Part shown: piece by piece, positions 1-64,000 of the stretch
Numbering within the stretch: the stretch's first letter is position 1
How the letters are laid out: each line of letters begins with the position of its first letter
NCBI GenBank assembly: GCA_964592365.1
Contig: CAZQDL010000001.1
Span: 13,198-77,197 of the forward strand
Direction: 5' to 3'
From: an uncultured Candidatus Saccharibacteria bacterium
GTDB taxonomy: Bacteria > Patescibacteriota > Minisyncoccia > Phycocordibacterales > UBA1006
DNA: 64,000 nt
Made by a program: the position numbers and the translations under genes
Notes under the pieces: model-generated
What the model saw: the letters and a program-made list of their open reading frames with translations, nothing else
What the model was told of the DNA's origin: nothing
Databases searched by the model: none

Positions 1-45
1 GGAGGTATCGTGAATGAAGATTAATGTCTTTGTTCACGGTTTTTA

Positions 46-924
46 TCATGCACCTTTTCCAATCTTCCATTTACCACCTTCTTGAAAAGCTGGTATGGTT
101 TGTCTTTTTGCTTTATTTAGCAAATTTGAATAAGAAATTTTTCTATACTCTGCATATTCTTTAAGTGAAATAATATCTTCACCCTTAAGATAGCTTATTC
201 TTTTATGGTAACTATTCATAAGCGCAATACCAATGATATTTTCCATAGTCTCAGTTGATCCATCGTTATCATATTCACTGAATGCTTTATAATATTGAGT
301 ACGATCAACAAAGCGAATATTAATAGGAACATAGCCTTTTCTTAATAACAGATAATTATTCAAGACCCTTCCAATTCGTCCATTTCCATCAATAAAAGGA
401 TGGATATTTTCAAATGCTAAGTGGAACCTAGAAATTTTTCTTACAATATGCTCTGTAGTATTACTTAGGTATGCAGTGAAAACATCTTGCAACAAGTTTT
501 CAATGCGTTCAGGCGCAGGTGCAATATGATTTGCAACTTTCACATATTCTCCTTTCTCACGAAACCTCCCCGCTATGTCGTCTTGAATATTTGAAATTAG
601 CATGCGATGAAGAAGTAATATCATGCTGTTATCTAAATCATGATCCTTAGCTTTTTTATGAATATATTCAGAAACCCGAGCAAGATTTTTTGCTTCAAAA
701 AGCTCACGCTCACTTATATACCTATCTACATCAATTTCCATAAGAATTCTTTCTGTTTCTTCCAACGTCAAAGTACTGCTTTCAATAGCATTTGAGTTAT
801 ACACCTGCTCACTCACCTCCTTTTCATTTATCATATTAACGAGCGTTTCTTTCCCAGGAAGTAGTTGATAGTATTCATTTCGTAATTCTTCTATGCTTTT
901 ATAGAAATGCTGAATTTTAGACAT
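46..924 (-). CDS. Fic/Doc family protein (putative AMPylase)
   Basis: HPFIDGNGRIGR matches the Fic core motif HPFx(D/E)GNGR. N-terminal SNAIES resembles the inhibitory-helix motif (S/T)xxxE(G/N). Confidence 0.8.
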   Translation of the reverse strand: MSKIQHFYKSIEELRNEYYQLLPGKETLVNMINEKEVSEQVYNSNAIESSTLTLEETERILMEIDVDRYISERELFEAKNLARVSEYIHKKAKDHDLDNSMILLLHRMLISNIQDDIAGRFREKGEYVKVANHIAPAPERIENLLQDVFTAYLSNTTEHIVRKISRFHLAFENIHPFIDGNGRIGRVLNNYLLLRKGYVPINIRFVDRTQYYKAFSEYDNDGSTETMENIIGIALMNSYHKRISYLKGEDIISLKEYAEYRKISYSNLLNKAKRQTIPAFQEGGKWKIGKGA

Positions 925-983
925 ATATATATTATAGTATATTTTAACGTTTTTACAAACAAAAACGTTAAAATAAAGTAAAA

Positions 984-1031
984 AAGCAATATTTTCACGT
1001 TTTTGCTATTTATATCGTGAAAATATTGCTT
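984..1031 (-). terminator. Intrinsic terminator downstream of pgk
   Basis: 16-bp perfect inverted arms (aagcaatattttcacg / cgtgaaaatattgctt) followed by a T-run on the minus strand. Confidence 0.55.
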
Positions 1032-2179
1032 TATTTTCCTACAATCGCTTCAATACCAGGCAATGTTCCTTCAACTAAGAAATCAAGCATTGCTCCACCA
1101 CCGGTTGATACCACATCAATAGTATCAATGAGATTTGTCTCTTGCAAAACAGTTGCTGTATCACCACCTCCAGTAACTACCCATGCAGGAGCATGAGCAC
1201 AACTCTCTGCTACTGAAATTGATCCAGAAGTATATCCATCTTCATACTTCCCCATTGGACCATTCCAGAGGATAGTATCAGATGCAGCAATAATGTGTTC
1301 AAAGAGTTTTTCTGTTTCAGGGCCAATATCTAGCATAACATCATGATTTTGTATTTCATCTACTGAAACTACATCACCATCTTGATCAATAGCATCAATC
1401 ATTACGATAATCTTTTCATTATCAACGATATCACTGATATCAGTATCATCTACATACGATGCTCCAATGTTAAACCCTCGCTCTTTAAGAAACACATTAG
1501 CCAAAGCTCCCCCAATCATGGCGTATGAGATATGGGGAAGCATTTTCTTTAGTAAATCAAGCTTTGTTCCAAATTTTGCACCCCCTAGGATAAGGGAAGT
1601 TGTTCCCTCTCGTTTTGTAACGTCATACAGTGAAGATACCTCATGCACAAACTGAATACCGAAGTATGAAGGAAGTAATGATGTTACTGCATGTACACTT
1701 GCATGCTTGCGATGTGACACTGAGAAAGCATCATTTACATATATGTCACATGCGTTTGCAATATTTTTTAAATACTCTGCATCGTTATTCTCTTCACCAT
1801 CAAATTGACGAATGTTTTCTAGCATAATTACATCACCATGCCCCAAAGCTTCAATTCGTTCCTGGATCAATGACTCATCAAAATGAGGGATATACCCTAT
1901 GGTAATTTTCTGTGATAGATAATCAGCAATTGGCTTTAAACGTTCTTCTTTAGCTCGCCCAATATGACTTATTACCACAACTGAAGCCCCTTCAGATGAA
2001 AGGAAATTGATGGTTTTCAATGATGCCATAATTCTCCAATCTTCATATGGATCAACTACTCCATTTTCACCAAGAGGAGTATTTACATCAATTCGTAGCA
2101 AGACCTTTTTACCTTGCAGTGAATGCTGTTTTGCATATTGCTCAATACTATATTGTTCTACCTTATCTTTTATGTTCAT
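1031..2179 (-). CDS. pgk: Phosphoglycerate kinase
   Basis: Full-length PGK-like sequence (N-terminal hinge region, GGGA/GGGD motifs). The start is placed at the internal Met (MNIKDK). Confidence 0.88.
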   Translation of the reverse strand: MNIKDKVEQYSIEQYAKQHSLQGKKVLLRIDVNTPLGENGVVDPYEDWRIMASLKTINFLSSEGASVVVISHIGRAKEERLKPIADYLSQKITIGYIPHFDESLIQERIEALGHGDVIMLENIRQFDGEENNDAEYLKNIANACDIYVNDAFSVSHRKHASVHAVTSLLPSYFGIQFVHEVSSLYDVTKREGTTSLILGGAKFGTKLDLLKKMLPHISYAMIGGALANVFLKERGFNIGASYVDDTDISDIVDNEKIIVMIDAIDQDGDVVSVDEIQNHDVMLDIGPETEKLFEHIIAASDTILWNGPMGKYEDGYTSGSISVAESCAHAPAWVVTGGGDTATVLQETNLIDTIDVVSTGGGAMLDFLVEGTLPGIEAIVGK

Positions 2180-2201
2180 TGCTTTAGTATATATGAAAAA
2201 C

Positions 2202-2224
2202 AAAAAAGAGCAGTGCTCTTTTTT
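2202..2224 (-). terminator. Hairpin between tpiA and pgk (terminator or attenuator)
   Basis: Hairpin agagca-g-tgctct flanked by A-run and T-run. Confidence 0.5.
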
Positions 2225-2227
2225 GTT

Positions 2228-3013
2228 TTATAGTTCTTCTTCGTTTTCTACATGTGTTTCAATGAGTCTGAACATACTCATTAAGATTCTTGGGTCATGA
2301 GATACTCTTCCCACAAGGAAACCATCAGTATCAGTGTTCTTCAAAAAGTCTTCAATGTTCTTGTCATCAAGTGAACCACCGTACACAAACTTCATCTCTT
2401 CTACTGCCTTTTGTGTTCTGAAAATCTTTTTAAGTTCTTCTTTTATCACAGCAATTGATTCATTATATTGAACTGAGGTAGCAGGACTCTTCTTGTCACC
2501 TGAAATTGCCCAGATAGGTTCGTAGGCGATGATGATATTCTCAGGTTCCTTCTTTGATACCCTATCAAATACATCTTTAAGTTGCTGTTGGATTTCCTTT
2601 TTCCAATTCTTGTCTCGTTGTTCTTCTCCGATACAAATTATTGGTTTCATTCCATGTTCTAGAACTGCAGATACTTTTCGAGCCACATCTAGTTTTGTTT
2701 CTAAATGTCTTCGCTCTGAGTGCCCAAGGATAACATGACCTACCTCTGCATTCTTAATCATGAGTACTGATGTTTCTCCCGTACGTGATCCTGATTCTTC
2801 TGCATATGCATCTTGTGCTCCAACGGTATAGTTATTACTATTTACATGTTCAGCCACCTGATTTAGGTAAATATGTGGAGGACAGCAAATCATATGGGTA
2901 TGATTGAGTCTCGTTATTACGTTACGAATAGAAAGAAAAAGTCCTTCTGCTTCTTTTTGAGAAGTTACATTCATTTTCCAGTTTGCGATCAGTAATTTTT
3001 TCTTGTTAATCAT
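2228..3013 (-). CDS. tpiA: Triosephosphate isomerase
   Basis: IANWKMN start region, HSERR and the lid region are typical of TIM. Confidence 0.88.
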   Translation of the reverse strand: MINKKKLLIANWKMNVTSQKEAEGLFLSIRNVITRLNHTHMICCPPHIYLNQVAEHVNSNNYTVGAQDAYAEESGSRTGETSVLMIKNAEVGHVILGHSERRHLETKLDVARKVSAVLEHGMKPIICIGEEQRDKNWKKEIQQQLKDVFDRVSKKEPENIIIAYEPIWAISGDKKSPATSVQYNESIAVIKEELKKIFRTQKAVEEMKFVYGGSLDDKNIEDFLKNTDTDGFLVGRVSHDPRILMSMFRLIETHVENEEEL

Positions 3014-3049
3014 AGTACTTGTAGTATACCACACACATAGTGTTTAGCC

Positions 3050-6000
3050 CTATTTTTTAACAAAATTAAGCACTTTTGGCTCAAAAAGCTTTGGCATTTG
3101 CATATCTATATATATAGTTTCACCATCTGGATTAAGTTCTTCTGGAAGATATACCGTATGCTCACGCTGAAATGAAATACCTATTTCATATACATCATCA
3201 AAAACATATGGGCGTATATCAATTAGCTGTTCCCTATACGGATGAACACTAACTTCAATTACTCTATTTGCGAGATATAGCTGTACCGTTGATGAGCCTG
3301 TTCCTTCAAGAAGTAATTGCTTTCCCTTTAGAGATTCAGATGAGGTTAATGTCATTTGATACATTCCTTGTTCATCTCCTTTAGGCAAGGTTCCATCTAT
3401 TAATTCCATCTGTGAGATTGACCCTACCCCTTCAACACGTCCATCTTGAATATCATAATCAAGAAGTTCCCATGATGATGGAAGAAATACGTCAACAGAA
3501 TCTTCAAGAGGGATAATATCTATGTTTGTTGAACTTTCTGTTAATGGAAGAAACTGTTCATCATTTGGAAAAAACGGTTCACTAAAAGATGGAAGAGATA
3601 TTTCTTGCTGTCCAGGAATACCTCTATGTGTCTGGTATGACAAGATGAGCTTTTCAGAAGAAAGTGATTCGTTTGGAATACGAACCTCTTGAATACTTTC
3701 AGGCAAAAGATTTCCTAAAGAAATACCATTACTTATCTGAACATCATACAATGCATATTCTCTTATATTCCTAAGCTGCAAAAGAAGATCATCATCAGAA
3801 AGGATATAGCTTACATCTATATCATTAAACATATTTTCTACCACATGAGCTAAAGACTTCTGCTCGTTTCTGTTATTAAATATTCCCCTTGCATCATCTG
3901 GCTGATCAAGGACAAAGGGATTGTTGTAACCCTCAGGTACTGGCTGTGCCCAGTTATCATGTGATTGGAAGATAAAAGCTCCTGAAAATCCCCTATTGAT
4001 AATATTCATCCACTGTTCTTTGAGTCTAATGGCTCTAAGTACTGGATCAGTTTTTTCATAGAACGCTTCAAATCCACCTAACTCTGTTGCGATCACTGGT
4101 TTTTCAAAGCTTTGTAGAATATCAAGAGATTTTTCCCAGTATGTCTCTCCCGTATCAAGCATATTCACCCCTAAAACTGAAGATGGATAATTAATACTTG
4201 GATAGAAACTAGCATAGCTTGAAAGCTGTTCGTATTCAGCATCATTAATATCATCTAGCATCTGGAAAATAGTATTGATACGATCTACTGAATGAATTTC
4301 TATCTCGTTTCCTAAACTTATCGAAAGTATATGAGGGTTACTTCCATATTTCTCTTGTAGACGATCATATCTATTTAGCAATCCCAAAGATCCTCGTAAC
4401 CAGATATCAGTTGATTTCCAATTTGATCGTGCTGGTTGTATCATTGCAAACATCATATGTTCATCAAGTGCCTTCAGAAATTGCTTGTTAGGTGCATGAT
4501 ATATTCGTATTGCATTAGCTCCAAGAGAGGTAATAAGTTGCATACCTTCTTGATGTGAAAGTCCAACTGATCGTTGTGTATATGCACCAACAATACCCTT
4601 TACCAAAAAGGGTTCCCCATTTAGATAGATTGTTCCATTTCTTGTTTCAATGTGTCTGGTATTAAATTCTGTTGATACACGGCAAGAAGTTTCAGGAATT
4701 GATATGGATATAGCATACTCTTCAAACCCTAATGGAAATTTCTTTGTGATGGCTGTAGAACCATTAACCAAGGGATGTGTCTCTTCAATATCATTAATAT
4801 GAAGGATAATCATTTCCTGTTCTGTGTTTGCCGTAACTTCAATATCAACAACAATTTGGTCGCCCTCAATATTCTTTTGAATATCAAAATCAATAGCGTT
4901 ATGTGAAAAATAGCTAAGCCATGGATTTTTACAAGAATTAGGAGAAAATATATGACTGATATATCCATATACAACAATTCCTAATATCAAAAAAAGTATC
5001 CCAATTTTTCTATATGGAAATTGCTTTACTGTATTTCGGCTAATTGGTTTCCAATTAAATCTCTTTAAAAGAGCATCTCCAAAACCAAGAAGGAAGGTAT
5101 ACATATCTACAATTACCATAAAGGGGTAGCTTAAGATGATCACAAGCATTTGCTTTTTTGAAAACGATTGAAAGAAATAGTTTGACCTAATTGCAAACAA
5201 CAAAGGAAGAACAAAAGCTATGGCAACAATCACACCTAACCAATCTTGTAGGTATGGAAAACTGATAAGTGAATAATATATGTCACTGCCCTGAAGAAAC
5301 ATAACAGAAAGAAAACCAATAATTGTTAATGGGAAAGAAATAAAGGTTCCAAATATAGTTCCAATTGCAACCAAAGAAGCCTTCCGTTCCATTATCAAGG
5401 AAACTAGAAATACGATGAGGATACTTGATACCACAATATACATCTGTAATGATGAAGTTAATTGCAGAAAAACAAAGGTATTAATTGCGATAAGAGGAAC
5501 TACTGAAAGTACAGGAACAATGAATACCAAACTATGTAACAGCATTATCAATCTTTGCTTTGTATCAATGTTTTGAGAAAGGAAAATGTTTTTGAAGAAA
5601 TTAAAGGCAATCCTGTTGTGACCTGCTGACCATCTTCTTCTTCGTGCGATATAGTCAACCAATCGAGGAGATACACTTTCTGAAGATCCAAGGTGTGATA
5701 TATATCCAATACGGTGACCAGCAAGAATAAGTTGGTAACTTAGATAAGTATCTTCAGTAATGGAATTACTAAATCCATATTCTTTCAAGATATCAGTTTT
5801 GAAAAGTGCTGTTGTACCTGTAAAAAAAGAACTCCCGTGATAATAACGGATAAGATGGTTCATCATTTCATTTCCTACATGGTTTTGTAAACTGTCCAAT
5901 AGTTGGAAAAACCCTTTTGTAGATTTAGCTCTTCTTACCCCCTGTACAGCGACAACCATATGGGTATCTAAGTATGAAACAGAAGATGAAACTACAGCAG

Positions 6001-6421
6001 GATCAGCAATGTGATCAGCATCAATAAGGAAGGTGTAGTCTGTATGTATTTTGGGAATAATAGCATTTAACTTATCCTTTTTTGCTGAAAATCCTGTAGA
6101 CACTACATTTATTTGATGCCTAGTTTTGTTCTCTTGTATTAACTTAGTAACATATTGATACGAAGTATCAGATTCTGATTTTACAAGTATATAGATGAAT
6201 AACGTTCCAAGATATTTCTGTTTTAACAGTGACTCAATTACGGCTACGATTTCTTCACCTTCATTGTGGCATGGGATAAGGACTGAAATATCTTTATCTG
6301 AAGAATCTATCTCTTCACTTTCAGAAGAAGACATTTTTGCACTTAACAGAAGAGGAAAAAGAACATATCCTGTAACTCCAAACAGGATAACGATAACTAA
6401 AGCAATAATAACTGAAAGCAT
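3050..6421 (-). CDS. Family-2 processive glycosyltransferase (synthase-like) fused to a C-terminal clan GH-A glycoside hydrolase-like domain, with multiple TM segments
   Basis: The N-terminal part has a DAD motif and RRRRWSAGH (Q/RxxRW), which are GT2 processive synthase features. The central part has at least 6 TM helices. The C-terminal part has LGNEIE (acid/base) and IATELGG (nucleophile), which are motifs typical of clan GH-A (GH5/GH2-like). Confidence 0.6.
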   Translation of the reverse strand: MLSVIIALVIVILFGVTGYVLFPLLLSAKMSSSESEEIDSSDKDISVLIPCHNEGEEIVAVIESLLKQKYLGTLFIYILVKSESDTSYQYVTKLIQENKTRHQINVVSTGFSAKKDKLNAIIPKIHTDYTFLIDADHIADPAVVSSSVSYLDTHMVVAVQGVRRAKSTKGFFQLLDSLQNHVGNEMMNHLIRYYHGSSFFTGTTALFKTDILKEYGFSNSITEDTYLSYQLILAGHRIGYISHLGSSESVSPRLVDYIARRRRWSAGHNRIAFNFFKNIFLSQNIDTKQRLIMLLHSLVFIVPVLSVVPLIAINTFVFLQLTSSLQMYIVVSSILIVFLVSLIMERKASLVAIGTIFGTFISFPLTIIGFLSVMFLQGSDIYYSLISFPYLQDWLGVIVAIAFVLPLLFAIRSNYFFQSFSKKQMLVIILSYPFMVIVDMYTFLLGFGDALLKRFNWKPISRNTVKQFPYRKIGILFLILGIVVYGYISHIFSPNSCKNPWLSYFSHNAIDFDIQKNIEGDQIVVDIEVTANTEQEMIILHINDIEETHPLVNGSTAITKKFPLGFEEYAISISIPETSCRVSTEFNTRHIETRNGTIYLNGEPFLVKGIVGAYTQRSVGLSHQEGMQLITSLGANAIRIYHAPNKQFLKALDEHMMFAMIQPARSNWKSTDIWLRGSLGLLNRYDRLQEKYGSNPHILSISLGNEIEIHSVDRINTIFQMLDDINDAEYEQLSSYASFYPSINYPSSVLGVNMLDTGETYWEKSLDILQSFEKPVIATELGGFEAFYEKTDPVLRAIRLKEQWMNIINRGFSGAFIFQSHDNWAQPVPEGYNNPFVLDQPDDARGIFNNRNEQKSLAHVVENMFNDIDVSYILSDDDLLLQLRNIREYALYDVQISNGISLGNLLPESIQEVRIPNESLSSEKLILSYQTHRGIPGQQEISLPSFSEPFFPNDEQFLPLTESSTNIDIIPLEDSVDVFLPSSWELLDYDIQDGRVEGVGSISQMELIDGTLPKGDEQGMYQMTLTSSESLKGKQLLLEGTGSSTVQLYLANRVIEVSVHPYREQLIDIRPYVFDDVYEIGISFQREHTVYLPEELNPDGETIYIDMQMPKLFEPKVLNFVKK

Positions 6422-6482
6422 ACTCCTATAGTATAGAATATCACTACCCTGTCTAGAAATATAAAAACACCTTTCGGTGTTT

Positions 6483-8177
6483 TTATTGTGATACTCCCCA
6501 AATACATGTTGGACCTAATGATCGATAACAATAGCCACTTGGATCTCCAGGTCTACAACTATCAGATACATATGGCATAGGTTGGCCAGTGAAGTCCACG
6601 TCTTCTGGCGGTACAAGCACGGTAATCATTCCATATGAGTGAATAGCATAATCGTTTTCAACTCCAGGATATGGCTCCATTGCAAATACAGGAGTTGACC
6701 ATAGATCTACATCATTTTCATAAAATCCAACCTTACCTTGATTCCAGTAATATGTATTATTATTACATGTAGATTTTGTAGTCATACTAGAACAAAGTGT
6801 TCTTGCTAATGAGTACGCTGAGTTAGTTTGAGGATTAGGACCCAACTCACTATATTGCAAAGGATAACATCCTGCAGTTCCAATATCTTCAATTACTGGC
6901 TTTGGATCTTTTATCTCGTCAGGCTCAGGTGTACATGCTCTAGTTGCTGAAGGTTTCACTCCAGTACACAGTGAATCATCAACCACTGTTCCTGTCTGAT
7001 TTTGACATCTTACCGTTTGAGTTTGAACTCCATCTGAAGCACTTGTCCAACCACACTGTGCGTACGCAGTACATGATGTCTGTGTTGTCTTTGATGAACA
7101 ATATCCTGTTTCTATTGGTACCTGTTCCCACGAACATCCTGCTGTAGTTCCACACTGTGTTTGAGAAAGTGATGTACAAGAATTTTGAGTATTTATACTT
7201 GCTGAACCACTAGGGTTTCCACTTGTCTGAAGTGGTTGATTGCTTTGAATAGTATTTCCGGTCCAATTACAGCTTCCGTTTACTACACTGAATTCATCAT
7301 ATCTCCAAGAGTTTCCAGAGACATATACTTCGTAACATGAACCTGATGGTGAGTAATACAAACCATCAAGTTCAGCGATCAACAAATCTTGTAAACCGCC
7401 TCCAAGTACATTAGTGGTTTTGAATCGTTGCCCCTCAGTCCAATTAAACTCATCACCATCCCAATTTATATATGTAGAAGTAGTATATGTCCCAATACAA
7501 CTATTACCATAGTTTGTATACAGTGCATCTTTAGTTGGATCATTAATATCGCTACAAGTATCAGTAGCAAATCCACTACATGCTCCCCAATCACCTACCT
7601 GAACCCATTGATATGTATCTGTTGTTGGAGTAACAGGTGCTGAACAGTTTTGTCCATTTGCAGGGTCATATACCCCACAACGTAGAAATGAACCTGATTC
7701 ATTAACACATGTACAATATGTTGTTGGGTCATCATTGTATAGAACAAGTGATTGAATCTGGATATCACCATCAATTTGAAGCTTTGCAATATTTGGAACT
7801 GGACTAGCAAAGCCAATATTTACTGAATTGTTAAGTGGAGTTCTTTGTGTCTTGTTATCTTCATTAAGTGCATTAAATTCAGCATTTCCATACGTAAGTA
7901 CGCTATCAAAGAGTGTATCTCCTGCTGATCTAAATTTTATATCTTTAGTATTGAAAGCAATGGCTTCTTCACTATCTTTAAAGAAAGTAAAGATTTGAGG
8001 TCGATCTTTAGCCCCCACCTGGAATCGAGACAAACGCCCTCCACTTCCATCAGTTTTAATTAAATTACTTGATGTGTAATTCTGTGCTCCTGCTGATTGA
8101 GTAAGAATAAGTAGTGCTGCTAAAGCTACTACTGAAATAGCACCCGCAACAACCTTTTTAATGACTTTGTTATTCAT
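6483..8177 (-). CDS. Secreted Cys-rich, Ser/Thr-rich protein with a TSR-like module
   Basis: Signal peptide (MNNKVIKKVVAGAISVVALAALLILTQSAGA). The C-terminal region carries CGWTSASDGVQTQTVRCQNQTGTVVDDSLCTGVKPSATRAC, which is shared with two neighbouring proteins. Confidence 0.6.
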   Translation of the reverse strand: MNNKVIKKVVAGAISVVALAALLILTQSAGAQNYTSSNLIKTDGSGGRLSRFQVGAKDRPQIFTFFKDSEEAIAFNTKDIKFRSAGDTLFDSVLTYGNAEFNALNEDNKTQRTPLNNSVNIGFASPVPNIAKLQIDGDIQIQSLVLYNDDPTTYCTCVNESGSFLRCGVYDPANGQNCSAPVTPTTDTYQWVQVGDWGACSGFATDTCSDINDPTKDALYTNYGNSCIGTYTTSTYINWDGDEFNWTEGQRFKTTNVLGGGLQDLLIAELDGLYYSPSGSCYEVYVSGNSWRYDEFSVVNGSCNWTGNTIQSNQPLQTSGNPSGSASINTQNSCTSLSQTQCGTTAGCSWEQVPIETGYCSSKTTQTSCTAYAQCGWTSASDGVQTQTVRCQNQTGTVVDDSLCTGVKPSATRACTPEPDEIKDPKPVIEDIGTAGCYPLQYSELGPNPQTNSAYSLARTLCSSMTTKSTCNNNTYYWNQGKVGFYENDVDLWSTPVFAMEPYPGVENDYAIHSYGMITVLVPPEDVDFTGQPMPYVSDSCRPGDPSGYCYRSLGPTCIWGVSQ

Positions 8178-8327
8178 ATCTGCAATTATATCACAGCTTG
8201 ATAAAAAATAACCATATGTGGATATCTTTTTCAGACATATTGCCGTTTTCATTGTTTAAATGTATAATTTTGACAGAAACGCAGAAAGTCTGTGTAAATA
8301 ATCTTTTACAAAAAAAATCCAACACGC

Positions 8328-10208
8328 ATGAAAAACTTTATTTTCTCATTGATTCTGACGGTGTTAGGATCAATGTTTGGCTACTCGCAAGAGTTGCCTA
8401 AAACGACAGCGCAACTATCTGTTGCTCAATCTATTGATAGATTTGCATATATACATAGTAGCTATAGGAATAATCATTCACTTATGGCTGGGGTTATCAT
8501 CAATGATGATGACTTCCCATCACTAAGATTAGATAATTTTAGTATATTAGAATCTTTTCGTAACCCACTTGATACCCCTGATTTTCCGTACTTTCCAACA
8601 GAGACAAGTATTTCAAATACATTAGGGAGTATTATAGGTAACGTAAATATTTCAGAAAATCATGATAATCAAGTGCGAATTTCGATCGTTAACATTAATG
8701 ATGGGTCTGTTGTGAAACAATTCACCCTAAGAAACATGAAGATTGGAGCCATGGTACGTAATCATATGCTCGTAAATGACGATTATTTGTACATACTATT
8801 GTCAGGTAATCAAAATTCTTCAACCATTGAAGATGGATATACTGGCTTTCCATTTAGTATTTCAAAAGGAACTAGATTGAATCATGACACACCAATATTG
8901 CTTCAAGTGAGGATCTCTGATTTCAGAGTAAAAACTTACGCCTTCCCCGAAGGAACAATGTTTAAAAGAGGTAATTTAACTGCCGATGAAGATGGAAACA
9001 TCTATTTACAAGCAGTAGATTCTTTGATTTCTGAGACCTTCTATTTATTAGGTCTTAATACTGAACTTGAAGTACTATTCAAATCACCTGAAATTGCCAG
9101 AGTTAAATATGATGTAGATTTGTTTAAAACTCAAATGTTACATGCAAAAATACTCGGTAATGAATATCTTGTATATTGGAATGGTGTAGCTCCTGGGATA
9201 TATAACATATCAAGAGGAGAAAACATCATTAGTACTGATTTGAAAACAGGTCTTGACTGGTCAGAAGAAATCCAATTCCACGATGTGAATATTGAATCAA
9301 TACATCACATTCCTGGAACAGATAAATTCTTACTCGTAAGACAAGTAGGAGTACATGAACGAGTTCTTCCATGGATGCAAGTAGTAAATATCTATGGAGA
9401 AAGAACTCTATTCTTCAGAGAAAGAATTGAACGTACAAAAAATGGTGTCTCTTCATTCTCTCGCCCGTATATTATCGGTTCATATTTTGATGATCAAAAA
9501 AATCTTCACTATATGGCCATGTATAACGAGGGGGGAATAGCATCTCTTAATGGAACCACCATCGCAGATGGTACCCAAGCAGATGATACGGCTATTATTT
9601 TCAAAGGAACTCTTCAAGGAATAGATGTAAATTTCTCTTCAAAAGGAGGACTTGAGAATTTTATTCCACAAAGTGGTTCTGTAACGTACGATAGTTCTGA
9701 TGGAAATAATAATGTGGTCTATTCAGGAGTTTCTGATGTATCTAATATTATTGTAAATCGCCAAGTAGCTGAAGGCTATACGGCGGTTCCTGATAGCTAT
9801 GTTCCTAGTAACGGAAGTAACTTTGTTTTTAATGCTGATTTCAGTAATAAAAGAGTTCAAAGAACAGCAATTGCGAATATCGTAAATGGCAAAGGGCAAA
9901 CAACTAGAGATCTTGATATTATAATGATAGTAAGAGAATTTGCTGATGAAAATCTATCAACTGAAGTTTTCAATGAAAATGATTTTGCTGTTTATCCAAA
10001 TCCAGCAAGTGATGAGGTGTCAGTAAGGTTTGATAGTGATGTTGAGATTAACGTTAAGATATACAATTTAATGGGCCAACTAATTTATAGAAAAACTAAT
10101 ATTTTTTCTGGAGAATCAGTTGATGTTTCATCTTTCGCAAGAGGGATGTATATTGTACACTTTTCAAATAACGAGAAGAGTATAAGTAAAAAAATCGTTC
10201 TTCAATAG
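8328..10208 (+). CDS. Secreted protein with a T9SS/Por-type C-terminal sorting domain
   Basis: N-terminal signal peptide. The last ~80 aa (DFAVYPNPASDEVSVRFDSDVEINVKIYNLMGQLIYRKTNIFSGESVDVSSFARGMYIVHFSNNEKSISKKIVLQ) match the Por_Secre_tail/TIGR04183 pattern. Confidence 0.6.
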   Translation: MKNFIFSLILTVLGSMFGYSQELPKTTAQLSVAQSIDRFAYIHSSYRNNHSLMAGVIINDDDFPSLRLDNFSILESFRNPLDTPDFPYFPTETSISNTLGSIIGNVNISENHDNQVRISIVNINDGSVVKQFTLRNMKIGAMVRNHMLVNDDYLYILLSGNQNSSTIEDGYTGFPFSISKGTRLNHDTPILLQVRISDFRVKTYAFPEGTMFKRGNLTADEDGNIYLQAVDSLISETFYLLGLNTELEVLFKSPEIARVKYDVDLFKTQMLHAKILGNEYLVYWNGVAPGIYNISRGENIISTDLKTGLDWSEEIQFHDVNIESIHHIPGTDKFLLVRQVGVHERVLPWMQVVNIYGERTLFFRERIERTKNGVSSFSRPYIIGSYFDDQKNLHYMAMYNEGGIASLNGTTIADGTQADDTAIIFKGTLQGIDVNFSSKGGLENFIPQSGSVTYDSSDGNNNVVYSGVSDVSNIIVNRQVAEGYTAVPDSYVPSNGSNFVFNADFSNKRVQRTAIANIVNGKGQTTRDLDIIMIVREFADENLSTEVFNENDFAVYPNPASDEVSVRFDSDVEINVKIYNLMGQLIYRKTNIFSGESVDVSSFARGMYIVHFSNNEKSISKKIVLQ

Positions 10209-10220
10209 AAGGACAACATA

Positions 10221-10247
10221 AAAAGCGTCATAATGACGCTTTTTTTT
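10221..10247. terminator. Bidirectional intrinsic terminator between convergent genes
   Basis: aaaaagcgtca-taa-tgacgctttttttt. Confidence 0.65.
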
Positions 10248-10252
10248 GTACC

Positions 10253-11602
10253 CTAACAAGATTGTGAAGTTGCTGGTTTAGTTGTTGTACACTGTCCATC
10301 AGGAACAACAGCTCCCAGATTATCCTTACAAGTTACGGTTCGAGTTTGTGTTCCTGTTGCTCCTTCATTCCAGGTACATGCTGCATTCAATGAAGTACAT
10401 GCAGTTGATGATGTCGGTCCTGCACACTGATTTACCGTTGTTGTATTAGTCGCTACCCATGAACAATCTCTATTCAATGAAGTACATGCAGTTGATGATG
10501 TCGGTCCTAAACAAGAAAGGAACGTTGGTGTGTATCGATTGTTACACGCAGAGTATTCAGGACAAACATAGTCATATCTAAACTGCTGTGCTTGTGTAGC
10601 TACAATCGCATCGGTTGTTGAACTCTGATCTCCACACCAAATAGCTGAACAGTTTGGCGTATTAACCGGAGATCTAACCCATCCTGAACCAGTCCAACGA
10701 GCTTTGTACCATTCTGAGTTATTTATTCCTCCTGTGTGCACTCTTACACTCCCTTGATTAGAAAGAATCTGATTGAATTGTGTTGAAGATAATTGAGAAT
10801 GCCCCTCTGAGGTATATGTACTATATGAATAATAGTATTTGTACTGAGCTTCTGTTTGGTTAGCCATGTAATAGTCTTGAGTTGTTGAACAACCAGAACA
10901 AGTTCCTCCTGTTGCCCCCATTGGATTTAAGCTATTAACACTACCTACCTGTACCCTGCTACCGTTATACACTCTATGTTCAACCCAATTGAATGCTGTC
11001 GTGTTATCAATCCAAACTTTTTGTGAAACAGGTGATACCGTATACACCCCTTCACATGAACCCCCCGCAGTTGTAGTTGTCCATGAACCTTCACATGAAC
11101 CTAGAGAAGCTGAAGTACAACTTCCCCATGCTGATGTTTCCCATGAATATGTTGCTGGTCCATTTCCACAAAGAGTAATCAAACCATCTTCATTTGAACA
11201 AACATATCTTGGGTTAGTTGCAGAAAGGTCAGCAAGAGCTGTAGACATAATGTTTCCATTTACATAAATACCTGAAGTTGTATATGTACCCATCCATGTT
11301 GCACCAAAACGAGCAGCATCAAGAACTTGTGTAACACCATTTACTTCTAAATCTTTGAAAGCTGCTGCTTTTTCTGAATAGATTTTTAAATCATCAAAAA
11401 CTGATGCAAATGATGCTGATGGATCAGTAGCTGTCTGATCAGTAAAGATTACTCGAGCATACTTATTCTGAAGATCAGTTCCTGAGATAAACTTAGCAAC
11501 AGTTGGCGTTTGAGCTACGGCTATATATCCAAGTGCAAATGTAGCAATAGCAAGAACTAGGACTCCAGCTTTTCCTCTAAATAAATGTAAAAACTTTTTC
11601 AT
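10253..11602 (-). CDS. Secreted Cys-rich, Ser/Thr-rich protein, paralogue of the TSR-like family
   Basis: Signal peptide (MKKFLHLFRGKAGVLVLAIATFALGYIAVAQT). The C-terminus ends in GTQTRTVTCKDNLGAVVPDGQCTTTKPATSQSC. It contains an internal 29-aa tandem duplication. Confidence 0.6.
   Translation of the reverse strand: MKKFLHLFRGKAGVLVLAIATFALGYIAVAQTPTVAKFISGTDLQNKYARVIFTDQTATDPSASFASVFDDLKIYSEKAAAFKDLEVNGVTQVLDAARFGATWMGTYTTSGIYVNGNIMSTALADLSATNPRYVCSNEDGLITLCGNGPATYSWETSAWGSCTSASLGSCEGSWTTTTAGGSCEGVYTVSPVSQKVWIDNTTAFNWVEHRVYNGSRVQVGSVNSLNPMGATGGTCSGCSTTQDYYMANQTEAQYKYYYSYSTYTSEGHSQLSSTQFNQILSNQGSVRVHTGGINNSEWYKARWTGSGWVRSPVNTPNCSAIWCGDQSSTTDAIVATQAQQFRYDYVCPEYSACNNRYTPTFLSCLGPTSSTACTSLNRDCSWVATNTTTVNQCAGPTSSTACTSLNAACTWNEGATGTQTRTVTCKDNLGAVVPDGQCTTTKPATSQSC
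10385..10508. repeat. Two perfect 37-nt direct repeats (10385-10421 and 10472-10508), in-frame and inside the CDS
   Basis: attcaatgaagtacatgcagttgatgatgtcggtcct occurs twice, 87 nt apart. It encodes the duplicated peptide GPTSSTACTSLN..C. Confidence 0.9.
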
Positions 11603-11738
11603 ATATGAGAATATTGTACCATGTGTAAATAAATAATGACAAATACATTCTACACTGACATGCATTAAGCACAGCTTTTTATAGATTTATTAAAGAAAAA
11701 ATTTTGAAATGTTTTTCGTTTCCACAGAAAGCTAACTT

Positions 11739-11764
11739 AAAAAGCGTCGAGACTGACGCTTTTT
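11739..11764 (-). terminator. Intrinsic terminator downstream of the 11794..13098 gene
   Basis: aaaaagcgtc-gagact-gacgcttttt. The same AAAAAGCGTC...GACGCTTTTT skeleton occurs in the terminator at 10221. Confidence 0.55.
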
Positions 11765-11793
11765 AAATTTAAATGTTTCTTTAATAAGACTAA

Positions 11794-13098
11794 TTACGAA
11801 CATGCCGGAGCAATTGGTACAAATCTGCTATAGAAACTAGGTCCTGAAATCCATGACTCTGGACTTCCAACGGTAGAATATGACGGAGTATTATTTGTAG
11901 GTGGATTATATGGATCTCCAGAAGCATTTGTGTAGATCACACTTCCTGGGCTTCCACCTCCATTTACCTGATATTTATAGTATGGATTAACTCCAAGAGG
12001 ATTCCCATTTGAAACACACTCGTAACGATACCATGTATTATCCGAACCACTAACATAATACCCATAACAAGCATCTTGCAAATTAGTTGTTGGATTAATT
12101 GAAACCTTTGATTGATTAAAGTACCCATAACTTGCTCCCTTCCAGTTGAATGGAGAGCCATCTACCCAAATAGGGCTACAGCTACTTGTATTTGAAACTG
12201 CTGCTGTTCCGGTAATTTGAATACTATTAGAAGTAACGGTTGCTCCAGTTGATTTACAAATTGCGGTAATACTTGCATTCCAAGTAATAGGTCCAAAATT
12301 ACCATGAGACACTGGTGAAACATCAGTTTGTGCTGAAGTTGAAGTGGTTGGTCCTGATACTCTTAGGCTTACATTTTCATAAGCTGATTCATCAAAATCT
12401 ACGTTCACTATTCCATTTGCACCAGAAGTAATTGTTGGGTCTTGACTAACAGAAACATCTCCTGCTGTTAATACTGGAGCCTGACAAGAAGAAACACAAC
12501 TTTGAGATACTGCGGGCTTTGTTGCAGTACACTGCCCGTCAGAAACGACAGTACCTATATTACTTCGACACTCAACAGTTCGAGTTTGGGTTCCACTTGT
12601 ACAACTCCCCCAATTTGAAGTATACCAAGAGTAGCTCGGCTGTCCTTCACAAGGAATAAGAGTATGCCGAAATGAGCATAGATTCTTGTTGGTACCCGTG
12701 TTTTTTAGAGAAGTTGCCATGATTGAACCATCAACATTTAATCGTTGTGAGAGAGGCAGTAACGAAATATCTTCAAAAGCGTTATTTGGATTTGCAACCT
12801 TAAACCCTGAATTCTTATCACCTATCCACGTCATCCCTGAAATAAGCAGATTATTTAACACCATGAACATACTTCCTGGTTTTGGAAATTGACTCAATGC
12901 AGATCCACTTCCAGAAACATTGATTCCATATCCTGGATTATCCAAATCACCGATACTTAATCGTGAAAGTGGTTGGGGCATATTTCCTGGATGTAATAAA
13001 GGTGTTATTGGATCTCCTGGTGCTGCTTCAACCGAGGTAACAGTCATTCCTAGTACGAGTATTAATACTGTATATACAATTGTTTTTAATGATTTCAT
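11794..13098 (-). CDS. Secreted Cys-rich protein with a TSR-like module
   Basis: Signal peptide MKSLKTIVYTVLILVLGMTVTSVEA. The module is SWYTSNWGSCTSGTQTRTVECRSNIGTVVSDGQCTATKPAVSQSC. Confidence 0.6.
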   Translation of the reverse strand: MKSLKTIVYTVLILVLGMTVTSVEAAPGDPITPLLHPGNMPQPLSRLSIGDLDNPGYGINVSGSGSALSQFPKPGSMFMVLNNLLISGMTWIGDKNSGFKVANPNNAFEDISLLPLSQRLNVDGSIMATSLKNTGTNKNLCSFRHTLIPCEGQPSYSWYTSNWGSCTSGTQTRTVECRSNIGTVVSDGQCTATKPAVSQSCVSSCQAPVLTAGDVSVSQDPTITSGANGIVNVDFDESAYENVSLRVSGPTTSTSAQTDVSPVSHGNFGPITWNASITAICKSTGATVTSNSIQITGTAAVSNTSSCSPIWVDGSPFNWKGASYGYFNQSKVSINPTTNLQDACYGYYVSGSDNTWYRYECVSNGNPLGVNPYYKYQVNGGGSPGSVIYTNASGDPYNPPTNNTPSYSTVGSPESWISGPSFYSRFVPIAPACS

Positions 13099-13112
13099 AT
13101 ATCTATTATGCA

Positions 13113-14021
13113 TTAGCTCTCGATAAATTGGAAGTTATTAACATCTGCATTATCCGGACAATTTGGTCCAGGACAAGTATCATCTACTCCACATCGTACT
13201 TGTGCAGATCCAACAATAATATCATTAGTGTTATCCCCTTCACATTGAATTCTAAAGAATGACCCTGAATTACCACTTGTAATTAATCCTGAATTTTCTC
13301 CTGAAGAACTTGTCCCTCGAGATCCTGGACTATTCCAAGGAGCATTTCCTGCTGTTTGACAGTTTGATACATTCTTAGAATTCCAAGAAACAGTAGCAGT
13401 TTGTCCACATGCACCAATATTTGCTGACGATCTTCCATTTACAAGAACATCGATGGTTTCAGCACATGGCCCATCAGCATCTGAAGGAGTGTTTGCTCGC
13501 GAAACGTTAGAAAAATCTAACAATCCCATTCCAACCTGAACATCACCTTGTGATTGACCACTTACATACTGTGTATCCTTTGCTTCTCCTGCTGAAAATG
13601 AACCAGTATTTGTTGAGTACACTACAGTTTGAAGACCTTCAATTGTTCCTGTATATCCACCCCATGCGAAATTTCCATCGGGAGAAAGTGCATCTGCTTC
13701 ATCATCGGTACCGTAATCAAAATCAATCCATCCAAGTGTCTCATTCCATCCCCTTCCGGTGAAATATCCGCCTCCATTCTCGGTAGTTACATAACTTACT
13801 GAATATCCATGATCAGGTTCCCATGGATCAGTAAGAGAATTAACATAAATGTTTTGACCATCCTCAGGTAAGTTTGTTGCGATAATATACCCAGTGAGAT
13901 TTCCTGTGTTCTGATAGGTACTACAATCAACCTGAGCATCAGATTGAAAAGTTGGTACACTTACCCCTACGATAAGTGAAAGAGTTAAAACTACTGCAAT
14001 TTTTTTCATCATGTTTTTCAT
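13113..14021 (-). CDS. Secreted protein, Gly/Ser/Thr-rich and Cys-containing
   Basis: Signal peptide MKNMMKKIAVVLTLSLIVGVSVPTFQSDAQ. No recognisable catalytic motif. Confidence 0.5.
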   Translation of the reverse strand: MKNMMKKIAVVLTLSLIVGVSVPTFQSDAQVDCSTYQNTGNLTGYIIATNLPEDGQNIYVNSLTDPWEPDHGYSVSYVTTENGGGYFTGRGWNETLGWIDFDYGTDDEADALSPDGNFAWGGYTGTIEGLQTVVYSTNTGSFSAGEAKDTQYVSGQSQGDVQVGMGLLDFSNVSRANTPSDADGPCAETIDVLVNGRSSANIGACGQTATVSWNSKNVSNCQTAGNAPWNSPGSRGTSSSGENSGLITSGNSGSFFRIQCEGDNTNDIIVGSAQVRCGVDDTCPGPNCPDNADVNNFQFIES

Positions 14022-14028
14022 AAAAATA

Positions 14029-14352
14029 TTATTGATTATAGAATAAACGTAGTTTATCCTCTCGTTCTTCTGGTGTTAATGCTGGAACCTGTGCCTGATA
14101 TTCAATAAGGGTTTGCTCTCTTAGCTCTTGTTCAATACGTCGCTCCTCTTCAGCTTCACGACGTTCATTTTCTTGCACATGCTTTCCTGTCCAAACTCCA
14201 GCAAGGTATACAAGACCAAGGAAAATCAATAGTCCTACTACCCATAGGACAACACGTGAACTTCCTGAATCTTGTTCGGGTGACCTTGAGGTTTTTAAAA
14301 TGCCATGCATTTCTTCTGGTAACACTTGATTGTCTTTAATAAATGTATTCAT
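14029..14352 (-). CDS. Small bitopic membrane protein with a charged coiled-coil tail
   Basis: Single TM segment (VVLWVVGLLIFLGLVYLAGVW) followed by an E/R-rich helix. Confidence 0.4.
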   Translation of the reverse strand: MNTFIKDNQVLPEEMHGILKTSRSPEQDSGSSRVVLWVVGLLIFLGLVYLAGVWTGKHVQENERREAEEERRIEQELREQTLIEYQAQVPALTPEEREDKLRLFYNQ

Positions 14353-14426
14353 ATCTAATGCATAAAGTATATCATGATAAAGAATAAGGTGAAAAGAAAA
14401 AACAAGCCTAGCTTGTTTTTTCTTTT

Positions 14427-15659
14427 CTATTCAGTATCTCCAAGTTCAGAAAGTGGTGTAAATCCATCATCTTCTTCTTGATCGTCTTCAACGATATGTG
14501 GATTACTACTTGTTCCTGAAATATCAATTTTCCATCCTGTTAATTTTGCAGCCAAACGAGCATTTTGCCCTTCCTTTCCAATAGCAAGTGAAAGTTGATC
14601 ATCTGCAACTATTACCTTTGCTTGTTTTTTCTCAAGATCACCTTCAATATCAATAACTGAAGCTGGTGCAAGTGCATTAGCCACAAAAAGTAATTCATCC
14701 TCAGACCAAACGATGATATCAATTTTTTCTTCTCCTAGTTCTCCTACTACTGCATTAATTCTTGATCCACGCTGACCAACACAAGCACCAATAGGGTCAA
14801 CGTCAGGGTCATGACTAACCACTGCAATCTTAGTTCGAGAACCTGCTTCTCGAGTAATTGATTTAATTTCAACTACTCCTGTTGCAATTTCTGGTGATTC
14901 GATTTTAAATAGTTCACGAATCAATTCTGGAGTACTTCGAGAAAGGTGAAGTCGAACTCCTCGTGTACCTGGTTCTACTTCTGAAAGAAGTACTTTAATC
15001 CGATCTCCTGGTTTATACCATTCTCCTCGTGATTGATCAGGCTTATCGATAACTCCAACCGTACGTGGAGCAAGTTCAACGAAAACTTTTCCTCCTACTA
15101 CTTTTTGGATAATACCGGTAAGAATTGTTCCGATAAGTGATTCATATCTTTTCAATTTGATGTCTTTCTCTGCATCACGAAGTTTTTGCATAATAACTTG
15201 TTTTGCAGTCATTGCAGCAACACGTCCAAATTCTTCATTATCATCAAGCGGATTATCAAGTGGGAAGATGATTTCATCTTCTAATCCTGCATTAGCTCGT
15301 AAACGCTTTGCATCTTCAAGATACATATGATGTTCAGCATTGAATCTAACTCGTTCATCTTCTTCATTGTCTTCTTGAAAATCAGGGTCATCTAATTGCT
15401 CTTGAGTAAGTGCTGGTTTTACCAAACTATCATCAACAACAGTTTTCACTTGATAAAATTCAAGGTCTCCAGTTTCGGGATTAAAACGAGATCTAATTAC
15501 TTGCCCTTTTGCTCCATAATCCTTTTTATATGCAGCAGCAAGAGAGTGCTCAATGGCTTCTAGTATTTTTTCTCGTGGAATATTTTTTTCTTCTTCAATT
15601 TGTTGCAGTGTTGACTGCAGTACTTTTAAGTCAAACATAATTTTATTTTGTTTCACCAA
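14427..15659 (-). CDS. nusA: Transcription termination/antitermination factor NusA
   Basis: NusA N-terminal domain plus S1 and KH regions (GxxG), at typical length. Confidence 0.85.
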   Translation of the reverse strand: MVKQNKIMFDLKVLQSTLQQIEEEKNIPREKILEAIEHSLAAAYKKDYGAKGQVIRSRFNPETGDLEFYQVKTVVDDSLVKPALTQEQLDDPDFQEDNEEDERVRFNAEHHMYLEDAKRLRANAGLEDEIIFPLDNPLDDNEEFGRVAAMTAKQVIMQKLRDAEKDIKLKRYESLIGTILTGIIQKVVGGKVFVELAPRTVGVIDKPDQSRGEWYKPGDRIKVLLSEVEPGTRGVRLHLSRSTPELIRELFKIESPEIATGVVEIKSITREAGSRTKIAVVSHDPDVDPIGACVGQRGSRINAVVGELGEEKIDIIVWSEDELLFVANALAPASVIDIEGDLEKKQAKVIVADDQLSLAIGKEGQNARLAAKLTGWKIDISGTSSNPHIVEDDQEEDDGFTPLSELGDTE

Positions 15660-15745
15660 TTACTGGTGATGATTAATTCCCGAATGAAAAAGAATATGTA
15701 AGGTACATATTCTTTTGTATTCGATACCTTTATAGTACCCGAATA

Positions 15746-16690
15746 TTATGCTTCGGCAATATTTTGATCTTCAAAGACGGTATCGTCAGCGATAATTTCA
15801 AAAAATGCTTGGATATTAAAAGCTGATTCACGTACTTGATTAAGCCTATCATCCATTTGAATAATGGTTGAAAGGGTTAGTAATTCATCTTGTTCATCTG
15901 CACTAAGATTCTTCAATGAGCCTGCAACGTGTGAAATACTGTTGAGTAACTCAGTATGTCGTGCCCCTATCGCATAAGGAACATCAAGAGATACTAATTC
16001 GTTTACTAAAATATCATATTTTTCAGCTGCTTTTTTTAATTCGCTTTTTCTTGGTTCATCACTTTCCAATGATTCAACAAGTAGTTGAATGTCAGCAGTT
16101 TCAACTGGATATTTAGAGAGAAGAGATTCCATCTCCTGTTGATACTTTCGAGTGAGTTCTCTTGTATTTTCAACCAAGTTTAATTCGTCTCTAACATATA
16201 ATCTTCCAGAAACAGGGATCTGCTTTACATACTCTGCTATGTTATTAGATATTTGATCTTGAGTTTCTGGATCTAAGGTTCCTCCAGATTCTTCAATAGC
16301 AAGTATCGCAGTATAGATACTTCTTCCTAATCTTTCTGATTCTGTCATGTTGGTTTCATAATTTTCAAAACCAGCATCTCTTCGTTCTTGAATATTTTTT
16401 CGATTTCTCACATATTGAGCATCATCCACCCCATCACTGTCAGTATCAGCAAGATATGGATTAAGACCCCAGAGGATCTCTTCCCAATCAGGTAAACCAT
16501 CCATATCGGTATCAACATCACTTCTTTCTTCGTCTTCAAGAAATACGATATCAATTCCTCTATTTTTTTGTTCTGAGCGCTCCTTTTGACGTTCAATTAT
16601 TGTATATATGCTGAATCCAACAATGATCAATGAGAGTGTGATGATGATAATACGGCGAACCCATAGGCTCGGAAGGAAATTCATGTTCAT
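15746..16690 (-). CDS. Membrane-anchored protein with acidic DxDxDG calcium-binding-like repeats
   Basis: N-terminal TM helix. DTDMDGLPDWEE and DTDSDGVDD resemble thrombospondin type-3 or EF-hand-like Ca-binding repeats. Confidence 0.45.
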   Translation of the reverse strand: MNMNFLPSLWVRRIIIITLSLIIVGFSIYTIIERQKERSEQKNRGIDIVFLEDEERSDVDTDMDGLPDWEEILWGLNPYLADTDSDGVDDAQYVRNRKNIQERRDAGFENYETNMTESERLGRSIYTAILAIEESGGTLDPETQDQISNNIAEYVKQIPVSGRLYVRDELNLVENTRELTRKYQQEMESLLSKYPVETADIQLLVESLESDEPRKSELKKAAEKYDILVNELVSLDVPYAIGARHTELLNSISHVAGSLKNLSADEQDELLTLSTIIQMDDRLNQVRESAFNIQAFFEIIADDTVFEDQNIAEA

Positions 16691-16720
16691 ACCTATTAGT
16701 ATACGAAGGCCTTCAACATT

Positions 16721-17509
16721 TTACAAACATGAAGCAAGGAAAAGAAAATCTTGAAGTGATACCGCTTCAGCTCTAACCTGCTTGGAATACCCTCGATTGA
16801 TAAGTATTTGTTGCCAATATTCTTTGTCTTTCCATAATAGTGCCAAATTAGAAGCAAGCTGTTTTCTTTTGTGAGCAAAACCCGCCTTAATGATATTAAA
16901 GAATGCTTGCTCCTGATTGATATCAGAAAACACATTACGAGATATATTGCTAATAGTTATCACAGCTGAATCAACTTTTGGTTTTGGAGAGAAATATCTT
17001 CGAGGAACCTTCGTTACCATTTTTGCCTTTCCATATACGGCAACAGAAAGTGCAAGTAAACTATTTTTTTGAACATCAACGATACGTGAAGCAACTTCTT
17101 TCTGAATAAGTAAGGTCATTGTTTTAGGCTGACACACAGAGGAAAGAAATAATCTGATAATAGCGCTTGTAATGTAGTAAGGAACATTAGCAATAACTAC
17201 ATAGGATATTCCTGCATATCGTTTTGCAAGATCTATTTCCATGATATCAGCGTGGATTAAGATAAGTAATCCTGATTCAATGTATGAAGAAAGACGTTCC
17301 GAAAGATATTCAATCATTCGAATGTCTAGTTCATATGCATGAACGGTATACCCTCTTTCAAGGAGTGCTTCAGTAAGTACTCCCTTTCCTGGACCCACTT
17401 CAACAACAATATCTTCTGAAGATATTGAAGAAGATTCAATCATCGAAGAAACAACTTGGGGTGCATTTAAGAAGTTTTGACCTAGTGATTTTTTTGCACG
17501 AAGATTCAT
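16721..17509 (-). CDS. rsmA: 16S rRNA (adenine1518/1519-N6)-dimethyltransferase
   Basis: LGQNFL motif and the SAM-binding VVEVGPGKGVLT. Confidence 0.8.
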   Translation of the reverse strand: MNLRAKKSLGQNFLNAPQVVSSMIESSSISSEDIVVEVGPGKGVLTEALLERGYTVHAYELDIRMIEYLSERLSSYIESGLLILIHADIMEIDLAKRYAGISYVVIANVPYYITSAIIRLFLSSVCQPKTMTLLIQKEVASRIVDVQKNSLLALSVAVYGKAKMVTKVPRRYFSPKPKVDSAVITISNISRNVFSDINQEQAFFNIIKAGFAHKRKQLASNLALLWKDKEYWQQILINRGYSKQVRAEAVSLQDFLFLASCL

Positions 17510-17547
17510 GGATACACTGTAGCAAAAAAGCATGTCTTTTAACATGC

Positions 17548-19452
17548 TTAAAACTCAAGGTATGAGGTTTGAATACCGCTATCACCATCAGCATCCACAA
17601 GAAGATGTTCAGGGATATCAACGATAAACTCTGAAGGTTCATTTATGCGTTGTTGACCAAAAATGGTTCTCATTTGAGCGTAGGAAAGATGAAGTTGTTT
17701 TTTAGCTCGAGTAAAGGCAACATAACACAATCTTCTTTCCTCCTCTTCTTCATGCTTGTTCTTCACCTCGTCACGAGATGAAGGAAATAATCCTTGTTCA
17801 AGACCAACAACAAATACTTGTTCAAACTCTAATCCTTTTGACGCATGAATAGTCATAAGTTTTACGGTATTTCCGTCTTTAGTGTTTGATCCTAAATTAT
17901 CTTGATCTGAAAGTAAGGCAACTTCCTCAAGAAACTTCTCAAGAGCATACTCGTCATCATCATACTTGTTAGCATAGGTAACTAATTCCTTCATGTTTTC
18001 CAGTCTTTCTCTATCGTCTGCACTTCCTTCTTGTAGGGCTTTTTCAAGACCTGATTCTTTGATTACAAAACGAATAGTGTCTGAAGGTGTGTTTGATTGT
18101 GCATAGTGATATATTTTTGAAAGTACTTCAGTAAATTGCTGATATGCAATTTTTGATTTTCCAGATAGTTCTCCTGACTGTCCTGCAAAAATCTTTGCGA
18201 TAGCAACTTTTCCTAAACCTCTTTTTGGTTCATTTATTATTCGCTTTATATCAGCAAGTGAATCAGGATTCAACGCTGATCTTAAATACGACATAACATC
18301 TTTAATTTCTTTACGAGCAAAGAATTTTACCCCTACCACCTGATATGGTAACGAATACCTTAGGAAAGCTTCTTCCAATATTCGTGATTGAAAGTTGGTT
18401 CTAAAAAGTACTGCAATTTCTCTTGGCTCTACTCCTTCACTTATATATCGCTGAGCTTCTGAAGCAACATACTCTGCTTCTTGATGCGCTGAAAAGGCTT
18501 GATATAAGCTAACCTTTTCTCCTTCTTCATTGTCAGTCACTAATTTCTTTTCAATACGTTTCGTGTTTTTTGAAATTACCTCATGGGCAACTTGAAGAAT
18601 ATTTGAAGTTGACCGATAGTTTTTTTCTAAAAGAACAATTGTTGCGTTTGGGAAATCTTTTTCAAAGTTTAATATATTTCGCATGTCTGCACCTCGCCAA
18701 GAATAGATGTTTTGATCTCCATCACCCACAGCACATATATTATTATGCTTTGCTACAAGTAACCTTATTAACTTATATTGAATAGTATTAGTGTCTTGAT
18801 ATTCATCAACATGTACATATTTCCAACGTTCTTGATATTGTTTGAGAATTTCCTCATTACGAGCAAGTAATTCATATGTCTTGGATAACAAATCAGAAAA
18901 ATCTAAAGACTTTGATTCCCTTTTTATCTCTTCATATCGACGCCAAATTGAATGAACAATGCTTGATTGAGGATTTGAACCGGTTGCAAAAGTCTCAACA
19001 TCAACATTATCTGATTTTGATTTTGAGATAATACTTCCAATAGTTTTGGGTTCCCATATTTTGGGATCAATATCCAATTCATTCATTGCCTGTTTGATAA
19101 GTGCATGGGTATCTTGAGAATCAAGTATGGTGAAGTATTTATTCAATCCAAGCAATGGTGCATGCTCTCGTAAGATACGAACACCAAGAGAGTGAAACGT
19201 ACTTACCAAAGGAAGACCATCAATTTCCTGTAGCTCTGCATGTACTCGTTCTCTCATTTCTGTTGCTGCTTTATTGGTAAAAGTAATAGCTAAAATTGAT
19301 CGTGGATCTACCCCTTGTGCGATAAGGTTAATGATTCGATGAACGATAGTTTTTGTTTTTCCTGTTCCAGCTCCTGCAATTACCAACAAAGGTCCATGAG
19401 TGTGTATTGCCGCTTGGTATTGTTGTTCATTTAATGAGTGCAGATGTGACAT
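17548..19452 (-). CDS. UvrD/PcrA-family ATP-dependent DNA helicase (short form)
   Basis: Walker A GAGTGKT, DEYQDTN (motif II), and helicase motifs III-VI. Confidence 0.8.
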   Translation of the reverse strand: MSHLHSLNEQQYQAAIHTHGPLLVIAGAGTGKTKTIVHRIINLIAQGVDPRSILAITFTNKAATEMRERVHAELQEIDGLPLVSTFHSLGVRILREHAPLLGLNKYFTILDSQDTHALIKQAMNELDIDPKIWEPKTIGSIISKSKSDNVDVETFATGSNPQSSIVHSIWRRYEEIKRESKSLDFSDLLSKTYELLARNEEILKQYQERWKYVHVDEYQDTNTIQYKLIRLLVAKHNNICAVGDGDQNIYSWRGADMRNILNFEKDFPNATIVLLEKNYRSTSNILQVAHEVISKNTKRIEKKLVTDNEEGEKVSLYQAFSAHQEAEYVASEAQRYISEGVEPREIAVLFRTNFQSRILEEAFLRYSLPYQVVGVKFFARKEIKDVMSYLRSALNPDSLADIKRIINEPKRGLGKVAIAKIFAGQSGELSGKSKIAYQQFTEVLSKIYHYAQSNTPSDTIRFVIKESGLEKALQEGSADDRERLENMKELVTYANKYDDDEYALEKFLEEVALLSDQDNLGSNTKDGNTVKLMTIHASKGLEFEQVFVVGLEQGLFPSSRDEVKNKHEEEEERRLCYVAFTRAKKQLHLSYAQMRTIFGQQRINEPSEFIVDIPEHLLVDADGDSGIQTSYLEF

Positions 19453-19518
19453 AGCAAGGAGTATATCATATTTAACTGAGGTGCTTTCATGATAAAAAAC
19501 CCATTTCTGGGCTTTTTA

Positions 19519-19854
19519 TCATGAGGCTACTTCATCTGCATCTTCTGAGTTTAAGAATATATCTAATTCCTCAAGTACAATGCTTTGAAATGACGGAAGG
19601 TGTTGTTCGATAAATTGTGCCATATCATCTTCTGATGGATTAGAGACGATAAATGTTTGGAAAATATTTTGTGTTTCCTCGCCAGCTTCGGTTAATGAAC
19701 GTATCAATGAGGCTTCCATAATCATTGATGATGTTTCATTGATCAGCTCCTTCTTTTGTTCTTCGGTATAGTCAGAAAAATCAAATGCTGCTTCGATAAG
19801 CTGATCAATAGTTAATTGTTGTTCTTGTTCCATATGTTGTTTAGTATGACGCAC
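19519..19854 (-). CDS. Acidic hypothetical protein
   Basis: ORF only. It is in an operon-like arrangement with the upstream gene. Confidence 0.35.
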   Translation of the reverse strand: MRHTKQHMEQEQQLTIDQLIEAAFDFSDYTEEQKKELINETSSMIMEASLIRSLTEAGEETQNIFQTFIVSNPSEDDMAQFIEQHLPSFQSIVLEELDIFLNSEDADEVAS

Positions 19855-19867
19855 ATTAAGTTAGATA

Positions 19868-22156
19868 TCAACGCTGTGCTTCAGTTAATGATTTTTTTAA
19901 TTGCTCTAGATCCACGTGTTCGTATATATACTTCCATCCTACTAATTTATCTGTTCCCTTAATCCTAAAAGTCTCAGAAGCTGATTTGAAAGGTTCTTTA
20001 TTTATCTCAAGACCCATCAATTCCATTAATTGATCATTCATCTGCATGAAATTTTCAGGGTACTGAGTATTTTCAAAAAGAGTAATGATATATTCAGGAA
20101 CTAAAAGATTTTCAAACTTTGGTCCAAGAGATTTTCCAATAATACTTCCACCAATATTTTTATATCCAGGAAGAGAATCTAAAGAACGTACTGTTTTTTG
20201 GAAATAATTTTCAGGTAATGAAAGTTTTTCATCTGACAATAGTATCTCTTCTTTCAGAGTAGATTCTGGAAAGACTTCTTCAAGATCAATACGTGTTTCA
20301 ACTATTGGTTCTGAAATATATTCTTCCTTTAAATTAATATCTGTTTCAGGAGTATCATATATTGTTTGAAAAGCACCCTTGTTAGTTAAATACTCTCGAT
20401 GTTTCTCAATATCTTCTCCTTCAAACTCTTCACCACTTATATGTAGTTCCTTTTTCTCACCTGTATATATTCCATCTTTTTCGGTAATACCTTCATATTC
20501 TTGTGATACAAGTTTTCCATCTTTAATTGAAAGTTCGTAACCAGCATTTTTATCCAAATAGACTCTCACCTCTTGTGTATCAGAAATATATCCTGTTTCA
20601 GTTGCAGCCTTTGCTGAGGCATTAATAAGTTCTCGTTGTGTTGGATTTTCTCCAAGATTGAAATATTCCTTTAATTCAGGACTATTTTCAATTTGTCTTT
20701 TAAATGCATCGGTTATTCCTTCCCCCTCCCCTATCTTTATATCCTTGTATGAAGGAATATGTTCTTCAAGTTGAACAATCTCTTCTTTTAATTCTGGAAC
20801 ATCTTTTTCAATTTCCAAATGTTCTATTTGATTTACCTGATCAACATTAGTAAAAGGTGCTATGTGTTCAAGAATGTTAGCATCAGAAATACCAATTGAT
20901 CTTAGAATATCAGCTCCAGTTTCCCGAGTAATACCAGAAAAAAGCATTCCTCCTAGAACACCTGATATTTTCTTAAATCGTTCTGAACTTCTAATATTTT
21001 TTGCTAATGAAGCGTCGTTAATATTATCTAACCTATGTAGATACGTATTTTTTCTATGCTGAAGAATGTTATCTTTTTCTTCTTCTGAAGTTATTGATTC
21101 AGGATTCTGAAGCCCTTCTTTCCTTAGTTTTATCAAATCACTTCTAAAATCTTTTCTGATGAATTTGTCATAGAATCCACGACCAATACCTTGTCCAAAA
21201 TATGCACCAGGTACACCACCTACTACTGAAGCAAGTCCTGTTCCAAAACCAAAAACACCCATAAGTCCACTAATTCCAACAGAAACAAGAACTCGACTTG
21301 AAAGTTTTTTTGTACCTCCTGATTCTTCATACCAGTCTCCTAATGTTTTAAAATTTCTACTAGATCGAGATAATAATTGTTTTCCTAAACTATCTTTACG
21401 CTCCTTGTAATTAGCAATTCTGTTTTTTAAAGTATGTGATCTTTTTTCTAAGATTCTTACTCGCTCCTGGAGGATAGTAAGAGTATCTTTAGATTCTACA
21501 GATTTCTTTGAGGTAACATCTTCGATTCTTTTATTAAAATTAGCTATTCGATTCTTAATAATCTCTTGTTGCTGTTCCTCTGCTTGAAATTCTTCATCAC
21601 TTTCAGCTCTATTTTTTATTGAATCTGCTGCACCTTTTATCTTTTCAAGGAAAGGATCGAAAGATTCTTTATCAAAACTAACCTTATCAACAAGTGCCTG
21701 AATATTAATCTTAGGAATATCAAATGAAAATTTTTCTCGAAGAGAGTTAAACCTACTTGTTACATATTCTTTGCTTTTTTGGAAGAACGGAGTTTTTTCT
21801 TCTTCACTGTTTTCAACTATGGCCTCAGGTTCATGTTCCAAAATATCTTCATCAAGCTCAGGTATTTTCTTATCTGCATCTTGGAAAGATTCTTCCAAAG
21901 AAGAATCAAGTCCTTCAGTACTTTTCTTTTGCTCTAGGTATTCTTGAATTTTACTAAGATCATTTTTTTCATCAGCATCTAAAGGAATCTTATTCTTTGC
22001 CTTTTCTATGTATTTCTTAACTTTTGATTTTAGTTCCTCTACGTACCCTTTGTCATCTTCAATAGACGGAGATGATTCACCTTGATTCAAAGTATTTTCT
22101 TCTATCTTACTTGTATATCCGTATCTTTTATTAAATTTATCAACCTGATTATTCAT
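19868..22156 (-). CDS. Large coiled-coil protein with a Gly-rich membrane segment
   Basis: Long E/K-rich helical regions. The central GISGLMGVFGFGTGLASVVGGVPGAYFGQGIGRGF looks like a glycine-zipper membrane segment. Confidence 0.45.
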   Translation of the reverse strand: MNNQVDKFNKRYGYTSKIEENTLNQGESSPSIEDDKGYVEELKSKVKKYIEKAKNKIPLDADEKNDLSKIQEYLEQKKSTEGLDSSLEESFQDADKKIPELDEDILEHEPEAIVENSEEEKTPFFQKSKEYVTSRFNSLREKFSFDIPKINIQALVDKVSFDKESFDPFLEKIKGAADSIKNRAESDEEFQAEEQQQEIIKNRIANFNKRIEDVTSKKSVESKDTLTILQERVRILEKRSHTLKNRIANYKERKDSLGKQLLSRSSRNFKTLGDWYEESGGTKKLSSRVLVSVGISGLMGVFGFGTGLASVVGGVPGAYFGQGIGRGFYDKFIRKDFRSDLIKLRKEGLQNPESITSEEEKDNILQHRKNTYLHRLDNINDASLAKNIRSSERFKKISGVLGGMLFSGITRETGADILRSIGISDANILEHIAPFTNVDQVNQIEHLEIEKDVPELKEEIVQLEEHIPSYKDIKIGEGEGITDAFKRQIENSPELKEYFNLGENPTQRELINASAKAATETGYISDTQEVRVYLDKNAGYELSIKDGKLVSQEYEGITEKDGIYTGEKKELHISGEEFEGEDIEKHREYLTNKGAFQTIYDTPETDINLKEEYISEPIVETRIDLEEVFPESTLKEEILLSDEKLSLPENYFQKTVRSLDSLPGYKNIGGSIIGKSLGPKFENLLVPEYIITLFENTQYPENFMQMNDQLMELMGLEINKEPFKSASETFRIKGTDKLVGWKYIYEHVDLEQLKKSLTEAQR

Positions 22157-22399
22157 ATATGTATGTATCTTAGTATATCAGTAATGTACTGATATTATGT
22201 AAAAATATTATACAATATAATTAATATCATATCAATGGACGGAATATCTGAACTTGATATCATTTAGACATACTAACCGTGTAGCAATACACTTGTAAGT
22301 ATCACGGGAACATTTATTTTATTTGGACTGTTGATACGATTGAGGCTTATTAAACCTAATGCTCAAGACCCTGCTGACCATCAGCCGGTGACATATAAG

Positions 22400-23416
22400 A
22401 TGATAAAACCAAAGGTTTTATTTTCATCTGCTACTATTTTAGCCATATTATTTGTGGTTCCTGTGGTATTTACCCTAAGCCAAGCTATGGAAACTGAGTA
22501 CGTTATTCGAACTAACGAAAACTCACAAAGTATGACGCTTCTGAGCTCAAACTTTAGTATAGAAGTACCAAAGGCAATTGGAGGTCCAGATGCTCCACAT
22601 ATTGAAGATGGAACTCTTCATCCACAAATTGGTATGAGTTCAGCTCTCGCAAGCCAAGTTGAGCAAGACGAAGATGGAACAAGTTACTATATTGTTCAAA
22701 AAGGTGACACCTTATCTGAAATTGCTGAACTCTTTGGTGTTTCTATTAATACTATTATCTGGGAAAACAATATTGGAAAGAGTATTAAACCAGATCAGGA
22801 GCTAAAGATTCTACCAGTTACAGGAATCAGACATACGGTAAAGAAAGGAGATACAATTAGTAGTATTGCAAAGCAATATGATGTTGAGCAAGAAGATATC
22901 ACTGTCTACAACGATATTGATGAATCAAGATTGGTTGTAGGAGGGACAATTATCATTCCAAACGGAGTGAAAAAACAAGTAGAAAATCCTTCACCTAAAG
23001 CAAAGACAAGTACGCCAGTATCATCACCTAGTTCATCAGTTCAAGGAGGGTACTACATTAGACCAACTACAGGTAGTGTTAGTTCTCGATTTGGTGTTCG
23101 TTCTCGGGGATATCACTATGGTATTGACTACGCTGCTCCAACAGGTACTCCAATTGTTGCTTCTGCTTCAGGTACTGTACTAAAAACAAGCTGTGGTTCT
23201 GGATATGGAAATTGTTTGATCATTAGCCATGATAACGGAACACAAACACTGTATGCTCATGCAAGTGTGTTGTATGTATCAGCTGGAGCTGTGGTAAAGC
23301 AAGGACAAAAGATTGCAGCAGTTGGTTCAACTGGACGATCAACAGGTCCTCACTTACACTTTGAAATTATCAAATCAAATGGTCAGAAGCTTAACCCTGA
23401 AAAATATATTCAATAA
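22400..23416 (+). CDS. LysM-domain M23 family metallopeptidase (peptidoglycan endopeptidase)
   Basis: N-terminal anchor. Two LysM repeats (YYIVQKGDTLSEIAELFGV and HTVKKGDTISSIAKQYDV). M23 motifs HYGIDYAA...HLHFEI. Confidence 0.8.
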   Translation: MIKPKVLFSSATILAILFVVPVVFTLSQAMETEYVIRTNENSQSMTLLSSNFSIEVPKAIGGPDAPHIEDGTLHPQIGMSSALASQVEQDEDGTSYYIVQKGDTLSEIAELFGVSINTIIWENNIGKSIKPDQELKILPVTGIRHTVKKGDTISSIAKQYDVEQEDITVYNDIDESRLVVGGTIIIPNGVKKQVENPSPKAKTSTPVSSPSSSVQGGYYIRPTTGSVSSRFGVRSRGYHYGIDYAAPTGTPIVASASGTVLKTSCGSGYGNCLIISHDNGTQTLYAHASVLYVSAGAVVKQGQKIAAVGSTGRSTGPHLHFEIIKSNGQKLNPEKYIQ

Positions 23417-23445
23417 AAAAGAAACATCTTACGATGTTTCTTTTT

Positions 23446-23796
23446 TTATTTAGTATATGCAATACAAGTTGTTGATGAAGGATTAACAAGTAATCGTTCT
23501 TCTTTAATATTCTCCTTGCATACCTCACAGATTCCATAATTTCCTTCTTCAATTGCTTCTAGAGCTTTATTAACCTGCTCATATCGTGACTCAAGTATTC
23601 CTAGAATTGCAATATCTTCTTCTAGTTCTTCTGCAACTTCTGCATCATCAAGAGGATCAGCATAGTGTCCTTCTTCTCTTTTAGGAACGACAATCCAATC
23701 ACCACTTTCGCTAATTTCTCTTCCTAGGGAAGATAATTCTTCGATGAGTGATTCTTTATTCGCAAGTAATGCATTTTTTTGTTCTTCAATATTCAT
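23446..23796 (-). CDS. DksA/TraR-family zinc-finger protein
   Basis: A C-terminal CEVC...C motif follows a coiled-coil region. Confidence 0.55.
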   Translation of the reverse strand: MNIEEQKNALLANKESLIEELSSLGREISESGDWIVVPKREEGHYADPLDDAEVAEELEEDIAILGILESRYEQVNKALEAIEEGNYGICEVCKENIKEERLLVNPSSTTCIAYTK

Positions 23797-23844
23797 ACGT
23801 ACATTATATACCTTGTAATAATAAAAAAAACCACATTAGTGGTT

Positions 23845-26800
23845 TTAATTAAAAATATTCTCAAAAGCTCTTCGTTCGATGATTTCATTTATCACTGATT
23901 CATGACGAGTTATCAAAATAGTACTTTCATCTAAGAATGTGTATAGGAGAATAACATCACCTTCTCTTAGAGAATTTGCTTCTGCAGTATTTACTACGAA
24001 ACTTACAGAACCAGGCCCAAGGCTACCTAAGAATTCACCGTTTCCTTCAAGTGTACCATTAGCATTTACGGTATACCCCGATCCTAAATAATTATTCTCT
24101 CGAATTGTAGTATTTAATTGGTCTAGGGTATCAAGAGAAATGATACATTCATTTGGTTCAGCAATTTCAAGACCTTGATCTTCTTGATACTTGATAAGTG
24201 CATTACAAACTTCTCTGTCATAGATTCCATCAAATTCAGATATATCATACCCTTCGTTATACAGCACCATTTGAAGATTTCGTACCTCTTCATTGAAGGT
24301 TCCAAGACCCATTTGTTGAGTAAAGAAATCATTGATTGTTGCAGCCTCTCCACCAAATAGATTTCCAGCTCCTACTACCATTTGTTGAATTAAGGCTACA
24401 TCCTCTGCTGAAATAAATGTCTGATCTAGAGTTCCAGGTGTTCCTCCGTTGTTTCCAATGAATGACTGAAGTGCTTGTTGAGTAACAATATCCAATTCAC
24501 CAGTTACAGAAAGAGGATCAAGAAGTCCCATTTCAACAAGTGCTTGTTGAACAGATTTAATTCCCTCTACATCGTTATCCCCTGGATAGACATTCTTTCC
24601 AATAGGTAAATTGTTTCCAATGGTTACCCAAGTAACGTTATTATTTAATCCTAAAGCATCTTTTACAATAGCAATCAAATTAGCCAGTTCTTGAATAATT
24701 TCTGATTGCTGGATCTGTGGAGGGAGTGTCCTGATAATCTGTTCTAGATCTTGAAGAGCCCCAGCAGCAAATCTCAGCGTATCATCAGCAAGTACATCAG
24801 CATATGCGATTTGAAAAAATGCATCAGCTGCTTTTTCTAAACTATTTGCTAATCCTGATTGACCCAAAACTCTTACAATCCTTGAAATTATTCTTAACCT
24901 CGTTGCAGCTTGTGCCGCAACCTCCCTTATTTCACCGTTTAATCCACGGTTGAATTGATCGTTCAACTGTTCAGTCTCAAGAGCATCAAAACATACTTTT
25001 ACCGAAGGGTCGCTACTTTCAATTGGAAATTCTGTACCATCAGCGGTCACTCGATATCCGTTAATGATCTTGTTATTATTGTCAATACAATATCGTTTGT
25101 TTCTGGTAAGTGGTGAGATGCATTGTACACCACCACCCTGACGTGATATCTGTCTTGTATTTTCTATATTTACCTGTCTATCTTGTAAGTAGAAATCATC
25201 AAGACTTGAAGGTCCCTGATTCACTTGAGAACCATTCTGATCAAAACAAAGATTCTTTCCAGAAAGGTTTTGTAATCGAAGCAGATCAAGATACTGTGTA
25301 CAACTCTTTCTTCCTTCAAAATCTAAACTCACCTCTTCTGCCAAATTACACTGTACCCCAGGTTCACCTTCAAGATCATTTGAAACTACTCTATTTCCTT
25401 GCCTACATTCAATACGATTACACTGATATGGCTTGTAACAAATATCATAAGGTTCAACAGCTCTATCTTCAGGATTTATTCTATCTCCACTAACTGGATC
25501 AAAACAAATATCTGAAGTGTATGCAATATCACTAAACCCTAGAGAATTATTTACTGAAATAAGAGTATCGGTTCCTGTCAGCATTTGTTTACAAACATAA
25601 CTAGAATCATTTCCAACTTCTTGTGGTGTTTTTGGTTCACTCATTAGCCCAGTTTGTGGATCAAGTAAATCATCATAACAAGTTACGGTACTTGAAGGGG
25701 TTACTGTTCCTGGTAACTCATTTCCGGTTAGGACATCAATACATCGCTTAACCGCTTTGTAACACATAACTTGTCCAGCATCGTTGTTTATAGTCTCAGT
25801 GACAAAAGTTCCACCAACCTGTGCAAAAGCACGTTTTGCCATAAATGGTTTAGTAAGAAAATTAGATATTAATAGTGAAATCGTTTCACTAGGTTCGATA
25901 TCAACATCAGCATCGATAAATTCTTCTGTTTGATTTTCAAAGTCTTCAGGTAGTTCTTGATTAAACTCAGAACCGTCTGAACGAATAAAATCAAGAAGTC
26001 CCTTTTGATCATTTTCTCGAGGAACATAGCGTGAAACACGTACATTCTTGTTTTTAATAATATCATCTGAGAAACCATCTTGAATTAGTGATCGATTTGC
26101 AGCTTCATCTGGTAGATCAAGATAACTTGCAAGATCATCAATCATTGTTGGTTCCCATTGCTTCATACCAACGAAAGCTCTGTCATATGAAATTGCTTTA
26201 AGGATAACAAAGGGGTAATTCTTATCAGTGGTGTACACTCCATGCATAAAGTTGTTTTCAATATTGTTGTACAACAATTCAGGTGTTTTTGCCCCTGTCT
26301 TATCAAAAATCTCTTTAATCCCCATTCTCCTTAAATTCCCCATTTCATCTTTCTGAACATAGTAAATCTGAGATACTGAATCAGTATCATGATCTCTTTT
26401 AAGAAGAGTTCTAATTGCTTCATTAGCTTGAAAAGCTTCAATGCTAGTGGTATCAATACCCAAATCTTGGTCAGAATACACCAAAGAACGAACTCGTTCA
26501 TTCGTGATGAAAGTTACTTCATCCTTTGGCTGGAAAAAGGTGAGCCAAGTGACCACAGAAAGAACAAGGAGAATAATGCTTCCAATGAAATATTTTCCAT
26601 TTCTACTTGTGAAAGGTGAGTTTGCTTTCTTAAGTTCTTTTTCAAATCGAGCCTTTTGAATCAACTCTGACATGGTCTTAGGATCATTAGCCCCCATAGC
26701 TCGTGACATGTCTTGATAGTAGGTTGTTTGAATACCGAGATCTTTCTTTGGCTCCTCCACCTGTTCTTGTACATCTACTTCTGGAATTTCTTCTTGAGCT

Positions 26801-27042
26801 CCTAAATCACGTGCAATTTCTGCTTCAAGAGAAGCAACCGTCTGTTCACTGACTGGTAAATCTTGCACAGCATCAATGGGAAGTGAATCAGTAGGTTCAG
26901 ACTCTACATGTTTTGATGGTACAGAAGGAAATGGAATATCAGAATTCTGATTCAATTGAGAAAATTCATTAAAAAGATTCTCTAATTCATCTACATCATT
27001 CTTTGTACTAGGTTCATGATTATCATTTAAGGGAGTATTCAT
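23845..27042 (-). CDS. Large membrane-anchored surface protein with two peptidoglycan-binding-like domains
   Basis: TM segment at about aa 150-170. A Cys-rich central region. The C-terminal part has two PG_binding_1-like motifs (GIKSVQQALVEMGLLDPLSVTGELDIVTQQALQSF and VRNLQMVLYNEGYDISEFDGIYDREVCNALIKYQ). Confidence 0.5.
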   Translation of the reverse strand: MNTPLNDNHEPSTKNDVDELENLFNEFSQLNQNSDIPFPSVPSKHVESEPTDSLPIDAVQDLPVSEQTVASLEAEIARDLGAQEEIPEVDVQEQVEEPKKDLGIQTTYYQDMSRAMGANDPKTMSELIQKARFEKELKKANSPFTSRNGKYFIGSIILLVLSVVTWLTFFQPKDEVTFITNERVRSLVYSDQDLGIDTTSIEAFQANEAIRTLLKRDHDTDSVSQIYYVQKDEMGNLRRMGIKEIFDKTGAKTPELLYNNIENNFMHGVYTTDKNYPFVILKAISYDRAFVGMKQWEPTMIDDLASYLDLPDEAANRSLIQDGFSDDIIKNKNVRVSRYVPRENDQKGLLDFIRSDGSEFNQELPEDFENQTEEFIDADVDIEPSETISLLISNFLTKPFMAKRAFAQVGGTFVTETINNDAGQVMCYKAVKRCIDVLTGNELPGTVTPSSTVTCYDDLLDPQTGLMSEPKTPQEVGNDSSYVCKQMLTGTDTLISVNNSLGFSDIAYTSDICFDPVSGDRINPEDRAVEPYDICYKPYQCNRIECRQGNRVVSNDLEGEPGVQCNLAEEVSLDFEGRKSCTQYLDLLRLQNLSGKNLCFDQNGSQVNQGPSSLDDFYLQDRQVNIENTRQISRQGGGVQCISPLTRNKRYCIDNNNKIINGYRVTADGTEFPIESSDPSVKVCFDALETEQLNDQFNRGLNGEIREVAAQAATRLRIISRIVRVLGQSGLANSLEKAADAFFQIAYADVLADDTLRFAAGALQDLEQIIRTLPPQIQQSEIIQELANLIAIVKDALGLNNNVTWVTIGNNLPIGKNVYPGDNDVEGIKSVQQALVEMGLLDPLSVTGELDIVTQQALQSFIGNNGGTPGTLDQTFISAEDVALIQQMVVGAGNLFGGEAATINDFFTQQMGLGTFNEEVRNLQMVLYNEGYDISEFDGIYDREVCNALIKYQEDQGLEIAEPNECIISLDTLDQLNTTIRENNYLGSGYTVNANGTLEGNGEFLGSLGPGSVSFVVNTAEANSLREGDVILLYTFLDESTILITRHESVINEIIERRAFENIFN

Positions 27043-27074
27043 ATTGGTATTGTATCGCGTGGCTTACATTCAAA

Positions 27075-27100
27075 CAAGAAAAAACAACCAAAAAGGTTGT
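27075..27100 (-). terminator. Intrinsic terminator downstream of rpsO
   Basis: acaacc-aaaaa-ggttgt followed by a T-run on the minus strand. Confidence 0.5.
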
Positions 27101-27101
27101 C

Positions 27102-27368
27102 TTATTTCTTTAATCCTAGTTTCTTTACCAGTGATTGATATGCTTCAAAATCACTATTTTTAAAGTTTCGAAGAAACTTTCTTCGAGTATCTACCATCTT
27201 GATAAGTCCGCGTCGACTATGAACGTCTTTCTTGTGCACTTTAAGGTGCTCAGTTAGTTCATCAATACGCCCAGAAAGAAGTGCAATCTGAACAGCAGGA
27301 GAACCAGTATCGGTATCATGTGTCTTTACGTCATCAATGATGTTTTGTTTTGCTTGGTTACTTAACAT
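27102..27368 (-). CDS. rpsO: 30S ribosomal protein S15
   Basis: HxxDTGSPxVQIALL and the HxKDxHSRRGL motif. An 88-aa product if started at MLSNQ. Confidence 0.85.
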
Positions 27369-27457
27369 ATGGAATGAAGATACCACAGCAATGGTTTTTT
27401 GCAATACTACAGCTTGAATATCTTTGTCTTTTGATAACCATTTGATATAGTGGCCAC

Positions 27458-28519
27458 ATGAAAACCAATATTGAAAAAAAAGAACAGTCAGAAGTAGTTA
27501 TCACCGTTACCCTTCCAAATAAGGATCTTGAAGGGTACCGTTTAGACGTTGAGAAGAAATTTAAGGATAATCTGGAAATTGATGGATTTCGAAAAGGAAA
27601 GGTTCCTGAGGATATCGCAAAGAAACATATTAATAATATGAGAGTTCTTGAAGAAATGGCTCATCGTGCAATTTCTGAAAAGTATATTGATATCCTTAAA
27701 GAACATGATATTAAAGCAATTGGTAATCCAAATATCAGTATTACTAAAATTGCAGAAGGTAATGATCTCGAATTTACCATTACCACAGCTGTCTTACCTG
27801 AAATCAAGGTAGCTGATTTCAAAAAGATTGCTAAAAAGATTAATGCTCAAGAACTTGATGCTGAAGTGAGCGGTGAAGAAGTAGATGGTGCTATCTTAAA
27901 CCTAAGAAAGATGAGAGCACAACAGCAATTATCATCAGACGCAAAAGAAGGAGAAAATGTTCCATCATGGAACGAAATATCAGAAGAAAACCTTCCTGAA
28001 ATGACTGATGAGTGGGTAAAAGAAATAGGTCCTTTTACAACAGTAGAAGATTTTGTAACTAAGATAAAAGAGAATCTCCTTGAAGAGAAGAAGGTAAGAG
28101 CACTTGATAAGAAACGGATTGCTTTAGTTGATGAAATCCTAGCAGAATCAGATATCGAAGTTCCTCAAATGATGATTGATTATGAACTGGATAAAATGCT
28201 TCATGAGTTTGAACACAATATATCTATGACAGGAATGAGTTTTGATGATTACCTCAAATCAATTAATAAGACACGTGAAGATTATAAAAAAGAGTGGAAT
28301 GATCAAGCTAAGAAACGTGCGCAAACACAACTTATGCTCAATCACATTGCTGAAGTTGAAAAAATTGAACCAACTGATGAAGAGATTCAACAAGAAGTTA
28401 AGAAAATCATGGAACAATATAAGCATAATCCTCAGATTAATGAGACTCATGTCACTTCATATGTTTCATCTGTACTCTCACATCAAAAAGTATTTGAATA
28501 CTTAGAGAGTATTTCTTAA
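27458..28519 (+). CDS. tig: Trigger factor (short form)
   Basis: N-terminal ribosome-binding region GFRKGKVP and the overall TF architecture. Confidence 0.75.
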
Positions 28520-28545
28520 AAAAACAACATACTGTTGTTTTTTTA
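28519..28545 (+). terminator. Intrinsic terminator after tig
   Basis: aacaac-atact-gttgtt followed by ttttttt. Confidence 0.6.
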
Positions 28546-28570
28546 TATTAAAAAGAGATATACTATCTGC

Positions 28571-28807
28571 ATGAAATCAAAGAAATTTGGGCATAAGTTT
28601 GAATTACATATTGACGATCAACTAAAACAAGTTTTTGTTGGAAGACATACACTCTTTTCAGTTCTTAGCTTTACGGTAGCAGGTATTCTTATCGGTGGAA
28701 CTATAGAGAAAATGCTCCATGAGCTCATTGGAAAGCCTCTTACTCTTTTAATCGGCCTTGTGTTGTTAGTAATAAGTGGGCTTGTATTGAAGGAATTTAA
28801 TGACTAA
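28571..28807 (+). CDS. Small two-TM membrane protein
   Basis: The ORF has two hydrophobic helices. The start is placed after the tig terminator. Confidence 0.35.
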   Translation: MKSKKFGHKFELHIDDQLKQVFVGRHTLFSVLSFTVAGILIGGTIEKMLHELIGKPLTLLIGLVLLVISGLVLKEFND

Positions 28808-28843
28808 TATTGCCGGATATAAACTCATTGGTATACTAACACT

Positions 28844-29425
28844 ATGTTAATCCCAACTGTTATTGAAAAAACGCATGCTGGAGAGCGAGCGTATGACATT
28901 TATTCACGTTTACTCAAAGAACGAATCGTTTTCGTTGGTGGAACCATTAGTTCAGACCTAGCAAATAGTGTAGTTGCTCAGCTATTGCATCTAGAACAAG
29001 AAGATGCTGAAAAGGATATTACTATGTATATCAATTCTCCTGGAGGATCAGTTGATGCTGGAATGGCTATGATAGACACCATGAACTTTATCAAACCAAA
29101 GGTATCAACCGTATGTGTTGGTATGACAGCATCTATGGGCGCAATGATTCTTTCTCAAGGAGAGCCCGGAAAGAGATATGCTCTTCCAAACAGTAGAGTA
29201 ATGATTCATCAACCGATGACTGGAGTTGAAGGTCAGGCTTCTGACATCATGATCACCGCAGAAGAAATTATCAAAATAAAGGATAAGTTAGCAGAAATGA
29301 TTGCAAACTCTTCTGGACAAAAGAAAGCAAAAGTAGAGAAAGACATGGACAGAGATTTTTGGATGTCAGCGGAAGAAGCAAAGAAATATGGAATCATTGA
29401 TGGAATTATTAAAAAAAGAAAGTAA
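28844..29425 (+). CDS. clpP: ATP-dependent Clp protease proteolytic subunit
   Basis: Catalytic Ser in GMTASMGA and His in MIHQP, with a conserved N-terminus. Confidence 0.9.
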
Positions 29426-29568
29426 ATCTTTCTTTTTTTGTTTTTAATTAAAAAAATAATATATAGTTTTGTCAATAAACAAAATCAATATAATCGTTGT
29501 ATTATAAGCATATGAAAGCTTTTTAGGTTTCAGAAATTACTCAGAACATAGTAACCAATATTATATAT

Positions 29569-29844
29569 ATGAAAAAACAAGATTTAATTAACATGGTAGC
29601 AGACATCACTTCAGGAACTAAAACTCAAGCTGATGAAATTGTGAATGGAATTTTTGATGCTATTGCAGGTGAAATGGCAAAAGGAGGAACTGTTGATATC
29701 GCTGGATTTGGAAAGTTTGAAGGAAAAATGCGTGAAGCACGAACTGCTCGAAACCCTCGAACTGGAGAAATGGTAAAAGTAGATGCTCAACGAGTACCTA
29801 AATTCAAAGCAGGAAAGAAACTAAAAGATACCCTAAAAGGTTAG
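29569..29844 (+). CDS. hup: DNA-binding protein HU
   Basis: 91 aa with the HU/IHF signature GFGKFE...RNPRTGE. Confidence 0.88.
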   Translation: MKKQDLINMVADITSGTKTQADEIVNGIFDAIAGEMAKGGTVDIAGFGKFEGKMREARTARNPRTGEMVKVDAQRVPKFKAGKKLKDTLKG

Positions 29845-29854
29845 CTATATATAA

Positions 29855-29881
29855 TAAAAAACGACATTATGTCGTTTTTTA
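29855..29881. terminator. Bidirectional terminator (hup / downstream convergent gene)
   Basis: aaaaaacgac-attat-gtcgtttttt. Confidence 0.65.
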
Positions 29882-29893
29882 TTATGCCAATAT

Positions 29894-30265
29894 TTAGAAC
29901 CAACTTTCTAACCAATTTTTCATCATATTGATTTCCTTGTCCTGAACATCAATTATTTCTTGAGCAAATGCTTGCAATTCTGGTCTTTGAGTTTTTTCCT
30001 TTAATATCGCTGCCATATCAACAGCTCCTTGATGATGTACAATCATGTCTTCTAGAAAAATCATATCAAGTTCATCTCCTTCCTTTCCTTCCATGCGAGC
30101 AGTCATATCCATCATCATACCTCCCATGTCCATACCTTTCATAGAATGATTCATTTTTGAATGATCCATTTTCATTGGGCATGATGTCTTTGAGTTAATA
30201 AAGTATCCGATTCCTCCCCCAACAAGAAGAGTAATAATAGCGATAAGTATTGTATTTGTTTTCAT
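29894..30265 (-). CDS. DUF305-like protein with a Met/His-rich N-terminal segment (putative copper-handling periplasmic protein)
   Basis: Signal/TM segment. MKMDHSKMNHSMKGMDMGGMMMDM resembles CusF/CopC-type Met-rich Cu(I) motifs. HHQGAVDMA is the DUF305 signature. Confidence 0.55.
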   Translation of the reverse strand: MKTNTILIAIITLLVGGGIGYFINSKTSCPMKMDHSKMNHSMKGMDMGGMMMDMTARMEGKEGDELDMIFLEDMIVHHQGAVDMAAILKEKTQRPELQAFAQEIIDVQDKEINMMKNWLESWF

Positions 30266-30319
30266 ATATATAAAGATTAGTGTTTTAAATAAGCGAATAA
30301 AATATTAGCCTACAATTAT

Positions 30320-30661
30320 CTATATTTGAGATCTTGCCAATTGCTTATGTGAAAGGGGTATTCTTTCTCTTACCCTGCTAAAGTTATTTTCATAGAATGA
30401 TTCTAATACACACTCATGCAACAAAGATGATCGTGAAACATCGGATATATTTAAGTATTCTGCTGAAACCTTAAGCTGTTCGCCATCAATTTTTTCACAT
30501 ATATCCAGTTTCTTTTCATGATGGCACTCATCAACGGAACAAACACTATCAGGAATTTGATGTCTATTTGAATGTTGTGCATGCACCTGAAAAGAATGAT
30601 GACCAACAAGCATCATCACGATGAATATCATTCCTATGCTTTTATAGAAAGCTGACAACAT
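30320..30661 (-). CDS. Small secreted His/Cys-containing protein
   Basis: Signal peptide followed by H- and C-containing patches (HAQHSNRH, CSVDECHHEK). It may be metal-binding and sits adjacent to the DUF305 gene. Confidence 0.35.
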   Translation of the reverse strand: MLSAFYKSIGMIFIVMMLVGHHSFQVHAQHSNRHQIPDSVCSVDECHHEKKLDICEKIDGEQLKVSAEYLNISDVSRSSLLHECVLESFYENNFSRVRERIPLSHKQLARSQI

Positions 30662-30887
30662 ATTACTAATTAGATAATACCATATTGTATTGATTTCTTG
30701 AAAAAATGGACTTCTAAAATCCTATACTTGTTAGGTTAATTAAGGAAAGATAATTATGAAACGAACCAAAAAGTAATGCACACAACATGGGAAAGTGCTG
30801 AGACAGATATACTATACCCAATGAAATAATTCAAAATCTTAAGCTGCAAATACTTGCATAATTCACCTAACCTTTCATTCGAACAAA

Positions 30888-30910
30888 CAAAAAAACCTTG
30901 TTTCACAAGG
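30888..30910 (-). terminator. Terminator downstream of tRNA-Gly
   Basis: ccttg-tttca-caagg preceded by an A-run (a T-run on the minus strand). Confidence 0.5.
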
Positions 30911-30946
30911 CTCTTGGAAGAATTTAAAGAGATGCTTTTCTCACTG

Positions 30947-31017
30947 TGCGGGTGGAGAGAATCGAACTCTCGTCCTCTGCTTGGAAGGCAGATATTCTAC
31001 CACTAAACTACACCCGC
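30947..31017 (-). tRNA. tRNA-Gly (anticodon TCC)
   Basis: Manual cloverleaf of the reverse complement, GCGGGTG...CACCCGC-A. T-arm GAGAG-TTCGATT-CTCTC. Anticodon loop CTTCCAA. No CCA is encoded. Confidence 0.8.
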
Positions 31018-31202
31018 ATATTCACATGCCACAAAGTGACATAAAAAGCATATTATCATAGGAACTGTTTTATGCAAACAAAATAACCATCAAAGATGGT
31101 TATTTTGCAGGATGTTCATGGCTAAAAAATTACCTATGTAACCCGCCACTCACAAATATAATATACATGAATTATTTTTTTTGTCAATTATTTAAATCCT
31201 GG

Positions 31203-31231
31203 TTGTTATCAATAGATCTTTGTGCTAATAT
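31203..31231 (+). promoter_or_regulatory. Candidate sigma70-type promoter for tRNA-Pro
   Basis: TTGTTA-17nt-TAATAT, ending 10 nt before the tRNA 5' end. Confidence 0.4.
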
Positions 31232-31241
31232 CTTGCGTATT

Positions 31242-31314
31242 CGGGGTGTGGTGTAACGGCTAACATGCTTGTTTTGGGTACAAGTGACTCCGGGTTCGAA
31301 TCCCGGCTCCCCGA
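31242..31314 (+). tRNA. tRNA-Pro (anticodon TGG)
   Basis: Acceptor stem CGGGGTG/CTCCCCG with a C1-G72 pair. Anticodon loop TTTGGGT with G37. T-arm CCGGG-TTCGAAT-CCCGG. Confidence 0.8.
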
Positions 31315-31331
31315 CAACATTATTATTTTAC

Positions 31332-31462
31332 TTGTTTCACATGAAACAAAATAAATATACTCAGTTTGTTTCACATGAAACAAGGTAAACATAGCCATAT
31401 TGTTTCATATGAAACAATAAAAAGTTATATATACCAACAAAAGGTTTCATATGAAACCTTTT
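31332..31462. repeat. Array of four palindromic sites with core GTTTCA-YA-TGAAAC
   Basis: 31332-31349 and 31366-31383 are the identical 18-mer ttgtttcacatgaaacaa. 31398-31419 is a perfect 22-nt palindrome, tattgtttcatatgaaacaata. 31439-31462 is a perfect 24-nt palindrome, aaaaggtttcatatgaaacctttt. Centre-to-centre spacing is 34, 34 and 42 bp. The last site plus its T-run also looks like a terminator. Confidence 0.85.
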
Positions 31463-31485
31463 TATTAAATAATTATTAAGGACAT
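31459..31485. repeat. 27-nt sequence tttttattaaataattattaaggacat, identical to 36878-36904
   Basis: Exact match between the two loci. Here it is followed by the imperfect inverted copy atgtcctt 17 nt later. Confidence 0.85.
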
Positions 31486-31620
31486 TTTAAAAGACAAATG
31501 CATGTCCTTTATTCCCACAATCCACTGAGTTATCCACAATTGTCCAATAGAAGACCTGTGTCCTATGGAAAAGCTTGATTAATTAATAAAAGTATTTACA
31601 ATCAAATCGTTGGTTCAAAT

Positions 31621-31692
31621 CCACCTGTGGTGAAATGGATATCACAACGGTCTTCGGAACCGTTATTCCAGGTTCGAGTCCTGGCGGGTGGA
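31621..31692 (+). tRNA. tRNA-Arg (anticodon TCG)
   Basis: Acceptor stem CCACCTG/CGGGTGG. D-arm GTGA-AATGGATA-TCAC. Anticodon arm ACGGT-CTTCGGA-ACCGT. T-arm CCAGG-TTCGAGT-CCTGG. Confidence 0.7.
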
Positions 31693-31723
31693 CATATATA
31701 TAAAAGACCTTTTGCAAGGTCTT

Positions 31724-33478
31724 TTATGCTAGGTACTTTCTGATGTCCTCCTTTGTTAGCCCAATCTTCTTTCCAGGATTGAATATATTATTAGGATCAA
31801 AGATATTCTTTATTTCTTTGAAAACTAACATCATTTCCTCTCCAAACATTTGTGGAAGAAAAGGGGTTCTTACAATACCATCATTATGCTCTGCAGTAAT
31901 GGAACCGCCGAGGCTTAGAGCCAAATCGTATACTTTCTCTGAAATTTCCACAATTTTATCCTTGTTTTCCTCTTTATTCATATCAACCAATGGAATTATG
32001 TGAAAATTACCATTTCCAAGGTGACCAGCAATGGTATACATGAATTCATCCTTATATTCATCTAATATTTGAACTAGTTTAGGAATATACTCAGGAAGAT
32101 ACTTAGGGTCCACAGCTATGTCGTCGATAAATGGGGCAGTACGTGTCCCTTGTCCCGTTTTTCTTGTCTTTAGTGAATGTTCAGTTAATAGTTTAAAGCT
32201 ATCATGTCTGAAATCCCAGTATTTTTGTGCATTTTTCTCGCCTTTTACGATAAATGACTTAAGCCCAGGTATTTCTCGTTTAAGATCATTAAGTTCGGCT
32301 TTTACTTCTTTTTCCAAAGTAAATCCGCTTGAATCAACACTTTCAGCAAGAACGACAAACTTTGGAACTCCTCCAGTAAGAGCCATCCAGAATTCTGGCA
32401 AAAATCTTATACTATATTTCATTGCTGAGAAGAAACCCTTGTCCTTTATAAAGTCCTTAAAGAATTTAATCCCTATTTTGAAGGTATTATCATCATAGAG
32501 CTCAATAGTTTCTAAATCATACTTGTTCAAAACAGTAACAATTTGAGGTAATTGTTGAATATCATCAACAAACATAACGATAAGTGCCTCTTTTTCCTCC
32601 TGTTTCACAAGCTTATACTCTATTTTCGTAATAATTCCAGTTGTTCCCTGCGATCCAACAAATAACTTTGTTAAATCAAAGTATCCATTACCAGCCTCAA
32701 AGGATTCAATAGAATCAGCTGATATTACATCCCAAATCAGGTATCCAGCAGCATTTTTAGCTGTTTTTGGCCTTTTTTCTTGAATAATTTCCCAGTTTTC
32801 CTTTATCAAAGCATATGTTTCACGTGATACCTTTCCAAATTCGCTGTCTTCAAGCATTATTTCCTCTAATTGCGAGAAATTAACTTGTTTCACGTGATAC
32901 ATATTCCCATCTGAAAGAATTACCTCAAGTGAATGTACAAAATCCCTGTTCTGACCATATTTTAGAGACTTTTCACCCGCACCATTATTAGCAACCATAC
33001 CTCCAATAGCGCAGAGCTTTCTTGATGCTGGAAATACTGGCATTATCAAATTATGTTTCACAGTTTCACGTTCAAAATCTATATATGAAATTCCAGGCTG
33101 TGAAACGGCTAGTCCTTCTATTTTGTATGGAAACCCCTTATGATGTTCCTGTGTTCCATAATCTCCTTTTGTAATTTCGTAGAAATTGTTTAAGTATCTA
33201 GTAATATCCAAAATAATCGAGTCATTCAATGAACCTCCTGTCATTCCTGAACCAGCAGCTCTTGGTGTTAAGCTAAAATTTGAGCCCTTACTGTTTTCTT
33301 GATTAACAAAAAGAACGAGTTTTTTGATATCTTCCTCATTCTTTGGATACACAACCATCTGAGGTGTAATTTTGAATAACGACCAATCGGTTGAATGGCT
33401 TTCTAAATCATCTTTATTTGTTGTAACATCACCTTCTAATATATTAGAGAGATGAATTTCTGCTTCTTGATATGTCAT
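31724..33478 (-). CDS. FAD-linked oxidase (FAD_binding_4 / GlcD-D-lactate dehydrogenase-like)
   Basis: N-terminal FAD-binding region with GGMVANNGAGEKSLKYG and a C-terminal oxidase domain. Confidence 0.7.
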   Translation of the reverse strand: MTYQEAEIHLSNILEGDVTTNKDDLESHSTDWSLFKITPQMVVYPKNEEDIKKLVLFVNQENSKGSNFSLTPRAAGSGMTGGSLNDSIILDITRYLNNFYEITKGDYGTQEHHKGFPYKIEGLAVSQPGISYIDFERETVKHNLIMPVFPASRKLCAIGGMVANNGAGEKSLKYGQNRDFVHSLEVILSDGNMYHVKQVNFSQLEEIMLEDSEFGKVSRETYALIKENWEIIQEKRPKTAKNAAGYLIWDVISADSIESFEAGNGYFDLTKLFVGSQGTTGIITKIEYKLVKQEEKEALIVMFVDDIQQLPQIVTVLNKYDLETIELYDDNTFKIGIKFFKDFIKDKGFFSAMKYSIRFLPEFWMALTGGVPKFVVLAESVDSSGFTLEKEVKAELNDLKREIPGLKSFIVKGEKNAQKYWDFRHDSFKLLTEHSLKTRKTGQGTRTAPFIDDIAVDPKYLPEYIPKLVQILDEYKDEFMYTIAGHLGNGNFHIIPLVDMNKEENKDKIVEISEKVYDLALSLGGSITAEHNDGIVRTPFLPQMFGEEMMLVFKEIKNIFDPNNIFNPGKKIGLTKEDIRKYLA

Positions 33479-33538
33479 GTGTATAGTATATCACCTTAAG
33501 CATTTGTATTTTGTTTTTCAGCAAGTACACTTAATAGT

Positions 33539-35020
33539 ATGCATAAGGTACCTCAAGAAGTTCTTTGGACTATTCAACAACTACATACCAATGGTTACGA
33601 AGCATATCTTGTAGGAGGATCAGTTAGAGATATTTTCTTAGGTAGAAATGTAAAGGACTGGGATATAACCACAAATGCAGTTCCCGACCAAATTATTGAA
33701 GTATTTGAAAAAACTGATCGTAGAGTGGTTTATGAGAATAATTTTGGTACGGTTGGGATAGTTAATAAAGATTTGGATTTCAGCAGTTCTGAGTATGAAA
33801 TTGAAATAACGCCCTATAGGACTGAAGGGAAGTATTCTGATCACAGAAGACCTGATCAGGTAGAGTTTGCAGAGACAATTGAGGAAGACTTGTCGCGAAG
33901 AGACTTCACCATTAATGCAATGGCATATGATCCTATCAAAGACCTACTTATCGATATATACGGAGGAAGAGATGATCTTCAAAAAGGGGTAATTGCAACA
34001 GTTGGCGACGCACAGGAGCGATTCAGTGAGGATGCTTTGAGGATATTACGTGCACTTAGATTTTCTGCGCAACTAGGATTCTCTTTAACAGAAGAAACTA
34101 TTTTAGGAATAAAAAAGCAGGTACAGACACTTTCACATGTTTCAGCTGAAAGGAAACGTGATGAACTATTGAAAATATTTGATGCACCTCATGCAAAAGA
34201 TGCTTTTGTTGCTATGCAGAAATTTGGAATTCTTAAGGACTTAATTCCAGAGCTTGAAGAGGGGGTTGCCTGTCACCAAGGTGGTATTCATAAATTTGAC
34301 GTATGGACACACCTTCTTAAGTCTCTTGAGCATGCAACTGAAAGAAATTATTCTCTTCAAGTAAAAATTGCTGCTTTGTTTCACGATATAGGAAAACCAA
34401 GAACAAGAAGAAAAGCAAACGGTCGAGGAACAAAAGAGTGGACATTCTATGGTCATGAGGTTGTTGGTGCTAAAATTTCAAGGGATATAATGCAACGACT
34501 TAAGTTTCCTAAGACAATTTCTGATCCGGTTGAAAAACTTGTCCGATATCACATGTTTTTTTCTGATCCGGACAGTATTACTCTTTCTGCGGTAAGGAGA
34601 ATGGTAGCTAATGTTGGAGTTGAATTAATTTGGGAACTTATGAACCTTCGTATCTGTGATCGTATTGGTACAGGACGGCCCACAGAAAAACCATACAGGC
34701 TTAGGAAATATCACGCGATGATTGAGGAGGTTCTCAGGGACCCAATATCGGTTTCAATGCTTAAGATTAACGGAGATATTATGATTAAAGAGCTAAACAT
34801 GAAACCTGGAAAGAGAATGGGTTGGATACTCCATGCCTTACTTGAAGATGTTCTTGATGATCCAACTAAGAACAATCGTGAATATCTTGAAAAGAAGATT
34901 GGGGAACTTGAAATGCTTAGCGACATTGAACTTCAACAAAAAGGTGAAGCGGGGAAGGAGAAGAAGGATGATGAAGAACATAGAGAAATAAAGAAACTTC
35001 ATAAAAAGCATAATGTTTAA
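33539..35020 (+). CDS. cca: CCA-adding tRNA nucleotidyltransferase with HD domain
   Basis: PolyA-polymerase head motif GGSVRDIFLGRNVKDWDITT (GGxVRD..D.D) and the HD motif FHDIGKP. Confidence 0.8.
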   Translation: MHKVPQEVLWTIQQLHTNGYEAYLVGGSVRDIFLGRNVKDWDITTNAVPDQIIEVFEKTDRRVVYENNFGTVGIVNKDLDFSSSEYEIEITPYRTEGKYSDHRRPDQVEFAETIEEDLSRRDFTINAMAYDPIKDLLIDIYGGRDDLQKGVIATVGDAQERFSEDALRILRALRFSAQLGFSLTEETILGIKKQVQTLSHVSAERKRDELLKIFDAPHAKDAFVAMQKFGILKDLIPELEEGVACHQGGIHKFDVWTHLLKSLEHATERNYSLQVKIAALFHDIGKPRTRRKANGRGTKEWTFYGHEVVGAKISRDIMQRLKFPKTISDPVEKLVRYHMFFSDPDSITLSAVRRMVANVGVELIWELMNLRICDRIGTGRPTEKPYRLRKYHAMIEEVLRDPISVSMLKINGDIMIKELNMKPGKRMGWILHALLEDVLDDPTKNNREYLEKKIGELEMLSDIELQQKGEAGKEKKDDEEHREIKKLHKKHNV

Positions 35021-35046
35021 AAACACCATATTCTATGGTGTTTTTT
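35021..35046 (+). terminator. Intrinsic terminator after cca
   Basis: aaacaccata-ttc-tatggtgtttttt. Confidence 0.65.
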
Positions 35047-35102
35047 CTTGCATCAGATTCCTCTATATATATACTTTAAGAGAACTTTAAAAATAAATAG
35101 CC

Positions 35103-35540
35103 ATGATACTGAAAAAATTAATCTATAAATTTTTAAAATATTTTTTCGCATTGAAAACAATATTTAGCATCTATATTGGATATCTGAAAATGTTTAAGGA
35201 AAATGATACAGAATTGATTAACAACTACCCTTGGTTCGTAATCATCACTGATATTCTTTTCTTTGTAATGTATATTATTCTTGTATTCAAATTAGGATAT
35301 TACTCTTCTGCCGTAAAAGTTGAAGAATGGATGTTTGATGAGTGGGTAGACAAAAAAATTCCTTCACCTCTTACTATCTCTATAACTTATATTGCTCTTA
35401 TGTACTTATGTTATCTTTTCGGAGACTGCATCACATGGTCATATATTATTGGAACCATCATATTCACTACAGCGTGGTTTCAATCGCCACACATACGAAA
35501 TGTATTCAAACGGGAATACAGGAATATGATGAATGCATAA
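35103..35540 (+). CDS. Hypothetical polytopic membrane protein
   Basis: Four predicted hydrophobic helices. No known motif. Confidence 0.35.
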   Translation: MILKKLIYKFLKYFFALKTIFSIYIGYLKMFKENDTELINNYPWFVIITDILFFVMYIILVFKLGYYSSAVKVEEWMFDEWVDKKIPSPLTISITYIALMYLCYLFGDCITWSYIIGTIIFTTAWFQSPHIRNVFKREYRNMMNA

Positions 35541-35563
35541 CCAACGATGAACGTCGTTGGTTT

Positions 35564-36415
35564 TTATATTACCAAACCTATAGGACAATGATCGGAACCA
35601 TAGACCTGATCATATATTTCTGCTCCTTTAATTTTGTCCTTAAGAATTTTTGATACAAGAAAATAATCGATTCTCCAACCTACATTTCTTTCTCGGGCAA
35701 AAGCTCGATATGACCACCAAGAATATTTTTCTTCATCTGGATTTAAATATCTAAAAGTGTCGATAAATCCTGCATTGATAAAATCAGAAAATCTTTCACG
35801 TTCTTGATCAGTGAATCCAGCGACTCCTGGTTTTGTTTTAGTAGTCATGTTGGCTTGATGATTTTTTAAATCAATTTCAGAATGAGCAACATTAAAATCT
35901 CCACACACAATCACCGGTTTTTTCTTTTCAATTTTTTGAAGATGTTCTAAGAACTTAATATCCCATTGTTCATATCGAAGCATCAAACGTGATAAATCAT
36001 TTTTACTATTCGGGGTATAAACAGTTACAAGATAGTGTTCCTCAAACTCAAGAGTAATCACTCTTCCTTCATTATCAAGTTCATGTCCAATACCATAACT
36101 AACTGAGATGGGTTCAACTTTTGAAAAAATGGCAGTCCCTGAATATCCTTTTTTTTGAGCACTGTTCCAATACTCAAATGGATAGTCTGAAAATGTTTGC
36201 GGTGAGAAAGGATCAGCATTCTCTTTTTTTGAAATAGAAAGTTCTTCTGTTTTTTGTGCATCTATTTTTGTTTCTTGCAGACAGAAAACATCAGGGGACT
36301 CTTTGGTAATAAATTCTAATACACCCTCCTTGTCTTTCCATGCTCGAATACCATTAACATTCCAAGAAATATATTTCATAAAATGAGTATATCGCTGAAA
36401 TACAATATTTGACAA
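35564..36415 (-). CDS. xthA: Exodeoxyribonuclease III
   Basis: WNVNG, LQETK, and the C-terminal SDHCP motif of the Exo III/APE family. Confidence 0.85.
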
Positions 36416-36472
36416 GTCAATTTTAAATTAGTAGTATTTTATTAAACACAAACAATTAAAAATTTACAACTT

Positions 36473-36838
36473 ATGGAAATTATTGAAAAGTATTCGAAAA
36501 AAGATCTTTTAATCTTCAAAGAAATTATTTTAAAAAAGTTAGAAACTGCAGAAAATGATTTAAAATTCTACAGTGGCATTAATCAAAATAATGGTACCGA
36601 CGATACGTCACCATCTTCCAAATCCTTTGATGAAAGTTCAAATGCAACGAGTAAAGAAATGAACATGCAATTGGCAACAAGGCAAGAAAAATTAATTAGA
36701 GATTTGAAAAATGCTCTCACAAGAATTGAAAACAATACTTACGGCATATGTCGCGGTACAGGAAAAAAAATCCCTAAGGAAAGACTTCTTTTGGTACCAC
36801 ACGCTACTATGTCTATAGAAGCAAAAAAAGTTTCATAA
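36473..36838 (+). CDS. DksA/TraR-like protein lacking the complete Cys4 zinc finger
   Basis: The TYGICRGTGKKIPKERLL C-terminal region aligns with the DksA finger but has a single Cys. Confidence 0.45.
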   Translation: MEIIEKYSKKDLLIFKEIILKKLETAENDLKFYSGINQNNGTDDTSPSSKSFDESSNATSKEMNMQLATRQEKLIRDLKNALTRIENNTYGICRGTGKKIPKERLLLVPHATMSIEAKKVS

Positions 36839-36847
36839 AATTTTATT

Positions 36848-36882
36848 TAAAAAAACGCATGTCCTTAATTACATGCGTTTTT
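36848..36882. terminator. Bidirectional terminator (dksA-like / recombinase)
   Basis: aaaaacgcatg-tccttaatta-catgcgtttttt. Confidence 0.6.
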
Positions 36883-36939
36883 TATTAAATAATTATTAAG
36901 GACATGTGTCCTTTAGAAATGTCCTTAATAATTATTTAA
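36883..36939. repeat. Perfect 22-bp inverted repeat with a 13-bp spacer (candidate recombination site)
   Basis: attaaataattattaaggacat-gtgtcctttagaa-atgtccttaataattatttaat. It contains the nested palindrome aaggacatgtgtcctt and lies 18 bp downstream of the recombinase stop. Confidence 0.85.
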
Positions 36940-36957
36940 TGTTTCTCTGTTTCATAT

Positions 36958-37872
36958 TTACCCTTTCTTATGAAACTTCTTATGAACATCTCTCAGTTGA
37001 CGGTCAGTTATGTGTGTATATATCTGTGTTGTGGCAATGTTACTGTGCCCCAGCATAATTTGAACACTTCGTATGTCTGCACCGTTTCTCAGTAAATCAG
37101 TTGCGAAGCTATGTCTAATAGTGTGTGGCGTAACTCTTTTTGAGATCCCAGCCTTAATGGCAATCTGTTTCACAATTCGTTCCACAGAACGTGGAGTTAA
37201 TCTAATTGACTCTTGGTTCTCAAGACGTTTCACGAGACCTGGGCCTTCTTGAATAAATAGAGCCTCATCAACATCTGCTCTTGAAGCCATGTATTTCTTC
37301 AGTGAAACACGTGCCTCTTCAGACAAAAAGACAATTCTAATTTTTTCTCCTTTTCCTCTAATGCTGAATTCATCCTTGGATAAATCAAGATCCCTATTTA
37401 AAGAACAGAGTTCAGAAATTCGAAGACCAGTTGAAAAGAGAAGATTAATGATTGCATGATCACGTAGATGACTACTTGATACTTCAATCATACGTAATAG
37501 TTCATTTCCATCTAAATGATCAATATGCCTCTCTCCTACTTTTGCCAGTTCAATTTTGTCAGGACTATACGAAGAAATATTTTGCTGCATTAAATATTTT
37601 AGAAATACTCGAAGAGCAATGAGGTGATAATTTTGGGTTCTTTTCTTTAGCGTAGTTGCTGCCTGACCTTTTTGTTTTATTCCTGGTTGACGGTTCAAGT
37701 GTAATCTAAACTCTCGAATACATTCTGAGTTAATTTCACTTGTTGTTGAAATCTTACTAAAGTTAATAAATCGTTTGATATACCTTTTATAATTTACGAC
37801 AGTCTTAAGACTTCTTCCTTTTTCAATTTCGATGTACTCAAGAAAGCGAGTAAGTGCATCATTAATGTTCAT
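36958..37872 (-). CDS. Tyrosine site-specific recombinase, XerC/XerD-like
   Basis: The C-terminal catalytic region HTIRHSFATDLLRNGADIRSVQIMLGHSNIATTQIYTHI provides the R..HxxR..Y tetrad. Total length is 304 aa. Confidence 0.8.
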   Translation of the reverse strand: MNINDALTRFLEYIEIEKGRSLKTVVNYKRYIKRFINFSKISTTSEINSECIREFRLHLNRQPGIKQKGQAATTLKKRTQNYHLIALRVFLKYLMQQNISSYSPDKIELAKVGERHIDHLDGNELLRMIEVSSSHLRDHAIINLLFSTGLRISELCSLNRDLDLSKDEFSIRGKGEKIRIVFLSEEARVSLKKYMASRADVDEALFIQEGPGLVKRLENQESIRLTPRSVERIVKQIAIKAGISKRVTPHTIRHSFATDLLRNGADIRSVQIMLGHSNIATTQIYTHITDRQLRDVHKKFHKKG

Positions 37873-37924
37873 GTATATAGTATAGCAAACAATGTCGTAA
37901 AATTTTTTAGATTAGGTAAAAAAT

Positions 37925-37953
37925 AAAAAGCAGGGAACTGCTTTTTATTTTTT
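37925..37953 (-). terminator. Terminator downstream of ppa
   Basis: aaaagcag-ggaa-ctgctttt followed by a T-run. Confidence 0.5.
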
Positions 37954-38481
37954 AAATTTCTGATCATACAATTGAATTGATTTTTTTACCGCTTCAATTG
38001 CATCTTCCTTTCCTTTGATTCCTCTGATTTCTACAATCACTTCTTTTCCTTTGAGTTCTTTGTAGGTTTCAAAAAAATGTTTCCATTCTTTTACATTGTG
38101 CTGATTAAGATCTTTAAGATCTTGAACATCATCCCATCGCTTGTCATCAACAGGAACCGCGATCACTTTGTAATCTGATTCACCGTCATCAATCATTTCC
38201 ATAATTGCCACTGGTCTTACACGAACAAGAATTCCAGTTGCAAGAGGGAAGGTTGAGGGAACAATAATATCAAGAGCATCACCATCATCCCATAATGTCT
38301 GTGGAACAAATCCATAATCAAAAGGATATGGTGCTGAACTATAGTTTGCTCTATCAAGAGCAATCAATCCTGTCTCCTTATCAATCTCGTATTTGTTTGG
38401 AGATCCTTTTGGAATCTCAATAATACAATTCAACTCGTTTGGAATATTTTCTCCCCGAGGAATATCATGCCATAAATTCAT
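37945..38481 (-). CDS. ppa: Inorganic pyrophosphatase (family I)
   Basis: IPKGSPNKYEID, DGDALD and the signature Asp cluster. The start is placed at MNLWHDIP. Confidence 0.85.
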   Translation of the reverse strand: MNLWHDIPRGENIPNELNCIIEIPKGSPNKYEIDKETGLIALDRANYSSAPYPFDYGFVPQTLWDDGDALDIIVPSTFPLATGILVRVRPVAIMEMIDDGESDYKVIAVPVDDKRWDDVQDLKDLNQHNVKEWKHFFETYKELKGKEVIVEIRGIKGKEDAIEAVKKSIQLYDQKFKK

Positions 38482-38545
38482 ATGCTTCTTAGTATAGGGA
38501 AAGTAGCAAAAAAATCTAGGGTAAACTTTATGGATTAATGCGCTG

Positions 38546-41077
38546 GTGTATACTATATATATGAAGAAATATTTTATATCCCTTGTGATCATTTCAGCCT
38601 TGGGCTTTTCTGTACAACCAAAAGAGGCTCAGGCTTTTGTAGTTTTTGAAAGTGGAACAAATCTATTTACAAACATTGCAACCACAGCTGAATCTATTTG
38701 GAATACCGCAGCTCAGGAAATTCTTCTGCCAGCGGTTGAAAGAATGATTGAACGAGAGCTTGAAAAAGTTGTTAACAAATCATTAAATCTTGGAGGGGAA
38801 TTACTGGTTACTGATTTGGATCAAGCACTACGTGGAACAGGTTATGCTGCTTTAGCAAATAGATTTAATAGTGCTAATAATTATTACTACCGAACTCTTT
38901 CAGAAAGTGGTATTTGTGCAAGAGACCAGGCTGGTTGTTCACTTAATCCAACAGAGCAGGCTGAACAAAATTATCGCCTCATGGAAGATGGATCGATAAA
39001 CTCAAAAAGAAGTGTTGCTTCAACTATTTCAAAAGTAGCTACAAAATCACTTTTCAGTAATGCTTTAGATAGGGTAATTAAAAGTGATCAAAAATTAATT
39101 AAGAATGAAGATTTTAATCAATCAAATTTTTGGGGAAATTATTTAGAAATTATCAACCCAGAAAGAACAGAGGTTGGAGTATCAGGAGTAGTAACGGGTA
39201 GTTTAAGTGCAGAAGTTACGACCTCTCGAGGGAATTTCTTACGTGACCTTCAAACTCCACAACGATTTCTAGATCAAAAGCGATGTATTGAGTATGAAGT
39301 AGATGACATTACGGGAGAACAGGTTTGTGTGAGGAATGTTACTCTTACTCCAGGAGCTCAAATTGCTGAGAAGGTAAACGAATCAATATTGAAAGATGAA
39401 CGTGTAGCAGGTAGTGCTGAGGGACTTGTTGGTATGCTTATCTCATCAGCAATTGGAAAGGTTACTGATGATTTGATTAGTAAAGGTATTGCTGGAATTA
39501 GTGGAAGACTAAGCGGAGGAAGTAACAATCAAGGGAATATTAATAATTCTGTATTTAACAGTTCAGGTTTAGGAAGATCTGAATTTGATGTCCTTGGAAA
39601 TTCTGTTGATAGTTTTCAAGATAATTCAACTAGGATTTATGATGATTTCCAAGTTGATGGATCTACAGGTGGGGGAGCTTCTATCGGTGGACCAGAAGAT
39701 GGTAACAGTGTTCAGATCACTATTGATTTAAGCGAGGTCATTGAAGAAAACATCCGTTTTGCTGAAGAAGAGCAATCATACTTTGATGAAATTCAATCAA
39801 TTAGAAATAGGAGTAAAGAAACAATCATAGCACTTGATCAGTGTCTGCCTTCTCCTCAATATGGCTGGGAGGAACGTTTCTCTGATATTTTTCAAACATC
39901 AGGAACCAGTGACTATAGTCTTTTGAATTCAATCGCTTTAAGTGAAACAAGACAAATGGTTAATGATCCATGGGTAAATATTCCAGGAGCTTCAGATATT
40001 AGACAATCAATTGATGGAGTTATCTCTGAGACAAAACAAGATCAAGCTCAGAACGCACAAAGAATCTCTGCTGTACGTGAAACTCTTTCAACTCTTCGGT
40101 TTATTAAAGATCAAGTAGTTTCAGATGCAGCTACTCTTGCTGCTTCAAATAGTAGCTTTCAAAATTTAGTGATGTTTGATGACCAATGGTCAAAACTAGG
40201 CGTGCCTGGACAAACAAATGCTTTTAATTCTGCAATAAGTAATAACTACTATTCACTTAAAACAGGTGAAACAGCTTCTTCTATCATCAATGAAAGAAAT
40301 AGCTTTGCTAGAGATATTGTTAAAACTAGATCATGGGACATCTGGAGAGAAAATACAGAGAAAACTAAAAAGAATGATTTGCGATATAGTTTCTTCGTAA
40401 TCCAAAACAAATTATCTAATGAAGAATTCGTAACTCGAGCACGTGTTTTGAAAAACCAAATTGGAAGTAAGTCTGAATTTTCAGAAAGCCTACTACAAGA
40501 TTGTTTTGTTTTCAGGGCATACAGCCTTGGAGCTAGCCAGGCAAATATTCAGCAGACGATAAATAGTAGTAACAACGTAGATGAATTGATTGCCAACTTT
40601 GATAAACTACTAGCACCATATCAAAATATTTCTCACCGTGGTTTCAAACAAGAGTTAACTTTCATTAATACAGATACTGCACGAGATGATGATGAGATTG
40701 GCGAATTCATCAATGATGAATATCAAAAGCAATTGCGTGGTGTTAGTTCGTTGTTCAAAACAACAACAATCACCGGAGCATTGCCAACTAGTATCCTAGG
40801 ATTTGCTAACGAATCAGATAAAGAAGAATACTTTGAAGAAAACTATCCTATTGATGATTTCAAAGATCCGATATCTTTCAACCAAATGAGTGTAAAAGAG
40901 ATGCTTCGTGCAGATAGATTTATCTCAACATATGGAAGAGCACGTGGAATTCGTGGTGTGTTATTCTGTAGAGTGAAAGGAGTATGGGATGCAGGAGCTG
41001 ATAACAGATCAATTTGTTTGCTTGATTGGTATACAACAAGTAATCTTGATTACAACGTTGCTTTTGCCGGAATATAA
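38546..41077 (+). CDS. Large secreted protein (843 aa), first gene of the T4SS-like locus
   Basis: Signal peptide MKKYFISLVIISALGFSVQPKEAQA. No catalytic motif was recognised. Confidence 0.5.
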   Translation: MYTIYMKKYFISLVIISALGFSVQPKEAQAFVVFESGTNLFTNIATTAESIWNTAAQEILLPAVERMIERELEKVVNKSLNLGGELLVTDLDQALRGTGYAALANRFNSANNYYYRTLSESGICARDQAGCSLNPTEQAEQNYRLMEDGSINSKRSVASTISKVATKSLFSNALDRVIKSDQKLIKNEDFNQSNFWGNYLEIINPERTEVGVSGVVTGSLSAEVTTSRGNFLRDLQTPQRFLDQKRCIEYEVDDITGEQVCVRNVTLTPGAQIAEKVNESILKDERVAGSAEGLVGMLISSAIGKVTDDLISKGIAGISGRLSGGSNNQGNINNSVFNSSGLGRSEFDVLGNSVDSFQDNSTRIYDDFQVDGSTGGGASIGGPEDGNSVQITIDLSEVIEENIRFAEEEQSYFDEIQSIRNRSKETIIALDQCLPSPQYGWEERFSDIFQTSGTSDYSLLNSIALSETRQMVNDPWVNIPGASDIRQSIDGVISETKQDQAQNAQRISAVRETLSTLRFIKDQVVSDAATLAASNSSFQNLVMFDDQWSKLGVPGQTNAFNSAISNNYYSLKTGETASSIINERNSFARDIVKTRSWDIWRENTEKTKKNDLRYSFFVIQNKLSNEEFVTRARVLKNQIGSKSEFSESLLQDCFVFRAYSLGASQANIQQTINSSNNVDELIANFDKLLAPYQNISHRGFKQELTFINTDTARDDDEIGEFINDEYQKQLRGVSSLFKTTTITGALPTSILGFANESDKEEYFEENYPIDDFKDPISFNQMSVKEMLRADRFISTYGRARGIRGVLFCRVKGVWDAGADNRSICLLDWYTTSNLDYNVAFAGI

Positions 41078-41097
41078 AAAACCCTTATGGGTTTTTT
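41074..41097 (+). terminator. Intrinsic terminator
   Basis: aaaaaaccc-ttat-gggtttttt. Confidence 0.6.
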
Positions 41098-41139
41098 ATA
41101 TTCCATGACATTTTGAACCTCCTTCGCTATAATAGAAAC

Positions 41140-43257
41140 ATGAATAAACTAAAACATCTTCTTATTGTGTGTGCATTTGCTCTAAGCATGTTCATGCAAC
41201 CATTTTCTTTTTCTCAAGGGGAAGATCAAATAGCAATTATAACGGATATTAATTATTCTTATGCACAAGAAGTAGCCACAAGTAACGATGTATCTGAGGG
41301 TTTCCTTACTGTTGAATGTGATGGAATTGATTTAGGATGTTATTTTGCAAACGGTGTACTTTATTTTTTCCACCTTGTTTGGTATTCAACCACCCAAGTA
41401 CTAGCATTCATTGCAGGATTTACCCTTGATGTACTTTTATTCCACTCAATTAGCAGTGCTACATATCGAACTGGACTTATCGAAGCTGGTTGGGAGATTC
41501 TCAGAAATCTAACTAATATTGTTTTCATTTTCTCTTTACTATTTATCGCCTTTAAAATGGTTCTCTCTGGATCATCATCGATAAAAAAGGTGTTAATCAA
41601 AACTATATTAGTTGCTTTGGTAATTAATTTTAGTTTGTACATGAGTTACGTTATCATTGACTCATCAAATATTTTGGCAAATATTTTCTATCAGCGAATA
41701 GAAATTGATAATCAATCACGGACGACAAATGAATTCATCAATACTTTTTTCTCAGCACAGACAATGAAATCACCGTCTGCAGCATTGGTAAGTAAGTTTG
41801 AACCACAAGCCATCATTACGAAAGCAGGACCTGATTTGAACACAACTCAACGTTTCTTAGTAGTATTTAGTGCTGGTGGAATCAATATTCTAATGATATC
41901 TATCTTCTTAAGTATTATCCTCCTTTTCTTAGGAAGAACGGTAGGGTTAATGCTTTCTGTGATTCTTGCTCCTCTTGCTTTTGTAACCCTAGCAATACCT
42001 ACAAGTGATATGAGTAATATAAAGTGGATTGGTTTTAATTCATGGTTAAAGCAACTCATTACGTTGTCATTTATGGCACCTGTGTACCTATTCTTCTTAT
42101 ATTTGATAATAATATTTGCAAATAACGATGCACTCTTTAATTCTATTAACATTGCAGGGAATACAGGTACAGGAAGTACTAATGTTATTAATATTATCCT
42201 TGGAGTTATTCTTCCTTTCTCTTTGATTGCAATCCTTCTTACAACTGCTAAGAAAATTACCACAGACATGGCTGGTGATCTTGGAGGAAGAATTAGTGAG
42301 TATGCTTCAAAAGGACTCACTGGAGCTGCAGCCGTTGGACTTGGAGCTGCGACTATGGGAATTGCAGCAACTGGTGGTGCAGCAAGACTTCTTGGTAAAG
42401 GTGCTTCAAAAATAGGTATGGAAGGAACAGGTAAATTCCTAGAAGGAGCAGGTAAGTGGGGTCAAACTGCAAAATTTGATGCATCAAAAATTCCTGGTTT
42501 TGAAAATACTTTTGGAAAAAATACCTTTGCATCAAAAGTTGCTAAAGGTATTGGAAGTACAAGCTATTCAGATATTGATACTGGAGTAAGAGGAGCAGCT
42601 AACAAGGTAAGATCAGGTATTAGTGACTTTAATACCGGAAGGACTCCTGAGAGCGTTGCTCAATGGGAAAAAAATGTTCAGGATAGTAGAAATGCTAATA
42701 CTCAAAGGAGAGCTGATAATCAAGCAAGGGTGGCTAGTGACGATGCAAAAACTGAAAGAAATAAAATTGCCATCAATACAGATCCTTTTGGAACAATTAC
42801 TTATATGCCAGAAGGCGCGCGTGTACAAGACAAACTAGAAGAATACAGACAAAAACGTGCTGAGATGGATGAAGCAGCTGTTAAAAGAGAGAAGAAGGAT
42901 ATAGATGATGCAAAAGCAATACTCGAGGCAGAAATTCAGGTTCTTCAAAAAGAATCTAAGGGGTCAACAAACCCTGCTGAAATTGCAACGAAGAAACAGG
43001 CTATTGCCGATAAAAAGAAGAAAATTGAACAAATTGAACAGACATCTACTGAGGGAGTTATCAAACAACTTGAAAAAGTCATTAGTACAGCTGAAACTAA
43101 TGCTAAGGCACAGATGTTCATAGATGATAATTATAATAGAAATAATACTCAGGATTCAAACTTCACGATGTCAGGAGATAGAAGAAGAGAACGTGTCCGG
43201 AAACAAGCATCAGAATACGTTAAGAATGGAGGTAATAATTCTAAAGACAAGAAATAA
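41140..43257 (+). CDS. VirB6/TrbL-like (PrgH/TcpH-like) polytopic membrane protein with a charged coiled-coil C-terminal tail
   Basis: Signal peptide, then about 7 or more TM helices with a large extracytoplasmic loop. Gly/Ala-rich segment GLTGAAAVGLGAATMGIAATGGAARLLGKG. K/E-rich tail. Confidence 0.5.
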   Translation: MNKLKHLLIVCAFALSMFMQPFSFSQGEDQIAIITDINYSYAQEVATSNDVSEGFLTVECDGIDLGCYFANGVLYFFHLVWYSTTQVLAFIAGFTLDVLLFHSISSATYRTGLIEAGWEILRNLTNIVFIFSLLFIAFKMVLSGSSSIKKVLIKTILVALVINFSLYMSYVIIDSSNILANIFYQRIEIDNQSRTTNEFINTFFSAQTMKSPSAALVSKFEPQAIITKAGPDLNTTQRFLVVFSAGGINILMISIFLSIILLFLGRTVGLMLSVILAPLAFVTLAIPTSDMSNIKWIGFNSWLKQLITLSFMAPVYLFFLYLIIIFANNDALFNSINIAGNTGTGSTNVINIILGVILPFSLIAILLTTAKKITTDMAGDLGGRISEYASKGLTGAAAVGLGAATMGIAATGGAARLLGKGASKIGMEGTGKFLEGAGKWGQTAKFDASKIPGFENTFGKNTFASKVAKGIGSTSYSDIDTGVRGAANKVRSGISDFNTGRTPESVAQWEKNVQDSRNANTQRRADNQARVASDDAKTERNKIAINTDPFGTITYMPEGARVQDKLEEYRQKRAEMDEAAVKREKKDIDDAKAILEAEIQVLQKESKGSTNPAEIATKKQAIADKKKKIEQIEQTSTEGVIKQLEKVISTAETNAKAQMFIDDNYNRNNTQDSNFTMSGDRRRERVRKQASEYVKNGGNNSKDKK

Positions 43258-43282
43258 TAAAAAGAACCATCAGGTTCTTTTT
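43257..43282 (+). terminator. Intrinsic terminator
   Basis: aagaacc-atca-ggttcttttt. Confidence 0.55.
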
Positions 43283-43308
43283 ATTATTTCATTTGATATA
43301 CTTTTAAT

Positions 43309-43965
43309 ATGAATACTAATGCTCAAAAAATTAGACACGCTCTTGCTGATTTACCAGAAAATATACAACATGCAGTAAATATTTTTAACTGGGAGAAAAT
43401 TATTCCATCAATAGCCTCAAAGTATAATATTCAATTAGATGAGGCATGGATATTTCAAGAAGAAACAATGAAGGTTGTTGTAGGTATATCTCCTTCCTCT
43501 GAGTATAAGAAAAACTTAATGAAAGCTTTGAATATTAATTCTCAGCTTGCAGAAGCATTACTTTTTGAAGCAAACACTCACATCTTTAAAGAATTACAAC
43601 GATTAGCGTTTAACAGCAAAGATGATGTAGATGATGATATTGTAAGTTCCATGAAAGACGAGGGAATTCACCTTATCGATCATGAGGAAGATATGACCGT
43701 AGATTTTGATGAGGTCTCTGATCATCTCGATGAAGAAACACAGGTTGAAAAACAAGTTTCTCCTTCTGGGTATTCAGAAGAAATTACCGAAGATGATCTC
43801 ATAGGTATTTATGGGCACCGTATAAAAACAGAAGCTATTCCTGAAAAAAAAGATTTTCATGTTGAAGAATCACTACATGGAAAAACTAGGATTTCAAAAG
43901 AAGATAGTTTAATAGTTAAGGATATTAATGATGGTCATTTAGATGTAATAAAAAATAACGCTTAG
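43309..43965 (+). CDS. Acidic hypothetical protein
   Basis: ORF only. D/E-rich. Confidence 0.35.
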   Translation: MNTNAQKIRHALADLPENIQHAVNIFNWEKIIPSIASKYNIQLDEAWIFQEETMKVVVGISPSSEYKKNLMKALNINSQLAEALLFEANTHIFKELQRLAFNSKDDVDDDIVSSMKDEGIHLIDHEEDMTVDFDEVSDHLDEETQVEKQVSPSGYSEEITEDDLIGIYGHRIKTEAIPEKKDFHVEESLHGKTRISKEDSLIVKDINDGHLDVIKNNA

Positions 43966-43974
43966 CGTTATTTT

Positions 43975-44619
43975 TTATGTATTCAACTCTGGAATATTTC
44001 GATGTCCTTCACCTGGGTTAAACATGTTGTAGAATACTTCGATAGCTTGTTGGGTGTTTAGCTGTTCTGAACGTACACCAAAACGTGATAGCCCACCCTT
44101 TACGATAGCTACACGCTGTTCAAGCTGACTTCGCTGTTCTTCGAATCTTTGAGTCTCTTCTTGAAATGACTTTTTCTTTGTAGAAAGTAAGTCCTTAAAT
44201 ATACTACTGGTGCTTTGTTGTGCAGTGAATGCCGCTCCTGAATATGGAACAACTACATAAAATCGTTTAGACATGATATTTACTGAGTCAGTAAACCATC
44301 TGATAAATTCAATATATTCTCTAGTTTGTAATCGAAGAAGCTCTTCTGTTTGTTGTCCAATTCTTTGCTCAAGAGTCATTAGATATGGCTTTATATCATA
44401 TCTACGTGATCCAACTGCAATTTGAACAGGGAAATCAAGTGAGTTGAGGAATCCTTGGAATTGCATAATAACAGCTTGCTGTTCATCTTCTGATTTTAAG
44501 GCAATGTTAATAGCCGAAGCAAGTAATATTGCTCTTAAACTTCCATCTTGAAGTACTACAATACCGTCACGAATTTCTTTGATAGGTATAAAATCTTGTG
44601 TTCTTGGTCCGTTTGCCAT
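43975..44619 (-). CDS. VirB4 N-terminal-domain-like protein (soluble, 214 aa)
   Basis: The N-terminal segment FIPIKEIRDGIVVLQDGSLRAILLASAINIALKSEDEQ resembles the conserved start of VirB4/TrbE ATPases (compare Agrobacterium VirB4 LPYIGHLSDHIVLLEDGSIMSIARIDGVAFELEE). It lies directly downstream of the VirB3-like gene. Confidence 0.45.
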   Translation of the reverse strand: MANGPRTQDFIPIKEIRDGIVVLQDGSLRAILLASAINIALKSEDEQQAVIMQFQGFLNSLDFPVQIAVGSRRYDIKPYLMTLEQRIGQQTEELLRLQTREYIEFIRWFTDSVNIMSKRFYVVVPYSGAAFTAQQSTSSIFKDLLSTKKKSFQEETQRFEEQRSQLEQRVAIVKGGLSRFGVRSEQLNTQQAIEVFYNMFNPGEGHRNIPELNT

Positions 44620-44672
44620 ATGAGTACCTCCAGTATACCACTATTAAAAAAATCTCTCATCAAATGAGAGAT

Positions 44673-45086
44673 TTATTCTTCTGAATCAAGAATATCTAAA
44701 CTCCAAGCAAGGTCAGAAACTCTCTGTTGGTGAATTCGCTGTTGAGTATCTGTAAATAGCTGAGGAGTTTCTGGTAGTTCTTTTATTTCAACTGAATTGC
44801 TCTTTTCTTCTTTTCTTCTCCATAGGTAGAATCTTTCTGAAAAAGCATAGATGAGGTAGGATTCAACCATTTTAATAAAAGGTCGTCCGTTTGGTTTGAT
44901 AAACACTAAAGCTAGGGTAAATGCTGCAATAGGTAAACCAAGTATTACCACAACAAAGGTAGGTAGAAGTCGGTAGATCAAGAAGATAAGTCCACCTCCA
45001 CCAACTAAATAAATAGATTGTTTGAAGGTGAAGGGACCAAATAGCTTATCCTCTACATTAATAAATTGGGGAACTTCAAATCTCAT
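44673..45086 (-). CDS. PrgI/VirB3-like small membrane protein
   Basis: 137 aa. N-terminal FGPFTFKQSIYLVGGGG followed by two TM helices, as in Gram-positive PrgI-family VirB3 analogues. Confidence 0.5.
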   Translation of the reverse strand: MRFEVPQFINVEDKLFGPFTFKQSIYLVGGGGLIFLIYRLLPTFVVVILGLPIAAFTLALVFIKPNGRPFIKMVESYLIYAFSERFYLWRRKEEKSNSVEIKELPETPQLFTDTQQRIHQQRVSDLAWSLDILDSEE

Positions 45087-45122
45087 ACTTTTAGTATATC
45101 TCTATAGTTTTTTTCTGTCATC

Positions 45123-46139
45123 TTAAGATGAAAAAGATATGCTAATATTTTCTGAAGCTGATTGTAAAATATTATTTATACTGTCTAGATTTACCCCAAT
45201 ATCAACATTTCCAGATTGTCCTCCTGATGAAATAAATAGTTCATTCTGTCTTCCAAAATCTTGAGGAGCTTGATTTTCATTATTGATAGACCACTGTACG
45301 AAAAGATCAGTAAAATTTCTTTGTATAGTACTCATGTGTAAAGGATGGAAAGAAAATTTTACCTGAGATCCATTTATTTCTGAACGAGTATTTAATGCTC
45401 TTTGAGTAAGAATTCTTTCCTTTTCATCAATTTCGTAGAATAAGATTTTTGGTAAGAAGGTATTTGTTGAAATATCAATAGTGTTACGCGCAAAAGAGTT
45501 TTCTCTTCTGTCATTTGCCGTCACGCTAATCTTTTCAGTAAAGTTTAGCGCCCCTGCTTCTATCGTATATGATTGTCTTCCAAAACCAGATGCCTTACTA
45601 TCATTAGTGTAATTATTTTCCCAATAGTAAATTAAATTTTTAGCATCAGTTGGTGAAATTAACTGAGTTTGAGGAATTGCTGTTATCTTTATCGTTGATT
45701 GAGGTAAGGGAAGTACCTTTCCTTTATAAAAAGGAGGGATATATCCATCTTCAACTTCCCAAAGAAGATCTATTTCTGAAGGTGAAAATCTAAGTTCTTT
45801 TCTAAAAACCTGATTACCAATTTCAATAACAGCAGTAAGGTTAGTTACACTACCTAAAGAGCCTGTTCTAAAAACAAATTCCTTTGCTCCATAATCTGCG
45901 CTTTTTCTCTCACCATTTTCAAACCAAGAAATATAATAGTTATTAAGATTAAAGCTATAACTATTAAGAATTACTCGAACTTCTTCATCAACTCCAGGAA
46001 TAAGGGGGATTGTTTCAACTAAAATATCGTTTTCTGAATAAAGTGATACCCCTTGGGCCTTCACTTCTTTGGTAACAAGAAAAAAACTGATTATCAGAAA
46101 AAAGATTAGAGATATAGTCAGTAGAGGTTTTCTTTTCAT
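45123..46139 (-). CDS. Secreted or bitopic protein (338 aa), possible T4SS accessory component
   Basis: N-terminal signal/anchor sequence. No known motif. In an operon with the VirB3-like and VirB4N-like genes. Confidence 0.4.
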   Translation of the reverse strand: MKRKPLLTISLIFFLIISFFLVTKEVKAQGVSLYSENDILVETIPLIPGVDEEVRVILNSYSFNLNNYYISWFENGERKSADYGAKEFVFRTGSLGSVTNLTAVIEIGNQVFRKELRFSPSEIDLLWEVEDGYIPPFYKGKVLPLPQSTIKITAIPQTQLISPTDAKNLIYYWENNYTNDSKASGFGRQSYTIEAGALNFTEKISVTANDRRENSFARNTIDISTNTFLPKILFYEIDEKERILTQRALNTRSEINGSQVKFSFHPLHMSTIQRNFTDLFVQWSINNENQAPQDFGRQNELFISSGGQSGNVDIGVNLDSINNILQSASENISISFSS

Positions 46140-46219
46140 TTATACTTATATTATACCTAGACATATATATTTAACAAAAGTAATTTATTTTAATATAGAT
46201 ATATCGTATAATAGTAAGC

Positions 46220-48376
46220 ATGAAAAAGTTTTTATTATTTTCACTCCTTACTATTATCTTCTCTTTTGGTGTTCAATATAACAATGAAGCTATTGCTCAA
46301 GAAGAATGTTCTGTTACTTCAGCTTCGTTTAGTGAAATTACGGGGTGGACAAGTAGCAACCGGTTTGAAGGAAACTTTACAAACCTAACCATTAGTACTT
46401 CAGGTGACTGTTCTGCTGGATTAAGCATTAACTTAAAAAAAGTAGATGATAGAGGAAAACACTTGCCGGCTGTTATTAATAAAATGCCAGCAAAACTTGT
46501 ACCTGGTCCTATATCTAAGAAAATAATTGCCAAGTTTAAGCTTTATGAAGATACCTGTTATGGATACAATAATGAATCTACTCGCGGCCTTAATTGGGGA
46601 TATGACTGTGTTACATATATTGAAATAACTCATAAAGATAAGGTAATATTTTCACCTAAAAATGTAACAGGATTCAATGCTGACTACATTCGAGATACCA
46701 AAGATTCAATCGTAGAGATGAGAAATCAAGGAATTCTACTTGGAAACTGTACCTTAGATTGTGCATACGGTACTCAAGATGAGAAAGGTGCTCATAACTG
46801 GATTTTTTGGGGGACGTTTGATGGAAATGGCTCAATTGGAGATTCAAATGCCCTTCAAAGTAAATGTAAAATAACCGACGAAGATGTTTCTTTCAGCGGG
46901 ATGAAGAATAGAGTAATAACAAATGCTTCTCCTGTACTAAAAATAAATACTAAAGACTGTATTGGTGTTAAATTAAGTGTAAGCCTTATGGAAGGAAGTG
47001 GTTACATAGATATTGAAATTAATGATGACGTTACGAGGACAACGATTGATGTTATCCCAAAAGATGAAGTTGTTACTTTTTTATATGAAGCAGGGAATGA
47101 GGAGTGTAATATTTTAGGTAATCCTGATTGTCAGATATATCTTTACATACAATACAATGGAAATGTCTATAGTAATGAGGAACTTCTTACCGGTCACATA
47201 TACAAATATGCTGAGTCAGAAACATATTCTTCATACTTAGATGATGGAATCCTTCTTGGAGATTGTGCTTATGTTGCTCCCACTAATCAATTTAATTTTG
47301 TATCAAATTGTTTAGCTGGAAAAAGTGATTGGACCCTAAAGGGAGTAGATGGAGTTGAAACATCAGCAACAGGATCTCCTGCACAAGAAGTTGCCATTAC
47401 ACAAAAATTTGATAGAAATCACCCCTGTCACAATGGAAAATCTGGAGATGAAGAGGCATATCTCCGAGATTGTTATGAACTCCTTGCTCCCATTCCTGGA
47501 ATCTCAAGTACATATACTGATGGATCAGGATCAACAAGAAGTACTGGTTTTGAAGTAACAGAAGATGGACGTCAGTTTGTTAAAAACATTGGTCAATTAC
47601 AAATTGGTGATTATATAAATACTTTAGTAAGGATTGCATTAGGAGTACTTATTGTTCTTTCAATTATCATGATAATAATTGCAGGAGTTGAGTACATGGT
47701 TCAAGAAAGTATGTTTGGAAAATCTGCTGCGAAATCAAGAATTGCTAATGCATTAAGTGGTCTAATTGTTGGATTAAGTATCTATTTAATCCTTTCAACA
47801 ATTAACCCACAACTTCTTGAAGTTAACTTTTCACCACCAGTACAAGAACTACTGGTTATCGGAGATGGAGGGGTTGAGCCAGTTGATCTTCCTTCTTTTG
47901 ATATTCCAGGAAACAGTTTGTGTAGTAGCTTTACTACTATTAACCAACCGGGGGCTATTCGCGCTAAAAAATTCAGTGTATGTAGCACGATAGCACCTAA
48001 GATTAATAATTTACTGAAAGATGCAAAGGCCGATGGTATTATTCTTAGTGCTTACGGGGCAAGAGAAACAAAAAAACAGATCGAATTACGAGTTAAAAAC
48101 TGTGGGGGTACTGCTCAGGTATATAATCCAAAAGCTACTTGTAAACCTCCAACAGCTCTCCCAGGTCAATCTATGCATGAAAGTGGATTAGCTTTAGATT
48201 TTATTTGTGTTGATGGAAACAAAGAAGGAACTGTTAATGTACATGAAGGAAATACAAATGGAACTAAAAAGGAGTGGACAAGGGGATGCTATGAATGGAT
48301 CAAGAAAAATGCATCTAAATATGGACTGAAGGGTCTCAAATCAGAAAATTGGCACTGGTCAACAACAGGAAGATAA
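46220..48376 (+). CDS. Surface protein with an internal TM hairpin and a C-terminal M15 (VanY/D-Ala-D-Ala carboxypeptidase-like) peptidoglycan peptidase domain
   Basis: Signal peptide. Two TM helices at about aa 465-525. C-terminal SAYGAR...QSMHESGLALDF...ENWHW matches the LAS/M15 motifs (SxHxxGxAxD and a terminal His). Confidence 0.6.
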   Translation: MKKFLLFSLLTIIFSFGVQYNNEAIAQEECSVTSASFSEITGWTSSNRFEGNFTNLTISTSGDCSAGLSINLKKVDDRGKHLPAVINKMPAKLVPGPISKKIIAKFKLYEDTCYGYNNESTRGLNWGYDCVTYIEITHKDKVIFSPKNVTGFNADYIRDTKDSIVEMRNQGILLGNCTLDCAYGTQDEKGAHNWIFWGTFDGNGSIGDSNALQSKCKITDEDVSFSGMKNRVITNASPVLKINTKDCIGVKLSVSLMEGSGYIDIEINDDVTRTTIDVIPKDEVVTFLYEAGNEECNILGNPDCQIYLYIQYNGNVYSNEELLTGHIYKYAESETYSSYLDDGILLGDCAYVAPTNQFNFVSNCLAGKSDWTLKGVDGVETSATGSPAQEVAITQKFDRNHPCHNGKSGDEEAYLRDCYELLAPIPGISSTYTDGSGSTRSTGFEVTEDGRQFVKNIGQLQIGDYINTLVRIALGVLIVLSIIMIIIAGVEYMVQESMFGKSAAKSRIANALSGLIVGLSIYLILSTINPQLLEVNFSPPVQELLVIGDGGVEPVDLPSFDIPGNSLCSSFTTINQPGAIRAKKFSVCSTIAPKINNLLKDAKADGIILSAYGARETKKQIELRVKNCGGTAQVYNPKATCKPPTALPGQSMHESGLALDFICVDGNKEGTVNVHEGNTNGTKKEWTRGCYEWIKKNASKYGLKGLKSENWHWSTTGR

Positions 48377-48379
48377 TAT

Positions 48380-50035
48380 ATGAAAATCAATATCAAAAAA
48401 GTAATACTCTTTATCATCATTAGTACCGCACTCATTTTAGGAGGGGTATGGCTTTTTGGATATTTTCAAAATGGTAATCAAGGTGAAGAAACTTCAGGTG
48501 GTTTAAGAAATTTATTTCCATTCGGAGAAATCTTTTCTGGATCAAGGAATGAAGAAAATAGTCAAAACATCATTCTTGATGAAAATGGTAATCCTGTTCA
48601 ACAAGTTGATGGAGAAGAAGATGTTGTTAATGCAACAAGACCTCAACTTCAACTTATCACAAATAAACCAACAGGTGGTTTTGTAGCCTTAACAAGAATT
48701 ACACAGGAAGAAGTACTCACTGAAACAACCTTGCCTGACGGAACAACAAGTCAGCAATCATCTATTGCAGATATTGAGCAATCTCTCATTCGATATAGTG
48801 ATATTAATTCTGGTACGATATATGAAACAGCTCTCGGTGGTGAAAATGCATTCAATGAAGTAAAGGTGATTGATAATGTGATACCAAATGCTGAACACTC
48901 ATTTTTCTCAGCTAATGGTAACCATGTAGCCTTTCAATATTGGGATGAGGGAGATAGAGAAATAGAAACATATCTAGCAACGATAAGTCTTCTCTCATAC
49001 CAAGCTGAGCCTTGTGGATATAGTTTTGAAGGAACTCTAGTGCTTGGCGAAGAAAGTGAGTTTGCACTCAATCTCCATCGTTTCCTTAACTTAGTTCCAG
49101 AAACACAATTAGCAAGCTCAGGGATAAATAGTTTAGGAAATGAATCTCCTTTAGTAACACAGTCTACTTTCGATGCTATATCACGCTTCCAGACAGTTCA
49201 TAATCTTTCTGTTGATGGTTCATTAGGTCCTCAGACACGTTCAAAAATGATAGAAGTATGTAATCTTCAAGAAGAACAAAAGGCTAAGGAACGTTTTGAA
49301 AATTCAGATACTAAATATGAAATCTTTGGATCTTTTCTTCCAGAAGGAATAGTAAGTTTAAGTATGCACCCTCTTGAAAATAAACTTTTCTTTTTAGAAA
49401 AGAGTGCTTCAGGGATATTAGGGAATATATACGATCTAATGTCACAAGAACGGAAAACCGTATTTACATCACCATTCACTGAATGGTTAAGCTATTGGAA
49501 TATTGGTAGAAATGTTGAACTTGTAACCAAACCAAGTTATGGAGTTGAAGGGTATAGTTATAACTTGAATATTGATAATGGTGATTACAAAAAATCATTT
49601 AGAGAACGAAAAGGTCTTATGGTATTACCAAGTCCTGATGATAAGAAATTATTAGTATTTGATACTGAACAAGGTAGACCGAGTCTATCTATCTATGAAA
49701 GAGAATTAAATAGATTTCTCCCTCTATCCATTCAAACCTTTATAGATAAGTGTGTATGGTCAACTACTAGTGAATATCTCTTCTGTGGCGTTCCTGATTC
49801 GTTTGGATATGGTGATGTATACCCTGATACGTGGTATCAAGGACTTGAAACATACAGTGATAGTCTATGGAGAATTGACGCAACAACTCTTGAAGAAGAA
49901 GTTCTAAGCGACATGGTTAGTGATTATTCATTAAGCATTGATATTGAAAAAATTAATATTGATAGAAAAAATGAATTTCTGTTCTTTATTGATAAGAATT
50001 CTGAATTTCTTTGGAGTTATCGTATAGAAGAATAA
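48380..50035 (+). CDS. Membrane-anchored protein with a PG_binding_1-like domain and a C-terminal beta-rich domain
   Basis: N-terminal TM helix. TQSTFDAISRFQTVHNLSVDGSLGPQTRSKM fits the peptidoglycan-binding domain pattern. It is translationally coupled to the upstream M15 gene (4-nt gap). Confidence 0.5.
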   Translation: MKINIKKVILFIIISTALILGGVWLFGYFQNGNQGEETSGGLRNLFPFGEIFSGSRNEENSQNIILDENGNPVQQVDGEEDVVNATRPQLQLITNKPTGGFVALTRITQEEVLTETTLPDGTTSQQSSIADIEQSLIRYSDINSGTIYETALGGENAFNEVKVIDNVIPNAEHSFFSANGNHVAFQYWDEGDREIETYLATISLLSYQAEPCGYSFEGTLVLGEESEFALNLHRFLNLVPETQLASSGINSLGNESPLVTQSTFDAISRFQTVHNLSVDGSLGPQTRSKMIEVCNLQEEQKAKERFENSDTKYEIFGSFLPEGIVSLSMHPLENKLFFLEKSASGILGNIYDLMSQERKTVFTSPFTEWLSYWNIGRNVELVTKPSYGVEGYSYNLNIDNGDYKKSFRERKGLMVLPSPDDKKLLVFDTEQGRPSLSIYERELNRFLPLSIQTFIDKCVWSTTSEYLFCGVPDSFGYGDVYPDTWYQGLETYSDSLWRIDATTLEEEVLSDMVSDYSLSIDIEKINIDRKNEFLFFIDKNSEFLWSYRIEE

Positions 50036-50036
50036 T

Positions 50037-50064
50037 AAATACCACGTTTGTGGTATTTATTTTG
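50037..50064 (+). terminator. Intrinsic terminator
   Basis: aaataccac-gtttg-tggtatttattttg. Confidence 0.55.
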
Positions 50065-50097
50065 TTACAAACATAAAATTCATAGTATACTATATGC

Positions 50098-51945
50098 ATG
50101 TCATTGATTTCAGATCTACTTGAAACAAATAAAAATAAGGGAGTTCAAATAAAGCAAACTGCTGTTCCTGTAATGCCTGGTGATATCTACAAAACAGCAA
50201 CACTAGAACTTCAGGATGTTTTAGCTCCAGCAGCACTTGAAATTGGCCCTAAATCAATAAAAATTGCAGGAAAAACATCACGTACTTTTTTTGTTATGTC
50301 ATATCCTCGTTTTCTAACTGATGGATGGCTTGCTCCTATTGTTAATCTGGATAAGGTTTTTGATGTTGGAATTCATATTCACCCTATTGCAACAGAAAAA
50401 ATACTTAATGAATTTAAGAAAAAAGTTGCTGAAGTTCAATCACAAATCAATGATAGGGAATCAAAAGGCTTGGTTCGTGATCCAATTTTAGATACTGCAT
50501 ATCAAGACCTTGAACAACTGCGAGATGCTCTACAGCAAGCTCAAGAAAAAATATTCTCTGTTGGTTTATATATCACTATCTATGCTGAAAGTGATGATGA
50601 ATTGTATAAGACAGAGAATGAAATTAGATCTCTACTTGAATCAAAATTGGTATATTTAAAACCAGCATTGTTTCAACAAGTAGAAGGTTTCTTATCTGTT
50701 GCACCATTAGGGGATGATCGTTTGGAAGTTCACACAAAGTTAAATACAGGACCTGTATCATCCTTCTTTCCATTTATTTCCTCAGAACTTACTGACAACA
50801 AGGGAATTCTCTATGGTATTAATAGACATAATTCTGGATTAGTTATTTTTGATAGGTATTCATTACCTAACTACAACTCTGTGATATTTGCTACTTCAGG
50901 AGCAGGAAAGTCATATGCAACGAAGTTAGAGATTCTTCGAACTATGATGTTTGATACTGAAGTTATTGTTATTGACCCTGAGCGTGAGTATGAATACTTA
51001 GCAGAAGCTGTTGGAGGACGTTACTTTAACATTTCTCTTTCTTCAGAACATCACATTAACCCTTTTGATGTTCCTGAACCTCTTGATGATGAAGATCCAT
51101 CAGATGTGTTAAGAACACATATTATTCACTTAGTTGGTCTCTTTAGAATTATGTTAGGAGGATTATCTCCTGAAGAAGATTCTATTATCGATAGAGCTAT
51201 TACTGAAACCTATGCACTTAAAGACATTAGCGTTTCAAGTAACTACAAGGGAATTGAACCTCCACTTATGTCAGATTTTGAGATGGTTCTCTCTTCAATG
51301 GATGGAAGTGATTCACTTCTTGCAAGACTTACTAAATATACTCATGGAACATGGTCTGGTTTTATTAACAAACCATCAAATGTTGATATTAACAGGAAAC
51401 TGGTTGTATTCTCAATTAGAGATATGGAAGATGATCTTAAGCCAGCTGCTATGTATATCATCACCCAATTCATCTGGAATGCAGTTAGAAAGAACATCAA
51501 GAAAAGGTTGTTGGTAGTTGATGAGGCTTGGTGGATGATGAAGTCAGATGATACTGCTTCATTCCTATTTATGATTGCAAAACGTGGAAGAAAATATTTC
51601 TTAGGTCTTGCAACGATAACTCAAGACGTTGGTGACTTCATCAAATCACGATATGGAGTACCTATTATCACTAACAGCTCAATGCAATTACTTCTCAAGC
51701 AATCGCCCAGTGCTATTGATAATCTTCAGGAGATATTCAGATTAACTGATGAAGAGAAATATCTCCTTATGGAATCTGGAGTAGGTGAAGGAATATTCTT
51801 TGCAGGTATGAAGCATGTGGCTATTAAAATAATTGCATCATACACCGAAGATCAAATTATCACCTCTGATCCTGCTCAAGTACTTTCAATTAAAAAGGCA
51901 AAACAAGATTTGAGAGATGCAAATGCTCAAGGCTATGCAAATTAA
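50098..51945 (+). CDS. virB4: VirB4/TrbE/CagE-family conjugation-type ATPase (Gram-positive short form)
   Basis: Walker A ATSGAGKSYATK, Walker B LLVVDEAWWMM, and the conserved N-terminal RTFFVMSYPRFL region. Confidence 0.8.
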   Translation: MSLISDLLETNKNKGVQIKQTAVPVMPGDIYKTATLELQDVLAPAALEIGPKSIKIAGKTSRTFFVMSYPRFLTDGWLAPIVNLDKVFDVGIHIHPIATEKILNEFKKKVAEVQSQINDRESKGLVRDPILDTAYQDLEQLRDALQQAQEKIFSVGLYITIYAESDDELYKTENEIRSLLESKLVYLKPALFQQVEGFLSVAPLGDDRLEVHTKLNTGPVSSFFPFISSELTDNKGILYGINRHNSGLVIFDRYSLPNYNSVIFATSGAGKSYATKLEILRTMMFDTEVIVIDPEREYEYLAEAVGGRYFNISLSSEHHINPFDVPEPLDDEDPSDVLRTHIIHLVGLFRIMLGGLSPEEDSIIDRAITETYALKDISVSSNYKGIEPPLMSDFEMVLSSMDGSDSLLARLTKYTHGTWSGFINKPSNVDINRKLVVFSIRDMEDDLKPAAMYIITQFIWNAVRKNIKKRLLVVDEAWWMMKSDDTASFLFMIAKRGRKYFLGLATITQDVGDFIKSRYGVPIITNSSMQLLLKQSPSAIDNLQEIFRLTDEEKYLLMESGVGEGIFFAGMKHVAIKIIASYTEDQIITSDPAQVLSIKKAKQDLRDANAQGYAN

Positions 51946-51968
51946 AAGCTTCTGTATATCAGAAGCTT
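51945..51968. terminator. Bidirectional terminator (virB4 / jag)
   Basis: aaagcttct-gtatatc-agaagcttt. Confidence 0.65.
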
Positions 51969-52415
51969 TTATTCTTTAATCATTTTCAAACGTCTATCTA
52001 TTCCTTGTCCTTCTGAAACAGTACTCACTCCAGGTATTTGAGCAGTAAGGTGGTGAACGAGCATTCTTTTAAAAGAGCTTAATCTTCCAAATTCGTATGG
52101 TTTACCAAATTGTAAAACTCTTTTAGAGGCTATAGCTGTTATCTCCTTTATATATTCAATTTCTTTACATGTTTCTCCATTAATATCGATAAGATATTCT
52201 TCTTCAAGTGAAAGGGAATTGATAATATGTTTCACTATGTAGGAAAAGGCATCAAGGAATTCCTTCTTATTCTCTCCTTTGTATACTGATGATGGAATAG
52301 TGAAGGACACAACAGAGAAACCAAGTTCCTTTTCATGGATACACTCAACCATATTAATATTCAATCTAAAATATGAGAGAAATTTACTAAGTTCTTTTTC
52401 AAGGATACTGTTCAT
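51969..52415 (-). CDS. Jag/KhpB-like RNA-binding protein (R3H domain)
   Basis: C-terminal R3H-like LSSFKRMLVHHLTAQIPGVSTVSEGQG. Positioned downstream of yidC as in the canonical operon. The start was chosen at MNSILE to avoid overlapping yidC. Confidence 0.55.
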   Translation of the reverse strand: MNSILEKELSKFLSYFRLNINMVECIHEKELGFSVVSFTIPSSVYKGENKKEFLDAFSYIVKHIINSLSLEEEYLIDINGETCKEIEYIKEITAIASKRVLQFGKPYEFGRLSSFKRMLVHHLTAQIPGVSTVSEGQGIDRRLKMIKE

Positions 52416-52441
52416 ATCTCTAGTATACCAAAAGAAAAAAC

Positions 52442-53167
52442 CTATGCTTCGCTTAGGTTTTCTTTTGTTATTTTCTTCTGTAGATACTGTTCTTGAATAA
52501 TCATAAATACATTTGAAGTTATCCAATATAGTGCAACAGCTCCACCGATAACATAGGCAAATACGGTGATCATAACCGGCATGATGTATTTCATTGATTG
52601 CTGAACCATCATCATCATCTTTTCTTGCTCAGTTTGATTTTCCACACTGTCATCTTTCTTCATGGTAGAAGCAGTAGCAAGATAAATGTATTGAGTAAAT
52701 CCAGTAAGGAAGGCGAGAAGTATGCTTTTTTGTGATAAGTCTAAACCAAAACTAGTTTTTACAATGAGGTCTGGTTCCTGAACAAATGAGTAGAGTAGTG
52801 TAGGATCAATTTCAAGTCCTCCATCTTTGAATACCCAATATAATGCGAGGATAATAGGTAATTGAACAAGAATTAAGAAGAAACTTGAGAAGGGATTAAC
52901 TCCATGCTTCTTGTATAAAGCTAAGGTAGCCCTTGCTTGCTCCTGCTTATCCTTAATGAGCTTAATATCCTTAAGCATAGGTTGCAGTTGCTTTGTCTTT
53001 AATTGAGTCTTAATTGCCTTATATGAAAGCGGAGAGATAAGTAAACGTACAATAATGGTAAGTATTATAACAGCAAGAAACAATGAATTATTAGGGAGAG
53101 TATCTATAATAAAAAAGAGTGCATTGTACAGTGGTTTATAAAAAATAATATTCCAAAGAGTAACCAT
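52442..53167 (-). CDS. yidC: Membrane protein insertase YidC (short, monoderm type)
   Basis: 241 aa, about 5 TM helices, conserved hydrophilic-groove region. Located in the rnpA-yidC operon. Confidence 0.8.
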   Translation of the reverse strand: MVTLWNIIFYKPLYNALFFIIDTLPNNSLFLAVIILTIIVRLLISPLSYKAIKTQLKTKQLQPMLKDIKLIKDKQEQARATLALYKKHGVNPFSSFFLILVQLPIILALYWVFKDGGLEIDPTLLYSFVQEPDLIVKTSFGLDLSQKSILLAFLTGFTQYIYLATASTMKKDDSVENQTEQEKMMMMVQQSMKYIMPVMITVFAYVIGGAVALYWITSNVFMIIQEQYLQKKITKENLSEA

Positions 53168-53199
53168 ACAGAAGATTGTAGCAGATGAACTAAAACAAG

Positions 53200-53532
53200 C
53201 TAGTTTTTAATAGACAACAATAATATTGTTAATGAAGAAGAAAGTTCTTCAAAAGTAGCATGATCAATTGATTCTTTTAACGAGACAATAATACTTTTTC
53301 CTGGCAATAGCTGTGGATAGATATTTGCTATTATTTGGGCAATTTTTCTCTTATTTTTATTCCTTTGATAAGCTTTTTTATAAATCTTTTTTGGAATTAC
53401 AACTGCACATTTTGTTATTTCTTCTTTTAAATCAAATACTTGAATCTGAAAATATGTATTCGAAAAACGTTGCCCTTTTTTAAGAACCAGAAGATGTTCC
53501 TTACTATTTAATTTTTGTGATTTTTTTAGCAT
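53200..53532 (-). CDS. rnpA: Ribonuclease P protein component
   Basis: Basic 110-aa protein lying between rpmH and yidC. Confidence 0.7.
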   Translation of the reverse strand: MLKKSQKLNSKEHLLVLKKGQRFSNTYFQIQVFDLKEEITKCAVVIPKKIYKKAYQRNKNKRKIAQIIANIYPQLLPGKSIIVSLKESIDHATFEELSSSLTILLLSIKN

Positions 53533-53575
53533 AAGAATGGTTCTGGTAGATAAAAACCCTTAAAAATAAGGGTTT

Positions 53576-53725
53576 TTATGCAACGGTAAGACGCTTTCGT
53601 TCTTTTCGTCGACGAGTAAGGATTATTTTTCTACCTCCTGCAGTTTTCATTCGTGCAAGAAATCCATGTACCTTAAACATCTTTCTATTTTTTCTTTTTC
53701 TTAATGTTTGTGACTTAGCTGCCAT
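53576..53725 (-). CDS. rpmH: 50S ribosomal protein L34
   Basis: The translation MAAKSQTLRKRKNRKMFKVHGFLARMKTAGGRKIILTRRRKERKRLTVA is not in the supplied ORF track because it is under 60 aa. It was read manually. Confidence 0.85.
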   Translation of the reverse strand: MAAKSQTLRKRKNRKMFKVHGFLARMKTAGGRKIILTRRRKERKRLTVA

Positions 53726-53816
53726 GATAGTATTTATCTTAAGTAAATAAAGATAATGTTGATATTAATATACTTGTGAAAATAAGCAAGTCTTTATTTT
53801 TATTATTTTTTAATTC

Positions 53817-53848
53817 TTTTCCACAGAGTTATGCACCATTTGGATAAC
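53817..53848. promoter_or_regulatory. DnaA-box-like motifs upstream of dnaA
   Basis: TTTTCCACA at 53817-53825 and TTATCCA, read on the reverse complement of tggataac, at 53841-53848. Consensus is TTATCCACA. Confidence 0.5.
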
Positions 53849-53895
53849 TTACTTTTTTCCTTTTTTAGTATTATATTAGTTGTAGTAAAAAACCT

Positions 53896-55251
53896 ATGGA
53901 ATATACACCAGAAAAAATTTGGGAGGGAGTTCTTGCTCAAGTAGAACTTGAGATATCAAAACCTAATTACAACACGTGGTTTAAAAACACTTTTGCTATT
54001 AACAAAGATGGTTCTACTTTTATCGTCGGTGTACCTAATGAATTTAATAAGGAATGGTTATATACAAAGTTTAATAAGATGATTATCACTACTCTTAGAA
54101 ATTTTGATCAAAACATTAGAAACGTTGAGTATGTTGTTCAGAAAGATAAGACTAAAATTGAAAAAGAAGTTCTTTCTCAAAGAGTTCATCAATCTGAGAT
54201 AGAATCACTTCCTCTTAAAAAAGCAGAGGTAAATAAAGAAAACAATTTAAATGAACGATATTCATTTAATTCCTTCGTGGTTGGGCCCTTTAATGAACTT
54301 GCATATTCTGCATCCCAAGCGATTATCAAAAAACCTGGGGTATATAATCCTTTATTTATTTATGGATCAACTGGATTAGGAAAGACTCACCTTATCCAAG
54401 CAACAGGTAACAAATTACAGGAAATGTTTCCAAACATTACCATCTTCTACACGAGTTCAGAAAAATTCTCTCAAGACTATGTTAATGCCTTAAAGAATAA
54501 CAAAATAAACCAATTCAAAAATAGATACAGAAATTATGATATTTTGATTATGGATGATATACAATTCTTTTCTGGAAAAGAAAAACTACAGGAAGAACTA
54601 TTTCACCTATTTAATATTCTGTATGACAGAGGTAAACAAATTATTTTTTCATCAGATAAACATCCAAACTATATTATTGGATTGGAAGATAGGTTACGTT
54701 CCCGATTTTCAGCTGGAATGATTGTAGATGTGAATAAGCCTGATTACGAATCACGAGCTGCATTACTTAAAACCAAGTCTGCTGAAAAAGGTATTGAGAT
54801 GAGTGAGGAAGTAATTGATTTTCTTGCTACAAATATTGAAGGAAACGTAAGGGAATTGGAAGGTATTCTAAATACCGTAACCATTCAAACAGATATTAGA
54901 AACAGAAGGTTAACAATAGGGGAGGTTAAGTCCTTAATTAAAAATAATGTAAAACCAAAGAAACACCTTGCTGTTGAAGAAATTGTTAAGATTATTGCTG
55001 GATACTACAACATTGATCCACAACTAATTATTGAAAAAACAAGAAAGAAAGAAGTTGTATATATTAGACAAGTAACTATGTATCTTCTTCGAGAATATTT
55101 TAATCTTTCATATCCAGGAATTGGAAAAGAAATAGGAGGTAGAGACCACACAACGGTAATGCACTCTTGTGAAAAGATTAAAGAGAAGAAAGAAAATGAT
55201 CCAAATTTAGTTCAAGAACTAGAACAATTAGAAGCAATTCTAAATGTATAA
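53896..55251 (+). CDS. dnaA: Chromosomal replication initiator DnaA
   Basis: AAA+ motifs GSTGLGKTHL and DDIQF. C-terminal DnaA-box binding helix. Confidence 0.92.
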   Translation: MEYTPEKIWEGVLAQVELEISKPNYNTWFKNTFAINKDGSTFIVGVPNEFNKEWLYTKFNKMIITTLRNFDQNIRNVEYVVQKDKTKIEKEVLSQRVHQSEIESLPLKKAEVNKENNLNERYSFNSFVVGPFNELAYSASQAIIKKPGVYNPLFIYGSTGLGKTHLIQATGNKLQEMFPNITIFYTSSEKFSQDYVNALKNNKINQFKNRYRNYDILIMDDIQFFSGKEKLQEELFHLFNILYDRGKQIIFSSDKHPNYIIGLEDRLRSRFSAGMIVDVNKPDYESRAALLKTKSAEKGIEMSEEVIDFLATNIEGNVRELEGILNTVTIQTDIRNRRLTIGEVKSLIKNNVKPKKHLAVEEIVKIIAGYYNIDPQLIIEKTRKKEVVYIRQVTMYLLREYFNLSYPGIGKEIGGRDHTTVMHSCEKIKEKKENDPNLVQELEQLEAILNV

Positions 55252-55477
55252 GTATGTGAATTTCGTGTTAATTAACTGAAGTACCTTCTGTGGAAAATAA
55301 CTGGGGAAATAATTGATTGAGGATAACTCATATTTAGTCACAGAAATACACACAGTGAAAAAATTATAAAATAGACATAAAAGCTTTATAAAATAATATT
55401 TTTTACACTATCAACACTTTCCACACCCCTAATAATAACTATAATTAATTTATATATAACTAACTACTTTTAATACT
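55252..55477. promoter_or_regulatory. Probable oriC (dnaA-dnaN intergenic region with DnaA boxes and an AT-rich DUE-like tract)
   Basis: tgtggaaaa at 55289-55297 is the reverse complement of TTTTCCACA. ggataact at 55321-55328 gives TTATCC. cTTTCCACAc at 55417-55426. An AT-rich tract at 55430-55477. Confidence 0.55.
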
Positions 55478-56578
55478 ATGAATGTACAATCAACTATTGA
55501 AAAAATTTCACATGCAGTAAGTAAGGTTCAAAAAATATCTGCAAAGAATGTGAGTCTCCCTATTTTGGAAAATGTCCTTCTTATCGCGGATGGAAATAAT
55601 CTGATAATGAGAGCTACTAATTTGCATGTTGGAGTGGAAGTAAGTGTTCCTGTGAAAGTTAAAAAAGAGGGTGCGGTTGCGGTAAATCTTTCTATCTTTG
55701 CAAATATCATTTCTAGTATTAAAAATGAAACAAATATTGAATTGATGTTAGAGGATCAAACCCTATCGATTATCACTGACTATTCACAAATGGAGTTAAA
55801 AACTTTTTCTTATGAAGATTTTCCAACCCTACCTCATCCTAAAGAAGAATTATTTTTTAATATAAACATCGAAGATTTTATTAATGGAATTCGATCAGTG
55901 ATGTACAGTGCTTCACAGTCTGATATCAAACCAGAAATATCTTCAGTATATATTTATAACCAAGAAGGAAATCTAACCTTCGTTTCAACTGATTCATTTC
56001 GATTAGCAGAGAAAAAAATAGAAGTGAAAGGTTTAGAAGATTTTCCTGGAGTAATTGTTCCAATTAGAAATATTCAAGAATGTGTGAAGGTATTTTCAGG
56101 TGATAACAAGGAAGTTAAATTAATTATTGAAAAAAACCAGTTAACAATTATTTCTTCAGATACTTACTTCACATCACGAATTGTTGATGGAAACTATCCT
56201 GATTATCAACAAATTATTCCTCAATCATTTCAAACAGAAGCTATTCTTTTGAAAGAAGACCTTATCCAAACCCTCAAATTAGTTAATGTATTTTCAAATA
56301 CTTTTAACCAAGTTTCTTTAAATACTATTGCAAAAGAAGGAAAGTTAAGTATTTCTTCAAGAAACACAGATATTGGGGAGAACAAATCAAAAATCGATGC
56401 TGCTATTTCTGGTTCTGATGTTGAAACCTTTGTAAATCATAGATATATATCAGATATATTTAGTTCAATTTCTTCAGACAGCATTAGTTTTTCATTTTTA
56501 GAGAAGAATAAACCTTTCGTGGTAAGAGGTGTTGGTGATACTAGTTTCCTTTACTTAATAATGCCAATGAATAGATAA
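55478..56578 (+). CDS. dnaN: DNA polymerase III beta sliding clamp
   Basis: 366 aa with three-domain clamp architecture, directly after dnaA. Confidence 0.85.
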   Translation: MNVQSTIEKISHAVSKVQKISAKNVSLPILENVLLIADGNNLIMRATNLHVGVEVSVPVKVKKEGAVAVNLSIFANIISSIKNETNIELMLEDQTLSIITDYSQMELKTFSYEDFPTLPHPKEELFFNINIEDFINGIRSVMYSASQSDIKPEISSVYIYNQEGNLTFVSTDSFRLAEKKIEVKGLEDFPGVIVPIRNIQECVKVFSGDNKEVKLIIEKNQLTIISSDTYFTSRIVDGNYPDYQQIIPQSFQTEAILLKEDLIQTLKLVNVFSNTFNQVSLNTIAKEGKLSISSRNTDIGENKSKIDAAISGSDVETFVNHRYISDIFSSISSDSISFSFLEKNKPFVVRGVGDTSFLYLIMPMNR

Positions 56579-56598
56579 AACACCGTTAGGTGTTTTTT
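56577..56598 (+). terminator. Intrinsic terminator after dnaN
   Basis: aaacacc-gtta-ggtgttttttg. Confidence 0.6.
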
Positions 56599-56856
56599 GT
56601 ATATACTGTAATTATGGTTATTTCACTAAAAGATATCATTGAAAAAAAATCATTTAATTCCAAAGAAGAAGAAATTATTATTTCTATTTTTAAGGAACTG
56701 TCTGATGATTTTAATAAAAGTAATTTTGAATTTAACAAAGGTATTTTAACTTTTAAAAATATTGGATCTTCTATGAAAATGGCTATTATAATGAAAAAGA
56801 GTATTTTCCTAAAAAAGATGAAAGAGAAGGGTTTGTATATACGTGATATTATATAA
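56590..56856 (+). CDS. Hypothetical small protein
   Basis: ORF only. The start is uncertain because it overlaps the dnaN terminator. Confidence 0.25.
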   Translation: MFFVYTVIMVISLKDIIEKKSFNSKEEEIIISIFKELSDDFNKSNFEFNKGILTFKNIGSSMKMAIIMKKSIFLKKMKEKGLYIRDII

Positions 56857-56858
56857 TC

Positions 56859-57335
56859 ATGATAGTTCTTGGTATTGATCCTGGGTATGATCGCTTAGGT
56901 ATAGCGGTAATTGAAAAAACAGATTCTGAAAACATTCTTTATTCAGAATGTTTTCAAACAATGTCTTCACAAGAATTAAATATTCGATTTCTTGCCGTTG
57001 GAAAAAGAATCAGAGAGGTTATCGAACAATATCATCCTGATATTGTTGCGGTTGAAGATATTTATTTTAGTAAAAACACAAAAACAGCAATGGCTGTTGC
57101 TCATGTTCGAGGTATCATCATTTTTCAAGCATTAGATAAGTCTATTAGAGTAACTGAACATACTCCTAATCAAATAAAAGTGGCTACAACAGGATATGGA
57201 TCTGCTTCTAAGTCAGAAGTTCACACTATGGTTAAAAGATTAATTAATCTAGAGAACAGGAAATATATTGATGATGAAATTGATGCTATTGCCATTGCTA
57301 TTACTTCTCTTGCAACATACAAAACAAAACAATAA
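56859..57335 (+). CDS. ruvC: Holliday junction resolvase RuvC
   Basis: MIVLGIDPGYDRLGIAV start and the conserved catalytic Asp/Glu positions. Confidence 0.85.
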   Translation: MIVLGIDPGYDRLGIAVIEKTDSENILYSECFQTMSSQELNIRFLAVGKRIREVIEQYHPDIVAVEDIYFSKNTKTAMAVAHVRGIIIFQALDKSIRVTEHTPNQIKVATTGYGSASKSEVHTMVKRLINLENRKYIDDEIDAIAIAITSLATYKTKQ

Positions 57336-57353
57336 TGTACAAAGTTTTGCAGT

Positions 57354-60032
57354 ATGTATAATGGAGATATGTCAGAACGAAAGTTAAATAGGTACGAGAA
57401 AGCTTTTCTTCGTACCCAAGAAAGAATGCGAAGTAACGCAAAGAAAAAAATGACTTCAGTTAAAGTCAAAGAAAAAAAAGATAGTAAAAACATCCTTGAT
57501 TATCTCATTAGTATTTTTGATACAAAACCAAAAAGAAAAAAAGAAAAAAAGAAAGCAGGGATTGTTAAAAACTTTTTCTTTGTTTTAGCTATTTTGATAA
57601 TGATAGGCCTTTCTGCTGTTAGTCTTTGGTTCATCTCACTTGAAATACCAGATGTAAGTAATTTTAGCCAACGAAAAATTTCAAACTCTACAAAAATATA
57701 TGACAGAACAGGAGAAATTCTTCTGTATGATATTCATGAAAATATACAAAGAACTGTTGTTGATTTAGATGAAATCAACAAGTATGCAGTAGATGCAATT
57801 GTTGCGATTGAAGATCATACCTTCTATGAACATAATGGAGTAGTTATTAAATCAACCGCAAGAGCAGTACTACAAACAATACTATCAAGACTTGGTTTAA
57901 GTAATGAAGGAACCTCAGGAGGATCAACCCTTACCCAACAGGTAGTAAAAAATACTCTTCTTGATTCAAGAAGACAAGTTTCTCGAAAGGTAAAAGAATG
58001 GATTCTTGCATATAAGATTGAACAGAGATTAACAAAAGATGAAATTCTTGAAATCTATTTAAATGAAGCTCCGTACGGAGGAACTCTATATGGAATTGAA
58101 AAAGCTTCAAATATGTTTTTTGGAATTCCAGCATCTGATTTAACTCTTGGACAATCAGCATACCTTGCAGCTATTCCAAATCTACCAACCTTCTATTCAC
58201 CATATGGACCGAATAAGGATAAGCTAGATATACGACAAAGAATCGTTCTTCAGGAAATGAAACGACATGGTTTCATTACTGATCAAGAATATAGAGATGC
58301 TCTTGAAGAAAAAGTAGAATTCCTTCTTGAGGAAGAAACTAACTTTAAGGCACTGCATTTTGTACAATACGTACGATCATACCTTGAAGAAAAATATGGC
58401 AAAGACATTGTGGAAAATGGTGGTCTCAAGGTTGTAACTACGTTAGATTATAAATTACAGCAAAAAGCTGAACAGATAATTAAGGAACACATAGAAGAGG
58501 TAGAAAGCCTCCACAATGCCTCTAATGCAGCTTTGGTGGCACTTGATGCTAATACTGGTCAAATACTTACCATGGTAGGTTCCCGAGACTATTTTGACGA
58601 AGATATCGATGGTAACTTCAATGTTACTTTGGCTAATAGACAACCAGGATCTTCATTTAAACCAATTGCCTATGCAAATGCATTTGAAAAGGGATATCTT
58701 CCACAAACTATACTTTTTGATACACCTACTCAGTTTAATGCGGGTTGTGATGCAACAAGATTAAATAGTGAAAATAACTGTTATAGCCCAAGAAATTATG
58801 ATGGTGAATTTAAGGGTCCATTAAGCATGAAAAATGCTTTAGCTCAATCAAGAAACATCCCGGCAGTGAAAGCTCTCTATTTAGGAGGATTAGAAGACAC
58901 TATGAAATTAGCTCGAAACCTTGGTATTACTTCACTTAATCGTAAACCAAGTTTCTATGGTTTGAGTTTGGTATTGGGAGGTGGAGAAGTTTCACTTCTT
59001 GAAATGACAGGTGCTTATTCTGTTTTTGCAAATGATGGAGTATTTAACAAACCAACAGGAATACTCTTAATTGAAGACTCAGAGGGTGAAATATTAGAAG
59101 AATTTGAAGCAATCGACGTGCAAGCAATTGAAACAAATACTGCACGAATGATAGCTGATATTCTTTCTGATAATCAGGCAAGAACTCCTTTGTTTGGATC
59201 AAATTCTTTTCTCTATTTTGGAGGTAAGGACGTTGCAGGAAAAACAGGAACAACTAATGATAATAGAGATGCTTGGCTTATCGGATTTACTCCAGATGTA
59301 GCTCTCGGAGTTTGGACAGGAAATAATGATAATACACCAATGACGAGAGGTTCTGCTATTACCGGAAAACCATGGAGAGCCTTTATGGATGAAATCATTA
59401 AGGAATATGACACGGGAAGAGAATTTAGTTCATATTCACTCCCAGAAGATATTGATAGCTATCCAGCTATGGTTAGAGGAGAATGGGAAAGACCAGGTAC
59501 TTTAACCGAACAGTCACTAGATGAGAACGGAAATCAAATTAATGTTGAAACTACAGATTCACGATTCGGCCCTCATACTATTCTTCATTTCATTAACAAA
59601 GAAAATCCACGAGTTCTTGATCAACAAAGAAGTGATCCACAATATAGCAACTGGGAAGCTTCAGTAAGAAACTATGTTGCACAAAATTTTTCTGGTCAAT
59701 TAAATGAACAAATCACTCCACAAAATCCAGAAGAAAATGAACCATCATTCACTCTTTCTGTGCGTGGTATAGAAAATCAAGAAGTATTCTTATCAAATGA
59801 TGAGATAAGTCTTAGGGTTAGAGCAAGAGATATCGAAGAAGAAGATATCGAAAAAGTTGATTTTTATGTAAACGGAGTATTGTTAGGAACAGATAGTGAA
59901 ACCACTTTTGAAATGATGCTAGATTTACAAAGTATTGATAATATTAATACTCAAAATAGCTTGCAAATAGTTGCCTATTCAACAGATGGAATTTCAGAAT
60001 CAGAAACATTTACTTTCTTTGTACAAGAATAA
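57354..60032 (+). CDS. Class A penicillin-binding protein (bifunctional transglycosylase/transpeptidase, PBP1A-like)
   Basis: GT51 motifs EDHTFYEHNG and GGSTLTQQ. Transpeptidase motifs SSFKP, SRN and KTGT. N-terminal TM anchor. Confidence 0.85.
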   Translation: MYNGDMSERKLNRYEKAFLRTQERMRSNAKKKMTSVKVKEKKDSKNILDYLISIFDTKPKRKKEKKKAGIVKNFFFVLAILIMIGLSAVSLWFISLEIPDVSNFSQRKISNSTKIYDRTGEILLYDIHENIQRTVVDLDEINKYAVDAIVAIEDHTFYEHNGVVIKSTARAVLQTILSRLGLSNEGTSGGSTLTQQVVKNTLLDSRRQVSRKVKEWILAYKIEQRLTKDEILEIYLNEAPYGGTLYGIEKASNMFFGIPASDLTLGQSAYLAAIPNLPTFYSPYGPNKDKLDIRQRIVLQEMKRHGFITDQEYRDALEEKVEFLLEEETNFKALHFVQYVRSYLEEKYGKDIVENGGLKVVTTLDYKLQQKAEQIIKEHIEEVESLHNASNAALVALDANTGQILTMVGSRDYFDEDIDGNFNVTLANRQPGSSFKPIAYANAFEKGYLPQTILFDTPTQFNAGCDATRLNSENNCYSPRNYDGEFKGPLSMKNALAQSRNIPAVKALYLGGLEDTMKLARNLGITSLNRKPSFYGLSLVLGGGEVSLLEMTGAYSVFANDGVFNKPTGILLIEDSEGEILEEFEAIDVQAIETNTARMIADILSDNQARTPLFGSNSFLYFGGKDVAGKTGTTNDNRDAWLIGFTPDVALGVWTGNNDNTPMTRGSAITGKPWRAFMDEIIKEYDTGREFSSYSLPEDIDSYPAMVRGEWERPGTLTEQSLDENGNQINVETTDSRFGPHTILHFINKENPRVLDQQRSDPQYSNWEASVRNYVAQNFSGQLNEQITPQNPEENEPSFTLSVRGIENQEVFLSNDEISLRVRARDIEEEDIEKVDFYVNGVLLGTDSETTFEMMLDLQSIDNINTQNSLQIVAYSTDGISESETFTFFVQE

Positions 60033-60054
60033 AAAACACCCTAAGGTGTTTTTT
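60031..60054. terminator. Bidirectional terminator (PBP / yebC)
   Basis: aaaacacc-ctaa-ggtgtttttt. Confidence 0.65.
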
Positions 60055-60057
60055 ATA

Positions 60058-60585
60058 TTAAGCAGCATTGTGATACACATCTTGAACATCATCTTGATCT
60101 TCAATGATTTCTAGAAGTTTCTCTAATTTTTCCTCATCATCCTCTGAAAGTTCAATAGTACTTTGAGATTCCCATTCTTGTTCACTGTTTCTTTTGAAAT
60201 TCCAAGATACCGAACCAGGAGCTCCTAGTGAAGCATTATTTTTAGAAAGGATATGTTTAATTTCAGCACTTGTTCTATTACTATTATCAGTAAGTCCAGT
60301 GATGATTAAACCAACACCACCAGGTCCATATGCTTCATACATTACCTCATGCGAATCACCAGCATCAGAAGCCTTTTTGATAGCTCTCTCAATATTATCC
60401 TTCGGCATATTTGCCTTCAATGCTTTAGTAATTGCACTTGCTAATCCAGGGGCAAGCACGTCACCTTGTGATTTTTTAGCCTCTACTTGAATAAGTCGTA
60501 CCAATTTACTAAATATTTTTGACTTTACCGCATCAGTTGCTGCTTTTTTGTGTTTAATTTTTGACCATTTGTTGTGTCCTGACAT
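60058..60585 (-). CDS. YebC/PmpR-family protein (short)
   Basis: MSGHNKWSKIKHKK start and the conserved N- and C-terminal YebC domains. At 175 aa it is shorter than the usual ~240 aa. Confidence 0.7.
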   Translation of the reverse strand: MSGHNKWSKIKHKKAATDAVKSKIFSKLVRLIQVEAKKSQGDVLAPGLASAITKALKANMPKDNIERAIKKASDAGDSHEVMYEAYGPGGVGLIITGLTDNSNRTSAEIKHILSKNNASLGAPGSVSWNFKRNSEQEWESQSTIELSEDDEEKLEKLLEIIEDQDDVQDVYHNAA

Positions 60586-60616
60586 AGCAAAAGTGTATAT
60601 CTGGTTTCATTTGTAA

Positions 60617-61600
60617 TCAAGTACTTACGTGATCACGAGCTTTCTGTGTAGCCACTCTTCCTCGTGAGGTAAGTTCAAGTAATCCTTTTTGAATAAGATA
60701 TGGTTCGATAACCGTTTCAATTGATGACTCTTCTTCGTGTGTTGCTGTTGCTATTGTTTTTAGTCCAACAGGCCCACCGTTAAATTTGTAGATGATAGTA
60801 GAAAGTACCTCTCTATCAATGGCTCGTAAACCTAAGTCATCTACACCGATTAAAGCAAGAGCATCTAAAACAGTTTCCTTGGTAATACTCATTTCGTGTA
60901 CATCAGCAAAATCTCTACATCTCTTTAAAAAGTAATTTGCTGTTCTTGGCGTGTATCTACTTCTTTTTGCTATTTCTTCTAAAGCATCTTCAGATATCTC
61001 AATTGATAGCTTGTGTGCTGATTGTTTTAAAATCTTTGCTATTTCAGTATTGGTATAAAATTCTAATTTAAACACACCTCCTGAAAATCGAGATCGTAAG
61101 GGTGATGACATCATGGCAATCTTTGTAGTTGCACCAAGAAGGGTAAAGGAAGGTAGGTCTAATTGAATAGTTCTTGCAGAAGGACCTTTTCCAATGATTA
61201 TATCCAATACCCCTGATTCCATAGCAGGATAAAGAACTTCTTCAATATTTTTGTTAAGTCGATGAATCTCATCGATAAAAAGAATATCTCCTTCACTTAA
61301 GTTGGTAAGAATACTTGCAAGATCACCAACTTTTTCAATCGCTGGTCCCGATGTTATTTTAATGTTCCTTCCAGTTTCTTTTGCAATAAGGTGAGAAAGC
61401 GTTGTTTTTCCTAATCCGGGAGGTCCATAAAAAAGAAGGTGTTCAGGTTGCTGATTTCTTTTTTTTGCAGCAGTTAGTAGAATATGAAGATTATCTTTAA
61501 TACTTTGTTGTCCAATGTATTCATCCCAGGTAGTTGGTCTAAGCTGTGGATCTACTATTCCAAGAATACTGATATCTTTTGGTGACTCATTCATATACAT
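60617..61600 (-). CDS. ruvB: Holliday junction branch-migration helicase RuvB
   Basis: AAA+ Walker A GPPGLGKTT, sensor motifs, and a C-terminal winged helix. Confidence 0.9.
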   Translation of the reverse strand: MYMNESPKDISILGIVDPQLRPTTWDEYIGQQSIKDNLHILLTAAKKRNQQPEHLLFYGPPGLGKTTLSHLIAKETGRNIKITSGPAIEKVGDLASILTNLSEGDILFIDEIHRLNKNIEEVLYPAMESGVLDIIIGKGPSARTIQLDLPSFTLLGATTKIAMMSSPLRSRFSGGVFKLEFYTNTEIAKILKQSAHKLSIEISEDALEEIAKRSRYTPRTANYFLKRCRDFADVHEMSITKETVLDALALIGVDDLGLRAIDREVLSTIIYKFNGGPVGLKTIATATHEEESSIETVIEPYLIQKGLLELTSRGRVATQKARDHVST

Positions 61601-62041
61601 ATAGTATCATATACAGGCATAGTTATTGATATATACATGAAAGTTTATTTATCAACATTTTATACACAGTCAAAGTAGTACTAATTTAAGAGTATTGTTA
61701 TACTCTACATTGTCACCGTGTTTGTTTAAAGTTTTCCACAAGCACTTGACAACTTTTCATATTATGTTAGTATATCTTTACATAAGGTTATTAACCTTGT
61801 GTGAACCAATTTCAGTTGAGTAATCTCTAAACAATCAGATCTCGCGAATTTGGTCAGGCGGATAAGACTCGTTGGTAGCCACCCTAGCAGTGGTCAACAC
61901 TGATGTCATCTTTGAAACCTGGTCATCCTTTATTTTTAAAGTTTTTCTGTTGTTTAGAGGTTATTCCACTGAAACAAATAAAAGTCTCCTTGAGGCTTTT
62001 TTTGTTTCATTGCATAACTCCTTGGTGTACAATGAACACAT

Positions 62042-64000
62042 ATGCCGCAATTCAATGATGTTGAACAAGATAAAAAAATTGATGAGATAAAAAGAAGAGA
62101 AGAGGAATCTTTTGTTGAACGAATTTCTGCAAAATTTAAACTACCGTATATAGATCTTTCTGGTGTAAATATTGAAACAGATGCTCTTATCTTAATTGAT
62201 GAAGAAACTGCAAGACGTGCTCAGATTGCAGCATTTAAACGAATTGGAACAGACTTGTACCTAGCGGTAAAATCACCAAATCTTCCTGAAACAAAGAAGG
62301 TTTTAGATTCTTTAGATCAGAAATATGCCTTAGGTATACATATGGTATCTGACAGAAGTCTAGAAAAGGCTTGGGATAGATATCAAGATGTTTCAAAGGC
62401 TCAATTAACTCAGGGTGGAATGCTTGATATTTCAGAAGAGGAACTTGCTGAAATCGCTGCTACTGTTCATACCAATGAAGAAGTTGCAATAAAGATACAA
62501 GAGGTACTTCAAAATGAACATACTAAAAAGATAACAGAATTAATGGAGGTAATATTTGGAGGAGCAATTGCAACGAAGGCTTCTGATATTCATATTGAAG
62601 CACAGAATGAACAAGTAAGGTTGCGATATCGTCAAGATGGAGTATTACAAGATATTGCAAATATTGATCATGAATCATATGCAAAGTTACTTTCTCGAAT
62701 AAAGTTGTTGTCAGAAATGAAACTTACTCAGAATAGTAATGCTCAAGATGGACGATTTACTATTGATTTTGATGAAAAAGAAATTGAAGTCCGTGTTTCT
62801 GTTATTCCAAGTGCGTATGGTGAATCTTTTGTAATGCGTATTCTTAACCCTGATGGTATAAAGGTGGGTATTGAGAAACTTGGTATTGAACCTAAGTTAT
62901 ACGAGATCTTGTTAAGAGAAATAAAAAAGCCAAATGGAATGATCCTCACCACTGGTCCTACTGGATCTGGAAAGACGACCACTCTCTATTCATTTTTAAG
63001 GAAGGTATATAATCCTGAAGTAAAGATACTCACTATCGAAGATCCAATTGAGTATCACCTTGAAGGAATTAGCCAAACCCAAGTAAAAAGAGAAAAAGGA
63101 TATGATTTTCAATCAGGTTTACGTGCAGCATTACGTCAAGATCCTGACATTGTAATGGTTGGGGAAATTCGTGATAAGGAAACAGCAACGATTGCTGTAA
63201 ATGCTTCTTTAACCGGACACTTGGTTCTTTCAACCCTGCACACCAATGGAGCAGCTGGAGTTATTCCACGATTGATTGATCTTGGTGTTTCACCACAAAT
63301 TTTAGCTGCAGCCCTATCCGTTTCACTAGCACAGCGACTCGTGCGAAAGGTATGTAGTAATTGTAGTACTGAAGTTGAAGCAAGCGAGCAAGAGAAACAT
63401 ACCATTACAGAGGTTCTTAAGAGAGCTCTTGAGAACGGAAAGAAAATCTCTGATTATGGTGTTTCCTTAGATCAAAAAATGATAGTTGCAAAGGCTAATG
63501 GTTGTGAGACTTGTAACAACACTGGGTATAAAGGACGGATTGGAATCTTTGAAGCTATCATCACTGATGAACGTATTGAAGAGCTTTTGAATAAAAAGCC
63601 TTCAGAACAAGAAGTAAGAAAGGTAGCTGAACAACAAGGACTATTAAATATGGCAGAAGATGGGGTTATTAAGATACTTAATAAGGTAACAACACTTGAA
63701 GAAGTTCAATCAGTAGTAGATCTTGAAATTAAAAAAATAGTTTCTCTATCTGAGCCCAAGCAAGACTTAATCGTAAAGGAACCTAATTTACCTTCTCCTA
63801 AAATGGTTGTTCCTGAAGATTCTATGGAAATTACTTTTCTTTTGGAATACCTACAGCAATTAGAAAATCAACAAGCTATTAATCCTGATGTTGATGTAAG
63901 TGAAAAGATACATGATCTTGAACATACCATCATTACCATCATGAGACACAAGGGACCTGAACACTTCAACCCAAATAAGCCACAGAAGGTTCAATCAAGG
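62042..64000 (+). CDS. pilB: Type IV pilus assembly / type II secretion ATPase (PilB/GspE family), 3' end beyond the window
   Basis: Manual translation gives Walker A GPTGSGKTT, the Asp box, the His box LSTLHTN and the tetracysteine CSNC...CETC. The ORF is open to the window edge and is absent from the supplied track. Confidence 0.85.
   Translation, partial: MPQFNDVEQDKKIDEIKRREEESFVERISAKFKLPYIDLSGVNIETDALILIDEETARRAQIAAFKRIGTDLYLAVKSPNLPETKKVLDSLDQKYALGIHMVSDRSLEKAWDRYQDVSKAQLTQGGMLDISEEELAEIAATVHTNEEVAIKIQEVLQNEHTKKITELMEVIFGGAIATKASDIHIEAQNEQVRLRYRQDGVLQDIANIDHESYAKLLSRIKLLSEMKLTQNSNAQDGRFTIDFDEKEIEVRVSVIPSAYGESFVMRILNPDGIKVGIEKLGIEPKLYEILLREIKKPNGMILTTGPTGSGKTTTLYSFLRKVYNPEVKILTIEDPIEYHLEGISQTQVKREKGYDFQSGLRAALRQDPDIVMVGEIRDKETATIAVNASLTGHLVLSTLHTNGAAGVIPRLIDLGVSPQILAAALSVSLAQRLVRKVCSNCSTEVEASEQEKHTITEVLKRALENGKKISDYGVSLDQKMIVAKANGCETCNNTGYKGRIGIFEAIITDERIEELLNKKPSEQEVRKVAEQQGLLNMAEDGVIKILNKVTTLEEVQSVVDLEIKKIVSLSEPKQDLIVKEPNLPSPKMVVPEDSMEITFLLEYLQQLENQQAINPDVDVSEKIHDLEHTIITIMRHKGPEHFNPNKPQKVQSR

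Follow-up and report, generated by a model that had tools for sequence, protein, structure and literature searches.

One gene in the window (the whole stretch of 64,000 nucleotides that we analyzed) encodes a covalent fusion of a membrane-embedded GT2 synthase and a clan GH-A-like glycoside hydrolase ectodomain. We consider it rather likely that this single polypeptide is a self-contained synthase-dependent machine, which polymerizes, exports and then cleaves or releases its own beta-linked glycan. The open reading frame (3050..6421, 1123 aa plus stop) lies on the minus strand, as do all features described below. It is intact and starts with ATG, and three public contigs carry the identical protein, called by independent gene callers. 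The first-pass annotation had proposed a single 1123-aa polypeptide at 3050-6421, and we recovered the same coordinates, here assigned to the minus strand. The fusion it had proposed also stood, given the profile matches, the confident models and an invariant catalytic triplet. Residues are numbered with Met1 as 1, alignment A1 and the full-length structure model being numbered one lower, and conservation was measured over the 21 full-length homologs of alignment A1 (28-61% identity).

The N-terminal part of the protein is a predicted cytoplasmic GT2 domain of the GT-A fold (aa 44-268; 5618..6292), delimited by Pfam and by the BcsA profile. It matched PF13641 above the gathering threshold (E 1.2e-24, 88 bits, GA 27), as well as PF13632 (58 bits) and PF00535 (57 bits). 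The family profile matched BcsA structures with E 4.4e-18 over the GT domain, the interface helix IF2 and the first transmembrane (TM) helix. Three motifs were invariant and aligned with BcsA: the DxD motif D134-A-D136 within IDADH (6014..6022; DADH in BcsA), the catalytic base region T222-E223-D224 (5750..5758; TED in BcsA) and RRRRW at aa 260-264 (5630..5644; QRGRW in BcsA), the family's version of QxxRW. The latter stands at the start of an interface helix (model helix 253-280) and deviates from QxxRW by carrying R261 instead of Q in every member. In addition, the FFTGT motif aligned to BcsA FFCGS. The N-terminal GT2 domain with DxD and R/QxxRW motifs that the first-pass annotation had noticed is thus backed by Pfam matches above threshold and by invariant, BcsA-aligned motifs.

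Assignment to a named synthase was less straightforward. The PgaC model matched 20 of the 21 members and the CelA model 17 of 21; for each, the best E was about 1e-18 and the scores stayed far short of the cut-off. Indeed, the BcsA/CelA equivalog reached 46 bits for a cut-off of 699, PilZ having no Pfam match, and the PgaC_IcaA equivalog reached 67.5 bits for a cut-off of 422, with no conserved partner gene. By sequence, PNAG synthases and cellulose synthases are equally distant from the GT2 domain. From its fold and motifs, we infer that it is of the membrane-embedded, putatively processive synthase type (BcsA/PgaC/NodC/HAS).

Six TM helices and two interface helices were modelled, with pLDDT values mostly of 83-91. 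TM1 (aa 3-27; 6341..6415), seen by hydropathy and as model helix 2-26, has its N terminus outside and is free of charged residues throughout the family. Behind the GT domain, the model and the K/R counts placed IF2, TM helices a to d, an interface-like helix e and TM helix f (aa 254-489; 4955..5662), which together would make up a putative translocation channel; the corresponding model helices span residues 253-280, 286-318, 322-343, 347-376, 392-416, 421-450 and 469-488. The first-pass annotation had multiple TM helices follow the GT2 domain, in good agreement with the hydropathy, the model helices and the K/R topology. The cytoplasmic loop before the last TM helix (aa 452-469; 5015..5068) is rich in positively charged residues, with on average 6.0 K+R across the family versus 0.7 in the loop between helices c and d. 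This loop harbors a conserved W457..I..R462 motif, in which W and R are nearly invariant or invariant, and by analogy to FxVTxK we tentatively consider it a possible equivalent of the gating loop.

The extracytoplasmic region, which had been estimated at ~600 aa, comprises about 630 aa (490-1123) and is supported by the K/R counts and by an invariant cysteine pair. The presumed disulfide partners are C497 (4931..4933), a cysteine in 21/21 members, and the invariant C580 (4682..4684). They are the only two ectodomain cysteines in 16/21 members, and the cysteine count is even in every member. Because of the charge distribution and this single invariant pair, we place the ectodomain outside the cell, and since the host is a monoderm-type CPR (Parcubacteria) bacterium, it would be extracellular rather than periplasmic. 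The host belongs to the ultra-small Parcubacteria and not to Bacteroidota. In public databases, these 630 aa carry no annotation, and homologs are labelled only "glycosyltransferase" (NCT00043.1, MDP7033560.1).

Structure prediction gave confident models (pLDDT 82 for the full-length protein and 80 for the barrel), with the catalytic residues on the right strands. In the model, the ectodomain forms a GH2-like stack of a beta-sandwich, a clan GH-A barrel and two further beta-sandwiches. Beta-sandwich domain 1 (aa 509-601; 4619..4897; model strands 508-600) precedes the barrel, as does the Ig-like domain of GH2 enzymes. It is followed by the (beta/alpha)8 barrel, the clan GH-A-like catalytic domain (aa 607-852; 3866..4603), and by the Ig-like beta-sandwich domain 2 (aa 868-941; 3599..3820; model strands 867-940), which has counterparts after the barrel in GH2 and GH158. 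The jelly-roll-like beta-sandwich domain 3 (aa 957-1122; 3056..3553; model strands 956-1121) is a possible candidate carbohydrate-binding module; it has a weak Pfam Glyco_hydro_2_N match (E 0.059) and is partly deleted in homologs P0012-14, P0017 and P0022.

The barrel harbors the two motifs on which the hydrolase reading had been based, LGNEIE (703-708) and ATELGG (778-783). The candidate Asn and general acid/base Glu, N705-E706 (4304..4309), lie at the end of beta4 (strand 698-705), and the candidate nucleophile E780 (4082..4084) lies on beta7 (strand 776-784). Since these three residues are invariant in 21/21 homologs and occupy the canonical positions in the barrel model, the motifs are not chance matches. 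Besides N705, E706 and E780, about 30 further barrel residues are strictly invariant. R639 (beta2), Y761 (after beta6) and W824 (after beta8), putative GH-A signature positions, are invariant or near-invariant; the model is poor in the conserved loop behind beta8 (residues 820-843 of the model). According to the model, the ectodomain has an intact candidate retaining pair, with E706 as acid/base assisted by N705 and E780 as nucleophile.

Foldseek searches with the barrel (E 8e-13, TM score 0.7) returned hydrolases of families GH2, GH157, GH5 and GH158 as top fold matches, and the whole model aligned with LacZ/GUS over ~760-850 columns (E 2e-19). In the PDB, the barrel profile matched BuGH158 (6pal, E 8e-6), GH2 (E 1.4e-5), GH72 (E 3e-3) and GH157 (E 9e-3), sequence identity of the ectodomain to any solved GH being 9-21%. 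Using Pfam, NCBIfam and the PDB as proxies for CAZy/dbCAN, we found no GH family model of Pfam or NCBIfam that reached its own threshold on the ectodomain. For GH2, PF02836 scored 18.8 bits (GA 21) over barrel residues 8-77 only and in 2/19 members, PF00703 had no match and PF02837 had one only at the C terminus (E 0.059). The GH158 profile alignment was confined to positions 47-164 of 300 and hence not full-length. GH5 (PF00150) appeared in 1/19 members with E 0.13, and GH17 (PF00332) and GH72 (PF03198) had no match in the family, GH72 being seen only via the PDB profile (E 3e-3). The first-pass annotation had held that its reading would fall if the C-terminal region hit no GH family and the motif matches were coincidental: there was indeed no Pfam or NCBIfam GH family at threshold, but the motif matches are not coincidental. 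Judged by Pfam, NCBIfam and the PDB, the barrel thus appears to lie outside the described families and represents a candidate new GH family.

An exhaustive search of 1.84 billion (1.84e9) representatives yielded 65 members of the barrel family at E <= 1e-30. They are essentially confined to proteins 1100-1250 aa long, in which the barrel lies at about aa 580-660, and the shorter matches that we inspected were N-truncated fragments. In this search, the barrel family turned up essentially only in fusion with GT2, and no free secreted form was seen. The more remote barrels (E 5e-39 to 7e-11) likewise sat in GT2 fusions. The uncharacterized fusion proteins P0026, P0028 and P0080-P0095 also have an ectodomain of the retaining beta-glycanase type behind their last TM helix. 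In the paralogous synthase P0026, the GT2 and TM region is homologous to ours (31% identity over aa 31-463), but P0026 and P0028 carry a lichenase-like GH16 beta-jelly-roll (E 2e-25 to 3wvj). P0080-P0095, in turn, are shorter GT2-TM-GH-A fusions, whose barrels are more GH2/GH72-like and which lack the long C-terminal beta-sandwich region.

We propose the following mechanism. The inverting GT-A GT2 domain, with its D, DxD, TED and RRRRW motifs, would polymerize a beta-linked glycan from a UDP-sugar, and the post-GT helices would act as a channel that threads the chain, as in BcsA. The C-terminal ~630 aa, placed outside the cytoplasmic membrane as a GH2-like stack with the retaining pair in its barrel, would remain tethered and cut the emerging product of the synthase via a glycosyl-enzyme intermediate. 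Resolution by water would lead to release or length control, as achieved in trans by BcsZ-type hydrolases, and resolution by a sugar acceptor to transglycosylation, as by the GH17 domain of NdvB. In our view, the core role is to cleave or release the nascent chain, and the intermediate is about as likely to end in hydrolysis as in transfer. A beta-glucan-type homopolymer is the most likely candidate product, although the GT2 domain stands as close to PNAG synthases as to cellulose synthases. One point counts against nascent-chain cleavage: GH2 folds mostly act as exo-enzymes from the non-reducing end, and in BcsA-type synthases the nascent chain would not present this end outside the cell.

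The ectodomain could instead be primarily a transglycosylase, moving the nascent beta-glycan to another chain or to a cell wall acceptor and so allowing branching, cyclization or anchoring, as modelled by the GH17 domain of NdvB and by fungal Gas (GH72) and Crh (GH16). This is possible, if on the doubtful side. The intact retaining GH-A machinery is a prerequisite for it, NdvB, the one characterized covalent GT2/GH-A fusion, is proposed to cyclize, the barrel profile matches GH72 glucanosyltransferases and the distant fusion P0095 matches Pfam GH72 (E 8e-10); furthermore, mere destruction of the product would seem wasteful in a CPR genome of the ~1 Mb class. However, the sequence does not tell transfer from hydrolysis, hydrolases lead the list of fold matches and we identified no acceptor-subsite signature. 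An ectodomain without catalytic activity might bind carbohydrate and guide or scaffold the polymer as it emerges, similarly to BcsB, or serve as an adhesin. Two or three beta-sandwich domains do flank the barrel, and some synthase-fused GH-like domains are regarded as inactive, among them the GH6-like domain of the cellulose synthase of tunicates. Nevertheless, the strict invariance of N705, E706, E780 and about 30 other barrel residues is the pattern of an active enzyme and makes this reading highly improbable.

Two further alternatives would uncouple the halves or change the nature of the first. If the GT2 product were a separate matter, the ectodomain might digest exogenous beta-glycans of a host, a prey or the environment for nutrition or invasion. 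An attack on foreign surfaces is plausible for the CPR episymbionts (Parcubacteria, Saccharibacteria, Gracilibacteria) and the predatory Bacteriovoracaceae, Bdellovibrionales and Myxococcota in which the family is found, although the taxonomic labels of MAGs are unreliable. The absence of the barrel family among free secreted enzymes in our search speaks against it, and so does the recurrence of GT2-GH ectodomain fusions with different GH folds, which suggests that synthesis and cleavage are mechanistically linked; we consider the idea improbable. We give the least credence to a GT2 half of the single-addition or lipid-directed kind (HpnI, glucosylceramide synthase or glycolipid type), with the helices as anchors only. 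It could draw on weak HpnI matches (E 1e-11), a precomputed PF13506/GT21 match and the scores of every named synthase model far below cut-off, but the best family-wide matches among named models are PgaC, CelA and NodC and among solved structures BcsA, the TED finger-helix motif, xRW on the interface helix and FFTGT are present, and the five to six helices behind the GT domain resemble the arrangement of channel-forming synthases.

The reading of a synthase that processes its own product has a close precedent in NdvB, the pseudomonad "Orphan" cyclic beta-1,3-glucan synthase, which has a GH17-TM-GT2 architecture (PMC10237404). Both combine in one polypeptide a BcsA-like membrane GT2 with an extracytoplasmic (beta/alpha)8 retaining domain of clan GH-A, proposed to process the product of its own synthase, and both stand alone without Bcs-type partners. 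However, in NdvB PF00332 is N-terminal and PF13641 C-terminal, whereas here the order is GT2, TM helices and then a non-GH17 GH-like domain, with three added beta-sandwich domains in a GH2-like arrangement. NdvB hosts are Proteobacteria, and ours are CPR and other uncultured lineages. A synthase-glycanase fusion of the NdvB-like kind is thus known, and what is new here is a hydrolase-like domain that appears to lie outside the described families.

In the BcsA+BcsZ and PgaC+PgaB systems, too, a glycanase outside the membrane works on the nascent exopolysaccharide, and the BcsA motifs and post-GT helices align with ours. However, BcsZ (GH8, (alpha/alpha)6) and PgaB (CE4 plus GH153) are separate hydrolases of another fold, and the present protein lacks the PilZ domain, BcsB, BcsC and operon partners. 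GH2 enzymes (LacZ, beta-glucuronidases, beta-galacturonidases) share the order beta-sandwich, barrel, beta-sandwiches and the NE acid/base with a beta7 Glu; identity is only 13-21%, the N-terminal GH2 sugar-binding domain is missing here, and GH2 enzymes are soluble proteins, mostly with exo activity, rather than membrane-tethered to a synthase. In the tunicate cellulose synthase CesA, a eukaryotic processive GT2 carries a C-terminal GH6-like domain, whose fold is unrelated to clan GH-A and in which key catalytic residues are believed to be missing; here, the catalytic residues are invariant. The best sequence-profile match was BuGH158, in which N136/E137 are essential and a C-terminal Ig-like domain is present (PMC7157763). 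Our GNE aligns with its N136-E137, and an Ig-like domain likewise follows the barrel. However, identity to GH158, GH157 and GH72 is 14-18%, the GH158 alignment covers part of the barrel and the GH157 match is weak (E 9e-3). Moreover, the GH158/GH157 endo-beta-1,3-glucanases and GH72 beta-1,3-glucanosyltransferases are free, secreted or GPI-anchored, and not synthase-fused.

Synthase-dependent exopolysaccharide systems normally need a synthase, a co-polymerase, a hydrolase and a porin. Here, polymerization, export and processing are proposed to reside in one gene of a genome-reduced CPR bacterium, without conserved partners, and this condensation would offer a minimal, tractable model for the coupling of glycan synthesis to extracellular cleavage or transfer. 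The fused synthase also provides a substrate hint for the candidate GH family, namely, whatever it makes. The recurrence of this design with ectodomains of GH16 and of other GH-A types points to an overlooked, modular class of synthase-glycanase fusions, and the present one may inform on the little-known CPR cell envelope. More speculatively, the ectodomain might found a synthase-only GH-A family of transglycosylases that graft nascent beta-glucan onto the envelope at the channel exit, building a surface glycan layer in Parcubacteria and other episymbiotic or predatory lineages for protection or for attachment to host or prey. We hold this to be unlikely; if true, a single bacterial gene would parallel fungal wall building by a synthase plus Gas/Crh.

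Finally, we looked at the genomic neighborhood. No conserved neighbor gene was found across 34 loci, and the synthase gene would need no dedicated partners. Its upstream neighbors include Cys-rich secreted ORFs and a Por_Secre_tail protein. The adjacency to a secreted adhesin-like cluster, pointed out in the first-pass annotation, is true as a description but is not conserved across the family: it is kept only in the close lineage, along with nusA, tpiA and pgk, and apart from this lineage synteny nothing supports a link to these "adhesin" genes. MAG taxon labels require caution here, a "Crocinitomicaceae" NusA being 76% identical to the NusA of this CPR bacterium. Immediately behind the stop codon of the upstream gene, we read in the sequence a hairpin (aaacacc-gaaa-ggtgttt) plus a T-run (6455..6482). 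A consensus scan did not list it, but it is a probable terminator between the upstream gene and the synthase gene. The latter is probably cotranscribed with tpiA-pgk.

The synthase gene occupies 3050..6421 on the minus strand, where the ORF listing gives an ATG start and 1123 aa. The minus-strand frame is open throughout, the plus-strand translation is riddled with stops, and an identical 1123-aa protein is predicted on three independent public contigs. Both the ORF and the motifs cited in the first-pass annotation were thus recovered, the translation containing IDADH at aa 133, TED at aa 222, RRRRW at aa 260, LGNEIE at aa 703 and ATELGG at aa 778 (Met1 = 1; alignment A1 of the full-length homologs and the full-length model lack Met1, and their residue numbers are one lower).

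The annotation of the N-terminal part as a GT2 synthase domain proved well founded. Three GT2 Pfam models exceeded their gathering thresholds (PF13641, 88 bits), and the full-length family profile (21 homologs) matched BcsA structures with an E value of 4.4e-18, the match extending from the GT domain through the interface helix to the first TM helix after it. In a pairwise HMMER alignment, DxD, FFTGT (FFCGS in BcsA), TED and RW fell at the BcsA motif positions, and all four are invariant within the family; in the QxxRW motif, arginine replaces glutamine in all members. As to sugar specificity, family-wide NCBIfam matches, a tblastn search against plasmids and a PDB profile search were all uninformative: PgaC matched 20 and CelA 17 of the 21 members, with a best E value of ~1e-18 for both; the plasmid search returned pgaC and bcsA genes, both at 22-27% identity; and the profile containing the GT2 domain had BcsA as its best PDB match. 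Because the named equivalogs scored far below their cut-offs (PgaC_IcaA, 67.5 bits against 422; CelA, 46 bits against 699) and PgaC and CelA tied, the domain represents a distinct GT2 synthase subfamily, whose sugar cannot be read from sequence.

An AlphaFold2 model of the protein, computed from the 21-sequence alignment (mean pLDDT, 82), contains the multiple TM helices that had been proposed to follow the GT2 domain. In model numbering, TM1 spans residues 2-26, the GT domain 44-250, an interface helix with RRRRW 253-280, and the later helices 286-318, 322-343, 347-376, 392-416, 421-450 and 469-488. The family averages of lysine plus arginine residues are 3.5 in the TM1-GT loop, 6.0 in the interface helix, 0.7 in the 378-392 loop and 6.0 in the 452-469 loop. 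Since positive loops lie one after the other on both sides of helix 421-450, which bears the invariant D439 and D449, this helix is best read as an interface helix resembling IF3, its proposed counterpart in BcsA. On this reading, the last TM helix is best taken to run from inside to outside. By analogy, the conserved W..I.R of the basic 452-469 loop may correspond to the BcsA gating loop. Of the 21 members, 16 have exactly two ectodomain cysteines and the others have four or six; C497 and C580 are invariant. Invariant, even-numbered cysteines are a typical signature of an extracytoplasmic disulfide. Together with the loop charges and the topology, this places the C-terminal ~630 residues outside the cell membrane, as the first-pass annotation had it.

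Its description of this region as a GH-A hydrolase-like domain held for the fold, the profile matches and the catalytic residues but not at the level of a GH family model. Neither the full protein nor the isolated barrel nor any of 19 barrel homologs scored above threshold with a Pfam or NCBIfam GH model; the best sub-threshold signal was GH2_C (18.8 bits against 21, in 2 of the 19 homologs), and single-sequence phmmer against the PDB reached GH2 at E values of 0.04-0.8. Assignment to a GH family by sequence alone thus stopped at sub-threshold GH2, and it took profiles of the family together with fold searches to resolve the domain. Searched against the PDB, a barrel-only profile (A2, aa 585-881) matched BuGH158 (6pal; E, 8e-6), GH2 enzymes (1.4e-5), GH158(Pro) (1.2e-4), the GH72 enzyme Gas2 (3e-3), GH157 (9e-3) and a GH5 mannanase (0.08). 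The GNE of the barrel family aligned to the GNE of BuGH158, in which N136, E137 and the nucleophile E220 are essential (PMC7157763). With Foldseek, the full-length model matched LacZ and beta-glucuronidases best (E, 2e-19; 760-850 columns), so that the entire stack of beta-sandwich, barrel and beta-sandwich is predicted to be GH2-like as a whole. In the model, a beta-sandwich (aa 509-601) precedes the barrel, and an Ig-like sandwich (aa 868-941) and a larger C-terminal jelly-roll (aa 957-1122), partly deleted in some homologs, follow it.

The NE and TELG motifs occupy the canonical acid/base and nucleophile positions claimed for them. In the barrel model, beta4 (698-705) ends at N705 with E706 next, beta7 (776-784) includes E780, and all three residues are invariant in the family. 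Further invariant barrel residues are R639, Y641, Q662, Y736, N753-M-L-D756, Y761, W762 and S820-H-D-N823, while at least 90% of the members share H642 and W824. The loop after beta8 (aa ~819-845) is likewise conserved. From three independent lines, and despite the lack of a GH family at threshold, we conclude that the barrel belongs to clan GH-A; judged from the model and the conserved residues, it looks catalytically competent.

A word-indexed search retrieved 28 relatives, of which 21 were full length. An exhaustive hmmsearch of the barrel profile against 1.84 billion representatives returned 65 proteins at E <= 1e-30, 77 at E <= 1e-10 and 251 at E <= 1e-3. Nearly all strong matches were 1100-1250 aa long, with the barrel near aa ~580-660. 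The short strong matches inspected as possible stand-alone barrels were N-truncated fragments whose start falls within the GT2, TM or ectodomain part, and no free-standing barrel-family protein was seen among the strong matches. In the next tier of barrels (E, 5e-39 to 7e-11; 867-973 aa), all eight proteins tested carried an N-terminal GT2 domain. The GT2 and TM region is also shared by two further relatives, P0026 (31% identity over aa 31-463) and P0028 (27% identity, with 41% of the synthase covered); the C-terminal domain of both is GH16 (Pfam E, 6e-33 and 1e-27, respectively), that of P0026 being nearest to Bacillus-type 1,3-1,4-beta-glucanases. Judging by sequence, the last TM helix of a GT2 synthase followed by a retaining beta-glycanase-type domain appears to be a recurring design, and the GH16 and varied GH-A fusions suggest a broader modular synthase-glycanase class, the GH16 variants also hinting at an exchange of domains. 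P0026 and P0028 (GT2-TM-GH16), as well as P0080-P0095 (GT2-TM-GH-A, 867-973 aa), are uncharacterized one-protein fusions of this kind. An example from the next tier is MEO5603374.1, from a Cyclobacteriaceae MAG, whose barrel reaches Pfam GH2_C and GH72.

The protein combines a GT2 homolog whose motifs are intact with a bundle of helices and, outside the membrane, a GH-A barrel that carries a presumed disulfide and has its catalytic pair invariant. The barrel and the synthase are associated exclusively, and the synthase has no conserved partner genes. Inverting GT2 enzymes use alpha-linked NDP-sugars as donors, and the GT2 domain would hence make a beta-linked polymer. The helices would export this polymer, and the tethered retaining enzyme would act on the emerging chain. 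Resolution of the glycosyl-enzyme intermediate by water would lead to release or length control, whereas resolution by a sugar acceptor would lead to branching, cyclization or anchoring; we consider hydrolysis and transfer about equally probable. That the ectodomain might be non-catalytic is unlikely given the invariance of its candidate catalytic residues. Likewise, the exclusive fusion of the barrel to the synthase makes it unlikely that the ectodomain forages on unrelated glycans. With regard to the product of the proposed synthesis and processing, the A2 matches lean to beta-1,3-glucan enzymes (GH158, GH157 and GH72) and the paralogs bear a lichenase-like GH16 domain, which weakly hints at a beta-glucan.

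The nearest described system, and the only one found in a literature search for bacterial GT2-GH-A or GT2-GH16 fusions of this type, is NdvB. This pseudomonad "Orphan" protein consists of a periplasmic GH17 domain (clan GH-A), a TM region and then GT2, and is proposed to make and cyclize beta-1,3-glucan (PMC10237404). The principle is common to both proteins; however, the order is reversed in our fusion, its GH is not GH17, and it adds GH2-like accessory domains. It does not belong with NdvB, and its ectodomain lies by sequence outside GH2, GH5, GH72 and GH158, yet at the clan level within GH-A. A literature search found no description of the family, whose members are named only "glycosyltransferase" in databases, and we consider the ectodomain a candidate new GH-A family. 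By analogy with NdvB and the logic of BcsZ/PgaB, the synthase-glycanase principle would not be conceptually surprising. What the fusion offers is a clean, minimal and unannotated CPR system in which synthase-glycanase coupling becomes directly testable.

The host is a CPR bacterium. Its NusA is 72-80% identical to proteins of Patescibacteria, Paceibacteria and Minisyncoccia, and NCT00043.1, a "glycosyltransferase [Candidatus Parcubacteria bacterium]", is a copy of the synthase with at least 90% identity. A Bacteroidota origin, hinted at by the neighboring Por_Secre_tail gene, was ruled out by the NusA relatives and this Parcubacteria/Paceibacteria protein. A scan of one genome per species (185,579 species) gave only 30 loci, every one in a MAG. 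The carriers are labeled Bacteriovoracaceae/Bdellovibrionales (~10), uncultured Gammaproteobacteria (~7), Myxococcota (3), Saccharibacteria (2), Elusimicrobia (2), and Gracilibacteria, Planctomycetota and others (1 each). These labels need caution, one NusA labeled "Crocinitomicaceae" being 76% identical to that of this CPR bacterium. The labels of loci L007-L036 are mostly predatory (Bacteriovoracaceae, Bdellovibrionales and Myxococcota) or episymbiotic CPR (Parcubacteria, Saccharibacteria and Gracilibacteria). A tie of the fusion to such a lifestyle is possible, although all carriers are MAGs and at least one label looks wrong. In P0005/P0240, apparently one contig (length 23,842 bp for both), the synthase is 35% and NusA 74% identical. 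The synthase thus apparently diverges much faster than housekeeping genes in Paceibacteria-like genomes, a pattern that would fit diversifying pressure on a protein exposed at the surface.

An all-versus-all ORF comparison of 34 loci found no conserved neighbor gene or sugar-nucleotide partner. The contexts of relatives P0007, P0012 and P0019 differ, and distant members sit among unrelated housekeeping genes. Downstream of the synthase, after a 15-bp gap, lie tpiA and pgk; upstream lies a gene for a Cys-rich secreted protein, with a hairpin and T-run after its stop codon. The arrangement, including nusA and the Por_Secre_tail protein, is retained in the two closest relatives (61% and 42% identity), and a related genome encodes, at the corresponding position, a homolog (32% identity) of the protein whose gene lies directly before the synthase. 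These surroundings reflect lineage synteny and not a functional cluster. A promoter scan performed no better than shuffles. The rest of the window held no sugar-nucleotide genes, its content being housekeeping, origin-region and peptidoglycan genes (dnaA-dnaN, yidC, ruvABC, a class A PBP, and M23/LysM and PG-binding proteins).

Directly downstream of pgk lies a Fic/DOC family gene (46-924, minus strand; E, 7e-21), which adjoins RNase H in related contigs. Four secreted proteins without a family form a run, all on the minus strand: those at 6483-8252 (many cysteines in its alignment), 10253-11665 and 11794-13113 gave weak thrombospondin type 1-like matches (E, 4e-3 to 5e-5), and the one at 13113-14021 gave a single weak, alpha-1,3-glucanase D1-like match (E, 0.0097). 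The 626-aa Por_Secre_tail protein (8328-10208, plus strand; Pfam E, 1.3e-16; TIGR04183 E, 8e-16), with counterparts at L038:4552-6411 and L005:5922-7868, has a clear type IX secretion C-terminal sorting domain within an otherwise Parcubacteria/CPR genome. Neither an outer membrane nor a type IX secretion system is expected in CPR bacteria, and the domain may have a different use here or have been acquired horizontally.

Just downstream of a tyrosine recombinase gene (36958-37872), the plus-strand cluster within 38546-51945 encodes large proteins of 843, 714 and 218 aa without a Pfam family; after these come proteins with a VanY domain (718 aa) and a PG_binding_1 domain (551 aa), and then a P-loop ATPase resembling TraG/VirB4 (615 aa). 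The cluster may encode a cell-surface apparatus of CPR bacteria or a type IV-like one for secretion/competence. The chromosomal origin region (52000-58000), in which the minus strand carries R3H/Jag-like and YidC genes and the plus strand carries dnaA (53896-55251) and dnaN (55478-56578), has the lowest GC content in the window (29-31%), and the cumulative GC-skew minimum lies to its left, at ~32-34 kb.

Follow-up and report, generated by a model that had tools for sequence, protein, structure and literature searches.

Sorting domains of the type IX secretion system (T9SS) are taken as a sign of outer-membrane export of the Bacteroidota type. The described cargo proteins with a type A C-terminal domain (CTD), amongst them NucA, FspA, RemA and RemZ of F. 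johnsoniae (PDB 8GLK, 8GLJ, 8GL6, 8GL8), RgpB of P. gingivalis and mirolase of T. forsythia, are built to a common plan in which a signal peptide is followed by a passenger, a linker and a CTD of 70-80 aa. Type A CTDs carry a nearly invariant and functionally important Lys close to the C-terminus, K1110 in RemZ (PMC10994853). Solved structures of the translocon complexes show that the conserved motifs of type A set the fold of the domain without contact to SprA or PorV, and that the CTD binds PorV within the SprA pore, where the contribution of SprA is large (PMC10994853). Bacteroidetes also stand out by the Q-rule, under which the majority of signal peptidase I (SPI) substrates have Gln at the +1 position; the Bacteroidetes mean is 71%, compared to less than 20% in most other groups examined (Chlorobi, Chlamydiae, Spirochaetes) (PMC5837995).

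The gene described here has the same plan, and its product is a bona fide type A CTD protein that has been conserved for long in a lineage expected to lack both an outer membrane and a T9SS. The gene lies in a window of 64 kb, by which we mean the whole stretch of DNA that was analysed, and belongs to a clade of Parcubacteria in which related proteins occupy the same site. A literature search found no paper on T9SS or Por CTDs in CPR, Patescibacteria or Parcubacteria.

The protein and its type A CTD

The CDS at 8328..10208 on the plus strand, closed by a TAG stop at 10206-10208, encodes a secreted protein of 626 aa. Upstream, at 8240..8268 on the same strand, is a promoter-like site (TTGCCG-17-TATAAT, a consensus match only, at 10 of 12 positions) that would give an A-rich leader of ~55 nt without a Shine-Dalgarno sequence; about half of the genes in the window instead have a -10 box 7-16 nt before the start codon and look leaderless. 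The first 20 residues (MKNFIFSLILTVLGSMFGYS, followed by QE; 8328..8387, plus strand) form a predicted Sec/SPI signal peptide with a charged n-region, a hydrophobic core and small residues at -3/-1, and cleavage at GYS/QE, as predicted by our own heuristic rather than by SignalP, would expose Gln21. The motif [AS]/Q[EN] recurs at this position in all 8 full-length family members, and residues 2-14 are modelled by AlphaFold (AF2) as a helix with low pLDDT.

Two passenger domains are predicted between the signal peptide and the CTD. The first (aa 27-430; 8406..9617, plus strand) is all-beta and propeller-like in the AF2 model, with about 7-8 predicted blades. The full-length model, built with 9 sequences, has a mean pLDDT of 76 and a pTM of 0.73, with most blocks of the propeller region above 85, and Foldseek searches with it against the PDB return generic propellers only (WD40, Vps10/sortilin, sialidase, sGDH), all at TM < 0.5, from which no function could be assigned. 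Neither Pfam nor NCBIfam has a match to this domain. The second (aa 440-540; 9645..9947, plus strand) may be a small Ig-like beta-sandwich spacer, judging by the AF2 strand pattern at a pLDDT of 47-78. It is followed by a linker (aa 541-554, ADENLSTEVFNEND; 9948..9989, plus strand) that is predicted to be disordered, with pLDDT values of 36-49 over aa 541-564 of the full-length model; a disordered linker before the CTD would fit cleavage at this point and is not diagnostic of it.

The remaining residues are 555-626 (9990..10205, plus strand). From the letters of the sequence the last ~80 residues had been likened to a Por secretion tail; the C-terminal sequence given there is that of this ORF, and profile searches confirm for 555-626 that they are a type A T9SS CTD, with scores more than twice the curated cut-offs. 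Por_Secre_tail (PF18962) matches aa 555-624 at 61 bits, where Pfam sets the gathering score at 27 (E 1.3e-16), over positions 1-74 of its 75, and TIGR04183 matches aa 555-626 over its full profile, 1-72 of 72, at 57.8 bits against a cut-off of 23 (NCBIfam). The domain extends to the very last residue, 626 of 626, a C-terminal placement found in all 8 relatives as well. Matches of the same C-terminal residues to the type B profile CHU_C (16-21 bits, cut-off 27) and the type C profile T9SS_Cterm_ChiA (23.4 bits, cut-off 40) are sub-threshold; the domain is of type A.

Consistent with this assignment, a profile of the clade's CTDs matches the CTDs of solved T9SS substrates (8glj_D, E 3.6e-15; 8glk_D, E 1.3e-13). 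An AF2 model of the CTD alone, for which 38 CTD sequence rows were supplied, is a beta-sandwich of seven strands with a pLDDT of 95, and its best Foldseek match in the PDB, a comparison of a predicted with a solved structure, is 8glk_D at TM 0.80/0.84 and an rmsd of 1.7 A. The next matches are the CTDs of mirolase, FspA, RgpB, RemZ and RemA (entries 8qb1, 8glj_D, 7pq4, 8gl8_D and 8gl6_D), such that the modelled domain superposes on Bacteroidota type A CTDs at a TM of about 0.8 and an rmsd of 1.7-2.4 A. The same fold is found in DUF3244/Ig-like proteins of Bacteroides (PDB 4G5A, 3SD2, 3D33; TM 0.78-0.80), to which the sequence match is weak (16-20 bits, cut-off 25). These are small standalone proteins rather than C-terminal tails, and show the same sandwich outside the role of an export signal.

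With Bacteroidota type A cargo the CTD also shares its motifs, namely PNP, G, GxY and a basic C-terminus. PNP (557-559), G583, G606 and Y608 are constant in the protein family and across the 38 CTDs. The C-terminus of the protein reads SKKIVLQ, in which the Lys four residues from the end is kept (8 of 9 family members have K or R there); the second-to-last Lys, present as ..IKQ or ..IKN in 6 family members and as ..IKQ in FspA, is replaced by Leu, giving ..IVLQ. The counterpart of RemZ K1110 could be either of two candidate positions, the retained Lys four from the end or the second-to-last residue. Because the motifs specify the fold rather than contact to SprA or PorV, their retention here does not require a T9SS.

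The genome and its signal peptides

The sequence-only reading judged the surrounding gene set to be unlike that of Bacteroidetes, and its relatives and content agree. The nearest relatives of NusA, at 72-80% identity, are in 9 GTDB species genomes, 8 of which are titled Patescibacteria, Paceibacteria, Pacebacteria, Campbellbacteria or Saccharibacteria, and one clade contig (L010) has been binned in a MAG titled Crocinitomicaceae. A copy of the protein that is >90% identical is held at NCBI as NCT00045.1, 'T9SS type A sorting domain-containing protein [Candidatus Parcubacteria bacterium]'. Gene content in the window includes dnaA-dnaN, a 240-aa YidC beside a Jag/R3H protein, a VirB4-type T4SS ATPase and PG_binding_1 (peptidoglycan-binding) surface proteins. 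Several of these features are of monoderm type: the YidC has no large periplasmic domain, the VirB4 is that of monoderm conjugation, and the surface proteins carry PG_binding_1.

Patescibacteria have been proposed to have no outer membrane (PMC12102498). By its nearest genomes, its NCBI label and its monoderm-type locus, the producer is not of the Bacteroidota/FCB group and probably no diderm, and, unlike Bacteroidota cargo, the gene stands in a CPR genome with no T9SS gene within the 64-kb window. The earlier statement that T9SS core genes are missing from the window holds for the ~40 larger ORFs, scanned with Pfam, and for 10 unannotated ones, scanned with NCBIfam; among these ~50 ORFs there is no outer-membrane or LPS family either, and no glutaminyl cyclase was found among the window ORFs scanned. 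The genome as a whole probably has neither a T9SS nor an outer membrane. We conclude that the domain is a true T9SS CTD of type A and that the genome encoding it does not belong to Bacteroidota.

Five independent assemblies contain the identical protein beside the same neighbours, NusA and KsgA amongst them. A member of the same protein cluster that is >90% identical sits on a contig of 315,005 bp, the length also listed for the longest contig that holds the window's exact DnaA and ClpP sequences. The composition of the CTD gene is typical of the window (GC 0.34, GC3 0.24; codon-usage deviation -0.039 versus a window mean of -0.002, sd 0.041), although GC, GC3 and synonymous codon likelihood leave room for an old transfer, or for one from a donor close in GC, and cannot date it.

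Signal peptides of the genome bear a second resemblance to those of Bacteroidota. Using a crude heuristic predictor of cleavage sites, Gln was found at +1 in about 9 of the 11 signal-peptide proteins in the window, and the same heuristic placed it there for 21 of the 39 candidate signal peptides of clade loci, compared to 5 of 72 from the remaining loci, most of them of Saccharimonadia. By this heuristic, a majority of the clade's signal peptides follows the Q-rule. Gln21 of the CTD protein was considered as a sign that its gene came from Bacteroidota, and this argument was dropped, as native secreted neighbours have Gln at +1 too. The Q-rule of the clade suggests a link to Bacteroidota secretion biology that is deeper than a simple relic.

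Inheritance in the clade and the source of the CTD

In an exhaustive search of 1.84 billion representatives by HMMER, the passenger alone had 7 relatives, six of 591-619 aa and one partial of 317 aa, and none outside the clade. PF18962 is above its cut-off in all 7, and this confinement of the passenger family to a single clade is a further difference from Bacteroidota cargo. A search with the full-length protein returned itself, one homologue of 64% identity and one CTD-only match. Positional orthologues of 27-64% identity are found in at least 4 other species-level lineages, all of which have kept the CTD, and every relative with available context has the gene at the same locus, in an island between TIM/PGK and NusA. 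For instance, the gene order in L087 is PGK-TIM-GT2-x-[CTD]-TSP1-like...NusA-KsgA-UvrD, and the CTD protein there is 34.5% identical, versus 87% for NusA, 91% for TIM and 77% for UvrD. In L088 the values are 27% for the CTD protein and 87% for TIM, with L086 and L090 fitting the same picture, so that NusA and TIM are at 87-91% across the clade while the CTD protein is at 27-64%. Relatives were viewed as flanks of ~10 kb, and the genome itself as the 64-kb window; synteny is conserved in sister species on contigs of up to 303 kb.

Thus, the gene evolves very fast at a fixed place in a hypervariable island and is inherited vertically. Within the protein, the CTD has a mean pairwise identity of 32% and the propeller one of 28%; of the 15 columns that are invariant in the family, 6 fall in the CTD. 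Because the domain has been inherited across the whole clade, it probably functions without a T9SS, and it may be a clue to a host, or a donor of the gene, amongst Bacteroidota.

The CTD is not confined to this protein. Pfam CTD matches were found at 4 of 114 C-termini of clade ORFs, and proteins that join FG-GAP repeats to a CTD are encoded in the same island of two sister genomes (L008:18649-20121 and L010:8300-9742), with a second paralogue elsewhere in the L008 genome. These have the architecture of the FG-GAP/VCBS-repeat and Por_Secre_tail proteins of Flavobacteriia, which occur in forms of ~470 aa and ~850 aa, and share 25-36% identity, over as much as the full length, with proteins labelled Flavobacteriia, Crocinitomicaceae or Bacteroidia. 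More than 1320 homologues were found, the named ones assigned to Bacteroidia, Flavobacteriia, Crocinitomicaceae, Flavobacterium or Psychroserpens, except for two under Planctomycetota and one given just as 'bacterium'. The homologue contexts that were checked are Bacteroidota-like, one being a SusC/SusD locus and others holding several CTD proteins together with central metabolism. Since the FG-GAP+CTD proteins form a large and typically flavobacterial family, the module ultimately derives from Bacteroidota.

The window protein resembles these proteins in placing a beta-propeller before the CTD; its propeller has no FG-GAP/VCBS match and the similarity lies in the CTD only, so that the two propellers may or may not share an ancestor. 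If the FG-GAP family is a guide, the whole gene of the 626-aa family may have been transferred from Bacteroidota; fusion of a CTD onto a native propeller is equally possible. In an all-versus-all BLAST of 128 CTDs, the clade CTDs of the two passenger families do not group apart from those of Bacteroidota. They are as near to Bacteroidota CTDs (30-43% identity) as to one another, and similarity does not settle whether they have a single origin. A CTD HMM run over 1.39 Mb of loci, mostly Saccharimonadia DNA around nusA, found CTDs in the loci of this clade only, a sample of one genomic neighborhood that says little on CPR at large.

Role of the CTD and the surrounding island

On balance we favor the view that the 626-aa protein is a surface or extracellular protein of Parcubacteria that stems from an old transfer from Bacteroidota/FCB bacteria, with the CTD retained without an export role. 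The T9SS-cargo architecture would have entered the ancestor of the clade by horizontal transfer from such bacteria, followed by vertical descent and fast evolution at the fixed site between TIM/PGK and NusA; for this passenger, the transfer would have run from a Bacteroidota donor, as for the FG-GAP+CTD family, and would be old. Since an outer membrane is held to be missing in Patescibacteria, export through Sec and cleavage by SPI (GYS/QE) would suffice to put the protein outside the cell. The CTD would no longer be an outer-membrane export signal, and would be kept as a stably folding C-terminal beta-sandwich with a T9SS-independent role, probably in holding the protein at the surface or in binding to a partner, be it on the envelope of the producing cell or on a host cell. 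A generic beta-sandwich tag, one of the explanations put forward from the sequence, would be the best remaining functional reading. Against an old transfer with an export-idle CTD stands the expectation that such a domain might decay, yet all members keep a full-length, above-threshold and strictly C-terminal CTD, which hints at a specific partner.

That hint is also one of the grounds for a host-directed role, which we regard as unlikely. Here the clade would live on Bacteroidota (for example Flavobacteriales), to whose secretion biology its CTDs and Gln+1 signal peptides would be fitted, and the CTD would be a handle that binds PorV or other T9SS surface parts of the host, or the host T9SS would display proteins delivered to its periplasm. 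It is similarly doubtful that the whole clade took up type A CTDs and Gln+1 (pyroglutamate) processing as an epibiont of Bacteroidota, in which case the CTD would be a host-directed module and not a relic. The clade does join two traits characteristic of Bacteroidota, type A CTDs on several passengers and the Q-rule, a CTD so strictly conserved in a protein that evolves very fast suggests that it binds a partner, FG-GAP+CTD genes have clearly been exchanged with Flavobacteriia-like bacteria, and co-varying abundance could have produced the L010 contig in a Crocinitomicaceae-titled MAG. However, there is no known host, the co-binning is a single anecdote that may be plain contamination, no route of delivery into a host periplasm is evident, and a shared habitat alone suffices for gene transfer from Bacteroidota. 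Nor is binding from the outside obvious for a domain that docks on PorV inside the SprA pore with a large share of the contacts made by SprA (PMC10994853). It is very unlikely that the CTD is a true sorting signal in a clade that owns a T9SS or a reduced form of it (for instance a PorU-like C-terminal transpeptidase that cuts off the CTD and fixes the protein to the envelope), or even an outer membrane. The strictly C-terminal CTD of all members, the disordered linker before it, as in real cargo, and a Q-rule that matches Bacteroidota envelope biology are what such a signal would predict, but the ~50 window ORFs hold no T9SS, outer-membrane or LPS family, and the monoderm-type features of the window suit a phylum proposed to be without an outer membrane (PMC12102498). 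Furthermore, a relative with contigs of 388,132 and 303,395 bp appears to have a small genome. With more than 12 genes required for a T9SS, the one for the ~2400-aa SprA amongst them, such an apparent genome size counts against a T9SS in the clade.

Horizontal acquisition, another proposal of the sequence-only reading, stands as an old event at the level of the clade, given the relatives of the FG-GAP+CTD family in Flavobacteriia and other Bacteroidota, and fails as a recent one. A recent, strain-specific gain, in which this genome alone took up a cargo gene of Bacteroidota, would suit a monocistronic gene that has both a promoter-like site and a terminator to itself, a leadered 5' end without a Shine-Dalgarno sequence amongst many leaderless-looking genes, and the failure of tblastn to detect the CTD gene beside NusA in several relatives. 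It is nevertheless most improbable, contradicted as it is by the positional orthologues, by native GC and codon usage, and by the lack of any passenger relative outside the clade amongst the 1.84 billion representatives. The proposal of a contig of mixed origin was rejected altogether: the Bacteroidota label of the MAG that holds L010 would fit a Bacteroidota fragment joined to a CPR contig by assembly or binning, but identical junctions in five assemblies, uniform and native composition, synteny with positional orthologues in sister species and clade-specific flanks leave it practically no chance.

If complete genomes confirm the absence of a T9SS, the CTD would have a T9SS-independent function and automatic annotations of "T9SS cargo" in CPR would be misleading. 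Taken together, the CTD, the Gln+1 signal peptides and the flavobacterial-type FG-GAP+CTD genes offer a concrete lead, which can be tested, to the donor of this Parcubacteria clade and possibly to its host. To our knowledge, most Parcubacteria have no known host, and if the CTD is host-directed, CTD content would predict host identity for such host-less CPR lineages.

The neighbors of the CTD gene belong to the same variable island of secreted proteins. The divergent neighbor (6483..8252, minus strand; probable start 8177) encodes a Cys-rich secreted protein with the signal peptide ...SAGA/QN, and its C-terminal part resembles the TSP1-like neighbors in relatives. On the other side, the CTD gene had been described as convergent to a TSR-like cluster, and the gene it faces (10253..11665, minus strand; probable start 11602) does encode a secreted, Cys-rich protein with the signal peptide ...IAVA/QT and a TSP1-like repeat (TSP1_ADAMTS, 20.3 bits, under the cut-off). 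A homologous C-terminus follows the CTD gene in L086, L087, L088 and L090, and both genes flanking the CTD gene are clade-specific. The convergent stop codons are separated by a bidirectional terminator-like hairpin at 10220..10247 (A5, stem AGCGTCA, loop TAA, stem TGACGCT, T8), which was read from the sequence and was not listed by a consensus scan. Two more secreted island proteins, p439 and p302, are encoded at 11794..14021 on the minus strand, followed by NusA; p439 has a TSP1 repeat (24.0 bits versus a cut-off of 23.8), and p302, with the signal peptide ...SDA/QV, stays beside NusA in relatives.

A type A sorting domain in a Patescibacteria genome

The plus-strand ORF at 8328..10208, found where the sequence-only reading had placed it, encodes a 626-aa protein whose C-terminus (...AVYPNPASDEVSVRF...SKKIVLQ) is a T9SS type A sorting domain (CTD). 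Both profiles proposed in that reading as a check are significant: Pfam PF18962 (Por_Secre_tail) matches residues 555-624 at 61 bits (gathering score 27), covering 74/75 profile positions, and the whole of the NCBIfam profile TIGR04183 is matched by residues 555-626 at 57.8 bits (cut-off 23). Neither CHU_C (type B) nor ChiA (type C) reaches its cut-off. Comparison of a profile of CTDs from related genomes (hereafter the clade) with solved structures returned 8glj_D (E 3.6e-15) and 8glk_D (E 1.3e-13), CTDs whose structures were determined within the Flavobacterium johnsoniae translocon. For residues 548-626, AlphaFold with 38 CTD sequences gives a seven-stranded model (pLDDT 95), and its top PDB match is NucA (8glk_D; TM 0.80/0.84, rmsd 1.7 A), followed by mirolase, FspA, RgpB, RemZ, and RemA, all T9SS CTDs. 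Given the profile scores, the homology to solved CTDs, and the match of the model, the domain is real and far above chance; its sequence, position, and fold, together with its homology to validated CTDs, place it in the type A CTD family. The second-to-last Lys of FspA and most relatives is Leu in the window protein, which retains the Lys four residues from the end. Cryo-EM of the substrate-bound translocon indicates that the conserved type A motifs set the fold of the CTD and not its contacts with SprA/PorV, the sole possible exception being a Lys near the C-terminus (PMC10994853). Thus, conservation of the PNP, G, and GxY motifs here is expected from selection on fold alone.

The CTD gene stands as a unit by itself, with a promoter-like TTGCCG-17-TATAAT upstream (8240-8268, plus strand), an A-rich leader of ~55 nt without a Shine-Dalgarno sequence, and a bidirectional terminator-like hairpin (10220-10247) common to it and the convergent gene. 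A signal peptide with cleavage at GYS/QE is predicted for aa 1-20, and an AF2 model of the full-length protein (nine sequences, pLDDT 76, pTM 0.73) comprises an all-beta propeller (aa 27-430, mostly pLDDT >85) that retrieved generic propellers alone by Foldseek, a small beta-sandwich (aa 440-540), a disordered linker (aa 541-554), and the CTD (aa 555-626). This is the classic layout of T9SS cargo.

The window covers a chromosomal origin region; the genome is small and AT-rich, and GC along the window is 0.29-0.39 with no compositional break. It encodes Fic, PGK, TIM, a 1123-aa GT2 fusion, NusA, KsgA, UvrD, trigger factor, ClpP, three tRNAs, a XerC-like integrase, inorganic pyrophosphatase, a VirB4-type ATPase with VanY and PG_binding_1 proteins, and Jag(R3H) adjoining a 240-aa YidC, then dnaA-dnaN, RuvC, a class A PBP, YebC, and RuvB. 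A search of one genome per GTDB species gave nine close relatives of NusA (72-80% identity, all others <=46%), with titles of Patescibacteria group, Candidatus Paceibacteria, Pacebacteria, Paceibacterota, Campbellbacteria, and Saccharibacteria, the remaining two being titled unclassified 'bacterium' and 'Crocinitomicaceae bacterium'. At NCBI, NCT00045.1, >90% identical to the window protein, is a 'T9SS type A sorting domain-containing protein [Candidatus Parcubacteria bacterium]'. These relatives and this label bear out the premise of a Bacteroidota-type tail in a non-Bacteroidota genome. Among the window ORFs scanned there are no T9SS, outer-membrane, or LPS families, in agreement with the earlier claim that the window holds no T9SS core genes. 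Patescibacteria are regarded as lacking an outer membrane, and their T4SS is of monoderm type (PMC12102498). Judged by its producer, a member of the Parcubacteria and not an FCB-group diderm, the protein probably falls outside functional T9SS cargo, for which the decisive mark would be a T9SS in the genome.

Synteny and descent of the CTD gene

The suggestion that the contig is of mixed origin did not survive comparison with other assemblies. An identical 626-aa protein with the same two flanking genes is present on 5 independently assembled metagenome contigs, the longest of which (13.4 kb) extends to NusA and KsgA. A member of the >90% identity cluster lies on a contig listed at 315,005 bp, and the longest contig listed for the window's exact DnaA and ClpP has that length too. 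The GC (0.340), GC3 (0.241), and synonymous-codon fit (-0.039 vs a mean of -0.002, sd 0.041, for window genes >200 aa) of the CTD gene are ordinary for the window. An assembly chimera is ruled out, with next to no probability left to it, by the identical junctions in 5 assemblies, native composition, and synteny in sister species.

An exhaustive HMMER search of 1.84 billion representative proteins with the passenger (aa 22-545) found only 7 relatives, of 25-34% identity, and none of them outside the clade. Apart from one 317-aa partial sequence, the relatives are 591-619 aa long, and 7/7 end in Por_Secre_tail above threshold (40.7-55.5 bits); a further homologue of the window protein is 64% identical. 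Where flanks are available, relatives carry the CTD gene in the same place and orientation. For instance, the order is PGK-TIM-GT2-x-[CTD protein]-TSP1-like...NusA-KsgA-UvrD in locus L087 and PGK-TIM-x-[CTD protein]-TSP1-like in L088, and a TSP1-like C-terminus lies convergent, downstream of the CTD gene, in L086 and L090. In L087 the orthologue of the CTD protein is 34.5% identical, NusA 87%, TIM 91%, and UvrD 77%; in L088 the corresponding values are 27% for the CTD protein and 87% for TIM. A recent, strain-specific transfer is contradicted by native codon use, the clade-confined passenger, and positional orthologues, and is scarcely credible. Judged from these sequences, the CTD gene has descended vertically within a Parcubacteria clade and evolves very fast.

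Among the 8 family members of full length, conservation of the CTD is no lower than that of the passenger (pairwise identity averages 32% vs 28%), and the CTD holds 6/15 invariant alignment columns (P557, N558, P559, G583, G606, and Y608). Por_Secre_tail was found by Pfam in 4/114 ORF C-termini of the window and clade loci, and an HMM of CTDs built here identified the two extra ones as L008:18649-20121 (491 aa) and L010:8300-9742 (481 aa), both encoded within the same NusA-TIM island. Their similarity to the window family is confined to the CTD, as they carry FG-GAP/VCBS-type repeats in place of the propeller. The L008 genome (GCA_030433255.1) encodes a further CTD paralogue of 456 aa, P0050, on its other large contig. 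At its locus (L094, JAUIMI010000001.1:308854-330224), the P0050 gene adjoins a large serine recombinase, a 1019-aa TraG/TrwB-like ATPase, an integrase fragment, and a 1020-aa FG-GAP + Ig-like + PG_binding_1 protein, surroundings that look like an integrated mobile element carrying surface proteins.

Origin and possible role of the domain

The FG-GAP+CTD protein of L008 has >1320 homologues of the same architecture, and most named ones are from Bacteroidia, Flavobacteriia, Crocinitomicaceae, Flavobacterium, Flavobacteriaceae, Psychroserpens, Taishania, or Bacteroidota; the exceptions are two CTD-less VCBS matches labelled Planctomycetota and one labelled only 'bacterium'. The homologue contexts examined are Bacteroidota-like or free-living, not CPR-like: P0034 adjoins a SusC/SusD-GH16 locus with another CTD protein, and at the P0070 and P0086 loci additional CTD proteins are accompanied by pyruvate dehydrogenase and by genes for aromatic amino acid synthesis. 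P0003, the nearest CTD-only match of the window protein, adjoins TamB and an Omp85-family protein, and its source is therefore a diderm. Identities are just 25-36%, so the transfers are not recent. The proposal of horizontal acquisition is supported as an old, clade-level event, in so far as the FG-GAP+CTD proteins have Bacteroidota relatives, and fails as to a recent arrival, given the positional orthologues. An all-against-all comparison of 128 CTDs did not separate those of the clade from those of Bacteroidota. The window gene either entered whole and diverged past recognition, or arose by joining of a CTD to a native propeller.

In a single-membrane cell, Sec export and signal peptidase would already place the window protein outside, and the CTD would serve retention or partner binding, not outer-membrane export. 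We lean towards the CTD having survived as a robust beta-sandwich at the C-terminus of a surface or host-contact protein that diversifies rapidly; the position of the protein within the TSP1-like island and the extreme rate at which it diverges are in keeping with exposure and a role driven by interactions. A resident T9SS or reduced CTD-processing system is very unlikely, being contrary to all that is visible in the window and to what is known of the phylum. It is possible, if improbable, that the CTD proteins are directed at Bacteroidota hosts by mimicry or targeting. Two observations favor such host mimicry, one being that a clade contig was binned into a Crocinitomicaceae MAG. This contig, L010 (JBLIKX010000015.1, 18.7 kb; MAG titled 'Crocinitomicaceae bacterium', Bacteroidota), is clearly of the Parcubacteria clade by its NusA (76% identical), KsgA-p314-NusA-p302 synteny, and its own FG-GAP+CTD gene, and its presence there could reflect binning contamination or co-varying abundance of epibiont and host.

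The other is an unexpected second Bacteroidota hallmark, predicted Gln+1 signal peptides. The Q-rule was put forward as a feature specific to Bacteroidetes, averaging 71% among them against <20% for most of the other groups surveyed (PMC5837995). The clade's predicted sites resemble it, since by a crude heuristic Gln+1 occurs in 21/39 signal-peptide candidates of clade loci vs 5/72 in other, mostly Saccharimonadia, loci. To our knowledge, the Q-rule has not been described for CPR. In the window, Gln is at +1 of predicted signal peptidase I sites in ~9/11 proteins (AGA/QN, GYS/QE, AVA/QT, SDA/QV, VHA/QH, SFS/QG, VKA/QG, and AIA/QE), encoded at 6483-8177(-), 8328(+), 10253-11602(-), 13113-14021(-), 22331(+), 30320-30661(-), 41113(+), 45123-46139(-), and 46220(+); the pattern recurs in L006-L014, L087, and L088. 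No glutaminyl cyclase is encoded within the window.

The T9SS CTD annotation is already public under NCT00045.1, and no paper discussing T9SS CTDs in CPR bacteria was found in the literature searched. What appears to be new is the retention of CTD-bearing proteins, in synteny, throughout a CPR clade, the flavobacterial-type FG-GAP+CTD genes alongside the window CTD family, and the Q-rule-like secretome. CTD proteins in a CPR clade should be moderately surprising to T9SS and CPR specialists, and they give a concrete starting point for tracing the clade's donor or host.

Neighboring genes and start sites

From TIM/PGK to NusA runs a hypervariable island (6483-14021, minus strand) whose secreted, Cys-rich products bear thrombospondin type 1-like repeats (TSP1_ADAMTS at 20-24 bits, about the cut-off, in 5/114 C-termini). 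Equivalents occur in L008, L010, L011, L087, and L088, with gene number and sequences varying among species and flanks 60-90% identical. The longest-ORF starts of two neighbors, 8252 (589 aa) and 11665 (470 aa), are probably wrong and the true starts 8177 (MNNKVIKK...) and 11602 (MKKFLHLF...), internal ATGs that put the signal peptide at the N-terminus and sit 9-11 nt downstream of -10-like boxes.

A G-rich Shine-Dalgarno core precedes 3/48 window genes only, and about half have an extended -10-like box (TGnTATACT, GATATACT or TATAAT) 7-16 nt before the start codon, as at 19452, 27458, 28844, 33478, 37872, 43309, 45086, 46220, and 50098. The proximity of these boxes to start codons suggests widespread leaderless mRNAs, a predicted pattern to which the CTD gene, with its leader, is an exception.

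The 1123-aa GT2 protein (3050-6421, minus strand) has an N-terminal GT2 glycosyltransferase domain, then a multi-pass membrane region, and its C-terminal ~600 aa are without a family match. It is kept at the same position in L087 (1128 aa, 42% identity), and one possible reading is an exopolysaccharide enzyme of the synthase type with an extracellular domain fused to it. Near the origin region (dnaA at 53896), two VirB4-like pieces lie ~5.5 kb apart on opposite strands: a 213-aa ORF (43975-44619, minus) matching the N-terminal part of VirB4/TrsD models, and a 615-aa ORF (50098-51945, plus) matching the TraG P-loop/AAA_10 ATPase part.

Follow-up and report, generated by a model that had tools for sequence, protein, structure and literature searches.

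Palindromes between tRNA-Pro and tRNA-Arg

In the 64-kb stretch of DNA analysed here (the window), four palindromes lie between the genes for tRNA-Pro(tgg) (31242-31315), which they follow directly and on the same strand, and tRNA-Arg(tcg) (31621-31693), the two flanking genes being placed as in the initial annotation. A tRNA-Gly(tcc) gene is located upstream of this array on the opposite strand, and beyond tRNA-Arg the array is adjoined by a gene for an FAD-linked oxidase (31724-33478, minus strand). A motif count over the window places the common core of the palindromes, GTTTCAYATGAAAC, at 31334, 31368, 31402 and 31444, so that successive copies start 34, 34 and 42 bp apart. These four are the sole matches in 64 kb at one mismatch or fewer; 0.16 would be expected, and none of 100 shuffled sequences reaches the count. 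The tandem palindromes reported in the initial annotation are thus real (four cores within 31334-31457), as are the two identical 18-mers and the lengths of up to 24 nt that it described: the 18-mer TTGTTTCACATGAAACAA occurs identically at 31332-31349 (site 1) and 31366-31383 (site 2), and sites 3 and 4 are perfect palindromes of 22 nt (31398-31419) and 24 nt (31439-31462), respectively. The spacings that it gave are also correct, but their description as whole helical turns is true solely of the 42-bp step (4.0 turns), since 34 bp correspond to 3.2 turns.

The first three sites belong to a genuine tandem repeat with a period of 34 nt (31332..31433, plus strand; 2.5 copies with 84% matches according to TRF), each of the three units consisting of an 18-nt palindrome and a 16-nt spacer. 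Comparison of the units gives identities of 94-100% for the palindromes and only 44-56% for the spacers, so that the units look like the outcome of an old local duplication in which the palindrome alone was held constant. A variable-number repeat was rejected in view of three metagenome copies of the same strain, which are 100% identical across 521 nt and over the whole intergenic region, and a REP or MITE-like dispersed repeat in view of the absence of the motif from the remaining 62 kb.

Two further copies of the motif, overlooked in the initial annotation, are located inside the neighbouring oxidase gene, 1.4 kb from the array: TGTTTCACGTGATACC at 32816..32831 and TGTTTCACGTGATACA at 32886..32901. 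On the gene strand the former reads G GTA TCA CGT GAA ACA and encodes VSRET, and the latter reads (A)TG TAT CAC GTG AAA CA and encodes YHVK. The two are 70 nt apart and therefore lie in different reading frames.

Match to the chromosomal parS consensus

The published consensus of chromosomal parS is TGTTNCACGTGAAACA (PMC7022226, Table 1), and the motif is this sequence with the central CG replaced by CA or TA. The kind of motif was missed in the initial annotation, whose list of consensus sequences omitted parS. Sites 1 (31333..31348) and 2 (31367..31382), in the first and second 34-bp units, both have the sequence TGTTTCACATGAAACA and agree with the consensus at 15 of 16 positions; site 3 (TGTTTCATATGAAACA, 31401..31416), in the third unit, agrees at 14 of 16 and has a symmetric TA centre. 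Site 4 is AAAAGGTTTCATATGAAACCTTTT followed by TATT (31439..31467, plus strand) and contains the parS-like 16-mer GGTTTCATATGAAACC, with 12 of 16 positions in agreement. The intragenic sites, both with a CG centre, match at 14/16 (32816) and 15/16 (32886); like sites 1-3, they are assigned to neither strand. Exactly five 16-mers in the window have three or fewer mismatches to TGTTNCACGTGAAACA, where 0.49 would be expected, and all five fall within 31333-32901.

A weight matrix was trained on 151 sites flanking parB in 80 GTDB genomes; these 80 parB loci are those most like the first query of the ParB alignment, and they come mostly from Alphaproteobacteria, with no Patescibacteria among them. 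The 151 parS-like sites occur in 70 of the 80 loci (653 kb), and none is found after shuffling. Applied to the 64 kb, the matrix gives its top six scores to the six sites, namely 24.4 bits each to sites 1 and 2, 21.0 to the intragenic site at 32886, 18.6 to site 3, 16.6 to the intragenic site at 32816 and 9.8 to site 4, and the seventh-best 16-mer of the window reaches 3.8 bits. The top score per shuffled window is 4.9 bits on average and 10.5 at most. Five sites are thus far above the shuffled scores, whereas site 4 is inside the shuffle range and borderline; what makes it credible as a weak parS site is solely its possession of the 14-nt core and its place as the next element of the array. 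The whole cluster comprises five good sites and a weak one within 1.6 kb (31333-32901). Gaps of 33-40 bp between neighbouring sites recur in the 80 GTDB parB loci.

A scan of metagenome contigs for TTGTTTCAYATGAAACAA yielded at least 119 loci, with G+C contents from 25% to 60%; this organism's own contigs are not among the matches listed. Two or more clustered cores, usually mixed with the canonical TGTTTCACGTGAAACA, are present in 43 of the 119 loci listed, and parA and/or parB are located directly beside the sites in 28 of the 119 listed. Five of those ParBs consist of ParB_N plus HTH_ParB (Pfam). The variant is thus found in association with parAB in other genomes. Tandem arrays of this sort are common: arrays with spacings of 32-41 bp stand upstream of parAB in loci L007, L088 and L092, and another is present on the short contig L093, so the present layout is not new. 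The arrays of L007/L088, L092 and L093 resemble that of the window in having three to five sites, 32-41 bp apart, with CA/TG centres mixed in. However, those of L007, L088 and L092 are directly upstream of parA-parB and mostly CG-centred, whereas the array of the window adjoins tRNA-Pro and is at least 30 kb from any par gene.

With chromosomal parS (the Spo0J sites of Bacillus subtilis and those of Caulobacter, Pseudomonas and Streptococcus pneumoniae), the sites share the same 16-bp palindrome with intact arms, the presence of several copies near the origin, some of them within genes, and a variable position 5, for which the related locus L126 has TGTTACAC. They differ in three respects. Four of the six sites of the window, and most of those of its relatives, have CA or TA at the centre, whereas among the 151 control sites of the 80 genomes it is CG in 140 (93%), TG or CA in nine and TA in none; three of the sites form a strict 34-bp tandem between tRNA genes; and no parB is nearby. 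The sopC centromere of the F plasmid is built of 12 tandem repeats of 43 bp, and each of these contains a 16-bp inverted repeat to which SopB, a member of the ParB family, binds. The present array is similar in its tandem units, each with one palindrome predicted here to accommodate a ParB-family dimer, but its site sequence is another, and sopC is plasmid-borne with many more and more uniform units, whereas the array is chromosomal and has three units plus one offset site. The Noc-binding sites (NBS) of Firmicutes, ATTTCCCGGGAAAT, are bound by a paralogue of ParB and are palindromes with the same half-site frame; their arms are TATTTCC, in contrast to TGTTTCA, and the sites of the window carry the parS-specific bases.

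Origin proximity and conservation in relatives

The origin-type genes dnaA (53896-55251) and dnaN (55478-56578) are also present in the window, with rpmH-rnpA-yidC-jag divergently upstream of dnaA. The sites are 21.0-22.6 kb from the dnaA start at 53896, and are thus origin-proximal. The likely oriC region comprises 53726-53895 and 55252-55477: DnaA-box-like sequences occur at 53817 and 53839 in the rpmH-dnaA gap and at 55289, 55318 and near 55419 (TTTCCACAC) in the dnaA-dnaN gap, where they are followed by an AT-rich stretch. The G+C content goes down to 29-31% at 52-58 kb, compared with around 35% in the window overall. We infer that the exact oriC lies near dnaA; GC skew over the 64 kb is uninformative on the position of the origin. 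A replication origin at the array itself was considered on the basis of a DnaA box at 31530 and a cumulative GC skew minimum at about 33 kb, and was rejected: there is no clear switch of skew at four-fold sites, and a better arrangement of DnaA boxes and AT-rich sequence flanks dnaA.

The DnaA box at 31530, TTATCCACA, is a perfect one and belongs to a conserved non-coding block (31507-31538) approximately 50-80 bp downstream of site 4, in which it is preceded by the box-like AATCCACT and TTATTCCCA. The sequence AGTTATCCACA is invariant in L006, L126 and L127, whose FAD-oxidases are 68-70% identical to that of the window. Since tRNA-Arg is inverted beside the block in L006, the block is not simply the tRNA-Arg promoter. 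Its order of box, GAG and box resembles the TTTTCCACA GAG TTATGCACC found upstream of dnaA (53817-53837). The block may be a secondary DnaA-binding site by the predicted centromere. On a bolder reading, which we consider unlikely, the presence of this conserved box pair at a distance of 70 bp from the array might give the locus, in place of the dnaA region, a role in the working of the origin or in its control.

The two intragenic sites allow conservation of the DNA to be separated from that of the protein. In L004 and L005, whose oxidases are 83% and 74% identical to that of the window, respectively, both stretches are kept at synonymous positions, with third positions overall 48-54% identical; in L006 the sites are kept in part. 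The second site of L005 now reads GTT TCA CAT GAA ACT, a change of centre from CG to CA that has cost an Arg-to-His replacement. More distant oxidase homologues, those of L126-L128, have unrelated peptides at both site positions. Taken with the synonymous positions kept in the closer relatives, these unrelated peptides indicate that DNA, and not protein residues, is conserved. The motif is thus conserved at the DNA level in relatives, apart from any coding or RNA context.

The sources label the FAD-oxidase and YidC homologues as Candidatus Pacebacteria, Paceibacteria or Patescibacteria, which places the uncultured organism in the Paceibacteria (CPR). A check of conservation in related genomes revealed clusters of parS-like sites by tRNA-Pro in L126, L024 and L079. 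L126, a Candidatus Pacebacteria MAG from NCBI, has six such sites, most of which read TGTTACACATGAAACA; all are located in the interval from tRNA-Arg(tcg) to tRNA-Pro(tgg), and two fall within a UPF0102 gene. In L024, which is more distant (49-52% identity for the CCA enzyme, the XerC-like integrase and the Exo_endo_phos phosphatase), the order is tRNA-Pro, five sites, tRNA-Gly, tRNA-Arg and the CCA enzyme. L079, with a NusA that is 47% identical, has two sites by tRNA-Pro and a UPF0102 gene. The location of these clusters by tRNA-Pro(tgg) in all three makes the arrangement an old feature of the group.

The UPF0102 (YraN-like) genes by tRNA-Pro that hold parS-like sites are at 10061-10447 in L126 and 4131-4580 in L079; both sites in the former encode VTHET, in the same frame as VSRET in the oxidase gene of the window, and the window itself has no UPF0102 gene at the corresponding place. 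The assemblies of L004, L005 and L213 break inside tRNA-Arg or tRNA-Gly, ahead of the array region, and the L006 contig ends around 20 nt from the expected site 4, which would fit a longer or more uniform array.

In the lineage as a whole the centre is non-CG in 15 of 18 sites. Among the three relatives that were not found via the variant, it is non-CG in six of seven, against 7% in the control set (binomial p ~1e-6). The window is CpG-poor (observed/expected 0.55), with TG and CA in excess (1.14-1.17). The simplest account is that the central CpG was lost by mutational decay under a tolerant ParB. The tetranucleotide ACGT is also under-represented in the window, with 120 observed and 205 expected.

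Searches for parA and parB found neither in the 64-kb window (Pfam; tblastn), nor in 17.6 kb of flanking sequence from the 228-kb contig that contains the window (10 kb on its left side and 7.6 kb on its right; 82 kb read in all), nor around dnaA/yidC in two relatives, nor around the FAD-oxidase gene of relatives. A genome-collection scan placed no Patescibacteria among the 80 loci most like the ParB query. In many bacteria parB is not adjacent to all of its sites, and we infer the presence of a ParB in this organism from the sites themselves. CPR genomes average under 1 Mb (PMC12281837).

A type IV secretion gene set (43975-51945) adjoins jag-yidC-rnpA-rpmH and dnaA, in the place occupied by rsmG-parA-parB in many bacteria. 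It encodes a PrgI-like protein, a VirB4/TraG-type ATPase, a VanY-domain protein with a weak T4SS-pilin match and peptidoglycan-binding proteins, and the arrangement is kept in the relatives L211 and L212.

Predicted function and alternative readings

The palindromes are very probably an origin-proximal chromosomal parS cluster, that is, a set of predicted ParB sites. The assignment draws on the identity of the sequences with parS, their clustering, their proximity to dnaA, their conservation in relatives and the occurrence of the variant with parAB elsewhere. The initial annotation had proposed an array for a dimeric DNA-binding protein, which is right in kind; the part that does not hold is the transcriptional operator, in place of which we predict a centromere-like loading site for the chromosome-partition protein ParB (Spo0J).

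The ParABS mechanism has been established for other systems and has been reviewed (PMC7022226). Under this mechanism, ParB (Spo0J) dimers would load at each 16-bp inverted repeat, close into CTP-dependent clamps and spread to the flanking DNA, and the resulting origin-near complex would serve to separate sister origins, together with any ParA that the organism possesses, and/or to load SMC; the binding of ParB, like every step downstream of it, is here a prediction. The three 34-bp units would have arisen by local tandem duplication, after which the palindrome was kept and the spacers decayed. The central CG would have drifted to CA or TA in parallel with the genome-wide depletion of CpG, and the ParB of this lineage would tolerate substitutions at positions 8 and 9. 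As for site 4, it most likely has a second role in terminating tRNA-Pro, or may now be only a terminator. A more radical proposal, which we consider unlikely, is that of a centromere that has dispensed with the near-universal CpG centre and is anchored by tRNA-Pro instead of parAB, either with a ParB whose specificity has changed or relaxed at the dyad, or with canonical ParB absent and another reader in its place.

There is a small chance that the palindromes act at the RNA level, as hairpins in the tRNA-Pro transcript that serve as tandem terminators, in 3'-end protection or in the processing of a tRNA-Pro/tRNA-Arg precursor. All four fold better than shuffled sequences (-5.8 to -10.5 kcal/mol), they come directly after tRNA-Pro on its strand, and site 4 is flanked by a preceding A tract and a following U run, as are the terminators of tRNA-Gly and tRNA-Arg. 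However, sites 1-3 form stems of 7-9 bp (-5.8 to -8.0 kcal/mol) with no U run, which is not the structure of an intrinsic terminator, and a terminator scan does not call them. RNA folding agrees with the observation in the initial annotation that the last site alone is terminator-like: site 4 (-10.5 kcal/mol, then UUUUUAUU) is the only one with a U run, has the feature in a loose form, and probably terminates tRNA-Pro. Furthermore, it is the sequence and not just the pairing that is conserved, since the 14-nt core recurs in the four sites, in two frames of the FAD-oxidase gene and in the UPF0102 gene of relatives.

The initial annotation had also suggested stem-loops processed from a tRNA polycistron. 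This suggestion is not supported, given the copies of the 16-mer inside coding genes, the lack of a U tail in sites 1-3 and the sequence that separates tRNA-Arg from tRNA-Pro, which contains two terminator-like hairpins, site 4 and a further one after it (31478-31511), as well as a promoter-like site of tRNA-Arg (31575-31602). Because of the second hairpin and the promoter-like site, tRNA-Pro and tRNA-Arg are probably separate units, and neither termination nor processing accounts for sites 1-3. No Rfam family matches the array; a known RNA family was rejected, the sub-threshold microRNA matches given by Rfam being due to the palindromes. The hairpin after tRNA-Gly, which had been taken for a related motif, turns out to be an ordinary intrinsic terminator (30891-30915, minus strand) with 11 nt in common with site 1, and its counterpart in the closest relative, L213, is unrelated in sequence.

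The sites might alternatively be orphans, parS-like sequences left or re-used after loss of the canonical ParB, with another protein or none now using the palindromes. This would agree with the departure of the centre from the near-universal CG and with the searches that found no parB in the 82 kb read from this organism or in the examined regions of relatives. We regard it as distinctly improbable: the 82 kb are only a fraction of the genome, the arms, which bear the ParB contacts, are intact, and the retention of the sites at synonymous positions in several relatives demands that something read precisely this sequence.

An operator array for a local dimeric helix-turn-helix repressor, controlling tRNA-Arg or its neighbours, is very unlikely. 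The sites are indeed palindromic, 14-18 bp in length, close together and upstream of the promoter-like site of tRNA-Arg, but they end 117 bp ahead of the promoter-like hexamers without overlapping them, and no regulator gene is next to the array. In addition, the motif is parS to within one or two central bases, copies are present in coding sequence 1.4 kb away, and the same variant stands beside parAB in other genomes. A local repressor would have to share its site with ParB.

CRISPR arrays have repeats of at least 23 nt, unique spacers and cas genes; here the repeats are 18 nt, the 16-nt spacers are related to each other, there are three or four units, and the window contains no cas genes, and a CRISPR array was therefore rejected. 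The probability of a guide-RNA array of the TIGR or CRISPR-like type is close to nil: the 34-nt period is near the 36-nt TIGR unit, and TIGR systems occur in Parcubacteria and arrays of ~36-nt periodicity in CPR, but a TIGR unit has two different repeats of 8-12 nt in alternation, with spacers of 9 nt, or variable palindromes with box C/D, and is adjoined by a Nop-domain tas gene (PMC12045711), whereas each of the mere three or four units of the present array has one constant 18-nt palindrome, with spacers that are decayed copies of each other, and neither a Nop-domain Tas gene nor a cas gene is among the ORFs of the window.

As a parS cluster, the array would be an ordinary representative of an established class of elements, in a lineage for which we found no earlier description of it; its peculiarities, namely the CpG-free centre, the 34-bp tandem between tRNA genes and the distance from any par genes, are minor. 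The sites mark the probable chromosome grip for segregation and SMC loading in an uncultured, ultra-small CPR bacterium. They also offer a concrete means of finding the origin region in such MAGs and of studying how segregation proceeds in them, which is of value because our literature search found no paper on parS or ParB in Patescibacteria. The CpG-free centre is a small natural experiment on the parS positions that ParB needs, and, in the scanning of genomes, any GTTTCA..TGAAAC palindrome should be checked against parS.

Several other repeats and genes in the window were recorded. The 22-mer ATTAAATAATTATTAAGGACAT occurs three times, where none would be expected: at 31464-31485, at 36884-36905 (plus strand) and at 36919-36940 (minus strand). 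The dksA-like and xerC-like genes converge at 36.9 kb, and the two copies between them make up a long inverted repeat; the copy at 31.46 kb follows site 4 as part of a GGACAT...ATGTCC hairpin that is also present in L006. The 22-mer could represent a family of terminators or else a small repeat element of palindromic type. The xerC-like gene has at its 3' end (36949-36976) another inverted repeat, GTTTCATA...TATGAAAC, whose halves are separated by 12 nt; it has the arms of parS half-sites at the wrong spacing and a low parS score. The sequence CCTTCACATGAACC is present at 11049-11062 and 11088-11101, 39 nt apart, in the gene at 10253-11665; it is not parS-like, and the pair is probably an internal repeat of the protein. 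A protein of 626 aa (8328-10208) carries a C-terminal Por_Secre_tail domain (type IX secretion sorting; E 1e-16), which is unexpected in a Patescibacterium, and large neighbouring proteins (6483-13113) show weak matches to thrombospondin-type repeats.
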